A model generated the notes under the pieces. That model had not been told where the DNA came from and did not search any database. It worked only from the letters and a program-made list of their open reading frames with translations. DNA of 60,932 nt from positions 1 through 60,932 of the forward strand of contig BAAIJX010000085.1 of the NCBI GenBank assembly GCA_054600435.1, read 5' to 3'. The translations under genes and the position numbers were made by a program. This document shows, piece after piece, positions 1-60,932 of this stretch. Within the stretch, counting starts at the first letter, position 1; each line of letters starts with the position of its first letter. This DNA is from Neophaeotheca triangularis (taxonomy: Eukaryota).

Positions 1-13
1 GGTTTTTGTGGGT

Positions 14-56
<43 letters not shown>

Positions 57-83
57 GGGTTTTGGGGGTGGGGTGGGGGGGGT

Positions 84-120
<37 letters not shown>

Positions 121-130
121 GGGGGGCGGG
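1..130. repeat. Poly-G/GT low-complexity tract at window start
   Basis: Near-continuous G run with sparse T interruptions; may be partly a sequencing or assembly artefact. Confidence 0.9.
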
Positions 131-3100
131 TTGATTTGATTTGATGGGAGGGAGGGGGCTTGGGTTGCTAAACTGGGTAGGGAGGGCTTTTTTTTTTTTT
201 TTTTTGGCTTGTTTGGGGAGGTTGGGTGGTCGGGTGGTATACCTTGGTAATAATATGAAATGCGTAGAAGTTCAAGTGAAAGTTTGATGTCGAGTGGGTT
301 CATTTCACTTGCCCTCGTCTATTTAGTCGTCGAATCACACGTGGTCTCTCAACGATCCCTTATCCATACCCTACCCTAATCGTCACTATCGAGGCGCGAA
401 TATTCCACTGCGGCTTGTCTTCTCACACAGGCCTCCACAGGCAAATGGTTTTCAAGTCCCTCTTACCCTCACGCAGCCGTGCAGTTTCTACAATTGCCCA
501 AAACCCCTCTTTGCCAAAGTACCTAGCCGGCTCCACTGAGAGTGAACCAAGCATCGCCGACAACGTTCCGGAATATCTACAAACCCAAACGTCGTCGATT
601 TCCCAGCGGTCGTGCTGTCTCCAACAAGGCATTATTACAAGCGTCCATAGCCCTTCAAAAAAAAAAAAAAAAACCGTGGGTAGACTGCTTCCCGACCCTA
701 ACCCGCCGGCTCGATGGTCAAAAGGCTCGTGAGATTCAATTGTCGAGGCTACTCACACGTATAAGCTTCAAGCGGCGACGACTCTGTTGTGAGTCTCTAT
801 CACTGCATCAGAACCATCTCTCGTCCTATAAATAAAACCCGACACCGCTGGTTCTCGGGAAGAGGGAGAGTGAGAGCGTCGGTCTACTGCCTGTTGGCAC
901 CTGCTAGCAGTTGATAGGTGAGGACTTGCGATCCGAGGCGCTGGAAGGCGAGGGGTTTTGCTGCTCTTATGTCTGATGTGTGAGGTATCGAGATCTCGAG
1001 GCGACGTTTAAATGGGGGAAATACCTTTTCTCGCGCTTTCACGATCGTGTTTGTTGAGAGGGGGCGTTGGTCGAGCGGCTGGGAAGTATTGGGATGGGAG
1101 GAGAGTATTGGGAGGCGCCTGACCGGCCCTCCAATCTCGTAGGCCAAGTGAGGTTTTTTCTTTTCTTTCTTTCCCGAGCGCTTTTCTTCAGCCAGCTGAG
1201 TTACTGGCTTCGTGGCATGACAAGGGGCTTGTAGCAGCTGCTCCCAGAACCGATGTGCAGCGAGTAAAGTCTCGTAAGAGGAGAGAACGCGTCGTCTCGA
1301 GTCCAGCTTGCGTGCGAGTGAGCTCCAGAGCTCCCGCTACCGATAGAGTCACCGCTGGAAACCAGCAGACCGTAAGCAGAGCAGCGGACCTACCCATCGT
1401 CCGTTGCTTTGCTTCCACTTGACACTGGGCCATGGCGAAGATGACAGGGTCTGGACTCGAGAAGCGGCAGCGGCGCAACCGATTTCCCCCCCAAAGAACG
1501 CATTGCCTGGATGGAGTAAGAACTTGTAGACAGTTGACTAGACGACCTCTCGGCTCGCCCAAAGACCAGCAGCGATTGCGTGATACCTCGCTAGCCCGGA
1601 GTGGCCGTCAAAGTAGACCGACGAAGAGGTCTCGACGCGGCATGCCGGGCTTCGTGGTACTCCTGCAGTGGTCCCCAAACCCAGGGGCGTCTGCGTGTTT
1701 ACCGTGGTATTGGGAGCTGGTAGCCTGATATTGTGATGGAGCCAGATTGAGTTTGGACCATGAGCCGTTACTGTCCATTCGATCGTGCTGGTTCCAGAGC
1801 GTCGTGTGCGATGCTCAAGATCAAGATTGTGTCTCATCGACCACCTGTGACTAACTTATTATTACAGTCCCGGGTGCCCGCCTGTTCGAAACGAAAAGCC
1901 ATGTGCGACACAAACACGGCTGGAAAAGCTGCCGGAGAAAAGCCCATGAACGAACGCATCCACCCCAGCAAGGGAAATCAATAAAGATGATGACGGCGAC
2001 GATTGAAGATGCCGTCGACTCATTCATCGAGAGTACCTAAATTTAAGTTCAGTAATGCCCAGAACAAGAAACCCAAGCTGAACGCGTCGTGGACTCCACT
2101 TGCACGCCGAAACACGCCTTTCTCTCTCTCGATGATGCCAACCCAAGCGACGGGACTCGCAAGAAAAACGCCCGGACGACTAATGAATGACGAAAACCCC
2201 CAAGGAACTTTGATTCCGCCCGGGAGAAACTCTCCGCCAGCCCACCGTCCATAATCAATGGGTGGCTTGCCTGTCAAAAAACGGTAACTAGGTGGTGTAC
2301 ACACAATAATACCTTAATAATCAACACACGACGACAACGTCATCACTACTTGGGAGAGACGTGCGTCGCGACAAGGAACATCAATTATAAATACCATCAA
2401 TCTTCCACAATTCGGCGTGCCCGCCCAGCGCCCAAGCGAGCATGCAACACTATTGATAAAAAATGCCAAATCAAATGCCAAGGACCTTGAGAACGAGAGC
2501 GGAAACGCACGTACGATTGAGTTGCTGTTCAGTTCCCACACCGCGGCGATCAAAGCAGCCATGATTGAAAAGGAGTAGTAGTCATGCTCTAATAACAATA
2601 ATAATAATAATAATAATCATAAAAATCATAAAAATTCTTGGCCGATATACTCGTTCTCGGCCGAGAGAAGTGACAACGAAAACAACACGTGAAAGCGGCT
2701 GCTGCTTTTTCACTCACAATCCCGCCTTTTGCATTATCTTGTATACAGGGGGAAAAAAAAGGAAAAAAAAAAAAAGGTCGGTACGAAAAAGCAACAACTT
2801 CCATAAACCCTTGCACACCGGAGCGTCCGGAGCCCGGCTCGCCCCACCAAGGAAAGGGAACTCGCATGTCTCGGACTCTCAGCCTTGCCAAGGCAACTTT
2901 TAGGTTGCTGATGTTGATGAAAAGCGAGATCTGCGCTTGATTTGCATCCACTGCAGATCCCGACGCGTCCGACGCCGAGCCTCTCCAGTCGCCTCCGCAA
3001 TCGGCGACGTTTCGGCGCTGATGCTTTGTTTGATGTTTTTTTTTTCTTTTTTTTTTTTTCTGTGCTGAAGTTTTTGTTCAGCTGGAAAGGTCAAGGTGGG

Positions 3101-3403
3101 CATGTGAAGGTTTGTTGGTGCTGACTCGAGTTGGGAGGATAGGAAGAGAGAGGGGGAGCGGTAAGGGATATTGTTCAGATGGTTTCAATTCGTAGCTAGC
3201 TTTATCTACCTTGGCTATTGCGTCGTAGACTTTGCGTCGTAATGCGTGGAGACATGTGCCAATGTCGTGAGATGAGATCTTCATGCCGTAGTTTCCCCCT
3301 CCCTTCCCCTATCATAAACGCCTTCGCTCAAAAAGCTTTCGCACATGGGTATCACTCGCTAAACGCTTCAGTCAAAAACAGTCGGATCAAAGTCAATGCT
3401 TGC

Positions 3404-4201
3404 TTAGCAAGCTGCTATCATTGGTGCCGACTGTTGTTGCTGGTGTTGTTGTTGTTGTTGCGGTAGGTAGTGGTCTTGGAGTGCTTGTTGCGACTTTCCA
3501 GTGTAGAAGCTGGTCGCCATGAGAGATTGACGTTCTTTGTCGTCGAGCTCCATCGATGTGTCTTCTGGTGATGAAGGCATGGAATCGTCTTCTGAGTCCG
3601 AGTCCGAGTCGTGGAGTAGTTCTGGTGGAGAGTGGACATTTGACGCGACCCGTGTGAGAGCAAGGCCGTCTTCGTAGTCCTCGTCGTACTCAGCATCGTC
3701 GTCCGAGTCCACATCCATATCTTCGGAAAGCTCGACTGATGAAAAGGTGACGGGCGGTGATCGGACGCGGCGAGCAGGTACAGTGTATTGTTCTGCATCC
3801 TCGTCGTAAAAGTCGGATTCCGAGTCTGCGTCGGAATCGTCGTCGGATTCGCTGTCAACGTCGATTGCGTCGATCCACTGGATGTGCTTTGGCTCCTCTG
3901 GCTTGGAAGCTTTGCGAACGCTTTGGTTGAACCAAGCCTCTTGATCCTTCTCGGCGTCGGCAAGCTCGATCATCAAAGTGTCGAGTAGGTTGGCGTGACC
4001 GACTAGTCGTCGAAGGTTGTGATCTCCTCGGCTGGCCTCACGACCAAGCTTCGATCTTGCAGTCGATGCAACGAGGTACGTCTGTGTGAGCGACATCTTC
4101 TGCTTCTTCGCAGGTGGAGGCGGCGACGGTGAGATTTGGTGGATGGCGTGTGCTGATATTGGTTCTTCGAAGGAAGACTGGAGTCGAAGGTGGGAAGGCA
4201 T
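3404..4201 (-). CDS. Ecm13-like conserved fungal protein with acidic low-complexity C-terminal half
   Basis: 265-aa ORF with the motif MSLTQTYLVASTARSKLGREASRGDHNLRRLVGHANLLDTL, which I recall as typical of Ecm13-like proteins; D/E/S-rich and poly-Q tail. Confidence 0.7.
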   Translation of the reverse strand: MPSHLRLQSSFEEPISAHAIHQISPSPPPPAKKQKMSLTQTYLVASTARSKLGREASRGDHNLRRLVGHANLLDTLMIELADAEKDQEAWFNQSVRKASKPEEPKHIQWIDAIDVDSESDDDSDADSESDFYDEDAEQYTVPARRVRSPPVTFSSVELSEDMDVDSDDDAEYDEDYEDGLALTRVASNVHSPPELLHDSDSDSEDDSMPSSPEDTSMELDDKERQSLMATSFYTGKSQQALQDHYLPQQQQQHQQQQSAPMIAAC

Positions 4202-7200
4202 GATTGTTATGGTGTCGGTAGGTGAGTCAGGTATAGAAGGCGTAATAGTGGTTTATTAAGGTGGAAGAAAGCTGCTTGAGTCACCAGCCAATAGTGCGTG
4301 TCTTGTAAAAGTTGGCCGAAGTCGGGACGATGATGTGGGAGGTATAGCGTATAGGGCAGAGTTCGGTGGAGATGTATGTGTCAAAGCCGGTGGTTCCTAT
4401 GAGTTGCGTGCTTGATATGTTGGTATCGAATTGTTGGTGAAGATGGTATGAGAGGAAAGGCTTGGGATGAGGCGGACAGGGAGTGGTATTTGAGCAGTCG
4501 TAAAAGTGGAAGCAAGAATGAGCCATGGATGGTACATAATAGTAGTCGTATGCGTCTGCTCAGCTGCTGACAACAACAAGATTTGCATGCACGGAGACTT
4601 CGTAACCGTGGGCCGTCAGACGGATTCAGACCCCTGCACCACAAGCTTGGTACGGCCTTAGAGGACCTTACGTGCATTATTTTCTGCCCGACCCAGCCTG
4701 CCAGCCAATCGCTGACCAACCGGCGTCGGATACGGTGTACCGTGTGGTCAGCACCGCTTCGCAAACACCGCCGTTTCCGTCTGGGGTTAAGTTAGCTTCT
4801 TCGCTGTAGCCTGTTGCGCACGTTGTTGTCGTTGTCGTCGTCGTCGTTCCGCGCCCTGCACATCATCTCAGAAATTACTGTACAGCCTCCACCGTTTCGT
4901 CTGATCAATCATCAAACCATGACTCAGTATCGTATCACATCCTTTTTGACTCAGGTTACAGCACAGACTCTCCTCTCCTCCCCTCTCCTCTCCTACTTTT
5001 TAGTACTTGTAGATATCTTGATGTCTTCCCTTAGCACTCACTACTGCCAGCGAAGCTTTGTAATTGGGTCACGGTTGACTTTGAAATCAACGACTACTAC
5101 TACTACTACAGCGTGTAAAATTTCAGTGCATGCATGATTCATCCGAGTCGCTGCCATTATGACTTGCTGCTGCATGTCTTGTAGGAGTGCAACGTAGCCG
5201 GAGACAAATAATTACAATGTCGCTGCCTTCTAGACAGACACATGCACAGACGGAGTTCATCAGACCACCACATGTCGCTTGCTAGGGCGTGTCGTAGTAT
5301 GCCCGCCCCATGTTCATGGCATATAAGCAACAGCTTCTAGCCCCAAGCCCTCTGTGGAGCCATACCACGATACAATAAATCTGTGCGTCTCGCTTGTGAG
5401 TTTGACTGATCGAGGCAGCCGTTTTATGTAGCGCCAGCGCCTCCTCCAATAATGGCGCCCTGTCTGGCGGAAACAAACGGCTTCCGCGTAGACAAAGGAT
5501 CCTACCACGATTGATATCCGTGGGCACAGTTCGTTAACACCGATGCTACTACGGACCATCTCGCATCTCGCTGGACATTTCCCAGCAAGGGCAATCACCG
5601 CGTCGTAGAATACAACAATACCTAAGGTAGGTGTAGTAGGTACCTAGATGGCGATAGAGTCGGAGCGGAGGTAAGGATTGCTGTACCTCCGAGCGTACCG
5701 CCAGCACGAACTTCTCGCGGAAACCCCGAAGCCCAGGGCACGAGCGTTTCTCGGCGAGCTCGGGCTGTGCAGCGCCGGCATTATATTCACAATTCATGTC
5801 GAATGGAACTTTATCTCGATGCCTCTCCCGTCGCTCCTGCCTTCCCCGCCATTAGTTCGTTCCATGTTCGGTGCTCGGGTACTTGGTCGGCGGTAGCGAT
5901 TCTAGCGAAACGACGTCGTGCAGGCTCCAGGAACGGCGTGTACGGACGGGCTTTGGAAACGAGGACTGACACTTGACAAGACTGCTTGGAGGGACGTCTT
6001 CCTACCCATCCTTGCGTGCAGAGATGATGGTCTAAGAGGCAACGTCCACATGCAATGATATGGTATGATTCGACTGACTGTTAGCGAGGTACGGGCTTTG
6101 CTTTCTCGCTGTACCTTAGTAATACCTTACCTACCTTACCCCTCGAGGTAGCTGCTGACACGATGTTCAGGTTGCTCAGCTCAGCTCAGCCTATTGGTGT
6201 GCGGACTTCACGACACTCTATCTCCGCTGACAAACTGCCGCTATGAGTCGACGCATTCATCGTTTAAGTTTGGGCCTTTCAGTATTTCGTCGTCGCTGTC
6301 AGAGATGCAAGACTGAGTCATCCAAGACCATGTCGAGAAATGGTTTGCTGCTTGATTGACGTTACCTGTCTTCGTAAGATTTTGGTCTATCGACAGATCA
6401 AGGAGTCACTACCCTTTACAGGTGACGACTGTACACAGAGTGCTTACCGCTCACCGCTTGATCAAGCCGACGTCTCGGTTATAAGCCCAAGGGACGGTGT
6501 GCTGGACTACTACCGTATGCCCTCGACAGTCTCGACTGGTCTCGTTACTGGGCCAAAATACTTGAAGGCTGATTTTCCGCAGCAAGATTACGAGACGATC
6601 TAATAACTCAGCACTGAATGACCTCTAGACTGTGTTTACAGCCTTACTTAGGCGAGTCTACTCATTCATAAGGCCGGTCTTACGCTGGACGCTTGCTCAG
6701 ACCATCCGCTTAATCCAGAGTCCCTTACCTGCTCCAGAAAAGGCCTTGCGAGACCGTGCCAGCAAGGCTGCATTGCCTAGTCTATGTGAAAACCCGGAGA
6801 ACACTGACTCCTCCACGGCTTCCTCGGTTTGTGCTCGAAGCGTTCGAAATGGTCGTGGCCGGCTATGCCAGGCTCAAGGATGTCTCCCGGATAACCGGAT
6901 TTCCAGTGGCCACGATCAGCTTGAGCCATGACAGCCGCGCCAAATTTCAAGCGGGTATCTGCTGAACTTGAACCTCAAGGTCTATCGAGGTACAAGGCCT
7001 TGCTGAGAGCGTTGAACTCGTGAGGTTCCTCTCCCATCTGAGCGGCCATCGTACGTCTGGTGAGCGGTTCATCCGCTGTCAATGACTAAATGTAGCCTTC
7101 GCTTGGATTATGTATACGGGCCGTTCAGGAGAGTCGACCTGTCGGGACCGAACCGACCAAGCCAAGGTTTCTCGTGCGGACGGTCAACGTTGCGCCGACA

Positions 7201-7633
7201 ATGCTTGGACAACGGGCAGGAGCACATGCAAATGGAACCCTGACTGTGACATGGCCGTACGTGAAATAACCTTAACACAGGTTTGTAAGAACTTAAGAGG
7301 CCAGCTGGTTGAAGTCAGAAGTGCACGTGGTTTTACCTTGAGCGTGCATTCCTTTGAACACCTTCAGTCGCTCCTCCATGGCCTCCCACACCTTATGTCG
7401 ACCGCGATTGCAATTTGATGGCACCTCATCTCAATATCAGAGGTCAAAGCAAACGAGTGAGCTCTGAAAGGGAAACGAATTGATGTAGAAGTAGCCAGTT
7501 TGCCATACGATCTTTGGAGTTGCGGCCCCGGTTTTTCTAGTAGCATCACGATTCATACCGGCCGGAAACAACCATTAATACTTATTACGCCAGAATAGTC
7601 ACCGGCGCCCGAAGAGCATGTCTTCCCAGCAGC

Positions 7634-8440
7634 CTACTCAGGGTACACCATCTTCCTGGTAACGCCTCCGTCCAAAACCATCTCGGCCCCCGTCACAAAC
7701 TCCTCATCGGTCAGATACCTCACAGCGCCCATTACATCCTCGACCCGGCCCACCCTCCCGGACAAATGCCACCGGTGATCCTCCTCGGTCAACCCATCCC
7801 GCCACTTCTGGCCCCTCTCATCCGCCTCCTTGCACTCATTCTCCACATGGATCCAACCGGGCAGAATCGCATTGACACGCACACCCCTCGACGCGAGCGA
7901 AACGGCCATGGACTGCGTCAGCCCCAGCAACCCAGCCTTGGTGCTCGCGTACGCTTCATTGTCGGCTTCGCTCATAAACGCGCGCGTCGAGGACATGTTG
8001 ATGATGCAGCCGCCGCGAGCGCGATCCGGGTGTTTGGCCAGCAGGTGCAAGCATTGCTGGCTCAGCATCATGGGAGCGGTCAGGTTAGTCTCGAGCGAAC
8101 AGTTCCACTCCTCGAGGCTCAGGTCTTCGAGCTTGCTCGAGCCCACGCCGCCCGTGTATGCGGCGTTGTTGACGAGCACGTCCAGGTGGCCGGAGAAGAA
8201 GGTGTCGACGAGCCGGGCGGCGTGGACGATGGCGTCGGGTTTGCGCAGGTCGCAGGCCACGGCGCGGAATTCGCTCTCGGGCACCCGCAGCGCCCCGTGG
8301 ATTTGTTGCGCCGTGTGTAGTAGTTCGTCTTCGTCTTTGTCGAGTAGTGCTACGCGGTGACCTTCTTTGAGGAGAAGGCGCGATAGCCCCCGGCCTATGC
8401 CGCGCCCGGCGCCTGTTATGAGGTAGTTCTTGGGTGCCAT
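7634..8440 (-). CDS. Classical short-chain dehydrogenase/reductase, intronless
   Basis: TGAGRGIG Rossmann motif, NNAA, catalytic S (NMSS) and YASTK (YxxxK), RVNAILPG. Confidence 0.92.
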   Translation of the reverse strand: MAPKNYLITGAGRGIGRGLSRLLLKEGHRVALLDKDEDELLHTAQQIHGALRVPESEFRAVACDLRKPDAIVHAARLVDTFFSGHLDVLVNNAAYTGGVGSSKLEDLSLEEWNCSLETNLTAPMMLSQQCLHLLAKHPDRARGGCIINMSSTRAFMSEADNEAYASTKAGLLGLTQSMAVSLASRGVRVNAILPGWIHVENECKEADERGQKWRDGLTEEDHRWHLSGRVGRVEDVMGAVRYLTDEEFVTGAEMVLDGGVTRKMVYPE

Positions 8441-8639
8441 TGTTGGGTATCATGAATTAAGGGTGTTTAGGTCGTCGCTTTGTTTCGGGTAGGTAAGGTA
8501 GGTCGGTGCCTTACGTGAGAGATGGGAAGGCAATGATGTCATTGATAGTTTTGAGTTTGCGAGTTCCCGCTGTTGTCATGGTATTTGTATTATTGTTGAA
8601 TCACACAAAACAATCTGCCATCATGTTGACAAGATACCT

Positions 8640-9923
8640 CTAGTCGGCGCCCATGACCCCGGTGTCGCCCCAATCACACGGCTGACTGCCCTTGCTCTTC
8701 TCCTCCACCGCCGACGCAAAGTCTTCCAGAAACCGCCACCGCACCTTTTGCCCAACGCCCTGCTTATGCCACTCGTTCATCGATTCGGGATACAAGGGAA
8801 ATTGAGGCGGATCCATCATGCTCTGATCGTGCGCAAGCACAATCAATACGTTTTCGTCCGGCTGTCCGTCGAACTCACCCAGTCCGGCGATCGACCAGTC
8901 GGCGAGCTCCTTGTCGTACGACAGCTGCGGCGTTACGTAGTAAAAGGGGCTCGTGGCGTTTTTGTGCCGATGGGGATGAATGCCAGCTAGCAGCTCTCCG
9001 GGACATGGTGCAGCGTGGACTCGTGGTGCGGGTGATGGGTCCAAACTTTTCGGTAGAGGCAAGTGTGGTGTCGGTCTCATTTCGCCGCTATGGTGACAAG
9101 CGTCTCCCCCACAGAAGATGAAGGTGTCGGGGTCTTTGGAGGTGCGAGCCAGACCGCAGATGTGCTCTGCGGTGTGGCCGATGGTGTACAAAAGGTAAAA
9201 GGAGCCGTCGCCGAAGAAGTCGTGGGCTTTGAATCTCCCGAAAACTGGGCTCGATTCGGGAAAACTAACTTCTCGGAGTGTACGTCCTCTGATGTCGGAG
9301 TCCAGCAAAGTCGAGTCGGGGTTTTGCGGGTAGCCAGGAAGATGGTGCTCTTCGAAGCCAGGGCCTACCACCACCTCCGTCGATGCCGGGAAGGTGGACG
9401 CGTCGCCAACATGGTCCTAGAAGGAGTCAGTCGCGAGCCGTAGGAGGTAGGGCTAGCATGAATGGGAACATACCCAATGATGGTGGCTCCAGATAATGCT
9501 TCCAATAGCACCGCCATCAACATCTACCCCGTTTTCCTTCAAAATAGTCGCAACGTCCTTGTCGACGCTAATCTCCCAACCCATCTCCTTGAACTACATC
9601 ACGTTGAACGATCAGCACGTACTCTGTTGTCCGCCACGACAACCACATACTTTTGGAAAGCTAGGCAACTTGTCAAAATCTTTCCGGACTCCCAAATCAA
9701 ACAACACCGCTTTCTGCGTAGGATGTTCAATGAGAAAACTAAAAGCCGGACCGACCAAGTGATCCTTTCCCGCATAGTTTGGTCTTAGAAACTGTTGCAT
9801 GGGCAGTTTCAACCGAGCCGTGCTGTCGATACACGACACCTTGACCGTCACATCACACTCTGGGATGTTCAAAGGCGGTGCTGGATTAGGGGCAACCAGT
9901 GGTTCTGTTTGCGCTGATGCCAT
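8640..9923 (-). CDS. Metallo-beta-lactamase-fold hydrolase (AHL-lactonase-like), 3 exons
   Basis: Exons 9923-9651, 9593-9474, 9416-8640 (GTATGT..TAG introns 9650-9594 and 9473-9417). Splicing restores HHHWDHVGD (HxHxDH); also LFDLG, GHTAEH, GDACH, AHD. Confidence 0.88.
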
Positions 9924-10904
9924 CTTCTTCTCGTCGGCTTCCTTTGCTTGCTAGTGGGTTGCTGGAAGGAGCAAATGACATTGGTAGTTTAGTTTGATGG
10001 TTTTGTGTCTTCCGGGTACCCGAGTTCTATCTACTTTTATCACGAGTCGAGCAACATGACGCAGCGATGAAGTTGCTGCGTCTCCGGAAAGAAATCCCCA
10101 CCTACCCCTGACCTACTACTGGAGTACCTGGGAGCTTGTAGCTTACGCTTTGAGCGGAGCTGTGCGATGTCTGATGTCTTGGAGTACAACATGGCCCGTT
10201 GTCGATTTCTCGCATCGCTTCCACGAGTGTCAAAGATGCAGATCTGCGTGCACGAAGAAGGAATAATAAGGTAATTATAATGGGAAGATTGGTCGGAGCA
10301 ACTGGCCGAAGCTTGGATCTAGTAGACGACCTCAGCAGCCAAGAAGCAAACAATCGATACTCTAAGTTATTACTGTACATACTAATACCTATATTATGAA
10401 CGACACATGTGAAGCCAAGTAATGTACGTTTTTGTTAGCGACATCATATCACTTTCTCATCTGATATGTCATGCATATGAATATGAATATGAATTTGAAC
10501 CGTAACGACGATACACGGCAAAGGTAAACAGACAGCCAACCTTGAGTGAACATTTAAAAAGCCCAGCAAACGTCAACGCCGACCGAAGTGACACCGCTGT
10601 GACGTCCCCCCAGCCCCACGTCAGAAGAGCAAAAGACTGCCCTGTCCCGTCGACGAGGTAAAAGGGAAAAAAGTCAACAAACTCCAATTCACCAGTTCTT
10701 AATCTCCATATCTCATCCTCACTACAATTCCAACCCCCCCTCCTCCTCCCTAAACAGCCAGGCTCGTCACAACCCAAGCAATCCTCTTCCCTGTTTTCCA
10801 ACAACCCAACCTCTCTCGAAGCGAGCAAGCTTCCCCTCCCTCAGCTCTCCACCTACCCACCCCACCTATAAGAAACAAAACCTCACCGACACCCTTCCCA
10901 CACC

Positions 10905-13298
10905 ATGGCAGCCGAACCACCCAATCCGCCGCCCACAATGGTCGCCGGCAGCAAAAAACGCATCGCCGTCATGACCTCGGGCGGCGACGCGCCAGGCATG
11001 AACGGCGCCGTCCGCGCCGTCGTCCGCCAATCGATAGCGTCCGGCTGCACGGCTTACGCCGTCTACGAAGGCTACCAGGGGCTGGTGGACGGCGGCGACA
11101 TGATCCGCGAGATGACGTGGGAGGACGTGCGCGGCTGGTTGTCCGAGGGCGGGACGCTGATTGGCACGGCGCGGTGTAAGGCTTTCATGGAGCGGGCGGG
11201 CAGGCTCACGGCCGCGGACAATATGATCGAGAAGGGGGTTGATGCGTTGGTGATTTGTGGGGGTGATGGGAGTTTGACTGGCGCGGATAAGTTTAGGGGC
11301 GAGTGGCCGAGTTTGGTTGAGGAGTTGGTGACGAGTGGACGGCGCAAGGCGGAGGAGGTGGAGAAGTTTAGGCATTTGAATGTCGTCGGCTTGGTCGGGA
11401 GTATCGATAATGATATGAGTGGGACGGATGCGACGATTGGGTGTTATAGCTCGTTGCAGAGGATATGTCAGGCGGTCGATTTTATCGATGCCACCGCTTT
11501 CTCGCATCAGCGGGCTTTTGTCATTGAGGTCATGGGCAGGCATTGTGGATGGTTGGCGCTGATGGCCGGTGTGAGTTGCGGGGCCGACTTTGTCTTTTTG
11601 CCTGAGAACCCGCCTACTGCCAACTGGGAGCAGGACATGTGCTCGGTGGTGAGGAAGCACAGGCAGCTGGGCAAAAGGAAGACGATTGTCATTGTTGCGG
11701 AGGGTGCTCACGACAGGCAGCTCAACGCCATCACCCCGAAAGCTGTCAAGGATCTTCTTTCCGACGAGGTTGGGTTGGATACCAGGGTCACCACTCTCGG
11801 TCACGTTCAGCGTGGTGGTACTGCTTGCGCTTACGACCGTATGCTGGGTACCCTCCAAGGTGTCGAAGCCGTCAAGGCCGTTCTCGAAGCCACCCCTGAC
11901 ACTCCTTCCCCCGTCATCGGTATTGTCGAGAACAAGATTGTTCGTCGGGACCTCATCAAGGCTGTGGAAGATACCAAAAAGGTCGCCGCATGCATTGAGA
12001 AGCAAGACTTTGAGGGCGCCATGGCCATGAGAGATGCCGAGTTTGACGAATACTGGCAAGCTTTCAACACCACAACCGCGACCGACAAGGAAGACATGAA
12101 ACTCCCCACGAACGAACGGAAACGCGTCGGTATCATCCACGTGGGTGCGCCCGCAGGCGGTATGAACGCCGCGACTCGCGCCGCCGTGGCCTACTGCCTA
12201 ACCCGCGGCCACACGCCCGTAGCCCTCCACAACGGTTTCCCAGGTCTCTGCCGCCACCACGACGACAAGCCCGTCGGCTCCGTCCGCGAAATCACATGGC
12301 TGGAAGCCGAAAACTGGGCTTCCAAGGGTGGCAGCGAAATCGGCACCAACCGCGCCTTACCATCCGAAGACCTCCCCACGACCGCCATGTGCTTCGAAAA
12401 GTACAACATCGACGCTCTCTGGGTCTGCGGTGGCTTCGAAGCTTTCACGGCCGTCTCTGAACTCCGCAAAGCCCGCGCCGACTACGACGCCTTCAAAATC
12501 CCCATGGTTGTCCTACCCGCCACGGTCTCCAACAACGTCCCGGGCACCGAGTACTCCATCGGCTCCGACACGTGCATCAACGCCCTAATCGATTACTGCG
12601 ACGCCATCAAGCAATCCGCCTCAGCCTCGCGCCGCCGCGCCTTCGTCGTCGAAACCCAAGGCGGCGCCAGCGGCTACATTGCCACCCTCGCCGGCCTCGC
12701 CATCGGCGCTCTCGCCGTCTACACCCCCGAAGAAGGCATTCACCTCAACATGCTCGTCGAAGACATCAAATTCCTCAAAGACCAATTCGCCAAAGACAAG
12801 GGCGCTTCCCGCAGCGGCAAAATCATCCTCCGCAACGAAAAGGCTTCCAAGACCTACTCGACCGAAATCGTCGCCAACATCATCAAAGAGGAGTCCGGCG
12901 GCAAGTTCGACTGCCGTTTCGCCGTTCCCGGACACGTGCAACAGGGTGGCACGCCCAGCCCCATGGACCGCGTCCGCGCCGTCCGCTTCGGTGTCAAGGC
13001 TATGCAGTACCTCGAAACCTTTTCCGGCAAATCCAAATCCGCCATTGCCGAAGACGAGATGTCGGCTGCCATTATTGGCGTCCGTGGCAGTCGGGTCAAG
13101 TTCTCTCCCATGGAGCGTATTGAGCGCGAAGAGACGGACTGGAAGGACCGTCGACCCAAGGACGAGTTTTGGCTGGATTTGGTCGGCGTTGTGGATACGC
13201 TTTCCGGAAGGCCGAAGGCTATGCCTAGTACTGAGTTGGGTAGCTTGGCTAGTAAGTTTGATACGCGCAGGGCTAGTGTTTTTCACGCTGCGAAGTAG
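10905..13298 (+). CDS. pfkA: ATP-dependent 6-phosphofructokinase, eukaryotic type
   Basis: 797 aa, intronless; TSGGDAPGMN, GGDGSLTGA, GSIDND, EVMGRHCG, GHVQRGG, and a duplicated regulatory half (GAPAGGMN, GHVQQGG). Confidence 0.98.
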   Translation: MAAEPPNPPPTMVAGSKKRIAVMTSGGDAPGMNGAVRAVVRQSIASGCTAYAVYEGYQGLVDGGDMIREMTWEDVRGWLSEGGTLIGTARCKAFMERAGRLTAADNMIEKGVDALVICGGDGSLTGADKFRGEWPSLVEELVTSGRRKAEEVEKFRHLNVVGLVGSIDNDMSGTDATIGCYSSLQRICQAVDFIDATAFSHQRAFVIEVMGRHCGWLALMAGVSCGADFVFLPENPPTANWEQDMCSVVRKHRQLGKRKTIVIVAEGAHDRQLNAITPKAVKDLLSDEVGLDTRVTTLGHVQRGGTACAYDRMLGTLQGVEAVKAVLEATPDTPSPVIGIVENKIVRRDLIKAVEDTKKVAACIEKQDFEGAMAMRDAEFDEYWQAFNTTTATDKEDMKLPTNERKRVGIIHVGAPAGGMNAATRAAVAYCLTRGHTPVALHNGFPGLCRHHDDKPVGSVREITWLEAENWASKGGSEIGTNRALPSEDLPTTAMCFEKYNIDALWVCGGFEAFTAVSELRKARADYDAFKIPMVVLPATVSNNVPGTEYSIGSDTCINALIDYCDAIKQSASASRRRAFVVETQGGASGYIATLAGLAIGALAVYTPEEGIHLNMLVEDIKFLKDQFAKDKGASRSGKIILRNEKASKTYSTEIVANIIKEESGGKFDCRFAVPGHVQQGGTPSPMDRVRAVRFGVKAMQYLETFSGKSKSAIAEDEMSAAIIGVRGSRVKFSPMERIEREETDWKDRRPKDEFWLDLVGVVDTLSGRPKAMPSTELGSLASKFDTRRASVFHAAK

Positions 13299-13952
13299 AG
13301 GGTATGAGGAGGGAGTTGTAGGCTCGAAGGAAGGTCGAGGGAGCTTGCTTGACTGAATGGTTGCTTTGATGGGGAGTGGGTGCATACCTACCTAAGAGAT
13401 TGGAGGACTTCATGAGAGTGCTGATTGATAACGAGGGCGTTTGAAGGGGAAGGGGGGTTTCTTATTTTGTTTTTTCTAGCGGAGTTTTGTGTGTGGGCAG
13501 CTATAAGAACATCACATATACGACCTTCCCTTTTTTTTTTGCCCTGTTTCTTGCTTCTTCTGCGATCATGTGCTCTCGGCGGGGGTTCTTTCGAAGTTGG
13601 TCCTGCTCGCGTGTTATTCGGGAGGTCAGAGGAGCGCTCGAGGAATGATCGTCTTGCGTGTTGCTCTTGACCTTGGTCTCGAGGCTTGCTGAGATTGATA
13701 TACGCCTAAAGTATCGTTCTACACCGACCTTGAGCTCCTTTCAGATGTGGAGATGTGGTCGATTCTTGAATGTCAACTTTTCTTGAACTGCTCTTGCCTC
13801 ATTGGGAAGGTGAATCTCACTTTCCATCGCCGAGGTAATTCCGGCCGACGCGTCGTCTTTCGCGTCTGCAACAACACTTCCAATCCCGCGCTCCTCTCCA
13901 CAAACCCCCGTCTCAACCACAGCCAAGCAAACCACCCACCAACCCGCCAACA

Positions 13953-14855
13953 ATGTCCTCCCCAGACGCCGAAACCCCCTGGAATAACAGCCACCGCGCC
14001 TTCCTCCAAGCCATCCTAACCCACCAAACCCTCACCTACCAAACCGGCGCGGCACTACTCTCTGCAATCCAAACCGCCGCAACCCCCGACCGTCCCACCG
14101 CCACCGGCGACATAACCCTCGAAGACTTCACCAACACCATCGCGCAGCTAAACGAGCAACTCACGACGCTCGATTTCGAAATCCGCGCGACGACACACCA
14201 GCAGAGCAAAGAGCAAGTCTGGTGTCTGATCAACACGAGCGGCGACGGCATAGCGCAATTGGCGACGGGGTTCGGGGCAGAGGAGTTGGCGTTTGTCAAG
14301 CGCGTGCTGGATTTGATGTTTGAGCGGTACAACACACGCGCGGCGGAAGTGATGGCGGTGACGAGTATGCAGGCGTTGAAGGTTGCGAGACCTAGGGAGA
14401 GTTTGGGGGCTGGGAGGACGCAGGCTGCGGTGGCGACGAATGGGGTCACGATACGTGAGGCGGAGAGGGTTCTTGAGGGTTTGAGGGAGGAGGGGTGGTT
14501 GGAGTTGAGTGAGGCGGGGTTTTTTTCGCTGAGTCCGAGGGCTTTGATGGAGTTGAGGGGCTGGTTGGTGGAGACTTACAATGGGGTTGAGGTTGATGAG
14601 GAGGGGGAGGAGGAGGAGGTCGTGAAGCGGATTAGGCATTGTAAGGCTTGTGGGAATATCGTCACGGTCGGGCAGCGGTGTCCGGATTTGGACTGTGAGG
14701 GGAGATTGCATGTGGGTGCGAATGGGTGTGCGGGCAAGGTTTGGCGGGCGCAGAATGGGAGGCAGAAGTGTCCGGTTTGTGATAGGGATTGGGTTAATCC
14801 GTTGCCGGTTGGGGAGGAGGCTGCGAGGGGGAGGAGAAATACGGGAGGTGATTGA
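13953..14855 (+). CDS. nse1: Smc5/6 complex non-SMC element 1 (winged helix + RING-like)
   Basis: HRAFLQA N-terminus, LDFEIR, LSPRALMEL.WL, C-terminal CKAC..CPDLDC..H..C..CPVC. Confidence 0.88.
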   Translation: MSSPDAETPWNNSHRAFLQAILTHQTLTYQTGAALLSAIQTAATPDRPTATGDITLEDFTNTIAQLNEQLTTLDFEIRATTHQQSKEQVWCLINTSGDGIAQLATGFGAEELAFVKRVLDLMFERYNTRAAEVMAVTSMQALKVARPRESLGAGRTQAAVATNGVTIREAERVLEGLREEGWLELSEAGFFSLSPRALMELRGWLVETYNGVEVDEEGEEEEVVKRIRHCKACGNIVTVGQRCPDLDCEGRLHVGANGCAGKVWRAQNGRQKCPVCDRDWVNPLPVGEEAARGRRNTGGD

Positions 14856-15608
14856 GATTGACGGCCGAAGGTTGTGCAGATTGAAAACTGCCTTCTTCGC
14901 AAGTTTCGCGGGTGTCTCGACAACCCAGGGTCAAAGGGTACAGGGGTTGATTGAGAGACATCAGCGCTGATTGAGAAGCGCCGACTGTGGCTTGATTGTG
15001 TAGGCGTGGTGGGACAGCAATTGGGGCTTCCGACAAGCATGGTCGTAAGGATCTGGGTTACGGCGAAGACGACGATGTCTAGTACGCTTGAACTATCTGG
15101 CTAGGGCGTTTCGGGAGCTTCAAGAAAGATACCCTTGTTGGGCTTGGAATGGGAGTATGGGAGGGGAAGCGCGAATAGCGCATAGGTTCTGCAAGAGAGT
15201 CACTTTGCTGTTGTTGTTTCGCCTTGACTTCCTGATTGGTAGGCATTCTGTCGCCGCCACTAAGCATTCCTAGAATCTATAGCCGTCGTGGGAGCTACGA
15301 GGTGGCGGTGTTGTATCTTATCTCAGAAATGGCATCAGATAAGATGGTAGCGCAACCCCACGTGTCCGCCCCCACTCGAGCTAGGTGTAGCCTACATGTG
15401 ACGTCGCCCAGCTTCCGCCCGAGCCTCGACCTTCAACTAGCACAACTGCCTGGCAACTCAGCTACCTGGACATCTCGACCACCGACAAGGCTCTTTCTTC
15501 CACGACGACCACGACGACTTCCACGCCTCAGCACAGCCAACTTGGACCCTCTGCTCCTCTCGCGCACACCACCACCACCACCACGAAACCGCTCAATCCA
15601 AGCCCAAA

Positions 15609-16403
15609 ATGTCCGGCCTAGAAAAAGCCCTCTTCAATCTCAAAGTACATCACCCCCGACCCCATGCCACCTACGAACCCATCTAACCCCCCCTCTCTGT
15701 CTCTAGTTCACCGCGAAACAACTCAACCGGCAAGCAGCTAAAGCCGGCAAAGACGAGCAAACGGAAAAAGCGCGGCTAAAAAAGGAGCTGGCAGCCGGCC
15801 ACCACGACATTGCGAAAATCTACGCGCAGAATTCCATCCGCAAAAGCAACGAGAAGTTGAACCTGTTGCGCTTGGCGAGTAGGATTGATGCCGTGAGCAG
15901 TCGCGTGCAGACGGCGGTTACGATGCGGCAGGTTACTGGAAGCATGACCAATGTCGTTAAGGGGATGGATCAGGCTATGCGGGGAATGGATTTGGAGAAG
16001 GTTGGTTCTTTTCCCTTTACTCTTTTAATTCCGGGAGTACTATTTACTGGTTATGGAGATGGGGGTGTGGGCTGGGACGGGCTATCAAATCAAAGGCGCA
16101 AACCTTGACTAACCAATCCCTGGCTTGTAGATCTCCGCCGTCATGGACCGTTTCGAGACGCAGTTTGAGGATCTCGATGTCGCTACGGGGTATTATGAGA
16201 ATGCCACTTCTTCGGCGACGGCGACCGGGCAGCCGCAGGATGAGGTCGATCGGCTGATGCAGCAGACGGCGGATGAGGCAGGGCTGGATAAGAGTCAGGC
16301 GTTGGCTGAGGCTGGGGCGGCTAAGGGTGAGCCTGCTAAGGAGCAGGTTGAGGAGGCTAGGGAGGATAGGCTTGGGGAGCGGCTGAGGGCCCTGAGGAGT
16401 TGA
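15609..16403 (+). CDS. did2: ESCRT-III associated Did2/Vps46 (CHMP1), 3 exons
   Basis: Exons 15609-15644, 15707-16000, 16131-16403 give MSGLEKALFNLKFTAKQL...RIDAVSSRVQTAVTM...MDRFETQFEDLDV...ERLRALRS. Confidence 0.93.
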
Positions 16404-17254
16404 GTAGACGGCGAGATTGGAGAGGGAAATTAGTAGGAGTTGAGGGGGTCGATTGAGGATGTTGCGCGGTCTTGGATGGGTACGTGGAAGATGGAATGGG
16501 CAATAAAGAGCTTGGTGATATGTGCATAACGGAGTGGTGTTGGGAGGCTAGGCTGGGACGGACTTTGCGAGCAGGGTGCACGGCGTTGGTCTTTGGAGTT
16601 TCACATCTCGGAGTCAGTGGTTCTGACGCTCCGAAGGTGGCTGTCGACTTGTCTGCTGCGTGCGCTTCGAGGCAGAGCTAGTGTCCCTATGGATGGTATA
16701 CCTTACGATTTCAACCGAGTATCGAGCAAGTTATCTGGACGACCGAACCAACTAAGAAATCAGGTACGCTTCAAGCTCGCATTACTGTCGAGAAGTTGCC
16801 GTTGCTTTGCTTTCCGTCGCATCTGTGAAATTCGATCCACGCACGTGATGAATCGGCCCTGAATGATTTGAACGAAACGTTGGACTGGCGACAAAAGGAC
16901 GCCTACAGTAGGTTCCTAGGTAGGCTTTCTGTTTTTCGAGCACGTGATCAAAGCAGTGGCCTCGGATGAACACACTTTGTCACTTGCAGACTTGATTTAG
17001 ACTTTGACCTACTAGTACTACCTTATGCTTATCTACCCAGATGCACAGCCACAAGACGCCTCAGACTCGACCTCGGGAAGGTTGAATAGGAAGTCGACAT
17101 GATGCGTGTTGGCAACTGCTGTGCTGGTCGTTGCCCGCCACTTCAATGCCCGCCTTTCGCTTGACATCACCTCATCTCTGGCCGAAGGAGCACCAAATCA
17201 AACAGGTTTTTGATAACCAGCACGAGATCGAGGTCGACATGATATTATGCCAAG

Positions 17255-20110
17255 ATGCGTAAGTCAAGACCTCCTTTCCTCAAATACTCGTACCTGATAC
17301 AGCACGTGCATAAGGTACGGGTATGGATGGAATTGGTAAACTATCTAAGCACCGCCCGACGCCACCTGGGCGCTCTTTTGGTCATCATCGGCAAGGTTTA
17401 AGCTCCACCCAAGCAGTCCACCTCTCCGCCTTGACAACGCTTCGCCCCTCTTGGTCTCCTCTTATTAACCCAACCCCAGCTTGCAGCTCTCTTAACTTAG
17501 ATCATCACTCTTCGTCCTTTCTTTGTCCACGTTACAACTTCACCGTCAACACTGATGAAAAACCCTTCTAACTTCTTGTCCAATTCAGACCGTTATCGAG
17601 CATACGCTAGAGAGACCGCACGAAACCAAACCAGCGACAAGAACGAACGAGCCATTCTTCCCAAAAACAACAGAAGTTCTATCAACAGCAAATCTGGCGA
17701 GTTAGACGAGAAACATGAGGCGCGCGAACGCTCCTCACGTGCCTCGAAGCGTCGACATGAAGATGCACCCAACCCTCAACTCGACGGCAATACCGGAGAT
17801 GAACGAGACCACATCAGCAGCGTTGCGACATCCACACACAACAACTCTGTTGATGCAACAACCCCAGTCCAGCCCCCTCCAGCTCCACCTCCGCTCAAAT
17901 CCCAGTATGAAGGCTCTGGAAATACCACCCTAGAACCTAGCGATGCTCCGGACAAACCTACCATGATTAATCGCATGAAAGCGGGTAGCATCCGTTTTGC
18001 TGGACACACCAAAGACGCCATCTTCCACAGCTGGGTCAACGTGCTCCTCATCTTCGTCCCCATCGGCATCATCGTGCAAGCCATCGGCCTGAGCCCGACA
18101 ATCGTCTTCGCAATGAACGCCATCGCCATCATCCCCTTAGCCGGACTCCTCGCTCACGCTACCGAGAGTGCTGCTAGCCGTCTCGGCGATAGTCTGGGAG
18201 CTTTGCTGAATGTCACTTTTGGCAATGCGGTGGAACTGATCATTTTCATCATCGCTTTGGTCAAAAATGAGATTCGCATCGTTCAGGCTTCTCTATTGGG
18301 GTCGATCTTGGCGAATTTGCTACTCATTCTGGGTATGGCCTTTTTGCTCGGTGGGCTCAGGTATCGCGAGCAGATTTACAACAGTACTGTCACCCAGATG
18401 AGTGCTTGTTTACTCAGTTTGAGTGTCATGAGTCTATTGCTTCCAGTAAGTCTTGTGGGATGCATGATGCTGGCATGTTGACAGACTGAACTAACTATTA
18501 GCTCCTAGACTGCCTTCCATGCCTCCTTCAACGCCGACTCGGTCGTAGACGCCAACAACTCCGTCCTCAAGGTCAGCCGAGGGACGAGTGTCGTCTTGCT
18601 ATTCGTCTACCTTTTGTACTTGCTCTTCCAGCTGAAATCTCACGCCTACATGTACGAAAGCACACCACAGGAGATTATCGACGAGGAATCTCATCCCGGT
18701 GTCCTGGCAAACATGCTGGACAGTTCTAGCTCGTCAGATAGTTCCAGCTCTTCCGATAGTAGCGACACGGATGCCTCGGGCTCGATCAACAACGCCGGCA
18801 GACGCCTGAAACGGGTCTGGAAGCATCGCAAGCGTAGAAAGTCGAGTGCCAGTAGCACTGTTGTACCTTCTGTTGTCAGCGCACCATCAATGGAAGAGTG
18901 CAACAGTCACCGGGACCCGGCTTCTAGGTCGTCGTCTCTACAAGAAGAGGGTCCGCGCACAACTACAAGCCACGATGATGATGAGGCCGACAATGAAGGG
19001 GTCGGTGGAAATCGCCCTCGTGTTCGTGATTTCGGAGGGTCGACAAACGATCGCTCTGGTTCGCCGGCCACGCAGACACGTCGTAAGAAGAAGTACTGCA
19101 AGAAGTGCAAGAGACATCACAAGAGGCATGACCACGACGGGCGGCCCCAAGATACACCGAACGGCAAGCTGCCAGCCCGCGCCCACGAAACACCCAGAGT
19201 TGGTTTCGCGGATGATGTTGAGGTCGCCGACTCCCGAGCCTCCCCGGAGCACGACTTCTCCCCTGCCAAGCGAGCGTTCAATATGCGCCAGCTATCGTCG
19301 CGGACATCGTTCCGTCCAGCATTGCCGAAGATGCTATCACAGACCGTCTTCACGCAGCCATCCCCTCACGCCACGCCTGCCACGCAATCAGCCGCCCCAT
19401 CCTTTCGCTCCCGCAGTTCCGGCCGCGGCCTCCGTCGTACTAGCTCCCTCCCAGACCGCCTAGACCGACAAAACACCCCGATCCCGACAACCACCACTAC
19501 CGACCCCATCCCGCCCTACCAAAATCACACCCACCCGGAGGCCTCTGACACTCCCTCCACGCCCTCAGGCCCTTCAGCCAAACCCCCCATGTCCCGCACA
19601 GCCGCCGTAGTCCTCCTTCTCGCCTCTACGGCCCTCGTAGCCGTCTGCGCCGAATTCATGGTCGACGCCATCCCAGCCATGATCGCCAGCACGCCCTCAG
19701 TCTCCGAAACCTTCATCGGCCTAATCATCCTCCCCATCGTCGGCAACGCGGCAGAACACGTAACCGCTGTCGTAGTCGCGACAAAAAACAAAATGGACCT
19801 CGCCATCGGCGTCGCGGTAGGCAGCTCGATACAAATCGCCCTCTTCGTGACACCTCTGGTCGTGTTGCTGGGTTGGGCGATGGAGAGGGATATGGGCCTG
19901 CATTTCAATCTTTTCGAAACTGTGGCGCTTTTTGTGGCGGTGTTTGTCGTTAACTTTTTGGTGCTGGATGGGAGGAGTAACTGGTTGGAAGGGGCGTTGC
20001 TTTGTGCTGCCTATATTATCATTGGGGTTGGGGCGTTTTTTTACCCGGCCGTTGAGAGGCAGAGTGAGGTTGGAGGTGGGATTGGGGGTGGGGGCGAGGC
20101 CATGGCTTGA
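17255..20110 (+). CDS. Vacuolar Ca2+/H+ exchanger (CaCA/CAX family) with long cytosolic loop, 3 coding exons
   Basis: Exons 17255-17258 (ATGC), 17589-18445, 18509-20110. Alpha-repeat motifs GNAVE and GNAAEH, plus KNKMDLAIGVAVGSSIQIALFV. Confidence 0.9.
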
Positions 20111-20747
20111 CTGTGAGCATGACTTGCTGGGTGCGTGTGGTGGTAGAGGGGACAGCGTGAACGTGCCTTACTGAGTAAGTGAAGGGGCGTGATGGGGGAG
20201 GGTTAGTTGTGGATTTGAGGTGGGGCTGGTTTATTGCTTTGAATGAGTTTGGCGGGACTGCTTATTGTACAATTGCTGCATGTGGGACTTTCTCTTAGCA
20301 CCGCGTCCTTACCGAAGTAATGCATTGGCATGTTGAATTCTGACCTTCTCAGTTTCGTGCGTGTTATTGATAGATTAGATCAGATCACATTGCATTCCTT
20401 CACCTTCCTCTGCCTCCCATACGGCTTTCCTCGAGGGGCCATTTTTTTATTATGACTTTTGTTGTCTTGCCTTGTAGCATTTTGATTGAATGTAGAAACG
20501 TGAGGGGAAGTTGACTGATAGAATGTTACAAGTGCGCATGCTCGATTGTGAATGTTCGAGTATCTTTGTAGCGTATAAAGAGGTCGTTTCTAGTCGGAAG
20601 GAAAGTTCGCCGTCTCGGATAAGCATTGACCCAGGTCTGGTCATGTCTTGGCAAAACTAGGTAGCTCGGACGACATCGATCCAACTTCCATCTTCAACTC
20701 AAACCAATGTAGCTCTCTTGAATAGCACCCAGCACCTACTCCCCTGT

Positions 20748-22859
20748 ATGGTGTCGCTGGTACAGTGTGTGCTCCGGCGCACGCGAACAGTTCCGGCCCG
20801 CCACCACCCTGCTCTCCTCTCCCGCTCTCAAACCCGAACGATCAACCTTCAGCACGAGGAAATCGCTCGCGCCCATGAAGACAACAACAAATATCTCCAA
20901 GGGGAAGACGCCAAAGGCATAAAGAATGTTCGCCACAGGAGCCTAGAGTTTACTTCTGCGCTCGAAGCCACCGAAGCCACGCTTGAAAGCCTACGACGCC
21001 CAAAACTACTCCCACACCATGCCGGCCTTAACCAACAAGCCCTGCTCCAGAACTTGGCGACTCGCGTTGGGGTCATGAAACCTATTCTCCACGACATTCG
21101 CAAACATTTGGATGATTTGGAAGGACAAGAGTACCCGTCTCCGCGGCAGGAGAGGGAGGGTTACGCCGCCGAGTTGGCGGGTATGACGCCCGAGCAGCTG
21201 AAGGGTGAGTTGAAGGCGCTTGAGTATGAGCGGAGTAGTAGTAAGGCTGGCTATGAGCGGAGTTTGAAGAAGATGTCGGAGGTGGCGGATGGGTTGGCCA
21301 AAGAACATGGGATTGAGGACAGGGTTAGGGATTGGGAGCAGAGGGCAAGGAAGGCGACGAGCTCGGTGAGTTTTGCTAGACAAGAGGTGGAGGAGGCCGG
21401 GGGGCATTTGGCTGGTTTTAAGGATGCCGAGTTGGCGGACGAGTCGACTGAGTCTGGGGATGATGAATCTGACGGGATATCGTTGGGTTTCAATGACGAC
21501 GTTGACGGTGATGTTGACGAGGGTGGGCTTCAGGGCTTCAAGGATGCGGATCGGGGGAACAATCCACAGGCGTCCAATGCCAAACGGCGTGGAAGCGTAC
21601 GATCGTTGGTGCGGGAGAAGCGAAGAGATGCCTCGCTCATGGTTCGGAAAAAGCTTTCTGTGCGCACACCAATGGGAGCCCGTGAGGTCGAGAACTACAA
21701 TCTGGAGACCCTAGAAAAGACAATCAAAGAAGCAGATCAGGCCTCGAAGTTGCACGCCAGCAAAGTGGTCGACTTAGCAGACAAAGCCTCAAGCGATGTT
21801 GCAAAGGATTCAGGTCAAGCCCTACTTCGGGCAGAGCGCGAATTACACGATGCAACGAGGATGTATGCAGCTGCGCTATTTCGTGACTGGGTGATGAATT
21901 GCAGTGGCGATGTTAACTCGCCTGATCACATGAGGGAGCGAAAAGATTTCTGGGACTCACTCAGCTTTAATGACAGCAAAAGGCCCAAAAGAGCAATACT
22001 CACCATGTTGACCAAGGACTGGGAGGCTTCTTTTCTTCCGGAAACGGGCAAGATGGAATTTTCTTTCAAGTCCAGACTCGCTCGAATGGTATCTGCGAAG
22101 CAACGGTTCATCATAACGCCCGCCAATGCCAGGTCTCTGCTTCCCGCTGATCAAGTGGCCAAAATCGACGTTGACGAACTCATCGAGACTATCAAGCGCA
22201 CGCAATTCCTCTTGCTTCGTGAGGAGCCTTCACAAGCAGACCTGAAGAATTCGTACAGCATACCGGATGATAGGGTCGTTGAGGTAGCAACTCAGAAGGC
22301 CGCACTGTTGGACGCACGCACGATGCTTGCGGCCGTCTATCATGACAAGTGGATCTCACAGACAAGTGAAGGCGCTCCTCACGGAGAGCTCAACGATAAG
22401 GAGTCGAAAAAGTGCCGGGTAAATGACTTACGCCAATTGAACTCGAAGCTGCGTAGCTATCATAGCGTGATTGAAATATTGCGCTTAGGATGGGGTGTGA
22501 GCGTTCACTCCAAGACTGGCACGCTTAAGTTTCTCCAGGAAGAGAGCCCTATAAAGCAACCCGAGCCGAACGGAAACGTGACGGCCGAGAACGACAGCGA
22601 TCAAGGCGCGGCTTCCGCATCCACTTCCACTTCCGAAGGCGACCACCCTTCTCCCGCACCCCCTGGCTCTTGGGCCGACCGGGCAAGTCCCCTGCCGGAG
22701 CAAAATCACCCCAAGCCCCAGCCTCCGATGTATCAACAACAAGCCGAGATCGCCCCTCCCAACCAACCTGCTCGGCAGAAGTCCGAAGCATCCGCGGACT
22801 GGGCGGAGTCCTTGAGGGCCCTAGATGAGGGGATCAAACGAGACACCGGGCGTGGTTGA
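20748..22859 (+). CDS. Hypothetical protein with coiled-coil region, acidic linker and two ~125-aa repeats; possible mitochondrial presequence
   Basis: Long open ORF (first ATG at 20748); Arg/Ser-rich acid-free N-terminus; no family recognised. Confidence 0.75.
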   Translation: MVSLVQCVLRRTRTVPARHHPALLSRSQTRTINLQHEEIARAHEDNNKYLQGEDAKGIKNVRHRSLEFTSALEATEATLESLRRPKLLPHHAGLNQQALLQNLATRVGVMKPILHDIRKHLDDLEGQEYPSPRQEREGYAAELAGMTPEQLKGELKALEYERSSSKAGYERSLKKMSEVADGLAKEHGIEDRVRDWEQRARKATSSVSFARQEVEEAGGHLAGFKDAELADESTESGDDESDGISLGFNDDVDGDVDEGGLQGFKDADRGNNPQASNAKRRGSVRSLVREKRRDASLMVRKKLSVRTPMGAREVENYNLETLEKTIKEADQASKLHASKVVDLADKASSDVAKDSGQALLRAERELHDATRMYAAALFRDWVMNCSGDVNSPDHMRERKDFWDSLSFNDSKRPKRAILTMLTKDWEASFLPETGKMEFSFKSRLARMVSAKQRFIITPANARSLLPADQVAKIDVDELIETIKRTQFLLLREEPSQADLKNSYSIPDDRVVEVATQKAALLDARTMLAAVYHDKWISQTSEGAPHGELNDKESKKCRVNDLRQLNSKLRSYHSVIEILRLGWGVSVHSKTGTLKFLQEESPIKQPEPNGNVTAENDSDQGAASASTSTSEGDHPSPAPPGSWADRASPLPEQNHPKPQPPMYQQQAEIAPPNQPARQKSEASADWAESLRALDEGIKRDTGRG

Positions 22860-24634
22860 AATTGAGGCTGGGCAAGTTCTGGCTACCTATAGGTCAGCTT
22901 AGAAGTATCAGCTCCTAAGGCGCCGAGGCAATGTGATCTAGGTACTGCTTCACTTGAAGTTTGGCTGCGTAGCTTTCAAGGAGCTCGATCCATGCGGCTT
23001 CGCACGCTCGCAGGTACACCTTGTATCGCGAAGCCGGGTTACTTCCATGTCCTCTGAGCGACTTTGGCTGATGTTCTCGAGCGAGACTTGGACGGCTAAG
23101 CCCGTCGCTCCCCATGGCATCGTAGCCAAGGCAGAATCATCGGAACAGATCGGACGCCATGCGAGATCTGCGGCCATTGAAATGTGACGATCGTACAGTG
23201 CTGTTCCGTCGAGGTATCAATCGGGCTGTTTGATCGTGATAGCGGCTACAGAAGCGTTTGGAAGTCGGAAACTCGGCGCTTTAGATGGATGGGGAGCCGG
23301 TCAAGTAGTTGATCATGCCTCCTGCGGCTGGCTTGCGCCTGCTTAGCTTAGAAACGAAGGATTGGAGCCCATGTAGTGGGCGCTGACGCCAGGGATGCAG
23401 GGTTCGGGGCATTGAGTGAAGCAGCTGAGACTAGTTCACGTAACACCAGTGGAGCAGTGTGCCAAATTTGACCACTCAACCCAGCTCTAGATTACGGTGC
23501 TTAGAGCACATTGTTAAGTGACTACGAGCAGGTGATTTCCGTTTCGAACCCGGCCCTTCTGGATCGTGAGCTCCTGAATCGAAGTTGCCCCAGTGCGTGC
23601 AGATTGGCACCAGCGTTACGGCGGCGTGCAATGATTGTCTTTCTCTCCTCTTTACGATTTCATCAGTGCTTTTGCTGCCAAGATCAAGAGCTTGGAGAAG
23701 AGGAAATCACAACAAGAGTCCCACGAGTGAGCTGATGTTACTGGGAGTGACTGGAACCCATCTTGCGCATCGACGCCCGAACCCGACTCACTCCGCTGCT
23801 GAACCAATTCCAGGCGACCTGTTGGGTAAACGTTGGAGGCCACGAGCTTAGGATGAGCCATCGGATATGGCTTTCGGAGCCTCGACAGCGTTGAGCCAAA
23901 GACCTAGAGAGACGCGAAAGCGATTGGTGAGGCAATCGCAGACAACGATACTAGGTGTTGGTCTCCCCGGGCAGACTGAACTCAAGGCAGCGTTGAAAGA
24001 GAAGGACTAGTCAGCGATTTGCGGCAACCATGGCACTACACTCAGCCTAGGGCATCTAGACCGCGAGCGAATGAGGGGAGAGAAAGCAATGTAGGAAAAC
24101 GCGTCACCAAGGCGAATCTGTGCGTGCCTCCGTCCTGGTTTACAGCACCTCACTACCCATCCGACGGCGACCCGCCTACCAAAAAACCTCTTGACTTTAC
24201 AGCAAGTCTCAAAACGCAGCAAATCATCGCATGGCGCAAAGTCATACTCGCATGGTTCTGGTACTGCATTCCGGCATGCGTTCCTGTTATTGACCTCGCA
24301 ACAACCCCCTGCAAGTCTTGCATGGAACCCAGTCGGCTTGTGCCTGAAAAACTATGTAATCTTGATCCAGCGGGATATCAAGAAGCACTTGGGTAGCTGC
24401 TCCAGTATGATGCTGTATCTCAGTGGTTTTGGGAGACGTATCTCCACCCTGCTTCGAACATTGGCCACACGGCGTCCAGTCATCGACTCGAGAGCGACCT
24501 CCTCAAACTCATACCGAAGGTTTGGAGGACTTGCACGGGCATGAGACATCCAACCTTGGCTCAGTTGATGGTCCTGAAAACAAGCTTGTTCCACGGGGCT
24601 GCGAGAAAAATTCGTTTTTTTAGAAAAATGCTAC

Positions 24635-25575
24635 CTAACTCTTCTTGAACATAGTCGTAGCACCGGCCTGGTGGTTCGGGAAGATCAAGCTATCCGCCAC
24701 CACAACATTCTCCCGACGGCTTGCAGTGAAGACGACAATCTCGGCAATGTCATCTCCAGTCAAGGGCTCGCATCCGCTATGTTATGGTCAGTATTTACTA
24801 GTTCTGCATCGATTTGAACCAGGGCATGCTTCAACTTACGCGTACACGGCGTCGGCCTTGCTCTTGTCGCCGTAGAACCGCACCATTGAGAACTCCGTCT
24901 CGACTTGACCAGGGTCAACGCAGATCACGCGAACGCGCTTGTTGATCAGCTCCTTGCGCATAGCCTCGGTGAAGGCTCGCACGGCGGCCTTGGTCGCGCA
25001 GTAGATTGAGCCGTTGGGGTAGGGCTCGCGGCCAGCGATACTACCAATGTTGATGATGTCACCAGCGCCGTCGCCACCGTTGCGTGCCAGCATCCCCGGC
25101 AGAACTTCTTGGGTCATATTGACGAGACCGGTGACGTTGGTCTGGAACATGGTGTTCATGTCTTCCTCGGCGATCTCGGGCGCTCTGGCTACACCTTTGA
25201 CCAAGCCGCTGGGAACAATCGTTAGTCGCTTAGGCCCATGGGATATGTAGACAGGATTTCAGTCTCTTACGCATTGTTGACCAGGACATCGATCTGCTGG
25301 AATTCTTGGGGTAATCTGTTGACGAAGCCTTTGATCTCGCTCGATTTGCTCACGTCGAGCTGTACTGGCAGCACCTTGACGCCGCTGCCGACCTCTTTGC
25401 CGATCTCCTCTGCTAATTGCTTGAGGTTGTCGACTCGTCGGGCTGTGAGGATGAGTTTGAGGTCTGAAGGGCTTGTGCGTGCGAACTCAAGGGCTGTTGA
25501 TTTTCCGATGCCAGATGAAGCGCCGGTGATGAGGACGGTCTTGCCTGATAGGCGCTTGGAAGCTGCTGATGCCAT
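24635..25575 (-). CDS. NADP-dependent 3-hydroxyacid dehydrogenase (YdfG/YMR226C-type SDR), 3 exons
   Basis: Exons 25575-25271, 25208-24840, 24776-24635; TGASSGIG, NNAG, YCATK, PGQVETEFS, PLTGDDIAEIVVF..SRRENVV..FPNHQA. Confidence 0.9.
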
Positions 25576-25893
25576 GATTGATGTGAGGTATTTGTGTGCC
25601 TTTGATTGATTTGGTGGTGTAGGAAAATATATTGAGATGGAATGCTGTGATGTTGATAGTGTTGGAAATGCTGATACTTGCCAATGTCTGGAACAGCGAT
25701 TAGCTGGCCATTTATTTCACTACCAGGGGAGCAGGACCACTATACTATGGGTCGCGTTTCCGTCTGTCGTTTGGCCACTTGTCGTCTGTTGAAGCAGCAA
25801 GAGTTCTCCATGCGAGCATAAGGTACCGCGAGGATTCCGGAGTGGGTTTGTATCTTCCTATAATTCCGCCGATTCGCAGCCGGTTCCGTTTCC

Positions 25894-25904
25894 GTCGGAA
25901 AAGC
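25894..25904 (+). promoter_or_regulatory. Candidate Zn2Cys6 site GTCGGAAAAGC (SDR/aldolase divergent promoter)
   Basis: Identical motif also at 25959-25969 (-) and 27862-27872 (+); 10-mer core at 30047-30056 (-) and 31833-31842 (-). Confidence 0.55.
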
Positions 25905-26258
25905 CATGGAAGTCTACCTTATCCGACATGCCGGCGTACAGTGGGAGGCTTCTATGCTGCTTTTCCGACGCCCTCAAAACGAGTAGGAGGTAATGATGTG
26001 GTCCGGGTACAGTATCTGAGTACCCGCAATCTACGAACAATTGCCGTGGGGTTGCGGAGAGGCGAACATTGGCGAGTAATTGCGAAATGCTTAAGTTGGG
26101 TTGAGGGGATTGTTTTGTTTTCGCTATCATTTTATCGAACTGATTGCCTCCAAAAACGACCTCAACTCTGTAATCCGTGAATCAGATTCTCCAAGACCAA
26201 TCATACTCAATATCAATTAGATACCTGACTACGAGCGTATTTGTCAATTATCTCAGCC

Positions 26259-27299
26259 ATGGCAGTAATTGAAGCCCCGTCGGGCCTCCAAAACGGTGCC
26301 GCCCACACCAATGGATCGAACGGATCGGCCGTCAATGGCTCAACGACGAGACAGTCATCAAAAGTACCACGAGGCGGTGTTTGGACGCCAGCCATTACCT
26401 TCTTCGACCATGACACCGACAATTTGAACCTTGAATCGCAAGCAAAGTACTACTCCTACCTCTCAAAGAGCGGCCTAGGAGGGCTAGTCATCCTGGGAAC
26501 CAACGCAGAGACATTCCTTCTCACCCAAAGCGAGCGCAAACGACTAGTACACTGCGCCAGACAAGCATGCGGTCCCGACTACCCCATCATGGCCGGAGTT
26601 GGCGGCCACAGTACCAAGCAAGTACTCGAATACCTCGACGACGCCGCCTCGGCAGGCGCAGATTACGCTCTCCTCCTTCCCCCGGGATACTTTGGCAAGC
26701 AAACGACCCCCGAGGTCATCGACAGCTTCTTCCATGATGTCGCGACCGCTAGTCCCCTACCCATCGTCATCTACAACTTCCCCACAGTCTGCAACGGCAT
26801 TGATCTCGACTCCGCGACTCTCGCCCGCCTAGCTGCCTCACACCCAAACATTGTCGGCGTGAAGCTCACCTGCGGCGCCGTGGCCAAAATCACCCGTCTT
26901 TCCGCCGAGCTCTCGCCCGAGCGCTACGCAATCTACGGCGGACAATCAGACTTCCTGATCGGCGGTCTGGCCTCGGGAGCCGCAGGCACCATCGCCGGGT
27001 TCGGAAACGTCTTTCCCAAGACCCTAGTCAAGATCTACGATCTCTGGCAAGAAGGCCGTTTCAAGGAGGCCATGGAACTGCATCGGAAAGCTGCGCTCGC
27101 CGAGCAAGGCTGCAAGGCGGGAATCGCGACTGTCAAGTACGCGGCTTCGTACACTACTGCAGTGGCTGCGGGAATCGATAAGAGGGCTGCGATGAAGCAG
27201 CTGAAGCCCAGGCGGCCTTACAAGGAGCCGGGAGAGAAGGAGAAGGCCAACATCGACCGCTTGATCCAGCCGTTGATCGAAATTGAGGCTGCGCTTTGA
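26259..27299 (+). CDS. DHDPS/NAL-family class I aldolase (2-keto-3-deoxy sugar-acid aldolase, GaaC/LGA1-like)
   Basis: GTNAE motif, IYNFP, Schiff-base Lys in GVKLTCG; intronless. Confidence 0.9.
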   Translation: MAVIEAPSGLQNGAAHTNGSNGSAVNGSTTRQSSKVPRGGVWTPAITFFDHDTDNLNLESQAKYYSYLSKSGLGGLVILGTNAETFLLTQSERKRLVHCARQACGPDYPIMAGVGGHSTKQVLEYLDDAASAGADYALLLPPGYFGKQTTPEVIDSFFHDVATASPLPIVIYNFPTVCNGIDLDSATLARLAASHPNIVGVKLTCGAVAKITRLSAELSPERYAIYGGQSDFLIGGLASGAAGTIAGFGNVFPKTLVKIYDLWQEGRFKEAMELHRKAALAEQGCKAGIATVKYAASYTTAVAAGIDKRAAMKQLKPRRPYKEPGEKEKANIDRLIQPLIEIEAAL

Positions 27300-27861
27300 G
27301 TAGTGATAGGGCTAGCTGTTCACGTACAGATGGATTTATGACTGATAGTGACCATAAAATCGCTCCGTGTGCTTCAATGTAGCACTTTGATAGATCTTGA
27401 AGATATCCCGTCACTCTTGCCCGACGCCTCTCAGCAAGTACATGCCAATACCTTTTTTCAGCGAGTTCAGGGGTTTGCATAGCAAGTAGCCCAACAGAGA
27501 AGCTCTCAACGAATCCAATAAGTGTTCGAGACAAGGCTCAACAAACAATCATTGGATTCGGTTTGGTATTGATGGATCTATGGCGGTATGCAAATGCCGG
27601 ACGAATTGGACCAAAAGCTTTTGACAGCCCGCGATTAGCGGGGTCTCGAAACAGCCAATAGGAGACTAGCGTGTCTGAGGTGAAGTCCATTCCCGACCTC
27701 ATCTCGTCAGCCCCTCCACCGTGCTCCAAGGAGTAATGTGTATTTTACGTAGTGATACTCCGAAGTACGGCTATCTCACATATTCCATTTCGCGGGAATG
27801 ATCGTCGGCATTTTGTGATCGCCAAAGGGTGGCAGCTAGGTGAAGGGGGTGCATTCGCGGT

Positions 27862-27872
27862 GTCGGAAAAGC
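27862..27872 (+). promoter_or_regulatory. Candidate Zn2Cys6 site GTCGGAAAAGC (dehydratase promoter)
   Basis: Followed by the variant GACGGAAAAGC at 27882-27892. Confidence 0.55.
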
Positions 27873-28278
27873 TAGGGCGGAGACGGAAAAGCCTCCAAGG
27901 GTGGGGGCTGGGAGGGTGAGAGCACAGACGGGGCGTAACTGGGGTAGACTGCCAAGCATACCAAAGTTCCGCAAGACTCTCCGCTGATCCATCCAAAACA
28001 GCTTCACTTTCACTGCTGCGGCACCCACGGAAGCAGGCTGCTCATCTGGCGGCCTCTTTGCCCCTAAAGCGGCGAGATCGGAAAGGCGCTCGGACATGGC
28101 AGTATCCATTGGACTCCTCAGGACGGAGAAATGCTCCAGCGCCTATGTAAGCGTGTCAATAGAAAGCATACATGTAAGTCGGAGCATCCAGGTAGCTGCC
28201 TTTCTTGCCCTTCGCAACTCTCTCAGCGCTTCGAAGCAACTCACACTTACTCCACCTACTCCGCGTTAATCAAACGCC

Positions 28279-29571
28279 ATGGCTACCTCCGCGCCGACAA
28301 TCAAGGACATCGTGATCACACCCGTTGCTTTCCACGACCCCCCGTTGCTCAACGCTGTTGGAGTCCACGAACCTTATGCTCTCAGGAGTGTCATCGAACT
28401 CATTACGGACCGTAAAGATGGAGAGGAAGCAGTCTACGGCCTCGGCGAGTCGTACGGAGACTCCACGCACATCTCGCGCCTACAGAAAGCAGCCGAGAGC
28501 ATCAAAGGACTCGGCGTCTATCAGACAAACAAGATCTACCAAGCATGCGTGGACTCGCTCGTGGACGACAAATCCACTGGCGGTGACGGTATGGCGGGCA
28601 TGGTCACAACAGCATCGGCAGCGGACAAGGTGTTTTCACCATTTGAAGTGGCGTGCTTGGATATCCAGGGGAAAATTGCCGGTTTGCCTGTAAGCGATCT
28701 GCTCGGAGGGCAAGTGAGACCGAAGGTGGACTACTCGGCCTATCTATTTTACAAATGGGCTGCACACCCGGGAATGGATGAAGACGAGTATGGCGAAGCT
28801 TTGAATCCCGAAGGACTGATCAAGCAGGCTAAGAAGATGATTGATGAGTACGGTTTCAAAGCGATCAAGGTCAAGGGGGGTGTATTCCCGCCTCAAGAAG
28901 AAATCGATGCCATAAAAGCGCTGCGCAAGGCTTTCCCGGACTTGCCGTTGAGACTGGATCCAAATGCCGCATGGACTGTAGAGACGTCAAAGTGGGTCGG
29001 CAAGGAGCTCGAAGGCATCGTTGAGTATCTCGAAGACCCCGCACCAGAAATAGAGGGCATGGCAGAAGTGGTAAAGGGAGTCTCAATGCCCCTTGCCACT
29101 AACATGTGTACCGTGTCGTTCAGCCATCTGCCTCCCACAATCGCACAGAACGCCGTCCAAGTCGTCTTATCAGACCATCACTTCTGGGGCGGACTCCGGA
29201 AGTCGCAAACTCTCGCCTCCATCTGCTCAGTCTGGAACATGCGCTTATCGATGCACTCCAACAGCCACTTGGGGATCTCACTCGCCGCTATGACGCATTT
29301 AGCCTCGGCGACCCCGAATCTCGACTACGCATGCGACACCCATTGGCCGTGGAAACGCCGGGACGAGGACGTGGTCCAAGAGGGGGCTCTCAAGTGGAGA
29401 GACGGCGGAGTCGTAGTGCCCACGGCACCGGGATTGGGTATTGAGCTTGATAGAGAGAGGCTTGCTGCGCTGCATGAGCTGTACTTGAAGTGCGGACTGA
29501 GGAAAAGGGACGACACTGCGTACATGAGGAAGTTCCAACCAGATTTCTCTGCTGCATTGGCGCGATGGTGA
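28279..29571 (+). CDS. Glucarate dehydratase-like enolase-superfamily enzyme
   Basis: KVKGG (KxK), LDPNAAW, YLEDP, ATNM, DHHFWGG, MHSNSH, DTHWPW match the GudD subgroup signature; intronless. Confidence 0.9.
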   Translation: MATSAPTIKDIVITPVAFHDPPLLNAVGVHEPYALRSVIELITDRKDGEEAVYGLGESYGDSTHISRLQKAAESIKGLGVYQTNKIYQACVDSLVDDKSTGGDGMAGMVTTASAADKVFSPFEVACLDIQGKIAGLPVSDLLGGQVRPKVDYSAYLFYKWAAHPGMDEDEYGEALNPEGLIKQAKKMIDEYGFKAIKVKGGVFPPQEEIDAIKALRKAFPDLPLRLDPNAAWTVETSKWVGKELEGIVEYLEDPAPEIEGMAEVVKGVSMPLATNMCTVSFSHLPPTIAQNAVQVVLSDHHFWGGLRKSQTLASICSVWNMRLSMHSNSHLGISLAAMTHLASATPNLDYACDTHWPWKRRDEDVVQEGALKWRDGGVVVPTAPGLGIELDRERLAALHELYLKCGLRKRDDTAYMRKFQPDFSAALARW

Positions 29572-30046
29572 GGGGTGTGGCAGGCTAGCTGCTCCAGCAT
29601 TCTGAAGCGTATCGATCCAATTCACCTTGCCTTCTCCTGAGCATGATGCGCCACCCACGGAAATCTCTGAGCTCGTGACTGTGAAAAAGGCCTCGGATAA
29701 TGATGATACGTACCCGGCCCTATAGACGACACGGATTGGGACTGGCTCACCATCGATGACAACGGACTGATGGGGTGTGTGCGATCCGCTCGTTTGCAGG
29801 CATCCGCCTAAACAGTGAGACGGCAATGACTACCCAGGAGCCAGTGCCAGAATGCAGTTTTGCCATGACTGGGATCCTGGCAGTGCCGTACTTTAATTCC
29901 TTCCGGAGCCCGCCGCCTCGCGATATCCGCAAGTTCCGACGGCCATCAAAACATATCCGATTCGTCAAGCGAAGCGGAACCTTTGACTTTCCCATCGCCA
30001 ACACCACATCTCCGCAAATTTTGCGGGTTTACCAGGTGCTAGGACA

Positions 30047-30056
30047 CTTTTCCGAC
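30047..30056 (-). promoter_or_regulatory. Candidate Zn2Cys6 site GTCGGAAAAG (MFS promoter)
   Basis: CTTTTCCGAC on the + strand, about 300 nt upstream of the MFS ATG. Confidence 0.5.
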
Positions 30057-30360
30057 ACTTGCGGATGCGTAGTTTGCCACTAGCATGCACCCCGCACTAC
30101 TGAGAGCCAGGGAATGCCTTCCTCTTGCGTGAGGCGGGCCATGCGCAGCGGAGCTGGGGTCCCCAGATGTACCACATGGTGTCCGCCCATGGGGGTAGGC
30201 TTGGTCGATGGAAACCTCATATAACTGCCACCTTTGTCCCCGGATCCAACCCAGTAGCTCCCATCCCATCGATTCAATAGAAAACCCTTCTCTGAACTAT
30301 CCTTTCGCGAGACACTCTCGGTTCTGAGCCACCAGCACAATCAACAACACCATCAACGAT

Positions 30361-32149
30361 ATGGCCGGGATCCAGGTTGAGAAGCCGGACATTGTCCAAT
30401 TGGAGGTGGGCATGGTCCACGGCGACGACGGCGCTTCCAAACAGCACAATGTCGAACACATCGATGGCTTTAATGTCTTGGGTCTCAACCAAGAGGACGC
30501 CGACTTCTACCGGAACTTCTCGAAGAAGGAACGCGATGTTGCGAGACACAAAGTCGACATTCGACTCGTTCCCTTACTCGCCCTGCTTTATCTCATGTCC
30601 CATCTCGACCGCAGCAACATCGGGAACACAAAAATTGAGGGTATTGGTAAGGGATATAGTCCAAGATGCATCTGTGCAACCATTTCAGCGTGCTGACTTG
30701 ATTCAGACCAGGATCTAGGGATCAGCGACGTTCAGTGGAATGTCCTCCTTTCACTATTCTTCGTCCCGTACATCCTCCTCGAGATTCCATCGAACATTAT
30801 CCTCAAGCGCTTCAACCGCCCGTCATACTACATGGGTATCTTGGTCACCTGCTGGGGAATTATCATGACCTGCCACGGTGTTGTCACCAACTACGCTGGT
30901 ATCATGGTCCTACGCATCCTGCTCGGTGTCTTTGAGGCTGGTTTCTTCCCCGGTGCCGTCTACTTGGCTTCTTTCTGGTACATGCCAAAAGATCTTGCCG
31001 CCCGCATCTCGTGGTTCTACTGCTTCAGTGCCCTTTCTGGTGCTTTCTCCGGCATGTTGGCCGCTGCCATTGCCCAGATGGATGGCGTTGGAGGCTACGA
31101 AGGCTGGAGGTGGATCTTCATCTTGGAGGGCGTGGTCACTGTCGCCGTCGGTGTTGCCACATTCTTCATCATGGTCGACACTCCATCTCTCAGCACCAAA
31201 TGGCTGAAGCCGGAAGAGGTCCGATTCTTGAATTTGCAACACTTCGTTAAGCAAGGTGGTCGCTTCGCAGACGAGACCCAGGAGCGGCGCAACATTTGGC
31301 ACGATCTGAAGGCCGTCCTCTTGAACTGGAGGCTTTGGCTTCTAACGTGGGTCCAGTTCTGCCAGTCTGCTACTGCCTATGGTAAGTCAACACCTCCGTC
31401 GTTGCGCTATCGTGGCCCACCACCCGCAGTGCGAAAACTAAATAAGTATTTACAGGCACGAAGTTCACTTTGCCTACGCTCACACGAGCCATGGGTTTCG
31501 AGAGCACAAATGCTCAACTCATGTCCGCCCCTCCGTACGTACTCGGCGCCATCGCCACCATCGTTCTCGCCAAGATTTCCGATCGCGTCTACTGGCGTAT
31601 GCCGTTTGTCGTTGGCCCTTTCGCCGCAATTTGCACAGGCTTCGCTATTATGCTTGGACTCCAAGGAGACTTTGAGAACCAGCTTGGTGCTTCCTACTTC
31701 GCTGTTTGCATCGCCTGCATGGGCATCTACCCTGCTGCCCCTGCTCTCATTGCCTGGGTGGGTAACAATTCCGCTCCGTCCTCGCGTCGGGCAGTCGCTC
31801 TGTAAGTTCCCCCTTTTTGGAAAAAAACTTTCCTTTTCCGACCCCATGTCTCAATATATTCAAGCTAACACTAGACAGTGCGACTAACATATGTATGGGA
31901 AATGTGGGAGGCATCATGGGTAGCTATATGTTTTACGATTCTGACGCTCCCGCATACAATACCGGTTTCGGTTTGTCGATTACCTTCGGAATCACGGGCT
32001 TGCTCGCGGCCGTTGCGGCAGAGCTTAGCTTCAAGTGGGCCAATAGCAAGAGGGACAAGCTAGACGAAGAGGAGATCCGTGCCAGGTACGACAACGACGA
32101 GCTCATGAGGATGGGTGACAACAACCCCCTTTATAGGTACACTCTGTAG
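30361..32149 (+). CDS. MFS transporter, anion:cation symporter (Dal5/Tna1-like) family, 4 exons
   Basis: Introns 30647-30706, 31382-31455, 31802-31878; LDRSNIGN, RILLGVFEAGFFPG, GWRWIFILEG, and a C-terminal YRYTL. Confidence 0.92.
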
Positions 32150-33450
32150 AGAGTTACCAAAAAGCTTCAGCGAGGAGTTTGGGATGTGCCGCAAGATCAA
32201 TGCGAGGGCTCGGAGTTATGGATACGGTCTTTGAGACTTCAGGGAGCCGACCAATCGTTCTCGGGACGGTGTTCCGAAAAATCACCCCTGAGGCACTTTT
32301 ACTTTTGCTGCCGGCTGGCTTTTATGATTTACGAGTGTACATACTACGCTACCCTAACATGACCGCCTTTTCTTCGGCTTTCATTGCGACTTATCACATA
32401 CAATTCGTTCGCCATAGCGCGCGAATTAGATGCATTCAGGGGGAATGAAATGAGCTGAGGTGTGACGTGACGGGCTTGGCATAACCGGCTCATGCCCTTC
32501 TGCGGAAACTCGTACATTCACATCAAACGTAGGACCATCGCATATGTCGCCTGCATTTCAATCGACTGTCGCCAATGCTCTCGGATCCACCTCTTATAAC
32601 CATTCCGCTGTCCCTTCAAACACCACCGCCGTCATTACGCAAGACGGGGCTTTCAGCCGTCGACTGCACATCGGCAATCCATCTTCTCATCTTCACACGA
32701 CTTGACGGCCACCTCAACTCTCGAGGGTAGGTCTAGTCTGTCTAATATACGGTCGGCCTTTGTGATCGCGGCCTGGAAGTCGACATGATTCGCACAGTTA
32801 CTGACGGCCGTAACCTCAGGACAAAGGACTATCCAGGAAGCCCTGGCACGTTATCCTAGCACCACGGCCGGACAGTTAGCCTACCCATGCAGCTATGTGC
32901 TTTTGGTAACAGCAAGCACGCCACCACCCTCAACCATGACCGACATGTCGCATAGTGCTGGATCAAGGCTACGACATCGATAAGACCTACGGCGACCCCC
33001 CCGACTCTGGTATTGCACAACCGCCACCGCTCGGCTCTCCTATCATCCCAAAGCGACAGTAGCTCAACCCTACGCCCTCCTTCCCCGTCCCACTCGAGAC
33101 AAAGACTAGCGAAACGCTTCCACCGTCGCCGGGATCCTCCTTGTCTAACCCAACCGTCAGAGTCTCGTCATCAGAGCTGAAAGAAGCGGAGGATAAGTAG
33201 CATAGCATAGCACCCGAAAAAAAAAAGTACCACATTTTGCCCTCTCTCCTCCGAAACCGCGGAGACGGTGGGGAACTACTATGTAGGCGTAGATGGAACC
33301 GGACAGGGGACGTTTACAACTGCCGGAGGAGAAGCGTTGTGTAGATCAACCAGGCCCCCTCCCCAAAAAAAAAAGACAAGCACCGTACCCAGACGCTCAG
33401 AACGCTTCACCAATAACAAAACCCCCCCACCTGCATCCCTTTTTCCACCC

Positions 33451-35124
33451 TCACCTGACAACACTAACACTGTCCCTGGGCGCCGCGGACCCCGTCCCAC
33501 TAGCCAAACCGACATCTCTCTCCCTACCCTGTCCATAGCCACCCATGGCGGTCTCCAAACCGCCGGGCGAATTTAAAACCCCCCTCAACTGCTTACAAGC
33601 CCGCAAATAATACTCCTTGACCCCGGGCGTGGGCTTGAGCGGATTCGGCGCCTTGTCCCAGCCGTGCGGCACGCCCTCGACCAAGCGGTAGGAGATGTTC
33701 TTGCCGCATTCGGATTCGAGGCGGGTTTTGAAATCTAGGCCTTCGGCGAGAAGCATGTCCCATTCGCAGCAGTGGAGGATGATGTCGCGGGGGATGGCGG
33801 CGGAGAGGAGGTTTTGCGACGCGACGCCGGGGGAGAGGTAGGGGGAGTCGAGGGCGATGCTGTCGGGTGGGTGGAGGTAGGATTCGTCGAAGAGGTTTGT
33901 GAAGAGCGCGGGCAGTTCTTGGTCTTTGCGGAGCGTGGTTGCCCGTCGCTCTTCGCGGGTTCGTGTGTAGTCTGTGCTGGGGTACCAGGGGATCAGGCAG
34001 CGGATGCGGATGTTGGGGAGTTGGCGGCGAGCTGGGGTGGGGTCGAGTTCGGTTGTTGCGGTTGTCGGGGTGGGTTTGGAGTCGGTGTTGGTGCCTGGAT
34101 GGTTCTGTTGCTGCTGTTGCTGTATAGCTGGGTCGGGGGGCGCGGGCTTCTTCGGGTCCAAGGTCTCGAGAGTATAGTCCTCCGTCGTGGTCGAAGACTC
34201 GACCATCGTATCCGAAGTCGCCGACGACGACTCCCCCGTCTGACGCTGCACTTCCCCCACTCTCCCCTTCCCCGCCACACCCTCACCAACCTCATTCTCC
34301 GCCGTCATCGGCCTGCTCAAATCATCCCTCGCAAACCCGGTAATCTCATCATACAACCGCAAAGGCACGGTAAAAGCCATATTAGCACCACTACTAAACC
34401 CACTCAACGCGATCCTGTCCCGATCAATCCCCAACGCCTCAGCATGCTTATGGACCCAAATCACCGCATCCACGCCATCCTCGACGGGGGTGGGGAACGG
34501 AAACTCGGGCGCCTTCCTGTACTCGACACTCACGACGACAGCATTGCACTCATCAACAACCGTGCCGCACCACCTCGCATCGTCCGTCGCAGCACCCAGC
34601 GTAAACCCGCCGCCGTGAAAATTTATCACCACGGGATAAGTGCCCCACTTCCTCCCCGTGCTCGCCTTCCGCACTCGGCCAAGGTACCCGGTACTCGCCC
34701 TCTTCCCCTGGCCCGCGCCATCCGACGGATTATTGACCCCTTGCGTAGTCTCACTCTCCAAGGGCTTCCCACTCCACAGCTTCTTCTGCGTAGCGTAATC
34801 CATGGGCGTGTAAAACAGCAGCCCAATCTCGCCCGGTTTGCCGGAAAGCGTGCTCTTGATGGTGTGCGTGAAAGCGGGGCGCGGGGGCCGTGGAGGCGCG
34901 AGACGGTGTAATAGCATGCCGATGCTCATTAGGAAGCGCCAGATTTGGGCTTGGAGGTGGAGGAGCCACCGCGGGCGGGGGAGTTTTTTCTTTTGCGAGG
35001 AGGCGTTTTGGGTGGCTGTGAAGGCGGAGGATGTTTTGGTGGAGGAGGGGGGGTTTTGTGCTTCGGGGTCGGAGGCGGCGGGTGGGGGGTCGTTGGCGCT
35101 GGTTGTGGGTTGGTTGGGCGGCAT
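33451..35124 (-). CDS. Alpha/beta hydrolase fold-3 (HSL-like) esterase/lipase
   Basis: HGGGF oxyanion motif, VEYRKAPEFPFP, GFSSG nucleophile elbow, EWD and PHGW triad residues. Confidence 0.9.
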   Translation of the reverse strand: MPPNQPTTSANDPPPAASDPEAQNPPSSTKTSSAFTATQNASSQKKKLPRPRWLLHLQAQIWRFLMSIGMLLHRLAPPRPPRPAFTHTIKSTLSGKPGEIGLLFYTPMDYATQKKLWSGKPLESETTQGVNNPSDGAGQGKRASTGYLGRVRKASTGRKWGTYPVVINFHGGGFTLGAATDDARWCGTVVDECNAVVVSVEYRKAPEFPFPTPVEDGVDAVIWVHKHAEALGIDRDRIALSGFSSGANMAFTVPLRLYDEITGFARDDLSRPMTAENEVGEGVAGKGRVGEVQRQTGESSSATSDTMVESSTTTEDYTLETLDPKKPAPPDPAIQQQQQQNHPGTNTDSKPTPTTATTELDPTPARRQLPNIRIRCLIPWYPSTDYTRTREERRATTLRKDQELPALFTNLFDESYLHPPDSIALDSPYLSPGVASQNLLSAAIPRDIILHCCEWDMLLAEGLDFKTRLESECGKNISYRLVEGVPHGWDKAPNPLKPTPGVKEYYLRACKQLRGVLNSPGGLETAMGGYGQGRERDVGLASGTGSAAPRDSVSVVR

Positions 35125-35789
35125 TGTGGGTGCCGGGTTGGAGGTTGTTATGTCGTCTATGGCTTGTTTGGGTTGATAGGTTTAGGTGAAAATCCTCTGT
35201 GTCGTCTCCAGCCGTATTTGAGTTCTTCGTTCGAGACCTCTAAGGTGTATTTTCTGCCCAAGATCTGATCGTCACGCGTATACTTTTCCCCTCTGTTCTT
35301 CACAAGAACTCGCACAGCCGTATATAAAGCAGGTGTAGTCCAACGTTGCCCAGCTCTTACGCGGATATCTTCTCCACATCTGACAGCATGGGAGAATACT
35401 GCCTCGATCAATCCAAGAAAACCCGATTATGTACAACGAAAACGCGAAGGTAAAGAAAACCAGAGAAGGCGCGAAAAGAAAGGCGAGAATAATAATAATA
35501 ATGCTCTCCGCGCGTGAAGTGAGGCGGCTCGGCGAAACCCTAAGATTGAGAAAGCTGTGACGTTTGTTACCGTTTTGGCGTGTGGAGAAGGGGCTCTGCG
35601 TGGAAGCCAGAAGGGTCACTTGCCGAGTCTACACGAAGGGTGGTAGTCTGGGACAAACTGAAGTATGGAAGTTGTAGTTGTAACAATCGATGCCATGTTA
35701 ACATCATAATGAGACGTTTAGAGATTCATTTGAGCGCTCTGGGTAGTATGTACGACGATCAAAGCTACTGGCAGAACTACAACCCCAAC

Positions 35790-37310
35790 CTACAACTTGG
35801 CATACACAGTAGCCACACTCCCCGCCATCTCAACAAGCGTACTCTTATTCCGCACCCAAGCCTCCAACCCCCTCCTGCCATTCTCCACCCCCAACCCACT
35901 GCGCTTCCACCCCCCAACCGACATCTCCGCGGGTGAATCCCCCCAAGTGTTAATCCAGCAAATCCCCGCTTCCAATTTCCCGACAACAGTATGCGCCAGA
36001 TTCAAGTCGCTCGTAAAGACACCCGCCGCGAGGCCCATCGGAGTGTCGTTGGCGCGAGCCAGGAGGGGTGGGAGCCAGGAACTGCTTGGTCCGGTGGAGG
36101 AATAGGGCAGCAGGCACATCACCGGGCCGAAGATCTCGTCGCGGGCGATGAGCATGTCGTCGGTGACGTTTGTGAAGACAGTTGGTCGGGTCCAGTAGCC
36201 GGCTTTGTTGGCGGACGGGGGAAGATCGGGTGGTGCGCCGAGGCCACCGGTTAGGAGAGTGGCTTTGTCGGTCTCGAGACCGTGGCGGATGTAAGAAGAG
36301 ACTTTTTCGTGGTGCGGGCGGCTTACGAGGGGCCCGAAATTGGTCGCAGGGTCCATGACGTCTCCGGCGCGGATGTGGGACATTTTTTGCAGGAGTATAC
36401 GTTCGAAATCTTGGAGCCGGTTGGAAGGAACGAAGACGCGGGTGCCGTTTGTGCAGACTTGGCCCGAGGAGTAGAAGTTGGCCATCATGGCGCCGTCGAC
36501 GGCGGTCTCGAGGTCGGCGTCGGGAAGCACGAGCAGTGGGGATTTACCGCCGAGTTCCATGGTTGCGTATTTCATGCCCGCTGCCGCGGCCGAGGCGACT
36601 TTGCTGCCAGTGCTGACTTGGCCTGTGAAGGAGACTTTGGCGATTCCTGGGTGGGAGGTGAGAGCGCTGCCGACGTCGCCGGCTCCGTGGACTACGTTGA
36701 AGACGCCTGGGGGCACGCCCGCTTCGGTGTAGATTTCAGCTAGCTTTAGGGCGTGCAAGGGAGTGAACTCGGAGGGTTTGTAGACCATGCAGTTGCCGGC
36801 TGCGAGGCAAGGGGCGGATTTCCACAAAGCGATTTGGATGGGGTAGTTCCAGGCACCGATGCCTGCGCAGACGCCTAGGGGAGCTTTGGTGGTGTAGACC
36901 CAGGCGTCAGGGCGGAGACGAGTGGTTTCGCCATTGAGTCCACCTGAGGCGACGAGGTTGGCATAGTATTCGAGGACGTCGGTGCCGGTTACGACGTCCA
37001 CAGCTGAGGTTTCCGAATAGGGTTTTCCCGTGTCGCGGGTTTCTATCTCAGCTAGTTGGTCGTTTCGTTCGCGGAGGAGGGCTACTGCTTTGAGGAGGAT
37101 TCGAGATCGCTCCATGGGGGAGGTTTCAGACCATGATGGAAAAGCTTTGTGGGCTGCGTTGACGGCCGCGTCTATGGAAGAGTTGTCCGCTTTGCAAACG
37201 TCCGCGAGGGGGTTGTTGTTTGCCGGGTCGATGGTTTGAAAGGTGGAGGAGGTTGTTTGACGTTTACCGTCGTAGTAGAGGGGTTGAGTCTCGTAGCGGT
37301 GGTTAGACAT
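35790..37310 (-). CDS. Betaine aldehyde dehydrogenase
   Basis: [23 protein letters not shown] (BetB-like), [25 protein letters not shown]-terminal AKL; divergent from choline oxidase. Confidence 0.93.
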
Positions 37311-37989
37311 GATCACGACAGGGGTTTGTAGATGTTGTTGAGAGAGCTGGTATTGTTCTAGATCAATCAAATAGGAGTCGAGTGGATGCTGCGGATAAGT
37401 GATGACCGTTCAATGGTCAACAATAATAATGCTGGAGCTGATGTCGCCAAGGGGCTTGCTTTTGTCTAGCTTGCCACCCTCGCTGTCCGCGCGATGTGCC
37501 GAAGGTTTGCCTCAGTCCTGGCCTGGGCTTTCTGAACAGCCCGAGAGGTTTGTGGCAGTGGATGTGGTAACTTTTGATTGTTGTTATTGATGTCGTGCTT
37601 CTGCCAACTGCTTAGAAGCGGGTGTAATAAGCCTTTTTAGCGGTGCAAAATGCAAAGGTAGACAGTAGCAGGAGGTGCTACTACTAGAAGGTCAGATGAA
37701 CAATAGTGCAGGGTCCGAGAGTCGAGCGGGCACGCTAGGGCGTATAGGTATCAAAAGAGGCCGAACCCGATGCGGCAAAAAGCACGTGATGTTGCGCCGC
37801 GAGGACGATCGTGTCTAGTGTACAGACGTCACAGCAAGATTGGCAAGGGCATATAAAGGTATGCTGTGTCCTTGAATCGTGGAAATTGAGGCAGTATATG
37901 GTGAATGTGGTGATATGTCGAGACATGAGGTTCTGCTGAAGTGAAGGTGTCGTCGAGTGCCAATGCTAGCACCAAGCCGGAAGAGGTTA

Positions 37990-38007
37990 GGGGGGGGGGG
38001 GGGGGGG
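37990..38007. repeat. G homopolymer (~18 nt) in the BADH/choline oxidase divergent promoter
   Basis: Direct reading of the sequence. Confidence 0.85.
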
Positions 38008-38691
38008 AAGAAAAGATGTCAAGGTACTAGTAGTTACTGCGAGTACTAAGTTACATAGTACCTAGAGTTAACCGCAGCCAACCGCGTGTGCTAGTGGATT
38101 ACCTTATCATCATCATCAGCCACTGCTGTTGCTCCCAAACGACCACCAACTACCTCCTCCTACTACTACTACTACTAGCAGAACCACTACTACTACTACC
38201 ACTACTACTACTGGCATCTTTCTTGCTCTCATCGGCCTCCACTCGGACCTTCTCATCCTCGTCTACCCTTGCAAGTCTTCCCTTTCTACCTGGACGACAT
38301 CGCTTGGCGTCGGCTCTTTCCACGCTAAATCGCGTGATACGCAAGAGGAAAAGCGCAATCATCTCGCCCTTGTCGTCCTCCTCGTCGTCGTCGTCGTCGC
38401 TTGCCTCCCGTCTGGTCACTCCCCTCTCCTCTTGTGGCTGTGAAACTTGACACCCATACAACTGTATCCACGCCTTCAACAAGGTTTTCTGCCAATCATC
38501 GCCAATCGGTGAGGAATAGCTTGCTTATCTACTCCGTCTCCCCCCCTTCTCTTGCTTCTTACCTTCCCTTTCTGCTCCTCTCTCAAACTCCTCTCTACCA
38601 CTTACCTCAACACATCCTCTCTCCTCTTCTCTTCTCTTCTCATACCACACCTCAGCCTCCTTGGTAGCTCACCACCACCACCACCACCACC

Positions 38692-40380
38692 ATGGCCAGC
38701 GAGAAAGCAAACATTTCCACCACCCCTGGTCCTCTCCCCACCACCGGCACCACCGATCAGCTTCCTCAATCCGACGTCGACAGCTATGACTTTATCATTG
38801 TCGGAGGAGGTACCGCCGGCTGCGTTATTGCAGCCCGCCTCTCGAAATACCTCCCCAATAAAAAAGTCCTACTCATCGAAGCTGGTCCCTCCGACTTCAT
38901 GGACGACCGCGTCCTTTTACTCAAAGACTGGTTGAACCTCATCGGTACCGATCTCGACTACGACTACGGCACTACCGAGCAGCCTATGGGCAACTCCAAC
39001 ATCCGCCATTCCCGCGCCAAAGTCCTCGGAGGCTGCTCGAGCCACAACACCCTCATTTCCTTCCGACCCTTTGAATACGATGCTCAAAGATGGCAGGCAC
39101 AAGGTTGCAAGGGATGGGACTTCAAGACATTCACACGCGTATTGGACAATCTCAAGAATACGGTACAACCTGTACACGAGAGGCACAGGAACCAGCTGTG
39201 CATCGACTGGGTGAACAGCTGCTCGAAGGCATTGAACATCCCCGTAATCGAAGATTTCAACAAAGAGATCAAAGACACAGGCGCGCTCAAGGAATGCGTG
39301 GGCTTCTTCAACGTAGCCTACAACCCAGACACCGGCCACCGTAGCAGCGCAAGTGTAGCTTACATCCACCCGATCCTCGAGCAAAAGGAAACCCGCCCCA
39401 ACCTCACCATCCTCACCAACGCCTGGGTGAGCAAAATCAACGTCACCAACTCCTCCAAAGTCACTGGCGTCAACCTCACCCTCAAAGACGGTAGCAAACG
39501 CACCCTCCGCCACCGCGCCGAGACCATCCTCTGCGCCGGTGCAGTCGACACTCCCCGCCTAATGATGCTCTCCGGTTTAGGCCCCAAAAAGCAACTCACC
39601 GACCTCGGCATCCCGCTAATCAAAGACATGCCCGGCGTTGGCGAAAACCTCCTCGATCACCCAGAAAGCATCATAATGTGGGAACTCAACAAGCCCGTGC
39701 CGGCCAACCAAACAACCCAAGACTCGGACGCGGGCATTTTTCTCCGCCGCGAGGTCCCCAACGCCGCAGGCTCCGACGGCGCCATCGCAGACGTCATGAT
39801 GCACTGCTACCAAATCCCCTTTGTCTACAACACGGCGCGCCTAGGCTACGACAGCCCCAAAGACGCCTTCTGCATGACACCCAACATCCCTCGCCCACGC
39901 TCGCGCGGCCGCATCTTCCTAACCTCCTCCGACCCTAGCGTCAAGCCCTCTCTCGACTTCCGCTACTTCACCGACCCGGAAGGCTACGACGCGGCCACCA
40001 TCGTCGCGGGCCTCAAAGCCGCCCGCGAAATCGCCAAACAAGCCCCCTTCAAAGACTGGATCAAGCGCGAAGTCGCCCCAGGGCCCAAACTCACCACGGA
40101 CGAGGAACTCTCCGAGTACGGCCGCCGCGTCGCTCACACTGTCTACCACCCCGCTGGCACGACGAAGATGGGGGATGTGAGCGGAGATTCTTACGCGGTC
40201 GTGGATCCCGAGTTGAGGGTCCGGGAAATGGAGGGTTTGCGGATTGCCGATGCCGGCGTTTTTCCCGATATGCCGAGTATTAATCCTATGCTCACGGTGC
40301 TGGCAATTGGGGAGAGGGCGGCGGAGATGTTGGCGGAGAGTTGGGGTGGCAAGACCGAGGGGGTCAGGGCTAGGTTGTAG
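38692..40380 (+). CDS. codA: Choline oxidase (GMC oxidoreductase)
   Basis: GGGTAG, RHSRAKVLGGCSSHN (His of the covalent-FAD region of choline oxidases), GENLLDH, TVYHPAGT, INP; C-terminal ARL. Confidence 0.93.
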   Translation: MASEKANISTTPGPLPTTGTTDQLPQSDVDSYDFIIVGGGTAGCVIAARLSKYLPNKKVLLIEAGPSDFMDDRVLLLKDWLNLIGTDLDYDYGTTEQPMGNSNIRHSRAKVLGGCSSHNTLISFRPFEYDAQRWQAQGCKGWDFKTFTRVLDNLKNTVQPVHERHRNQLCIDWVNSCSKALNIPVIEDFNKEIKDTGALKECVGFFNVAYNPDTGHRSSASVAYIHPILEQKETRPNLTILTNAWVSKINVTNSSKVTGVNLTLKDGSKRTLRHRAETILCAGAVDTPRLMMLSGLGPKKQLTDLGIPLIKDMPGVGENLLDHPESIIMWELNKPVPANQTTQDSDAGIFLRREVPNAAGSDGAIADVMMHCYQIPFVYNTARLGYDSPKDAFCMTPNIPRPRSRGRIFLTSSDPSVKPSLDFRYFTDPEGYDAATIVAGLKAAREIAKQAPFKDWIKREVAPGPKLTTDEELSEYGRRVAHTVYHPAGTTKMGDVSGDSYAVVDPELRVREMEGLRIADAGVFPDMPSINPMLTVLAIGERAAEMLAESWGGKTEGVRARL

Positions 40381-41516
40381 AGCGGGTGTGTTTGTATACA
40401 AGGTGTGGAGGGCGGGTTTAGGAGTCGATTGGTTTTTTGCTCTACTCTGCTGCTCTGGTGTTTGAGACTGGGACACCTGGGAGCTCTAACTGTGGCGCCG
40501 GTGGTGCTTGAGATTTTGGTGCTTGAGACTTTGGTTGGGCAGGGCAGGGTAGGGCAGGGCATGATACCAGGCACTTACTTCTGTTTCTTACTTTAAAAGT
40601 CTTCGTCATCACTGCAATGGTGGTGTTCTTCAACAACTTGACTGTCCGACTGACTTCTTGACCGAAGGGGGGTTCAACCGCCATTGTCTTGGGGAAAACC
40701 GAACGCGACTCTTTAGGGTTCGAGCTTGCGTGGTTTTCGATTTGAATTTATAAATCATTCGCACGAGATTTTATTGTCTCTGCGTGGGCACGGTGTGCTG
40801 GTTCTTTTTTATTTTCATTTTATTTGCTCCTCTGCCTCTTGTCTCTCGTCCCTCATCTCAACTTAATCGAACTTCTGACCCCACGTGCGTGTGGCGTGTC
40901 TGTTGCTTTCCAAGGCTTGTTGGCCTGCCCGGACCGGGGTTCGAGCACGTGTCGTCGTGTGTCCGGGGTGAGTTGGATGGGATTCGAGATGGCTTCCCTT
41001 TTTTTTTTCTCTCTCTCCCCGCTCGATGCAGTCCAGTCCAGGCAGGATTCACGCAACGGGTCTTTGCTCGTTGCGCGTGCGCGTGCGGTGCCATGTCGTG
41101 TATGTCCTGCCGAGTCTTGCTCCAGGTGCTCGTTCGATCGTCGTGGTCCGTTGTGCTTATGTATTGGATCTTCTTGCTGGAGAGGCTGTTGGTTGGGACC
41201 AAGTGCTTTCTGCTTGAGCCTGACAGCACGCCGCGCGTGCTAGTGGGGGAAGGGGGTTGCCTTTTGTTGGTGTTGTCGGGGTTTGGGGGCCTTTGGTTGC
41301 GAGTCGCAAGACTCACGGTGGGAGCGGAAGGGGACAGGGTTGGTTGGTGGTGTTTGGGCTCCGATTGTAGTTTTCGGCCGCCTGGCTCTCTTGGTCATCG
41401 GTCTTCTCTTTCGTCGAGGGCTGGGTCTGTCTTTCGTGCCTTCTTGCCTTTGGAGATACCGCGCCTGGTGTGGGTTGATTTTGGCAAGAACCTAAGCCTG
41501 CGCCGTCTTGCCTTTT

Positions 41517-42389
41517 TCATCTCTTAGCATCGGCCGGTACGGTGAAGCCTCTCGTCATGAAATCCGTGTTCTTTCCCGACTTGGTAGGGTCTTGGGGTTT
41601 CGAAAACAGACTCGCGACATTATCACTCTGCTGTACCTTTCGCTTCTTCGCCAGCTCCTGCTCAGCGACGACCTTGGCCGTAAGCTTCGCCGTAGCCTCG
41701 CTATTGATGCCAGCATCCTGATCCCCAGCCTTCCTCCTCTTCTCCTCCCCGACCCCATTCTCCTCCCCCTTCCGCTTCTTCTTCTCCTTAGTCTCCTTCT
41801 TCCCCTTCTCCTTCTTCAGCGAATGCCTCAACCCCAGCTCCCTCAACCTCTTCACCCTAACCTCCAACCTCGCGACATCCGCCTCAGCCACGGGCAAGAT
41901 ATTCACGACATCATTCGCCGCAAACCGCCCCTCGCACACCAAGCACCGCCCATCCGTCTCCACCTCCTTCAACACACTCGCCGCAAAAGCATGCCCACAC
42001 GGCACCACATAAACAGCCTTGACCCCCTCAGCCCCCAAACGCTCCGCACTAACAGGACACCTCCACGCGGTCCCGTCCCCGTCGCCGCGGGCAAAAACAA
42101 CCTCAACCACATCCCCCATCCCGCCAACCTCGCCCCCACCCACCGCTCCCAACTCCTCGGCCCACTTCCCCTCAACCACAAACTCCAACACCGTGGCCTT
42201 GTTGTACAACCTCCCGCGCGCATCCGAGACAATGGGTTCGGCCAGAGGCTGTTTGGAAACCGGGTCGTGTTTCCAGTTGTAATTGGTTTTTTCCGTGAGG
42301 TTGGCTTTGAGCTGTTGTTGCGTTGGGGCGCGGGCGGCTTCTTTGACGAGTTCGCGGCGCGTCGGGATGGAGCCGCCGTCGTTGCCCAT
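41517..42389 (-). CDS. rtf2: Replication termination factor 2 family protein
   Basis: Diagnostic N-terminus MGNDGGSIPTRRELVK; GRLYNK; RING-like CPVS..CGH..CLVC; Lys-rich tail. Confidence 0.92.
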   Translation of the reverse strand: MGNDGGSIPTRRELVKEAARAPTQQQLKANLTEKTNYNWKHDPVSKQPLAEPIVSDARGRLYNKATVLEFVVEGKWAEELGAVGGGEVGGMGDVVEVVFARGDGDGTAWRCPVSAERLGAEGVKAVYVVPCGHAFAASVLKEVETDGRCLVCEGRFAANDVVNILPVAEADVARLEVRVKRLRELGLRHSLKKEKGKKETKEKKKRKGEENGVGEEKRRKAGDQDAGINSEATAKLTAKVVAEQELAKKRKVQQSDNVASLFSKPQDPTKSGKNTDFMTRGFTVPADAKR

Positions 42390-43213
42390 GGTGGGGGAGG
42401 GGAAGAGCGGGAGGCGTGTGGAGTGGAGCAATTGGGAGTTTTTTGGTCGTGAGAGAGGGGCGCGATGTTGTGTGCGATTTTGGTAGGCGGGCTTGTGTGG
42501 TTTGTGTGTCTTTTGAAGATGGGAAGCTGGGGGGTTGGGCTGGCTTCACTTGCGCTGATTCTGCCGCTTGAAGGCGGTGTGAAGGGTGAGAGTTCTTGTA
42601 CCTCGACGTGCACGATAAGGTTGTAGAATAGGTATTGATGGTGGCTGCTATGAATGAATGGTCTTTTGTTACGCACACTCGCTCCATCGTACATCATATA
42701 GTCCTGCCTGGCCCTCCTGCAAACATTGGGATTTGACATTTGGAACTCTTTCTTGAATTCAAGGCATATGGCAGATCGTAGTATTCTTCAGCTGCGATGC
42801 TGTTGTTGCAATTTTCTCCGGATTTCACATAGCCAGCTTTACTGACAGGGTATCATATATGTCCAGCAGAGCTACTGAGCGTCCTCGCACCTGTTGAACC
42901 AGCAGGCTTCGGCATAAGAAAGCTCATAGAACTAATGAGGGAAACCCAACGCCTCCTACCGTACGAACCTCCACATCGCCCTCGTAGCAATTTATCGTCA
43001 TATGTAGATCCGTTCGTATGCCTCCCATGTTGTTGCTTCCGATCAAACTACCGTACCATGCGGAAGAGCTGTTTAGTGATTAGCGAAGCTCGCTCATCAG
43101 GGCAAAATAGCAAACCTACCTTGCTGTAGCTGAATGCTCACATGCACCCAGCGTCCACATCATATTGGCCGACGCCAGCAAAATACTCAGCTAAACCAAA
43201 AGACCACCCCCAC

Positions 43214-44828
43214 TTAACCCCCGTCTTCCTCTCTATCCTCTCTCTCGGCCCCAGCCACCACTTCGCCACCCTCACCATTACCCGCTCCAGTAGAAACCCC
43301 TCCGGCATCGCCAGCGGCCACCCCGTCACCCACCGCCTGCTTTACTCCCTCACCATCGACAAGATAAACATGCGAAAACACCCCCAAACTATTCTGATCA
43401 TCCACCAGCGTCTCATCCTCATCATCCGGCGGTAGCGTCGCCATAAGCCCGTAGCCCGGTCTTGGATAGTGCGGAGGATGAACGTCAGGGGTATAGATTC
43501 TGTCGAAGTCGTCGGCTGTTTGCTGTTTGCGGGCTGCGAGAGAGTTGTTGGCGCTGTTTGTGGGTATGGGTTGGGAGTTTGGGGGGAAGGCACTAGATCG
43601 CTGTTGTTGTTTGAGTTTGGTGAGTTGTGTAGGGTTGAAGAGTGGGAGGGAGGGATGCATGGTTGTTGCTTTGACTAGGAGGGTCACAAGTTGGTTGGGC
43701 GGGAGGTTGACGAAGTAGCGTTTGCGCTGGGTGGGTTTTAGTATGTCTCGTAACAAGTAAAAATGATGTATGTAACATCACGCTTACCTCTTCCTCGGTG
43801 ACACCCTGGGCGGATACGAGCTCGTTTGTATCGATGGGAATGTTCTCAGTTACAGGAGCCGCTCTATCCGTCTCGCACTGCCGACAGAACCACTCAGCGT
43901 CCACCTGCTGCACTACGGCTTTCAAGATTGGCGGGAAGTGGCAATACTGGTGCCAAGGTGTGTTACAACCGTCGCAGAAAACAATCATATTGCTCTCTGG
44001 ACTCGTACCCCTTAAGCACACCTTGCAAAGTGCAGATTGCGGGTTGCGGTGGTAAGCTCGTCGCCGCTTCACAGGTTTGTCAGTACTGGGTGAAGGATTT
44101 GGTGGAGGCACGAATGAGGTAGGTTTCTGTACTGCGCGGCCCGATTTTGTTTGTATGGTGGTTTCGACGACTTCGTCGCTGGAATCGTCGGAATGGTCGG
44201 GGGAGACAGAAGCGTTCTCGTCGTCGTCGGCGCGTTTACGTTTCCCGCCACGGCCGGTCGCAGTCGGTCCGCCGCGTTTGCGAGGTCGACCGCCTCCTCG
44301 TCCTCGGCCTACACCTCTAGCTCTTCCCGTTGAAACGGGGGTTACTGCGGATGTAGTAGCGGATGTTGCCGGTGTTGAAGGTGCGCCGTGAGTGAGTAGG
44401 CTGGCACGTTTTCGCGGCCGGCCTCCACGGTTTTTGGGTTTGGGGATGTCGCGTGGCGTGTCTGGTACTTGTTGAGAGGCCTGTTCGAAGCTTTGAGTAG
44501 TCGCCATACCGTCCATGACTTTTGCTCTCGCGGCTTCCCATTCGGTGGCTGCGATTCCTAGAGCATTGTTCGGAGGGTGGGAGTGGCCGGAGGCATTCAG
44601 CGGCTGCGCACTGGCTGCTGGATACCTTTTCGAGACCTGGATGGTGTCATCTGCAGACGCAGCACCTGGATTGATGTCCTGCGATTCTGTAGAAGGGCCA
44701 GTAGGCTCGCTTGTCGGTGCATCTGAGAGTACAGAGGTCGATGGAGGGGCGGTATTCGGGATTGGGTCTGAAGTTGCTAACTGGCCATCGGGTTTCGCCA
44801 TATCTGCTGACTCTTGGGCATCATTCAT
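43214..44828 (-). CDS. PHD-finger chromatin protein with AT-hook-like GRP motifs (Phf1/Phf2-like), 2 exons
   Basis: CKVC..IVFCDGCNTPWHQYCH..WFCRQC PHD; RGGRPR motifs; intron 43787-43727 joins the two ORFs in frame. Confidence 0.85.
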
Positions 44829-45132
44829 GGTGAAAATGCGACCGCTGCCGTCGACTCGGATTGTTTGTAGGGTACGAGGAGGCAACTAGGATACCACAAA
44901 AGATGCATGTAATAGGTATCTTATGTACCTAGGCAGGCATGCATGAGGGAGCTTGGCGAGCCATTGGAGGCTAAGGTAGGATAAGGTAACTTACCTACCT
45001 AGGGCTGGTATTACCTTAGTCAGCGGCAGCAGCCGGCGCATTTACCTACCTCGAGGTACCTAACCTTGCTCAGACCACCTATACCCGCTCTACCAATCAC
45101 ACACACACGTAGGTAGTATATCCCATGGAATT

Positions 45133-47513
45133 ATGGAAGAAGGTCACCATTCACCTCAGAAACGCAAGCGTACTACCGAGAGAGCCAGAGTGACGCGTGC
45201 ATGTGACCGCTGTAAAAGGTTTCCAACACCGCCCGAGCCAAGAGCCCAAGATATCACAGACGGCTAACAGAACATTAACCCCATGCAGGAGGAAGGTCAA
45301 GTGTGATGGACGGCAACCCTGCCAGATCTGTTCCAAGGTCGATGCGAGCTGTACCTTTGATACCACATACTCCAGAGGAACGGCGCCTCCGATACCGCAG
45401 GCACCAGCTCAAGGTTCACAGATAGTCCCAAACGATGGTGCCACCGCGATACAGGCTGCAGGTGGCGCTACAATCGGACCAGATCTCTTGAATGGCGCTG
45501 TATATCAACCTCACACTGGCAACCACAGTACTTGTCATGCGCCACCGATGGCATCCCCATCAGTCGCGGCCTCCAACCATAAGTCCCCCGCCGACTCTCA
45601 AACGGCTGGTGGTCTCCACGGCCAGTACATAGGCCCAGCTTCTGGCGTCTCCTTCCTCCAGCGTGTCCAGAACCGTCTAGGTCAGGCTGTCTCCTTCTCT
45701 CACCCTGACAGCATCTTCACTTTCGGCGATCGGCCACTCGTGAAATCAGAAGCAGACATGTTTATGATTCCCCGGGAGGAGGCGCAGAGATTATTGGACA
45801 GGTACTTTGATTTTGCAATGCCTACTTACCGCTTCTTGCACCAACCCACCATTCAAGCGTGGTTTGGGGAGTTTTACGAAACCTTTGGGGTGATGCGCGA
45901 CGCTTCTACAGCGCCAGCTAAGGTCGCCTTGTTGTTGATGGTCCTCGCTCACGGTAGGGTGTATATGCCTGATGATGAGAAGCCCGGGCCATCTGATCTG
46001 AGGTACCTGCCCAAAATCAGTCAGGGAGTACAGTATTGTTACTGACTCTTGCGTAGCAATCGTCTCTATCTAGCAGCTGAGCAGCAACTCCAAAAGGAAA
46101 GCGGCCCAATACGCCTGGCTAGCATCCAAAGCCGACTAACACAGTGTTTTTACCTCCTTACTCAATCGCGCATCAACCATTGCTGGAGTCTATTCGGCAC
46201 AGTCTCTCATTTAGCGCTAGCGACTGGGCTTAACAGAAGTAGACGAAGTGATTCTCAATCTGGAGTCAATCACATAGAGGTCGAGTGTCGCCGACGATCT
46301 TTCTGGTGTGCGTACACCCTAGATGTGTACCTATCTATCGTTCTCGGGAGGCCGCAGCTTTTCCACGACGCCGACATCGATACCGAACTACCAACATGCA
46401 TCGAAGACAAAGAGTTGACAGAGAACCATGCGGGCCCACCTGCATACGTCGGTGGACCATCGATCATGCTTGCAGTTCTCGCGCAGTTCAGGTTAGCATA
46501 TCCAGCCCCAAATCAGAAGCAAAGCTAACAAAACAGCCTCGCCCGGATCGTCAAGTCCATACTGCGCGAACTACTAGACCCTCTAAGACCCATCGCGTCA
46601 AGCCACAGGACCGTCTTGACGCAACGATACTCCCAGGAATTGCACGATTGGCGCAACAATCTCGCGACTTTCCTCGACGCTGATAACGTGAGCGCCTCGT
46701 GGCTTTTACCAATTTTCCAACGACAACGCAACGTCCTGAACCTTACGTATTGGCACGCTATCATTCTCACCCACCGCCCCTTCCTCCTCAGCAACTTCGC
46801 CGCAGGCAGCCGGCAGTCTAATGCAGCGGGCGACAACGACATCGAAACTGATAGCCAGCAAGTCGCCGACAGCGTGCAGCAATGCTTGACGGCGGCCATG
46901 AGCACGGTCAACACCATCAATGACATGATGCGTACCCGGCAAATCTCACGAGTCTTCTGGGTAAGTCAGGAGGCGATTGCGCCATCCGTCCTCCGCAGCA
47001 CACCCCTCATCGCACCCACCCATCCCCGACATACTAACCTCCAACACCAACCAACAGACAGCCGCCTACTTCGCCTTCACAGCCAGCATAGTCCTCTACA
47101 TCCACGTGCTGCAAAACCGCAAACCCGCCCTCACCCACCACAACGACTACCTCTCAGCAGCAACCCTCTGCCAATCGCACATCTCCAGCCTCGCGGACAA
47201 AGGCTCCCTGCCGGAACGGTACTGCCTGCTACTGGAAGAACTGCGGTCGGAAACGGTGCGAACGCGTTCAGACCACCAAACCCCGAACCCGGCCACGCAG
47301 ACCACGACCCAGCAGCAGCAGCAGCAGCAAACGACTTTTGCGCCACCGCAGCAGCAGCAGCAGCAGGCTCCGGCGGATTTCGCAACTTTCTTCCCGCCTT
47401 CAGCGACGGGCGAAGTCCAGGGAACTGTCGAGGATTGGGGGCAGTTCGCCGACATGGTTGCGCTTGGCTTGGGGAATCTGGATGGCTTTCTGAATGAGGA
47501 TTTCTTGCTGTAG
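45133..47513 (+). CDS. Zn(II)2Cys6 transcription factor with fungal TF middle homology region, 5 exons
   Basis: RACDRCKR|RKVKCDGRQPCQICSKVDASC; ECRRRSFWCAYTLD..LGRP; introns 45219-45288, 46003-46056, 46492-46536, 46961-47057. Confidence 0.92.
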
Positions 47514-49420
47514 TAACAGGCATGGCCGACTTTGATTTTAATTTTTTCGGAAATCTACACGATCTACGTCGCTTGCAAGTTTCCAAACGAACAGTCTCCG
47601 GTAAGCGGGAAGCGGGAAGCCAGCGGCATAGACGGCTGTCAAGAGCGTATATACAAGTATATCTAGAGCGTAAGGTAGAATATACCTAGTAGCTAGCTAG
47701 CGAGTCCAGCAACGGCAGCGACGAGCAATTCTTCCACGACCCAACCCAGCGCTATTCACAATGTCTCGACTCGCGGATATCAGAGACACGGAACCGTAAA
47801 GCTATGAGAGAGAGAGAGCCGTGCATACAGTACTAGATTGTGGCAAAGCAAGATGATTTCAAACCTGAGCGAATCTTGTTGCGTCGTTGAGCTGCGCTGC
47901 TGGTGGAAATGCTGCGGGAGAGCGAGGAGGTAGAGAGGTTAGGTACTTAGTAGGAGTGGCTAGAGCTCGAGTGATTAGGAGACGGACGGTAGGAGGGGCA
48001 GTATCATGATAGGGGGAGGAGTGGGTGGGTGGGTGGGTGGCGAACGCCTAGGTAGGTATATACATACTAACTCAAGGTATCATCAAACGATGGCACGTCG
48101 CGGCCTGGAGACGGGGGTGAGGCTGAGCTGCTCTACACTACACTACTACACTACCTTGGCTTACCTATGCTATGCTATACCACTTGACTGCTAAGCAAAC
48201 GCGTCCATACTTCCCTCCCTCAGGCACGGGTTCCGGGCAGGTAGGTAGGTTTGTGTGAAGATGCCGTCACCCATGGCACGAGATGTCAGCCGTCCGGCGT
48301 CAGGTAGGCAAGGCAAGGTAGGTAGACGCGTGGTCGGAAGCCAGAAGCGACGATGATGATGGCTGCGAAAGCTACTTACCTTACCGCGAAAGGAAAGATG
48401 ATTATTACAAAGAAGAAGCTCTCTCTCCCCACATCTGGAAAGCTTCCTTTGCCGTGCCTTGCGTTGACATCTAGGTTGTTTAGTAGTGGTTACCTGTCGC
48501 AGCGCGATTCATTAGCGTTATGCGATGATGCGGCTTGCTGTTGTTGTTAGTATAAGATGGATGCCGTGGATGGGAATTTCGAGACGGGTTGGTAGACGAC
48601 GACATCATATCTCGTCATCCATGGGTTTTGCAATTTTAATGTTTCCAATATTTCATAATAATCTCACCTGCCTTGATTGCTGTATTTATACAAGATTGGT
48701 TGGCGGTTGGTGTCTGCTGTGTCGTTTGTTTCTTTTTCGAATCTACAAGGAGTCCGGCACGGGAGGGAAGTTTGATGCAGTGGAGGTTCGGTGGGTTGGA
48801 GCGGATGTTGCATCATCTGAAGATGTCACAGATTTCCTTTTGTGAAATGGAATAGGATAGTAACATAACTTTGTGGTGGGCCGATGTTGCCAGATGCCGG
48901 GCGTGCATATGCCGTTGCGCTTGTCCGGCGGGCAGAATCTAATATTAATGACGATATTCTTTTAACTTATTCGTTGTTGTGAAACCCAGGGGAACTCTCC
49001 GTTAGCCATTGGGCCGGGATCTGGTCAATTCACCCAGTCGGAGCCAGTGACTTACTGGTGTAAATTTGATGGGAATTTGATTTAAAATTGAAACTTGATT
49101 CGACCTCGCCCACGCCCTTCCCTTTTTGGCAGTCGATGAGATCAGATCGACTCCAACGAGCCGCCCGCTCGCCTACCCGAGTAGCCCGATCGTCTTCCAT
49201 GACGATGTACCATCAACACTTTCGCCGCCAGTGACACGCCGTTTCGTAACACTCGACCTGGAACCTCGTTGAATGCACAGTAGGTAGGTCGTGCCAGGTA
49301 GGAGAAGGTGGTAGCTTCATATATAACTATACTCTCCACCCCGACTTCCTCTCCTTCTTCTCTCTCCTCCTCTCTCCCCTATCAGAGTCCCGATCAAGCA
49401 CATCTTCTCTGCCACTCAAC

Positions 49421-51187
49421 ATGCCTCTCAGGAACTATGCCGCCGCCGCCGCTTTTGTCGGCCTGGCTGCCGCTGCCCCCGCTCCTCAGGGCAACTACCA
49501 GGACAACAGGCCTGAGAATGCCTACAGCATCCTCAGCAACGCCTATGAGTCCTTCACCGACGTGACGGCCAGCTACAACTGGCCCGCTCAATCTTCGACT
49601 GCCGCAGCCGGTGCTGATTCCACCGTCACTGGCGAGGCTCCTGCAGCCACTACCGCTGATGGCGCTCCTACTGGTGTCGCGAGCTTCCCTACCGACGACA
49701 ACACTGCTCAGAGCTTCGCCATTCAGACTCCAGTCAGCGGTGCCGCCAACGTCGACTACCAGTACCAGGACTACACTGGCTACAAGAACGCCGACGCCCC
49801 GTACACTGAGTACGCCCCCGAGTACACCAACGTGGCCACCACCTTTGGTCCCGACTCGACCATCCCTTACTCTAGCGTCTCGACTCCCGATGCTGGCGAG
49901 CAGAGGAGCTCCATGCCCACCGGAAGGACTTCACACGGTCCCTTCTCCGGCGAGGCCACTACCACCGGTGCCGTCCACACTGATGTCTTGGGTACGGGAA
50001 TCGAGGCGATGCCGCCAAACCCAACCGCCACCTACTACAACACTGATGGCAAGCTCACTGAGCCCCAGCCCATCCCCTACATGCCCGCTGGTGGTCTCGG
50101 CACCAACGGCTCCGAGCCTCGCTACATGGTCGAGAGCGACTTTGACTACGAGTCTATCATGCTTGGACTTTACCAGGAGTGGATCGAGCTCGACTCCTTC
50201 AACAACATTGTCGCCATCTTCAGCGATGAGGAGTTTGCCGCTGCTGGCCTGACCCCCGAGGACAAGTCCCTCCTCCAATTCATGGCCCAGCAAGAGCAAG
50301 GCCACGCCACACTCCTGACCAACATGCTCGGCGAGACCGCCGCCCCTCAGTGCACCTACAACTACCCCTACACTACCGTCCGCGAGGCTGTCGACTTCCT
50401 TCAGATCCTCACCCGCTACGGCGAGTCCGGTGTCTGGGGTTTCATCAACCACCTCGACTCCCGCGAAGTCGGTCAGCTCCTTGCCCAATCCATCGCAACC
50501 GAGGCCCGTCAGGAGATGATCTTCCGCCAAATGTCCGGTTTGCACCCGATGCCTGTCTGGTTCGAAGCCGGCATTCCGCAATCATGGGCCTGGACTTACC
50601 TCGCCCCTTACATCTCTTCGTGCCCCGAGAACACCACCCGCCTCGCGTGGCAAAACTTCCCCGCCCTCCACGTCGTCAACCAAGCCAACATCAACCGCTT
50701 CAGCCCCAACGACACTGCCGATTTCGAGCGCGTCGGCAACCGCAGCTCCGACCCGGGCGTCTCTACCATCCCTCAAGACCAGCAGTGCCTACCCCTCAAC
50801 ACCACGGGCTACGCCTGCGACCCGACCATCGCCACCAACCGCAGCGAACCGCTAACCTTCCCGGGCAAGCAAATCCGCTTCATCTGGGACTCGCCCGGCG
50901 TCCCCGTCGGTCCCAACCTCAGCTACGTCACCGACTCGACGGCCGGCGAGCCCCGCTTCGTCGCCTGGGCCAACCAGCTCAACCTCACCTACACCCCTCT
51001 CACCGTCACGGGCCAGAACGAGGGCTACACTTACCAGCCCGCCGGCAGCGTCTACGAGGGCGGCCAGGGCATCGTCAACGACACCATGTTCGTCGCTCTC
51101 ACCGACAGCGACCCTTACCTTACCCCTTTCAACTTGAGCATGATCAACCCTCACGTTGCCGCTCTTGGTATTTTCCAGGCTGGTTGA
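49421..51187 (+). CDS. Secreted ferritin-like domain protein (Rds1-like stress protein)
   Basis: Signal peptide, S/T/P-rich N-region, helical domain with QEWIELD, QQEQGH, YGESGV, TEARQ; strongly biased codon usage. Confidence 0.82.
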   Translation: MPLRNYAAAAAFVGLAAAAPAPQGNYQDNRPENAYSILSNAYESFTDVTASYNWPAQSSTAAAGADSTVTGEAPAATTADGAPTGVASFPTDDNTAQSFAIQTPVSGAANVDYQYQDYTGYKNADAPYTEYAPEYTNVATTFGPDSTIPYSSVSTPDAGEQRSSMPTGRTSHGPFSGEATTTGAVHTDVLGTGIEAMPPNPTATYYNTDGKLTEPQPIPYMPAGGLGTNGSEPRYMVESDFDYESIMLGLYQEWIELDSFNNIVAIFSDEEFAAAGLTPEDKSLLQFMAQQEQGHATLLTNMLGETAAPQCTYNYPYTTVREAVDFLQILTRYGESGVWGFINHLDSREVGQLLAQSIATEARQEMIFRQMSGLHPMPVWFEAGIPQSWAWTYLAPYISSCPENTTRLAWQNFPALHVVNQANINRFSPNDTADFERVGNRSSDPGVSTIPQDQQCLPLNTTGYACDPTIATNRSEPLTFPGKQIRFIWDSPGVPVGPNLSYVTDSTAGEPRFVAWANQLNLTYTPLTVTGQNEGYTYQPAGSVYEGGQGIVNDTMFVALTDSDPYLTPFNLSMINPHVAALGIFQAG

Positions 51188-51680
51188 GCACGTCATTCCG
51201 ACCCGAAGTGAAGAACAAAAAGCGTGGGGGACGGGATTGATGGAAATGAGAAGGTATGGAAGAAGGGGGGGTTCAAATGTATAATTTAGCTTGTACATCT
51301 ACGTAGGGTATGAGATTTGTGTTGCATTATAGTACATAGACGGAAATGTGTAATTGAAATAATTCCCTCTTCGTTAAAACAACCCTTCTATTCTTCTAGT
51401 ATAAAGTCTTCCTTGATAAAAGAAAAAGGTTTCGAAGTTGAATCTACCACTATTGAATGTAATAGGCTTGCGTGTTAGTGTAGAGGAGGTTGTTTTTTTT
51501 TTCTTTTTTCTCTTTTCTCTGCCTTCTATTCTTTCCTTTTTGTTCTTTCCTTTTTATTCCCTCCTTTTCTTTTCTTCTTCCGTTTTTGGACAGGTCTTGT
51601 TTATAGAAGTGGTGGGGGAAGGGAAGGAGGGGAAGAGAAAGGGGTGGGAGGGACGAAAAGCATACGCCCCTCCCCTCTTA

Positions 51681-51960
51681 TCTACTAGAACCTAGCTTAG
51701 AAAAATACTTCGCAACTCTGATTCTGTAGTAGACTCTCTTCCCTTCCTTCCTCTTTCCTTCTTCTCCTCTGCTTCTCTCTCGTTTCCTTCCCTTTTCTCC
51801 CCTTTTCTTCCTTCTTCCCCCTTCCTCCCTCTCCCTCTTTACCGTTATCAACTAGACCTCCACACAGCGCTGCCTCCCTCCCTTCCGATCTACTAAAATC
51901 TAGCTCAAAAAAATACTCCCCAACCCTGATTCTACAGGAGACTCTCGTCCCATCCCTTCC
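51681..51960. repeat. Diverged ~65-bp direct repeat pair in a CT-rich tract
   Basis: TCTACTAGAACCTAGCTTAGAAAAATACTTCGCAACTCTGATTCTGTAGTAGACTCTC (51681) vs TCTACTAAAATCTAGCTCAAAAAAATACTCCCAACCCTGATTCTACAGGAGACTCTC (51889). Confidence 0.75.
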
Positions 51961-52640
51961 CTTCCCTTCCCTCCTAGCTAGCTAGCTAACCAAGCAGCCA
52001 AGCAATCTCGCACCCAAACCCAAAACCCTACCCAAACCGCGCCTCTCACGATACTTTCCCGGCTAAAGTCGAGTCCCGATACCCCCCTTATTTAAAGAAT
52101 CCGCGGTGCGCCGGGCAGCGCTAGATGCACCTCTCGCCCGCCACTCGCGCCCGTTTGTACATGTCGTGTGGGTTTCCGTCGCTCTTGGAAGTCGGAGCGC
52201 GGTAGAGTGTGCTCGTGTCTGCTTTGCTTTGCTTTACTTCTTCCCGTGTGCGGATGTGACTGGGACTGTAGACGCGGAGAGAGGGTGTCCTGCTTGTCGG
52301 GCTTAGGTTGCCTGGTGCAGGACTATTATGCTCGAGAGGAGTGGTTTTGGCTTTGTGCTGGGGCTTTGCAGTCTTAATTTTGGGACCCTGCCGGAGGAGG
52401 GGGGTTGCGTGTTACTAAGCATGTGTGTTTTGCTCACGGCGTGGGGGATAGTCACTTGGTACTTGGGTAGCCATCTAGTCGGTTTAGAGGCTTTCCGAGC
52501 TTGCTTGCTTGCGGTTTGCCCTAGCGGGTTTCGTCGTTTAGTACGCTGGACGATGCTGCTGGGATTGTCGCCCCAATCCCGCTTTTATCCTCGTCGTGGG
52601 TCGGCGAGGGCTGGCTGTGCGGTGCTGAGCGAGCTTAGGG

Positions 52641-52673
52641 GCATCGTTTGTAGTGCATCGTTTGTAGTGCATC
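52641..52673. repeat. 14-bp tandem repeat (GCATCGTTTGTAGT x2.4)
   Basis: Direct reading of the sequence. Confidence 0.85.
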
Positions 52674-53404
52674 TCGGCCTAGATGGCGCTCGTTCAGCTC
52701 TTGGCGTAAGAGCTTCTCTTTGTGAGAAATTGTCGACGAGTCGCGCAATTCGGTCAGAGCAGGCTCGGAAGATTGCGCTGTGGGGATGTTCGATCGCTCC
52801 GCTTCGAGTCCATGTCGGCTTGGAGTAGGCCAAGTCAGTGTTTGTTTCCAGATGTGTTGTGTTTCGTGTTCCAGTTGGCGACGGTGCCGTCTCGCCCTGT
52901 GCCTTGGTTGAGCTATGCCGAGTTGTGTGTCCGGTGTGTTCGAGCCCTTGGACCGGGATCGAAGCCTGCCTGATCCTGTCTAGGAAATTTGTTGCTTGCC
53001 GGTCGATAACCGCACATTGGCTAATAGGTCAGCGGTCCGGGGCTGGTTGGCTACTAGTGAGAACAGAATTACGGTCTTGCGCGCGCCGGAAGGCTTGGAG
53101 ACAGTTGACATTGCTGCACCGTTGCGTCGCTCGTGGCGCTTGATGGGAGATGCGCTATGGGTCCTTTGGACCGATAGAACGCTGCGTTGTCGACTGGGAG
53201 CAATTCCCTGTGGGTGGTTGTCTAAGTATTGGCTGGGTAGATCTCTTGTTTCTTGCTAGTGGCTTGGACTTGGATCGGGCGTGCTGGGTGATATGGACAT
53301 GATATCCATGGTGCACGGTACTTTGTCTTTACCGTCTCGACTGTAAAAGGTAGTAGTGTAGTAGCTTCCGTTGAAATGGTATGCATGTATGTACACTCCT
53401 ACAC

Positions 53405-54584
53405 TCAAGCCTTGAGCCGCTCAGTTTGCATATCCTCTTGCGCGTCTTTTAGCAGAAAGCTGTACATCGTTTGTTAGCAAGTTTCTCTCGTTCAAACACA
53501 TCCCCAGCTTTTATAAGTACTCACTTATACCACCAAATTGTCGGCCCAACCGTACCCAAATGCCAGAGAGCATGCGCATCCAACATCCCCCACCAAGGCG
53601 GAAAATCAAAAAGTTCCAAACTCATCGCCAGCACAATCCAAGCCACGATCAACCCAGGCCAAGCCGCCCATATCCTCCCCAACTTCCTATACCGCGTGAC
53701 GGAAAAGTACGTCCACAACACATTCTGCAACAACCCCACAACCACGTTCGCGGCCATATTATAGGTATAATCAAACCTCACCAACCCCAAAAACCCCACA
53801 TGCAGCGCATACGCCGCCAGACAAACCCCCATCCACCAACGCCTCACCGTCCCCGCCTTCCCACCGAATCCCTCCTCCCGATCCAACCTGAAAACCCTCA
53901 CAACGGCGAAAAACAACCCATACATCACACTTGCTCCCGCGGCGAAATAATCCAGCTTCTCCGTAACCCCGAAATCCCGGGCATGAAACACCATACTAGC
54001 CACCCAGCTCAGCAACCCACAATACCCAAAACCCAGATAATACCGCCTCAGGCCATAACTAGCGGGGACTTTCTGCTTGAGTTGCGAAATCCCCCAGTCG
54101 TGGGCGAGGTAGTTTAGCAGGCTGAAGAGGACGCTGAAGGGTTCTTGGAGGCCGAGGAAGCGCTGGAAGGGCCATTTGCCGTGGTATTGTTGGATCGGGG
54201 CTAGGTAGGGTGGGTCTCGGGATAGGCGGGCGTCGGTGGTGATGTGTTGGCAGGTGTAGTCGCATTCGCTGGGGCAGGTCCAGAGGAGAATGCGGTGGTG
54301 GAGGGGGATTGGGGGGCCGGATGAGTGGCAGTTGGTGGTTAGGCAGTCCTTGGTTGGTTAGTGGGGGGTGCTTTTCTCGGTTATTGTTCTACGAGACTCC
54401 CTTGTCGTCTGTTTGTTCGTTTCTTGGGGGAGAGGGGGGGGTTCAAGGGTTGTTCACTTACTTGTACGCATGCTTTGAACTCGGGGAGCCGGTCGCCGAT
54501 GGATGCGAGGCCATGATCGGGGAAGACAGATGTGAGAAGGGCGAGGGGAAACAGGCAGTGCCTGGTGAAGAGGTAGAGGCGCAT
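53405..54584 (-). CDS. per1: Per1/PGAP3 GPI-anchor lipid remodelling protein, 3 exons
   Basis: Exons 54584-54462, 54348-53525, 53459-53405; ASIGDRLPEFKAC, LLWTCPSECDYTCQ, QYHGKWPF, FHARD..TEKLDYF, LELFDFPP..LDAHALWH. Confidence 0.93.
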
Positions 54585-55008
54585 TGTGGAGGAAGAGGTG
54601 GGAGGGGACGGGAGGCTCAGGCAAAGTTGTCGAGGGCTCGAGGCATTGGCTTCCAAAGCTTCGGCTTGCAAGCCGAGGTTGGGGTCCGCAATCGCAATCG
54701 CAATCAATGCGTGGACGGACCACTTGTGGTATCCTTGGCAAGGCGAGCTTCAGTCTTCACTTGCGCCATGGGTGTTTCTGCCTTCCTATTCCTTTAGATA
54801 ACTTCACTCTTTACTTCATCTCGACGAGATTGTGATAACAACTACATCACCAACATTATCCAGGTAGTTAGAAACCCTTCAACAACACATCTCCAAAAGA
54901 ACACCATTCAACATCAAGTTCACCCTCAATCATCGCTCAGGTAGCAACATCCACATCTTCTCACTCATAAGATTTCCAGCTCTCATACTTCACAGCGCGC
55001 ACTTGACC

Positions 55009-57399
55009 ATGGTTCCACGCTCTTCTCAGCGGCAAACTTCGCGCAAACATTACACATTGGACCCCTTCGAAGGCGTGGATGCGCTCCAAGACGCCCAAGA
55101 CGGACCGGAACCGAGTTATATGCCAGTTCATCGCAGACAGAGTGATGGTGACAGCGCCGATGACTTTGATATCGAGGCCGAGCCCCCAGTCGATGAGAAC
55201 GAAGACCGGATGGAACTAGCTGGGAACGCATCTGAGGTCAATTCACCACAAGGCGAGCATCAGCTGGACGAAGACCTTGACGAGCTGGACGCTCGACCCA
55301 CTTCATCACGTGAACACAAGAGGAAACACTCTGATGACCCCGACAGGCTCTACACCAATCCCATGCCGGAAGGTTTGAAAGCCAGTACCGCAAAGAGTGC
55401 TAGAGCCCTTTTTTACTTTGGTCCTAGCCATGCCGAGCTAGATCCTGTCAACGATGCGAGACATCAATGGACCTACGAAGCTACTTTGCCCAGCCGTCAA
55501 ACGGATGAGAATGGTTTCGGCGGGTATCACGAGAGCTATTTCTTTACAGAAGATGAAAGGAAGGCACGTGCCGAAGAGGCGTGGCGGTGGTATCGGCGGG
55601 AGGGTGGCAAACCCCTGTTCGAAGAGAGCCAACGTGTGACTCCGATAGAGGTCGAAGAATCCAAAGAGTACCTACCTACCGACGACGCGGCGACTCGAAC
55701 CGTTCTCATGGGACCGCACAAGGAGCCTCGATTCTCCAGCCTTGCTCCGCGCACCGCTATGCCGTTGCCTGACGCATGGCGAACCTACAACTCCCACGAT
55801 GGCACACCCTACCCTTTGCGTAAAGGCTACAAGGCTGGGTTCCTATTGAACCTTGGCGCGAAGATACAAAGTATCGACTGGGCACCGAACCAGAATGGAC
55901 TCGATCAGTATCTGGCCGTCTCTGTTTTGCCTCCGCGTGGAAACGAGAATGAGTCTGGAAGAGCACCTGGAGCTCCAGCATTCACTCCACAACCGGCATA
56001 CAAGTCGAGCATCCAAATTTGGAGATTCAACGCTACAGAAGATTATTACGTCGACACCGATACCATTCCCGCTCTCAAAACTCTACTCTGTACGAGCTGG
56101 GGTGACGTCAAAGCACTGAAATGGTGCCCTGTGCCGTTCCCGGCAGCAGACGACGGAGAAAATTCTGGTCTAGGCCTACTTGCAGGTCTTTGGTCTGATG
56201 GCGCCGTACGAATCCTCAGTATATCCAAGCCGTCCTCAACAGACGACACCGAAACACATCTAGTCACGCACGCGGCCTTTGAAGCACGTCCACCAAACAC
56301 AGTCTGCACGACTCTGACCTGGATAACCCCAACACGCATGGCAGCGGGCTGCGCGAACGGCTACCTCGCAGTCTGGGACCTGCCCTCTATACCTCCTCCC
56401 GGCGACCCAACACACCCTTCAAACCCGCGACCTAAAATCTACATCCCCATCGCCCCGACCTACATCCTTGCCCTCACCTCCCTCCAACCATCCCGCCCCA
56501 ACTTCATAGCCGCAACATCTCAATCAGGAATCTTAACACTCACGGACCTGAGCTCCCCACACCCCTCCTCCCCTGCCTCCACTATCCCCTCACGTCGCCA
56601 ACGCTTAGGTCAAAGTCTCCTAGCCTGGAACGACTTCTCCCAATGCTTGCTCAGCGCTGAAGATACTCTATACCAGAAAGCCTGGCCACTGCGACGGGTA
56701 TTTGCGACTGTTACGATTGGGAAGTACTCCAGCCTGCCAACGGTCTTTGCCACGAGCCCAGTGCATCCTTTCTTACTATCGGGTACTGCCGGTGGGGAGG
56801 TCCTAGTCAACAACCCCATGCGGAGAGTCGCCGATGGCCGGGCGGGACTTTGGGTGCAGACGTGGTTCGCACATGAATGGCGGAGGGGCAAGGCAAACAC
56901 GAACGAAGAGAGCGGTTCGGAAAATGGACACGGATCCGCCAGTAATGCCACCTCCAACACCAGCTTCGGAAGTTCCGAAGAAGGCCTCACGAAGATCACC
57001 GAAGGTTTTAGCGTGACCAAAATCGACTTGCGGACTGAAGTCGACGAAACGCCGGCGATGAAGGACATCAAAGTCAGGAGATACAAGAAAAAAGCCAAGC
57101 CCGCCGTCCCAGAAAACCCTGACATCCCCAACTCAAACAACCAGACCAACGACCCAAACACCCCCGCCATCGCCACAGCTAGTCCAAAATCCCGCATCGG
57201 CAACAAAAACACCGCGAACAATACTTCTGCCAAAACCCGAACCCCTTACAACGGCACCAGTAACGTCGCTGTCACGACTGTGCATGAGTCTCGCACGGCT
57301 GTGACGGCGCTGGCTTGGAACCCAAATTTAAAGGTTGGGGGTTGGGCCGCGGCCGGGTTGGCGGATGGGCTGCTTAGGGTTGAGGATTTGGGGACGTGA
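55009..57399 (+). CDS. WD40-like protein, probable RNA Pol III factor TFIIIC subunit Tfc6
   Basis: Acidic N-terminus, IDWAPN..QYLAVS, SIQIW, LKWCP, AGCANGYLAVW, C-terminal WNPN...WAAAGLADGLLRVEDL. Confidence 0.78.
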   Translation: MVPRSSQRQTSRKHYTLDPFEGVDALQDAQDGPEPSYMPVHRRQSDGDSADDFDIEAEPPVDENEDRMELAGNASEVNSPQGEHQLDEDLDELDARPTSSREHKRKHSDDPDRLYTNPMPEGLKASTAKSARALFYFGPSHAELDPVNDARHQWTYEATLPSRQTDENGFGGYHESYFFTEDERKARAEEAWRWYRREGGKPLFEESQRVTPIEVEESKEYLPTDDAATRTVLMGPHKEPRFSSLAPRTAMPLPDAWRTYNSHDGTPYPLRKGYKAGFLLNLGAKIQSIDWAPNQNGLDQYLAVSVLPPRGNENESGRAPGAPAFTPQPAYKSSIQIWRFNATEDYYVDTDTIPALKTLLCTSWGDVKALKWCPVPFPAADDGENSGLGLLAGLWSDGAVRILSISKPSSTDDTETHLVTHAAFEARPPNTVCTTLTWITPTRMAAGCANGYLAVWDLPSIPPPGDPTHPSNPRPKIYIPIAPTYILALTSLQPSRPNFIAATSQSGILTLTDLSSPHPSSPASTIPSRRQRLGQSLLAWNDFSQCLLSAEDTLYQKAWPLRRVFATVTIGKYSSLPTVFATSPVHPFLLSGTAGGEVLVNNPMRRVADGRAGLWVQTWFAHEWRRGKANTNEESGSENGHGSASNATSNTSFGSSEEGLTKITEGFSVTKIDLRTEVDETPAMKDIKVRRYKKKAKPAVPENPDIPNSNNQTNDPNTPAIATASPKSRIGNKNTANNTSAKTRTPYNGTSNVAVTTVHESRTAVTALAWNPNLKVGGWAAAGLADGLLRVEDLGT

Positions 57400-58387
57400 T
57401 GTCGGGGATTGTGGGTTGGGGAAAGAAGTTGGGGATTGATTGGGGGAGGAATGGGCGGAGAGGGGTTTTGCTAGGGTGAGTGCTTGAGATGAGCTCGCCG
57501 GGAGGGATGAAGCAGGGGTGAGGTGGGGTTTGATGAGGCGGGAGTGAAAATATCGAAAGAAGATGCGAGGAAAGAGGACAAAATTAGGTATCGATTACGA
57601 GAAGGAAAGAGAAGCTGAGATTACCAGCCGCAGCAGCCATTTCCATCCGGCGCAAGCACCAAAGCAACCCTTCCAAAATCAATGCAGAAAGCAACTGACT
57701 AGCACCGCATCAACTATGCTCGCGTCCCACCCTTCTTCGAGCCTGCACTGCACTTCTGCAAACCTGCCATGGCGACTCGAAAGGCGCAAGCGACGGGGCG
57801 GGCACCGTTGCCTCTCCAAATGGCAGCGAAGACACTGGAGACCATGAAGGAGCGGTAACCGGCAATTGCGCGAGGGCCTAGTAAGGCGGCTAGAGCAGAA
57901 GACCAGCATTTGCTCTTTCGAAGTAGTCCCATGGGTCATTCCGTCTAAGGCCAAAAAGGCGATGGCCACACGTACGTATCTTTAATCTCTGAGCGCGATG
58001 CTACCACTCGAACGCCATGATAAGAGCAGCAAAACCTCAGTAAGATACAGAGAACTTTCTGCGCGGTCTCGAGTCTACGAGTCTGGCGTATGTTGTCTTG
58101 AAACCGTGAAACATGGAAGACCAAGGGAGTCCAGAGCTTTTGAGACTCCTACTTGACCGTGTATGCGTGTGTCACGATCGAGAGCACCGCTGGTACCGAC
58201 TCAGGGGTAAACTGACAGCGACTCATCATGGCGGCTGAAGGTTTTACTCGCCGGGATAATTGTCATGCGAGAAAGACGCTGCGACGGAGAGGGACCGGTG
58301 TGAAATTCCTCGTAGAGCACTACTTTAAAATGCGAACGCGGTTTTGGATTGCTCGTCATGAGTCTTCTCACCATCTTTCCCAGCACC

Positions 58388-59146
58388 TTACGCCATCACG
58401 ACAATACCGAGCAGTGCTAGAGCACCCGTCCCCGTAAAAAAGGTAGTATAAAGCGAGGGCTGCGCGGCCATCCCAGCACCGCTCTCGGAATCATCTTCGG
58501 AAGCATTCGAGTCCTCGTCATCTTCCTCACTCTCCTCCTCACCTTCACCACTAGCCGCATCAGCCGCCAGTGTCGCACCCCCTGCCGCGGTCGTCGAAGC
58601 GGGCAAACTCCCACTAGCAGCGGGTGCAACAGTAGCCGCACCCCCACCAGCATCGCCCGTCGTAGTCGCACCACCGCCAACCGTCACAGCCGTACCATTA
58701 ACATCCAAAGCAAAAGCCCCAACCGGCCCGCCATCAGTGCCCTCCTCCCGCAGCGCAGGCAAAATACTGGAAGAAAACACGGCATTCACAGTCTCGACGC
58801 CACCATACGAGTACACAGTCAGCGCCGCGGCATTGCCCTTGGCGCTGAAAACGTTGCAAACGACGGCCCATTGCTGGTACCACTCTAAACTGTTTTCGCT
58901 CAGGCCGTCTTCGTCGCATGAGACGCAGCTCAGGAGGTTGCCGTAGCGGCTCCAGGGGGTTCCGAGGTCGCTGTGGCAGTGGCATGCCGGGGGTGATTCG
59001 TCCGAGTGGAAAAAGGTGTTGCAGGATCTAGCGAATAGGTCCCAGCTGAGGCAGCCTTCGATGCAGTTTGTTGTGTTTTGGGTGAGGGTCGGTTTGAGGA
59101 GGGTGAGCACCAGGGTTGCGAGGAGTGTGAGGTGGCGGGTGGTCAT
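58388..59146 (-). CDS. Predicted GPI-anchored cell-surface protein with 8-Cys N-terminal domain
   Basis: Signal peptide from ATG 59146, eight Cys, A/T/G-rich stalk, acidic patch, SGAG omega-like region and hydrophobic C-terminus. Confidence 0.8.
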   Translation of the reverse strand: MTTRHLTLLATLVLTLLKPTLTQNTTNCIEGCLSWDLFARSCNTFFHSDESPPACHCHSDLGTPWSRYGNLLSCVSCDEDGLSENSLEWYQQWAVVCNVFSAKGNAAALTVYSYGGVETVNAVFSSSILPALREEGTDGGPVGAFALDVNGTAVTVGGGATTTGDAGGGAATVAPAASGSLPASTTAAGGATLAADAASGEGEEESEEDDEDSNASEDDSESGAGMAAQPSLYTTFFTGTGALALLGIVVMA

Positions 59147-60724
59147 GGTGGGTGCTGGACAAGGGTGAGATATTGATACGTGTGAAAGGAAATGGTTGTT
59201 TGGAGAGGTGTTCGGGGTGGGTCTCTGGAGTTTGCTGTAGGGGAGGGTCGCTCTTCGCAAATAGTGATCAAGACTCTGGACCTATCTCTATCTTATACTT
59301 GGGGGTCATCCCATTTTATGCAAGTAAGCAGCAAAATCCTTTTGAGGCTGAGCAGCTTCTCTATCTTGATTCGGCTGCTGACCGACCCCGATCCCTACCT
59401 CGTCCAAGGCCGTGTTTTTGTGTGTGAGCCAACGGTATGGGTCGGAGAATCCTTTGTACATACATACTTTACCCGTTGTGTCGACTTGGACTCCTTTTGG
59501 AGATGCATAAGCGACTTGGCATGTACCTAAGGTTGTTTAACCGATCAAGCTCAGCAATCATTCGCTTATATACCTCCTATGTACGAACTTGGCAGTCACC
59601 TCATGCACGTGCCTTGCGCTGCAAATCTCATGGGATGCCTACGCAAACATTGTTTCACACGCCAGGCCTTTGAAATATTGGGAGAAGGCTGTACACGCAA
59701 AGGCTGTCCTGCGATCAGGATATTCGAGCAACAATTTAATGTGTTGACACACCTACGGAGCGGTCAAGCAGCATTGAGTATAGAAACAAAAGAGACCACT
59801 CCGCCCTAAGGGTCATGTAGGGGGAAGGTAATAGTAGCTGTAGCGTGAATAACCTTAGAAGATGGCCGTCAATTGAAAGCATAATCCTCCCTCTACCTTG
59901 GACTATCTTGTAAGACAGAGAGTTTGGTCGCACCAAGAAGATAATAATCAGGACACTCGTCTCGAAAGCCATGGCATGATAGTCTTGCTGCTCCCCCAAG
60001 CAGAGCAGGCGGTACACTACCCGGGATCGTCGACCATCACCTTCGAGGTGTAAGGGGTCTTGCGACGAGCCTCGACTAAAGACATCTCCCTAGCAAAGCT
60101 CCACTTTCACTCGCGAGTGGGCGGTTTGGTCCCGTGGGAGTAGCTGCGATCCCGTTTCGTATCGAGCGTGGCGCTTCTGCTTGCTCAATTCGTCCTGATG
60201 CCTGAACTCGGGAGGAATGCACCAACCCAGGCTACTGAGCATTGGAGTTTCATTCCAAGCATGTCAATGGACTTTCGACTTGCGGCGATGCAAGAGCTGC
60301 GGGAGTACGACGTCCAGCGGCCGCTTTCGAAGACCATATAGACGGCCTATGTGGTGACACTTACGCCGCCAACGAAACTTGTCTCGGGACCGCTCTGTGT
60401 GTGTGTCGAATTGACGGGCTTATATCAAGGTGAATGGCGGCGTATTCAACGCCCTTTGTGCTCCATGGAGCCTTCAACGCTCTCGAAGGCTGGGTCGCCG
60501 GATGGCAGATCAGCGCATCGGAGTTTCCAAGGCGTTATTCATTCTTCGTACGTCGACAGAACTGAAGCCGTTCAGCGACAGCCACAATGGACCTCCGCAT
60601 CTAATCTAACAAGGTCCATGGACAAAAAAGGCTCGATAATTCTACCCGTGCTGGTCGAGCGGTGTCAAGCTCCTATGCCCGATTTCTCGACCTTGTTCTG
60701 TCTTTCTTTTTCATTTCTGCTTTA

Positions 60725-60932
60725 TCACGGGGGCTCGAACTTTCCATCAGCTCTGCAAGGACTTCCAAGTTGAGTCGGTGATGCAAGCATATCGTGGCCA
60801 AATTCCTGCTCTCTGATGACCCACTCTCGTGAGCTTTTGGCTAAAGCCGGATCACCGATACTAAGTCGATTGACCAGGTCTTCAAGCAATGCATCCATCA
60901 CGGTCAGCCATAGCAGCGCCCCCAAAAGTCAG
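60725..60932 (-). CDS. Possible 3' end of a gene extending beyond the window
   Basis: Frame is open to the window edge (LLGALLWLTVMDALLEDLVNRL...); no family recognised. Confidence 0.25.

Follow-up and report, generated by a model that had tools for sequence, protein, structure and literature searches.

Four intact genes lie side by side between positions 24635 and 32149 of the window, the whole 60,932-bp stretch of Neophaeotheca triangularis DNA that we analyzed. An SDR gene on the reverse strand is followed, all on the forward strand, by genes for a DHDPS-family enzyme, an enolase-superfamily dehydratase and an MFS transporter; the stop codon of the SDR gene marks 24635 and that of the transporter gene 32149. 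The first-pass annotation had described four adjacent genes here, and each of the gene models proved intact.

The dehydratase gene (28279–29571, forward strand) consists of a single exon encoding 430 aa. Its product matches Pfam MR_MLE_C with 194 bits, and its top NCBIfam model is that of glucarate dehydratase (GlucD), TIGR03247, at 253.2 bits, with the next family at 90.6. The score falls far short of the TIGR03247 cut-off of 828.7 bits, which rules out a canonical GlucD. PDB matches were 3va8 (768.4 bits), 3vdg (600.2), 3vc5 (552.9) and 4it1 (449.6); true GlucD entries scored 214–233 bits. The entries 3vdg, 3vc5 and 3va8 were all deposited without proven function. Seventeen of the 19 active-site and ligand positions of E. 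coli GudD that were checked are identical in the window protein (N27, H32, Y150, F152, K205, K207, D235, N237, E260, N289, D313, H339, S340, N341, D366, H368 and R422), the exceptions being T103 and E266, which are replaced by G107 and I258. We take N27, H32 and R422 to be the contacts of the far carboxylate. The GudD signature reported earlier was thus confirmed, both in the membership of the GlucD subgroup and in the GlucD catalytic and ligand residues. One point against a hexarate pathway is that Aspergillus niger relies on unrelated genes to use galactarate, and that deletion of a galactarate-induced MR/MLE gene was without effect (PMC5153877); that gene is not orthologue-like when compared with the window dehydratase.

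The closest relatives of the dehydratase are actinobacterial (80 loci, L015–L094, with 57–67% identity). The fungal clade nests within the Actinomycetota in our tree, which suggests that fungi acquired the gene from bacteria by horizontal transfer. This likely bacterial origin had been overlooked in the first-pass annotation, as had the dedicated regulator described below. The bacterial orthologues reside in aldarate/uronate catabolic loci. Within 8 kb of them (tblastn, E≤1e-20, identity ≥35%), we found an adjoining KdgD-type gene in 61 of the 80 loci, an aldehyde dehydrogenase gene in 42, and a uronate-dehydrogenase-like gene in 19; 11 loci have an L-talarate/galactarate dehydratase gene, and a single locus has a GarL-like gene together with a GarR-like one. 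When 12 of the DHDPS-family neighbors were tested against NF002958, the model of the KdgD subfamily, 11 passed (400–425 bits, cut-off 278).

Reading the window dehydratase as GudD itself is less secure than its subgroup and residues. Its family forms a separate clade with about 33–35% identity to canonical GlucD, and a canonical-type GlucD (764–830 bits) occurs alongside the orthologue in 9 of the 15 actinobacterial genomes examined, in six cases on the same contig at a distance of 3–23 kb; in 4 of the 9, TalrD/GalrD is present as well. Given this coexistence, the substrate of the family may be another aldarate or a lactone, or the family may represent a paralogue of weak activity, comparable to E. 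coli GudX, which retains the same residues. A real catabolic unit for a substrate other than a hexarate would fit the separate clade, the coexistence, the solved structures that carry no assigned function and the automatic naming, by several sources, of the DHDPS-family orthologues as 4-hydroxy-2-oxoglutarate aldolase. The GlucD-like clade would then have departed from the canonical function, and a pentarate would be converted via 4-hydroxy-2-oxoglutarate to pyruvate and glyoxylate, or some other acid sugar would be used. We consider this unlikely, given that the partner so tightly paired with the bacterial orthologues, KdgD, acts on six-carbon 5-keto-4-deoxyglucarate (KDG), that N27, H32 and R422 are kept, and that YdfG-type SDRs, the type found here, are better suited to a 3-oxo-acid such as tartronate semialdehyde than to glyoxylate.

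The DHDPS/NAL-family Schiff-base enzyme (26259–27299, forward strand; single exon, 346 aa) matches Pfam DHDPS with 139.2 bits. PDB 3qfe is an orthologue (424.5 bits), and the nearest solved non-orthologues are aldolases, human HOGA1 (98.8 bits) and YagE (96.8 bits). In the alignment with human HOGA, G80-T81-N82-A83-E84 pairs with G76-S77-N78-G79-E80, while Y144, Y172, K202 and T204 pair with Y140, Y168, K196 and S198, so that the substrate-binding Asn and Ser/Thr are common to the two proteins. In the HOGA study, Asn78 is modeled as the binder of the distal carboxylate and Ser198 as that of the 4-hydroxyl (PMC3188589). One mark against our favored reading is the GxxGE motif, which appears as GTNAE in the window protein and as GTNSE in locus L002; four aligned bacterial KdgDs have GTGE and K-D-G where the fungal protein has GTNAE and K-L-T. 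Against the KdgD models NF002958 and TIGR03249 the protein scored 74.5 and 66.4 bits (cut-offs 278 and 373.95), and no KdgD structure was present among its 60 best PDB matches. With both models far under their cut-offs and HOGA-like residues in place, assignment as KdgD was rejected.

A KdgD-like enzyme that converts KDG to 2,5-dioxopentanoate, followed by an unlinked aldehyde dehydrogenase yielding 2-oxoglutarate, would match the bacterial pairings with KdgD and aldehyde dehydrogenase. KdgD shares its fold and its Schiff-base chemistry with the window enzyme, and lyase and dehydratase are inseparable from sequence alone in the DHDPS family. Besides the model scores, the replaced motifs and the structure matches, two observations make this alternative distinctly unlikely. 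The fungal cluster lacks a conserved 2,5-dioxovalerate dehydrogenase: of the Aldedh genes that were typed, the one near the window cluster is a betaine aldehyde dehydrogenase (693 bits vs 593) and the one at L002 a methylmalonate-semialdehyde dehydrogenase. In addition, the SDR, although conserved, would have no role, or at best a side or different one. The protein resembles a 4-hydroxy-2-oxo-dicarboxylate aldolase more than KdgD, in agreement with the earlier proposal of a class I aldolase in place of garL. KDG would accordingly be split by aldol cleavage rather than by dehydration and decarboxylation; since the bacterial partner is a KdgD, the evidence pointing to this step in fungi is the resemblance of residues.

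The SDR gene (24635–25575, reverse strand) has three exons (25575–25271, 25208–24840 and 24776–24635) that encode 271 aa. Both introns are canonical (GTAAGA..CAG and GTAAGT..TAG), and the spliced frame is open. Its two large exons match Pfam adh_short with 69.9 and 105.3 bits, and the translation contains TGASSGIG, NNAG and YCATK. For exon 2, the top NCBIfam model is YdfG, NF007829 (110.9 bits), and the top solved structures are yeast YMR226C (3rku, 131.7 bits), E. coli YdfG (3asu, 93.8 bits) and sulfoacetaldehyde reductase (6ixj, 90.5 bits). The YMR226C/YdfG type named by the first-pass annotation is therefore well founded. This enzyme class reduces short, acid-bearing aldehydes, and we infer that the substrate is tartronate semialdehyde, reduced to glycerate.

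In fungal non-phosphorylative sugar pathways the first oxidation is made by an SDR, as by LRA1 for L-rhamnose. The window SDR might likewise stand at the start of its pathway and oxidize a uronic acid or aldose-acid to an aldarolactone, making the cluster an oxidative uronate pathway. Uronate-dehydrogenase-like genes occur in the bacterial loci counted above and directly after the dehydratase relative of L010, a bacterial locus (51% identity). However, bacterial uronate dehydrogenases match Pfam Epimerase and represent a different (extended) SDR branch, the nearest characterized relatives of the window SDR are the three reductases listed above rather than sugar dehydrogenases, and a reductase would still be needed for the aldolase product. 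We regard this placement as quite improbable. The L-rhamnose cluster of fungi is described in PMC5674754.

The transporter gene (30361–32149, forward strand) comprises four exons (30361–30646, 30707–31381, 31456–31801 and 31879–32149), with every intron of the form GTAAG..CAG, and encodes 525 aa. The protein matches Pfam MFS_1 with 91.6 bits, and the top NCBIfam model of exon 2 is TIGR00893, the '2A0114' ACS family (134.1 bits). An MFS of anion:cation symporter (ACS, 2.A.1.14) type beside the dehydratase had been proposed, and the match upholds this. Identity with E. coli GudP is 21% across 435 aa (E 1.3e-12), and the protein is a candidate sugar-diacid importer.

A relative of the dehydratase was present in 13 metagenome loci, 12 of them fungal-like (73–81% identity) and one, L010, bacterial. 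By tblastn the DHDPS gene is present in six of the 13 (L002, L003, L006, L007, L009 and L012), the MFS gene in six and the SDR gene in four. The MFS gene adjoins either the dehydratase gene or the DHDPS gene in L001, L002, L003, L006, L007 and L009, and in L002, L003, L006 and L009 the SDR, as anticipated for relatives, has stayed with the cluster. Three gene orders were found: SDR (reversed), DHDPS, ENOL, MFS in the window; SDR, DHDPS, MFS (reversed), ENOL in L002 and L003; and MFS (reversed), DHDPS, ENOL, TF, SDR in L006 and L009, where ENOL is the enolase-superfamily dehydratase and TF the regulator. In six named fungal genomes the locus tags of dehydratase and DHDPS gene follow one another directly or with a single gene between them: Cladosporium fusiforme (001544/001543), Saxophila tyrrhenica (000548/000549), Monosporascus ibericus (004914/004913), Exophiala bonariae (005558/005560), Knufia obscura (010319/010317) and Thyridium curvatum (009064/009062). 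Against this stands the long fungal locus L011, in which the 10 kb that follow the dehydratase gene contain no partner gene; the contig does not reach to the upstream side.

The joint recurrence of the four genes, differently ordered, on independent fungal contigs makes their linkage more than chance. The earlier claim of a real and conserved cluster stands, and synteny persists through several fungal classes. Fungal genomes commonly contain YMR226C-type SDRs and Dal5/ACS-type transporters, as would suit four genes that are merely neighbors with no common function; set against linkage through three gene orders, a dedicated regulator and a spacer motif in common, that explanation is hardly credible.

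A gene for a Zn2Cys6/Fungal_trans transcription factor lies 13 kb from the cluster (45133–47497, forward strand). In tblastn the regulator of L009 matches the window with 40–71% identity over 45275–47498, and the window protein scores 82.7 bits with Fungal_trans; its Cys-rich motif, ACDRCKR / RKVKCDGRQPCQICSKVDASC, is interrupted by an intron. A Zn2Cys6 gene flanks the cluster in six loci (L002, L005, L006, L008, L009 and L013), and from its similarity the window gene is probably the orthologue of this cluster-linked regulator. The motif CGGA[AT]A occurs five times in the 683-bp region between the divergently transcribed SDR and DHDPS genes (25576–26258; sites at 25757, 25889, 25896, 25920 and 25962), three times in the DHDPS-dehydratase spacer (27300–28278; 27864, 27884 and 28079) and five times in the dehydratase-MFS spacer (29572–30360; 29658, 29694, 29924, 29954 and 30049). 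These 13 sites in 2,451 bp of cluster spacers (2.6 expected) compare with 18 in the 17,138 bp of remaining non-ORF DNA of the window, a single data set having served both to discover the motif and to test it. In the cluster spacers of five loci, 7-mers containing CGGA belong to the top enriched words, and 8-mers related to CGGA[AT]A are common to the SDR/DHDPS promoter region and the cluster spacers of other loci.

On balance, we favor the reading that the four genes form a conserved, co-regulated fungal catabolic unit for a six-carbon sugar diacid, most likely D-glucarate, galactarate, a related hexarate or a lactone thereof. From the genes and families, the conserved residues, the linkage and the bacterial context and bacterial-like phylogeny of the dehydratase family, the route may be drawn as follows. 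The acid would enter through the ACS-type MFS. The dehydratase would abstract a proton beside one carboxylate and eliminate water to give KDG, using Lys-x-Lys and His-Asp bases and a Mg2+ site. The DHDPS-family enzyme would form a Schiff base at Lys202 and release pyruvate and tartronate semialdehyde by retro-aldol cleavage, and the SDR would reduce the latter to glycerate with NADPH. The Zn2Cys6 factor, usually encoded in the cluster, probably activates the genes via the CGGA(A/T)A sites of the spacers. Pyruvate and glycerate would most likely be the end products; the pathway had been called self-contained, which is too strong since the cluster has no glycerate kinase. Our literature searches found no description of a fungal cluster of such composition, and the conversion of a glucarate-type diacid to pyruvate and glycerate, if true, would be a route for which we found no earlier description in fungi.

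The proposed logic is that of the E. coli D-glucarate/galactarate pathway (GudP/GarP, GudD, GarD, GarL, GarR and GarK), with import by an ACS-family MFS, dehydration to KDG by a GlucD-subgroup enzyme and, as proposed for the fungus, aldol cleavage and reduction to glycerate. The parts differ, as the first-pass annotation had recognized, there being no garL- or garR-type gene in the fungal cluster. GarL is a class II HpcH/HpaI aldolase whereas the candidate fungal aldolase is a class I DHDPS-family enzyme; GarR is of the 3-hydroxyisobutyrate dehydrogenase type whereas the fungal reductase is a classical SDR. The fungal dehydratase belongs to another clade than GudD, the regulator is a Zn2Cys6 factor, and GarK has no counterpart as a glycerate kinase in the cluster. 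The actinobacterial GlucD-like proteins (including 3vdg and 3vc5) and the Fusarium orthologue 3va8 are of the same family as the window dehydratase. In bacteria its partners are KdgD and aldehyde dehydrogenase, leading to 2-oxoglutarate, whereas fungi pair it with an SDR and a HOGA-like member of the DHDPS family.

Human HOGA1 shares with the fungal enzyme the DHDPS fold, the Schiff-base Lys and the Tyr and Ser/Thr relay. Asn78 and Ser198, which the authors of PMC3188589 call unique to HOGA, are matched by N82 and T204. With a match of just 98.8 bits the fungal protein is not a HOGA1 orthologue, and its proposed substrate is one carbon longer. The fungal D-galacturonate pathway (GaaB, GaaC and GaaD) has the architecture proposed for the cluster. 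GaaB is an enolase-superfamily acid-sugar dehydratase, GaaC a pyruvate-releasing DHDPS-family aldolase and GaaD an aldehyde reductase, a scheme given in part in PMC6353982. KDG corresponds to the GaaC substrate, L-threo-3-deoxy-hexulosonate, with a carboxylate at C6. The cluster's enzyme clades probably differ; its substrate would be a diacid, and its genes form a tight group that includes a transporter and a regulator.

The four genes at 24635-32149 have intact models, and their types had been read correctly in the first-pass annotation, as judged from Pfam, NCBIfam and PDB matches. An SDR gene with two introns lies on the reverse strand (exons 25575-25271, 25208-24840 and 24776-24635; 271 aa). 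The forward strand carries an intronless DHDPS-family gene (26259-27299, 346 aa), the intronless gene for an enolase-superfamily dehydratase, here called ENOL (28279-29571, 430 aa), and an MFS transporter gene of four exons and three introns (30361-32149, 525 aa). Each of the five introns starts with a GTAAG donor and ends in CAG or TAG, and splicing leaves the frames open; positions 24635 and 32149 mark the stop codons of the two outermost genes. The window is of fungal origin, and the named proteins closest to ENOL come from Cladosporium and Saxophila (~80% identity). Its more distant genes are ordinary neighbours: a phosphofructokinase (10872-13298, +), an Nse1-like SMC5-6 subunit (13839-14855, +), a membrane protein of the Na/Ca-exchanger family (17501-20110, +) and a second, unrelated SDR (7634-8449, -).

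The four-gene cluster is real, and its members stay linked elsewhere. A scan of metagenome contigs gave 13 loci with an ENOL relative, in which partners were then sought by tblastn with the window proteins. Twelve of these loci look fungal, with 73-81% identity and, in the seven for which it was measured, 45-54% G+C; one, L010, is bacterial (66% G+C). The DHDPS-family gene was recovered in six loci, the MFS gene in six and the SDR gene in four. Wherever a contig reaches 3 kb or more upstream of ENOL (L002, L003, L006, L007 and L009), the DHDPS-family gene and the MFS gene are both present. Three gene orders occur: that of the window; SDR, DHDPS, reversed MFS and ENOL in the near-identical loci L002 and L003; and reversed MFS, DHDPS, ENOL, Zn2Cys6 regulator and SDR in L006 and L009, with which L007 agrees as far as its contig reaches. 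No partner genes were found in L011 in the 10 kb downstream of ENOL, its contig ending upstream, and L004 is too short to inform on linkage. The locus tags of ENOL and the DHDPS-family gene are adjacent or one gene apart in six named fungal genomes. Two Colletotrichum gene models (P0030 and P0113) join a transporter domain (PF00083/PF07690) to ENOL and are probably mis-merged neighbouring genes. Directly 3' of ENOL in L002 (12309-13964) lies a methylmalonate-semialdehyde dehydrogenase gene (TIGR01722, 498 vs 448.5 bits), whose position may be fortuitous or may give a semialdehyde product another route.

In L002, L005, L006, L008, L009 and L013 the cluster has a Zn2Cys6/Fungal_trans regulator at its flank, and the Zn2Cys6 gene at 45133-47497 in the window, 13 kb beyond the MFS gene, is its probable orthologue. 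The genes in between are unrelated and encode an alpha/beta hydrolase, a betaine aldehyde dehydrogenase (BADH), a GMC oxidoreductase, two unknowns and a PHD-finger protein. The BADH gene (35790-37409, -; NF009725, 693 vs 593 bits; PDB BADH entries at ~560 bits) adjoins the GMC oxidoreductase gene (38668-40380, +), and together they look like a choline-to-glycine-betaine gene pair inserted between cluster and regulator. For these same reasons, its family score and its GMC neighbour, the BADH was rejected as a missing 2,5-dioxovalerate dehydrogenase; no orthologue of it was found near the cluster in the other loci. The three cluster spacers, 2,451 bp in total, contain 13 copies of the motif CGGA(A/T)A, where 2.6 would be expected from its frequency in the remaining non-ORF DNA of the window (18 copies in 17,138 bp). 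CGGA-containing 7-mers are also among the most enriched words in the cluster spacers of five loci. The motif was found post hoc and is no more than suggestive.

The best NCBIfam model for ENOL is the glucarate dehydratase model TIGR03247 (253.2 bits, the next family reaching 90.6), aligned over residues 4-423 and model positions 2-430 of 441; its enolase C-terminal barrel domain scores 194 bits as MR_MLE_C. The TIGR03247 score falls well below the cut-off of 828.7 bits for the canonical glucarate dehydratase (GlucD) equivalog (EC 4.2.1.40), and actinobacterial orthologues of ENOL likewise score 231-277 bits, vs 764-830 for canonical copies in the same genomes. Among PDB entries ENOL matches 3va8, a Fusarium orthologue (768 bits), 3vdg (600), 3vc5 (553) and 4it1 (450), and characterised GlucD structures at only 214-233 bits. 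The four closest entries were deposited as 'probable dehydratase', 'probable' or 'putative glucarate dehydratase' and 'mandelate racemase/muconate lactonizing protein', names without tested function. For a comparison of residues, ENOL was aligned with E. coli GudD from its source locus (L014), and 19 positions that we take to have catalytic or ligand roles were checked, with the numbering verified on the GudD sequence. Seventeen are identical: the Lys-x-Lys base K205/K207 (K197/K199 in ENOL), the His-Asp dyad H339/D313 (H326/D299), the Mg2+ ligands D235, E260 and N289 (D227, E252 and N275), and N27, H32, Y150, F152, N237, S340, N341, D366, H368 and R422. The differing positions are T103 (G107 in ENOL) and E266 (I258); T103, in a loop of less sure alignment, is the one exception among 11 substrate-contact residues. 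By model score and residues, ENOL is a member of the glucarate dehydratase subgroup of the enolase superfamily. Conservation of this kind does not prove activity, because GudX, a poor enzyme, likewise keeps the substrate-contact residues of GudD.

To place ENOL among its relatives we computed a quick maximum-likelihood tree with a short search (54 sequences, 16 of them fungal, rooted on E. coli GudD/GudX; a single topology). All 16 fungal sequences make up a single clade (SH-aLRT 96) that falls inside the actinobacterial ones and adjoins an uncultured Actinomycetota genome (SH-aLRT 95). This nesting fits a single bacterial-to-fungal transfer of ENOL, as does its intronless state, which the DHDPS-family gene shares but the SDR gene (two introns) and the MFS gene (three) do not.

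The bacterial relatives bear on function. At least 556 of them turned up when prokaryotes were scanned at one genome per species, and neighbourhoods were taken for the best 80, all from Actinomycetota and 57-67% identical to ENOL. Within 8 kb of the ENOL orthologue, 61 of the 80 loci have a gene of the type of KdgD, the bacterial dehydratase of 5-keto-4-deoxyglucarate (KDG). An aldehyde dehydrogenase gene lies within the same distance in 42, a uronate-dehydrogenase-like gene in 19, an L-talarate/galactarate dehydratase (TalrD/GalrD) gene in 11, and a GarL-like aldolase with a GarR-like reductase in one. The KdgD subfamily model NF002958 was passed by 11 of 12 DHDPS-family neighbours tested, true neighbours scoring 400-425 bits, and both TalrD/GalrD neighbours tested passed their NCBIfam equivalog. 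The ENOL family thus has its place in aldarate/uronate catabolism, directly beside the KDG-consuming enzyme, and this is the main support for an aldarate reading. Extra DHDPS-family matches near the orthologues in two actinobacterial loci (L072 and L080) resemble housekeeping DapA by their motifs, and one in L037 is another member of the family; none is a relative of the fungal enzyme.

Which hexarate is used is less clear. Canonical-type GlucD (764-830 bits) is also present in nine of 15 actinobacterial genomes with an ENOL-type gene, in six of them on the same contig and 3-23 kb away, and four genomes combine canonical GlucD, TalrD/GalrD and the ENOL type. The paired genomes are G001-G004, G006-G009 and G014, which lie behind loci L020, L028, L033, L061, L036, L037, L054, L067 and L023. 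Such a side-by-side arrangement recalls gudD/gudX of E. coli. Given the co-occurrence, the preferred substrate of the ENOL clade may be a different hexarate or a lactone, or the clade may serve as a second, weaker enzyme like GudX. The other six genomes have the ENOL type without canonical GlucD. In genomes such as those of L094, L072 and L080 it is the sole member of the GlucD subgroup and stands beside uronate-dehydrogenase-like and KdgD genes (and, in L094 and L080, an aldehyde dehydrogenase gene), as the only enolase-superfamily candidate for the dehydratase step in the 8-kb flanks. With GlucD co-occurring in some genomes and the ENOL type alone in others, we state the substrate broadly as a hexarate, possibly D-glucarate or galactarate. 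The pathway assignment made at first pass is thus supported in part: it holds for an aldarate-type dehydratase with KdgD-linked bacterial kin in a conserved cluster, while the shortfall against the equivalog cut-off and the co-resident GlucD tell against glucarate in particular. In the bacterial metagenome contig (L010:10001-12050), the end of a 51%-identical ENOL relative is overlapped by a uronate-dehydrogenase-like gene with 45% identity to that of L094.

The DHDPS-family protein scores 139.2 bits against Pfam PF00701 (cut-off 22.1). Its K202, Y172 and Y144 align with K196, Y168 and Y140 of 4-hydroxy-2-oxoglutarate aldolase (HOGA) and are kept in all four fungal orthologues aligned, and T81, the hydroxyl residue of the proton relay, is retained. 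By these features it is a member of the DHDPS/NAL class I aldolase family. The G-x-x-G-E carboxylate-binding loop reads G80-T-N-A-E84 (GTNSE in L002), its second Gly replaced. The scores rule out a KdgD (NF002958, 74.5 vs 278 bits; TIGR03249, 66.4 vs 373.95). The protein is also not a HOGA1 orthologue, matching the fungal orthologue 3qfe at 424.5 bits vs 98.8 for human HOGA1 (3s5o) and 96.8 for E. coli YagE. In a HOGA study (PMC3188589), Asn78 is modelled as binding the far carboxylate and Ser198 the 4-hydroxyl, and these are termed unique substrate-binding residues. They correspond to N82 and T204 here (a conservative Ser-to-Thr change), kept in four of four fungal orthologues aligned; all four KdgDs aligned carry GTGE and K-D-G in their place. 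Like the HOGA substrate, KDG is a 4-hydroxy-2-oxo-dicarboxylate, one carbon longer, and its retro-aldol cleavage by this enzyme would give pyruvate and tartronate semialdehyde.

The SDR has the classical motifs TGxxxGxG, NNAG and YxxxK (TGASSGIG, NNAG and YCATK). Its exon 2 is closest to yeast YMR226C (3rku, 131.7 bits), E. coli YdfG (3asu, 93.8) and sulfoacetaldehyde reductase (90.5), and NF007829 (YdfG) is the best NCBIfam model for this exon alone, the cut-off of 411 bits being set for whole proteins. By motifs and closest similarity it is an enzyme of the YdfG/YMR226C group of NADP-dependent 3-hydroxy-acid dehydrogenases. This class reduces malonate semialdehyde and oxidises glycerate, although a literature search found no report of YdfG activity on glycerate. 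The SDR could thus reduce tartronate semialdehyde to glycerate. The DHDPS-family enzyme might instead act as a dehydratase/decarboxylase in a KdgD-like route, as the bacterial neighbourhoods would suggest. We favour the aldolase/reductase route over it on the basis of the non-KdgD scores, the HOGA-like residues, the class of the SDR and the finding that the fungal clusters compared share no conserved 2,5-dioxovalerate dehydrogenase. The aldolase step, the reductase step and the exact substrate have moderate support, all of it inferential. For exon 2 of the transporter alone, the best model is TIGR00893 ('2A0114', ACS, TC 2.A.1.14; 134.1 bits, the cut-off of 395 being for whole proteins); after splicing, the protein aligns with E. 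coli GudP over 435 aa at 21% identity (E 1.3e-12).

Kuivanen et al. (2016; PMC5153877), the single study encountered on how fungi degrade glucarate or galactarate, deal with galactarate in A. niger. They call the fungal galactarate pathway unknown and find that in A. niger it depends on three unrelated genes of unknown function. They also report a galactarate-induced MR/MLE gene as dispensable. This gene, 1146483, is followed after 6 bp by SDR gene 1126171 (the pair lying at chr_602, 720414-722942), and both rise on galacturonate, glucuronate and galactarate according to the supplement; they form another dehydratase-SDR pair, with no DHDPS gene on the chromosome piece covered. Hexapeptides from two ORF primers and two sgRNA targets of 1146483 had no match with fewer than two mismatches in 120 fungal ENOL orthologues, a weak test on which this gene was dropped as an ENOL orthologue and as a source of expression evidence. 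The available parts of reviews of 2019 (PMC6353982) and 2025 (PMC12076931) add no fungal dehydratase route. Literature searches on the PDB codes and target names, FGSG_03643-03647, fungal glucarate or tartronate semialdehyde, and the cluster composition returned no account of the cluster. Because public annotation already auto-names the orthologues 'glucarate dehydratase' and '4-hydroxy-2-oxoglutarate aldolase', the new element is the cluster and pathway, not the single gene names.

That fungi conserve a regulated catabolic cluster, with an aldarate-type dehydratase of bacterial origin at its centre, is solidly supported. More tentatively, and with rather more doubt than confidence, we propose that it encodes the first fungal aldarate pathway, assembled as a patchwork. 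An ancestor of the filamentous ascomycetes would have acquired a GlucD-like dehydratase from Actinomycetota in a single event. In the fungus its partners would be, instead of KdgD, a class I aldolase resembling HOGA and a reductase of the YMR226C type; the unit would be completed by an ACS importer of its own and by a Zn2Cys6 regulator working through CGGA(A/T)A sites. Engineered moulds and yeasts are used to make the platform chemicals glucaric and galactaric acid, and the host's own breakdown of the product has to be eliminated from them. The cluster offers a testable set of five candidate genes, found in many Dothideomycetes, Eurotiomycetes, Sordariomycetes and Leotiomycetes. For the solved enzyme family of 3va8, 3vdg, 3vc5 and 4it1, and for 3qfe, it suggests a likely role. 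It would also clearly exemplify how a bacterial enzyme gained by horizontal transfer can be built into a eukaryotic cluster with non-orthologous partners. We read the cluster as a variant form of the known aldarate pathway in which, if the proposal is true, the GarL/GarR chemistry of E. coli has been rebuilt in a eukaryote from unrelated protein families.

Follow-up and report, generated by a model that had tools for sequence, protein, structure and literature searches.

A CGGAWAA(G) promoter element and a candidate Zn2Cys6 activator of a putative fungal sugar-acid gene cluster

A ten-letter word, GTCGGAAAAG, recurs around four neighbouring genes of putative sugar-acid metabolism in Neophaeotheca triangularis, raising the question of whether it marks a shared regulatory site, which protein might read it and which pathway it might serve. 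The original prediction, made on the 60,932-nt stretch of DNA analysed here (the window), had proposed a Zn2Cys6-type element in every promoter of the cluster, co-regulation of its genes and an undescribed regulon motif.

Clustering of the 10-mer

The cluster comprises a short-chain reductase (SDR) resembling the 3-hydroxy-acid dehydrogenase YdfG (24635..25575, minus strand; 271 aa, two introns), a DHDPS-family enzyme (26259..27299, plus strand; 346 aa, PF00701), a glucarate-dehydratase-like enolase (28279..29571, plus strand; 430 aa, intronless, PF13378) and an MFS transporter (30361..32149, plus strand; three introns, with ambiguous exact splice sites). Five exact copies of GTCGGAAAAG were found at 25894 (+), 25960–25969 (−), 27862 (+), 30047–30056 (−) and 31833–31842 (−), as predicted. 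Flank comparison showed that copies 1–3 share one 11-mer, and the rest of the window holds no exact copy. The computed expectation of 0.12 copies per window agrees with the earlier estimate of ~0.1, and 100 shuffles gave two copies at most. Allowing up to one mismatch, the window contains 14 matches, 7 of them outside the cluster. The predicted excess of TCCG/CGGA half-sites was borne out (12, 14 and 18 versus 4.7, 6.8 and 5.5 expected).

An exact genome-wide count gave 85 copies of GTCGGAAAAG in the 25.4-Mb genome, 5 of them within this 6 kb, and 122 copies of the reversed word. Every other place in the table of 85 copies, as read from it, holds at most two copies per ~8 kb. As a post-hoc control, we searched for any dispersed, non-simple 10-mer with five copies in 6 kb: none of 600 fifth-order Markov simulations reached five copies, and in real DNA (60 other 10-kb genome regions) 1 of 300 overlapping windows did, with a match that resembles a long repeat. 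The flanks of the 10-mer copies are unrelated to one another. The clustering of five GTCGGAAAAG copies is confirmed as real.

The promoter copies lie in three intergenic regions, and the predicted presence in every promoter holds with the qualifier that these regions serve four genes. Promoter site 1 (25889..25903, plus strand, with the 10-mer at 25894) belongs to an everted CCG-N-CGG pair that has an A/T tail at either end, an arrangement that recurs in the DHDPS promoter of the fungal contig L003. The divergent SDR/DHDPS promoter also contains site 2 (25918..25927, minus strand), a sixth promoter site of variant form, GTCGGATAAG, that the original prediction had overlooked, and site 3 (25960..25969, minus strand), an exact 10-mer; the three sites are ~290–390 nt from either ATG. 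In a second sample (X2), a 374-nt piece over sites 1–3 carries seven changes, none inside the sites, among 40 of the 278 differences; a zero of this kind would arise by chance in roughly half of such cases and is evidence neither way. The enolase promoter carries an exact 10-mer ~415 nt 5′ of the ATG (27862..27871, plus strand) and, 20 nt past it as a direct repeat, the predicted variant (27882..27891, plus strand); a CGGAWA pair 22 nt apart lies within the best-conserved block of contigs L001 and L063. The MFS promoter has an exact 10-mer ~307 nt 5′ of the ATG (30047..30056, minus strand) and an uncertain distal CGGATAAT at ~667 nt (29694..29701, plus strand), which matches the XlnR/AraR consensus as well.

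The fifth exact copy (31833..31842, minus strand) is inside MFS intron 3 (31802–31874/31878), in a pyrimidine-rich stretch; the L003 gene, read by eye, has no intron at the corresponding position. Gene bodies contain two CGGAWAA words in 5061 nt versus 0.84 expected, and the copies that lie in the intron and in the SDR coding region are both consistent with background. The function of the intron copy is doubtful, and it may have arisen by chance.

A shorter core in orthologous promoters

Conservation was assessed in seven orthologous upstream regions (4220 nt) from five fungal contigs and four lineages, two of the contigs being close relatives (94% identity). The predicted conservation applies to a 7–8-mer core, CGGAWAA(G), and not to the exact 10-mer, which has no copy in any of the seven regions. 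CGGAWAA occurs 11 times versus 0.70 expected, a count reached in none of 2000 dinucleotide shuffles of these regions; the Poisson background was this genome with coding DNA included, and the shuffle control is free of coding DNA. Because CGGAWAA was derived by relaxing the window word after the orthologous sequence had been seen, it is fairly judged by its rank in the de novo search, where it came first among 75,327 degenerate 7-mers. CGGAWAAG, taken from the window alone, occurs five times versus 0.26 expected, and the reversed-word controls gave counts of 1 and 3. Per-lineage P values for the core were 0.085, 7e-6, 0.003 and 0.007. The lone L002 site is insignificant by itself, and one L063 site is absent from L001. 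The L003 DHDPS region had included an SDR remnant; both of its sites stay when the remnant is removed.

In the window, the three cluster promoters contain 3, 2 and 2 CGGAWAA sites, seven in total, with the CGG core in non-coding DNA. Among 720 background windows of 800 nt, two sites occurred in 6 and three in none, and among the 15 other genes of the window two have one site and none has two. With 1576 occurrences genome-wide, CGGAWAAG alone is unspecific. Across the 18 sites (7 in the window and 11 orthologous), 12 read CGGAAAA, spacing and orientation vary, and the commonest partner offset is shared by only 4, so that a fixed two-CGG spacing of the Gal4/RhaR dimer type was not found. Everted pairs account for one of the 7 window sites and one of the 11 orthologous sites, leaving 16 of 18 outside them; the DHDPS promoters of the window and of L003 each contain their CCGACGG core, and everted CCG-N-CGG with A/T tails occurs at six places genome-wide. 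CGG-N8-CGG and CGG-N8-CCG show no enrichment, CGG-N11-CCG is absent from the window promoters, and CreA-type sites are slightly enriched (42 versus 31). We conclude that CGGAWAA(G) is very probably a real regulatory element of the cluster.

A candidate regulator and the pathway it may control

The original prediction had overlooked a candidate regulator, the Zn2Cys6 transcription factor P0121 (45133..47513, plus strand; 704 aa), which lies 13 kb from the cluster in this genome with unrelated genes between. Its orthologues are found inside the cluster in many ascomycetes, and L001 and L003, the two fungal contigs long enough to show it, each have one directly beside the cluster. Judged by eye, the longest contigs of the transcription factor and the enolase are equal in size in 19 of the 22 named species common to both match lists. 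All nine pairs looked up, which were chosen for such equality, are separated by 2–9 accession numbers. Cluster members in Fusarium are 4–5 accession numbers apart; in Aspergillus multicolor the two genes are on differently sized longest contigs, and the tags of the DHDPS and transcription factor genes of F. solani-melongenae are 188 apart. A Zn2Cys6 gene is conserved beside the pathway genes, in a RhaR-like arrangement. The orthologue in A. nidulans is AN0619, and that in F. graminearum is probably FGSG_03649.

The genome contains at least 95 zinc-cluster matches. An intact zinc-cluster pattern is present in 66 of 120 matches to the transcription factor, all 66 continuing with a Y-x-R-G linker and then a proline-rich stretch. 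The structural model of P0121 has no helix over residues 46–146, so that the zinc cluster is not followed by a coiled coil, which fits single-site binding; this helix-free stretch is modelled at low confidence and is weak evidence on dimerisation, and a distal dimer surface may exist. P0121 has no sequence match in the PDB. Autoregulation as a conserved feature was rejected: the promoter of the transcription factor carries a site in L001 and lacks one in the window and in L003.

Bacterial glucarate genes include GlucD/GudD, the aldolase gene GarL and the reductase gene GarR, or follow a KdgD route. The enolase, single-copy in this genome, matches structure 3va8 (E=2e-230) and retains the GlucD motifs in its alignment to 4g8t, which we take to be active-site motifs with catalytic roles and which are invariant across 38 fungal sequences. 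It reaches 253 bits against the glucarate dehydratase equivalog TIGR03247, under the cut-off of 828.7, and falls in a subfamily that is sister to GlucD, nearer 3vdg/3vc5 than E. coli GlucD. The DHDPS-family enzyme, a proposed keto-deoxy-glucarate aldolase, is closest in structure to 3qfe. It is under every NCBIfam cut-off, KdgD included, matches no curated family, and has a KdgD score below its DapA and HpaI-type scores. By locus tags, its fungal counterparts adjoin the enolase or the transcription factor in many fungi, and their labels are automatic only.

The SDR is proposed to be a tartronate-semialdehyde reductase; YdfG/YMR226C have glycerate-related activity. Its exon 2 has YdfG as best NCBIfam match, under the cut-off, and is 81% identical to P0424 of Exophiala, which adjoins a DHDPS gene. 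The SDR is 68–76% identical to an SDR fused with the transcription factor in three Fusarium gene models, and in L003 it is present as a broken remnant only. The MFS transporter, which has an orthologue in L003, best matches the D-galactonate transporter family, under the cut-off. The cluster of this genome contains no aldehyde dehydrogenase gene. At least 80 metagenome loci were listed, five being fungal-like by identity, GC and neighbours. Among the non-fungal loci listed, 37 of 75 have a KdgD-like gene near the enolase, and all three such genes scanned best match KdgD.

Dispersed regulon members were sought in 13 regions at paired sites and the closest paralogue of the transcription factor, and in 12 further regions; the ORF starts listed for them, viewed by eye, revealed no obvious sugar-acid genes, and most placeable sites are inside coding DNA. 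Viral contigs yielded no relative, and Rfam gave no match in 24400–33400.

Our main reading, with a probability of roughly 0.6, is that CGGAWAA(G) is the site of a pathway-specific Zn2Cys6 activator, likely of the P0121 family, of a conserved aldarate cluster. The DNA-binding region of P0121/AN0619 would bind CGGAAAAG; we consider it rather likely that P0121 itself binds CGGAWAA(G), and it would bind singly and activate the cluster. Several single sites in any orientation, 80–520 nt 5′ of each ATG, would allow the activator to induce all four genes (for transporter, dehydratase, DHDPS-family enzyme and reductase) at once in the presence of a sugar diacid or an intermediate. The transporter would take up glucarate or a similar aldarate, which would be dehydrated to keto-deoxy-glucarate and be cleaved to pyruvate and tartronate semialdehyde, the latter being reduced to glycerate; this assignment of substrate and route is moderately probable. 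The predicted shared Zn2Cys6-type element and co-regulation thus gain support from the conserved core and the cluster-linked Zn2Cys6 gene; the 10-mer as the conserved unit and a function for the intron copy do not.

The word was found post hoc, most of its 85 genomic copies are scattered, and its intron and SDR coding copies are at background level, as would be expected had it been chosen after the fact and clustered by chance or through local duplication. The simulations without five copies, the unrelated flanks and the top rank of the core in independent fungi largely refute this, and we hold it very improbable. A different reading keeps the site and regulator and changes the chemistry: the substrate would be galactarate, idarate, pentarate or hexonate, or the DHDPS enzyme would be a dehydratase/decarboxylase yielding 2-oxoglutarate semialdehyde. 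This is unlikely, given the retained GlucD motifs, a 3-hydroxy-acid-dehydrogenase-like gene in place of any aldehyde dehydrogenase gene, and a KdgD score under those of DapA and HpaI-type models, even though the sister-subfamily enolase, the KdgD of bacterial relatives, the automatic labels of the fungal DHDPS enzyme and the SDR remnant in L003 point towards it.

Alternatively, a Zn2Cys6 carbon regulator of broader scope and not linked to the cluster (from the XlnR/AraR/FUR1 family, AmyR/COL-26 or another) might occupy the site, with the linked factor using another site or acting elsewhere. This genome has a zinc cluster at L168 that is presumably XlnR-like; three of the 18 sites match CGGNTAAW, and everted CCGACGG is found in the DHDPS promoter of the window and L003. 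In the available parts of their sources, the sites of XlnR (CGGNTAAW), AraR (CGGDTAAW), AmyR (CGGAAATTTAA) and FUR1 (CCGACGG with A/T flanks) resemble the element here. The 12 CGGAAAA sites, however, break the XlnR/AraR consensus, the N8 spacings are unenriched and 16 of 18 sites are outside everted pairs. No site lies 5′ of a galactonate-dehydratase-like gene (L199), other inspected genome regions are without sugar-catabolic targets, and a global regulator leaves the lasting linkage between factor and cluster unexplained. We regard such a regulator as improbable and retain the pathway-specific activator.

Comparison with known systems

Tentatively, the locus may represent a glucarate (aldarate) regulon that is complete and widespread among fungi, combining a bacterial-type dehydratase with a fungal aldolase, reductase and transporter and its own AN0619-family activator reading single CGGAWAA. 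In the available text of the sources, fungal hexaric-acid catabolism was stated as unknown in 2016 (PMC5153877), and a 2025 review gives the route for bacteria only (PMC12076931). If true, this reading would supply a missing fungal route and a ready eukaryotic glucarate sensor, show producers of glucaric acid through which fungal genes their product is lost, and offer an inducible factor–site pair. The finding points to a pathway of four genes together with a site and a candidate regulator, and since A. nidulans, a laboratory fungus, has an orthologue of the latter, the question is directly testable. In the literature searched we found no description of this set of regulator, site and cluster and no AN0619-type deletion affecting induction or growth on the substrate, and the literature matches listed for the motif words include no fungal-promoter paper. 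As for the predicted undescribed regulon motif, the regulon part stands; the style of the motif resembles AmyR, XlnR and FUR1 sites.

The following comparisons draw on the accessible portions of the cited papers. The bacterial glucarate pathway, which in E. coli runs via an aldolase and then a reductase, shares a GlucD-like enolase, a sugar-acid transporter and the proposed aldolase-then-reductase logic, whereas the system here is fungal, with a proposed DHDPS-family aldolase and SDR reductase and putative Zn2Cys6 control (PMC12076931). Galactarate catabolism in A. niger is likewise a case of aldarate use that a fungus can induce, and it involves induced transporters along with a transcription factor and an MR/MLE enzyme; its needed genes encode an AMP-dependent ligase, an aldo-keto reductase and an FAD oxidoreductase, and galactarate use was not blocked by deletion of the MR/MLE gene (PMC5153877). 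A Colletotrichum glucarate dehydratase is reported as a bacterial transfer; no match of it to this enolase family was established (PMC4320630).

XlnR and AraR share one CGG with an A/T-rich tail; the tail here is AWAAG, and with only three of 18 matches the sites do not follow their consensus (PMC8313289). AmyR has the same general form, but its tail is in none of the sites here (PMC5468973). XlnR, AraR and AmyR also differ in that the targets here are one small cluster. The Trichoderma reesei sugar-acid pathway regulator FUR1 shares CCGACGG with A/T flanks, the form of the everted DHDPS-promoter site, but is an 876-aa XlnR paralogue with fucose-gene targets, whereas the everted form accounts here for just 2 of 18 sites (one of 7 in the window and one of 11 orthologous), so that its element is not the main site; its zinc cluster and length differ from those of P0121 by eye, and this genome, in which 30 of 95 zinc-cluster loci were viewed, may have a FUR1 orthologue (PMC12370193). 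RhaR/PDR-1 and the LRA cluster, where RhaR was found by genomic association, share a CGG-based site and linkage of a Zn2Cys6 gene to a sugar-acid dehydratase of the enolase family; RhaR (AN5673) binds CGG-N11-CCG, and a coiled coil is predicted to follow its zinc cluster, whereas here CGGAWAA is single with free spacing and the orthologue is AN0619 (PMC4245848). The regulatory logic itself is ordinary, and systems of this sort are familiar from RhaR, FUR1 and XlnR.

Clustering of the 10-mer at the sugar-acid cluster

The original prediction had placed five exact copies of the 10-mer GTCGGAAAAG between 25894 and 31842, in the promoters and one intron of the sugar-acid cluster. All five are present, against 0.12 expected and a maximum of two in 100 shuffles. 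Allowing up to one mismatch gives 14 matches in the window, seven of them inside the cluster; the variant listed originally does lie there, but a promoter variant at 25918–25927 had been overlooked. Across the 25.4-Mb genome of 136 contigs the word occurs 85 times, with 5 of the 85 copies within 5.95 kb at the cluster. As the reversed word occurs 122 times, GTCGGAAAAG is not over-represented genome-wide.

Because GTCGGAAAAG had been picked after the fact, we ran a post-hoc control for any dispersed, non-simple 10-mer reaching five copies in 6 kb. None of 600 Markov simulations did so. A single hit came from the 300 overlapping windows drawn from 60 further 10-kb stretches of the genome, and it looks like a long repeat. 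In genome region L103 (G000:C1:700001–710000), A/T-rich words recur every ~4.6 kb, probably marking a long direct repeat or a transposon. The flanks of the GTCGGAAAAG copies are unrelated, so these do not represent a duplicated segment. The clustering of the site is real and beyond chance.

Conserved core and arrangement of the site

A metagenome scan yielded at least 80 loci, five of them fungal-like (L001, L002, L003, L020 and L063), with enolases sharing 73–82% identity, except for L001 and L063 (94%). Conservation was assessed in seven upstream regions (4220 nt) from a small sample of fungi. The exact 10-mer has no copy in these regions; its core CGGAWAA occurs 11 times against 0.70 expected, a count reached in none of 2000 shuffles. 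CGGAWAAG, a pattern derived from the window, was found five times (0.26 expected). Ranking without the window placed CGGAAA top among 6-mers, CGGAAAA among 7-mers and CGGAWAA among 75,327 degenerate 7-mers, and three of four lineages were significant on their own. One of the L063 sites lacks a counterpart in the related L001. One site was present in 14.7 kb of L003 flank outside the cluster promoters, two sites in 6 of 720 background 800-nt windows, and one site in 2 of 15 other window genes. The conserved unit is CGGAWAA(G), not the 10-mer.

The profile over 18 sites from the window and orthologous upstream regions reads (T/G/A)CGGA(A/T)AA(G>C,T,A). These sites lie in both orientations 80–520 nt upstream of the ATG, with one distal exception, and no fixed partner triplet is present across them. 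In both the window and L003, the DHDPS promoter carries an everted CCG-N-CGG pair flanked by A/T tails; the whole genome has just six places of this form. The enolase promoters of the window (27862–27891), L063 and L001 (whose sequence starts within the first site) hold two CGGAWA sites 20–22 nt apart, with GGAGA immediately 5' of the second; this is possibly a second element, if a weak and post hoc one.

The fifth exact copy lies in a pyrimidine-rich stretch of intron 3 of the MFS transporter gene, an intron without counterpart, by eye, in the L003 transporter. Gene bodies contain two CGGAWAA against 0.84 expected, the expectation for the exact 10-mer being just 0.016. A functional role for this copy is doubtful.

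Just upstream of the cluster, a 703-aa ORF without Pfam match (20748–22859) has one CGGAWAAG in its 700 nt upstream. One CGGATAAG lies ~80 nt upstream of the ATG of an aldehyde dehydrogenase gene that is divergent from a GMC oxidoreductase gene (35790–40380), a pair that resembles the fungal betaine aldehyde dehydrogenase/choline oxidase pair.

A candidate Zn2Cys6 regulator

Zn2Cys6 genes stand immediately after the enolase gene in L001 and immediately before an SDR remnant and the DHDPS gene in L003. Exon by exon, their products share 49–71% identity with P0121, the transcription factor (TF) encoded at 45133–47513, whose nearest paralogue in the genome shows only ~35%. TF and enolase had longest contigs of equal size, by eye, in 19 of the 22 named species common to both match lists. 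Nine pairs selected for this feature are 2–9 accession numbers apart (Aspergillus, Penicillium, Xylariales, Lophiostoma and Xylogone), and Fusarium pairs 4–5. Three Fusarium gene models run the TF and the window SDR's orthologue together as one gene, and in Exophiala the TF, SDR and DHDPS genes adjoin one another. Exceptions to this linkage are A. multicolor (longest contigs of differing size), F. solani-melongenae (188 tags apart) and the window genome, where unrelated genes fill the 13 kb between P0121 and the cluster. The A. nidulans member is AN0619; for F. graminearum, accession order points to FGSG_03649 as the probable member, which PMC10745421 names as a TF.

A Y-x-R-G linker followed by a proline-rich stretch is present in all 66 matches (of 120) with an intact zinc-cluster pattern, and the AlphaFold model of P0121 (mean pLDDT 75) has no helix in residues 46–146, mostly at low confidence. 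Both features fit a mode in which P0121-type proteins would bind single CGG sites while the linker reads the A/T tail, and they agree with the free spacing. We consider it most likely, at roughly 0.6, that CGGAWAA(G) is recognised by a Zn2Cys6 activator linked to this cluster, with aldarate catabolism as the cluster's role.

P0231, P0232 and P0235 belong to a second tier of homologues (~40% identity). One second-tier gene model is fused with an enolase that we take to resemble D-galactonate dehydratase. The TF family may have diverged, with separate branches regulating the use of separate sugar acids.

Proposed pathway and known systems

The SDR gene (24635–25575, minus strand) is divergent from the oppositely oriented DHDPS-family gene (26259–27299); the intronless enolase-superfamily gene (28279–29571) precedes the MFS transporter gene (30361–32149). 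FGSG_03645 belongs to the Fusarium counterpart. The enolase is 74–80% identical to proteins of many ascomycetes, with 3va8 as best structure match. Among NCBIfam families it scores best on glucarate dehydratase, yet the score of 253 falls far short of the 828.7 cut-off, which makes it a sister subfamily. In sequence alignment it retains GlucD motifs, whose residues presumably have catalytic roles. KdgD-like genes near the enolase in 37 of 75 non-fungal loci among the matches listed (three scanned with NCBIfam) point to an aldarate substrate; the best NCBIfam match of the SDR is YdfG. The substrate would be imported by the MFS transporter, dehydrated by the enolase and cleaved by an aldol reaction to pyruvate and tartronate semialdehyde, the latter being reduced to glycerate. 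E. coli follows the same order of aldol cleavage and reduction to glycerate (PMC12076931).

The enolase is closer to proteins of bacterial high-GC contigs (52–68%; L004–L080) than to E. coli GlucD, which suggests an old bacterial-to-ascomycete transfer. L003 carries a broken SDR remnant between the TF and DHDPS genes (4773–4946), with a short tandem duplication alongside; judging from this sequence, the fungus may manage without the reductase.

Sites of CGG with an A/T tail are a known style, exemplified by XlnR (CGGNTAAW) and AraR (CGGDTAAW) in PMC8313289; the site is CGGAAATTTAA for AmyR (PMC5468973) and CCGACGG with A/T flanks for FUR1 (PMC12370193). The XlnR/AraR consensus matches only 3 of the 18 cluster sites and the everted FUR1 form just 2. 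AmyR, ClrB and GaaR patterns showed no enrichment, and the promoters in the window hold no RhaR-type pairs. RhaR is likewise encoded next to a gene for a sugar-acid dehydratase (PMC4245848). By these pattern comparisons, the site set would act like a RhaR-type pathway regulon outside those of XlnR, AraR, AmyR, FUR1, ClrB, GaaR and RhaR. An A. niger galactarate study found other genes essential and termed the fungal pathway unknown (PMC5153877). In the literature searched, mostly non-subscription, neither a regulator nor a site is described for this cluster; motif databases and large supplementary tables, outside that search, may contain a motif or phenotype for AN0619 or FGSG_03649. The kind of system is known, and this proposed set of regulator, site and cluster would be a further member of that kind.
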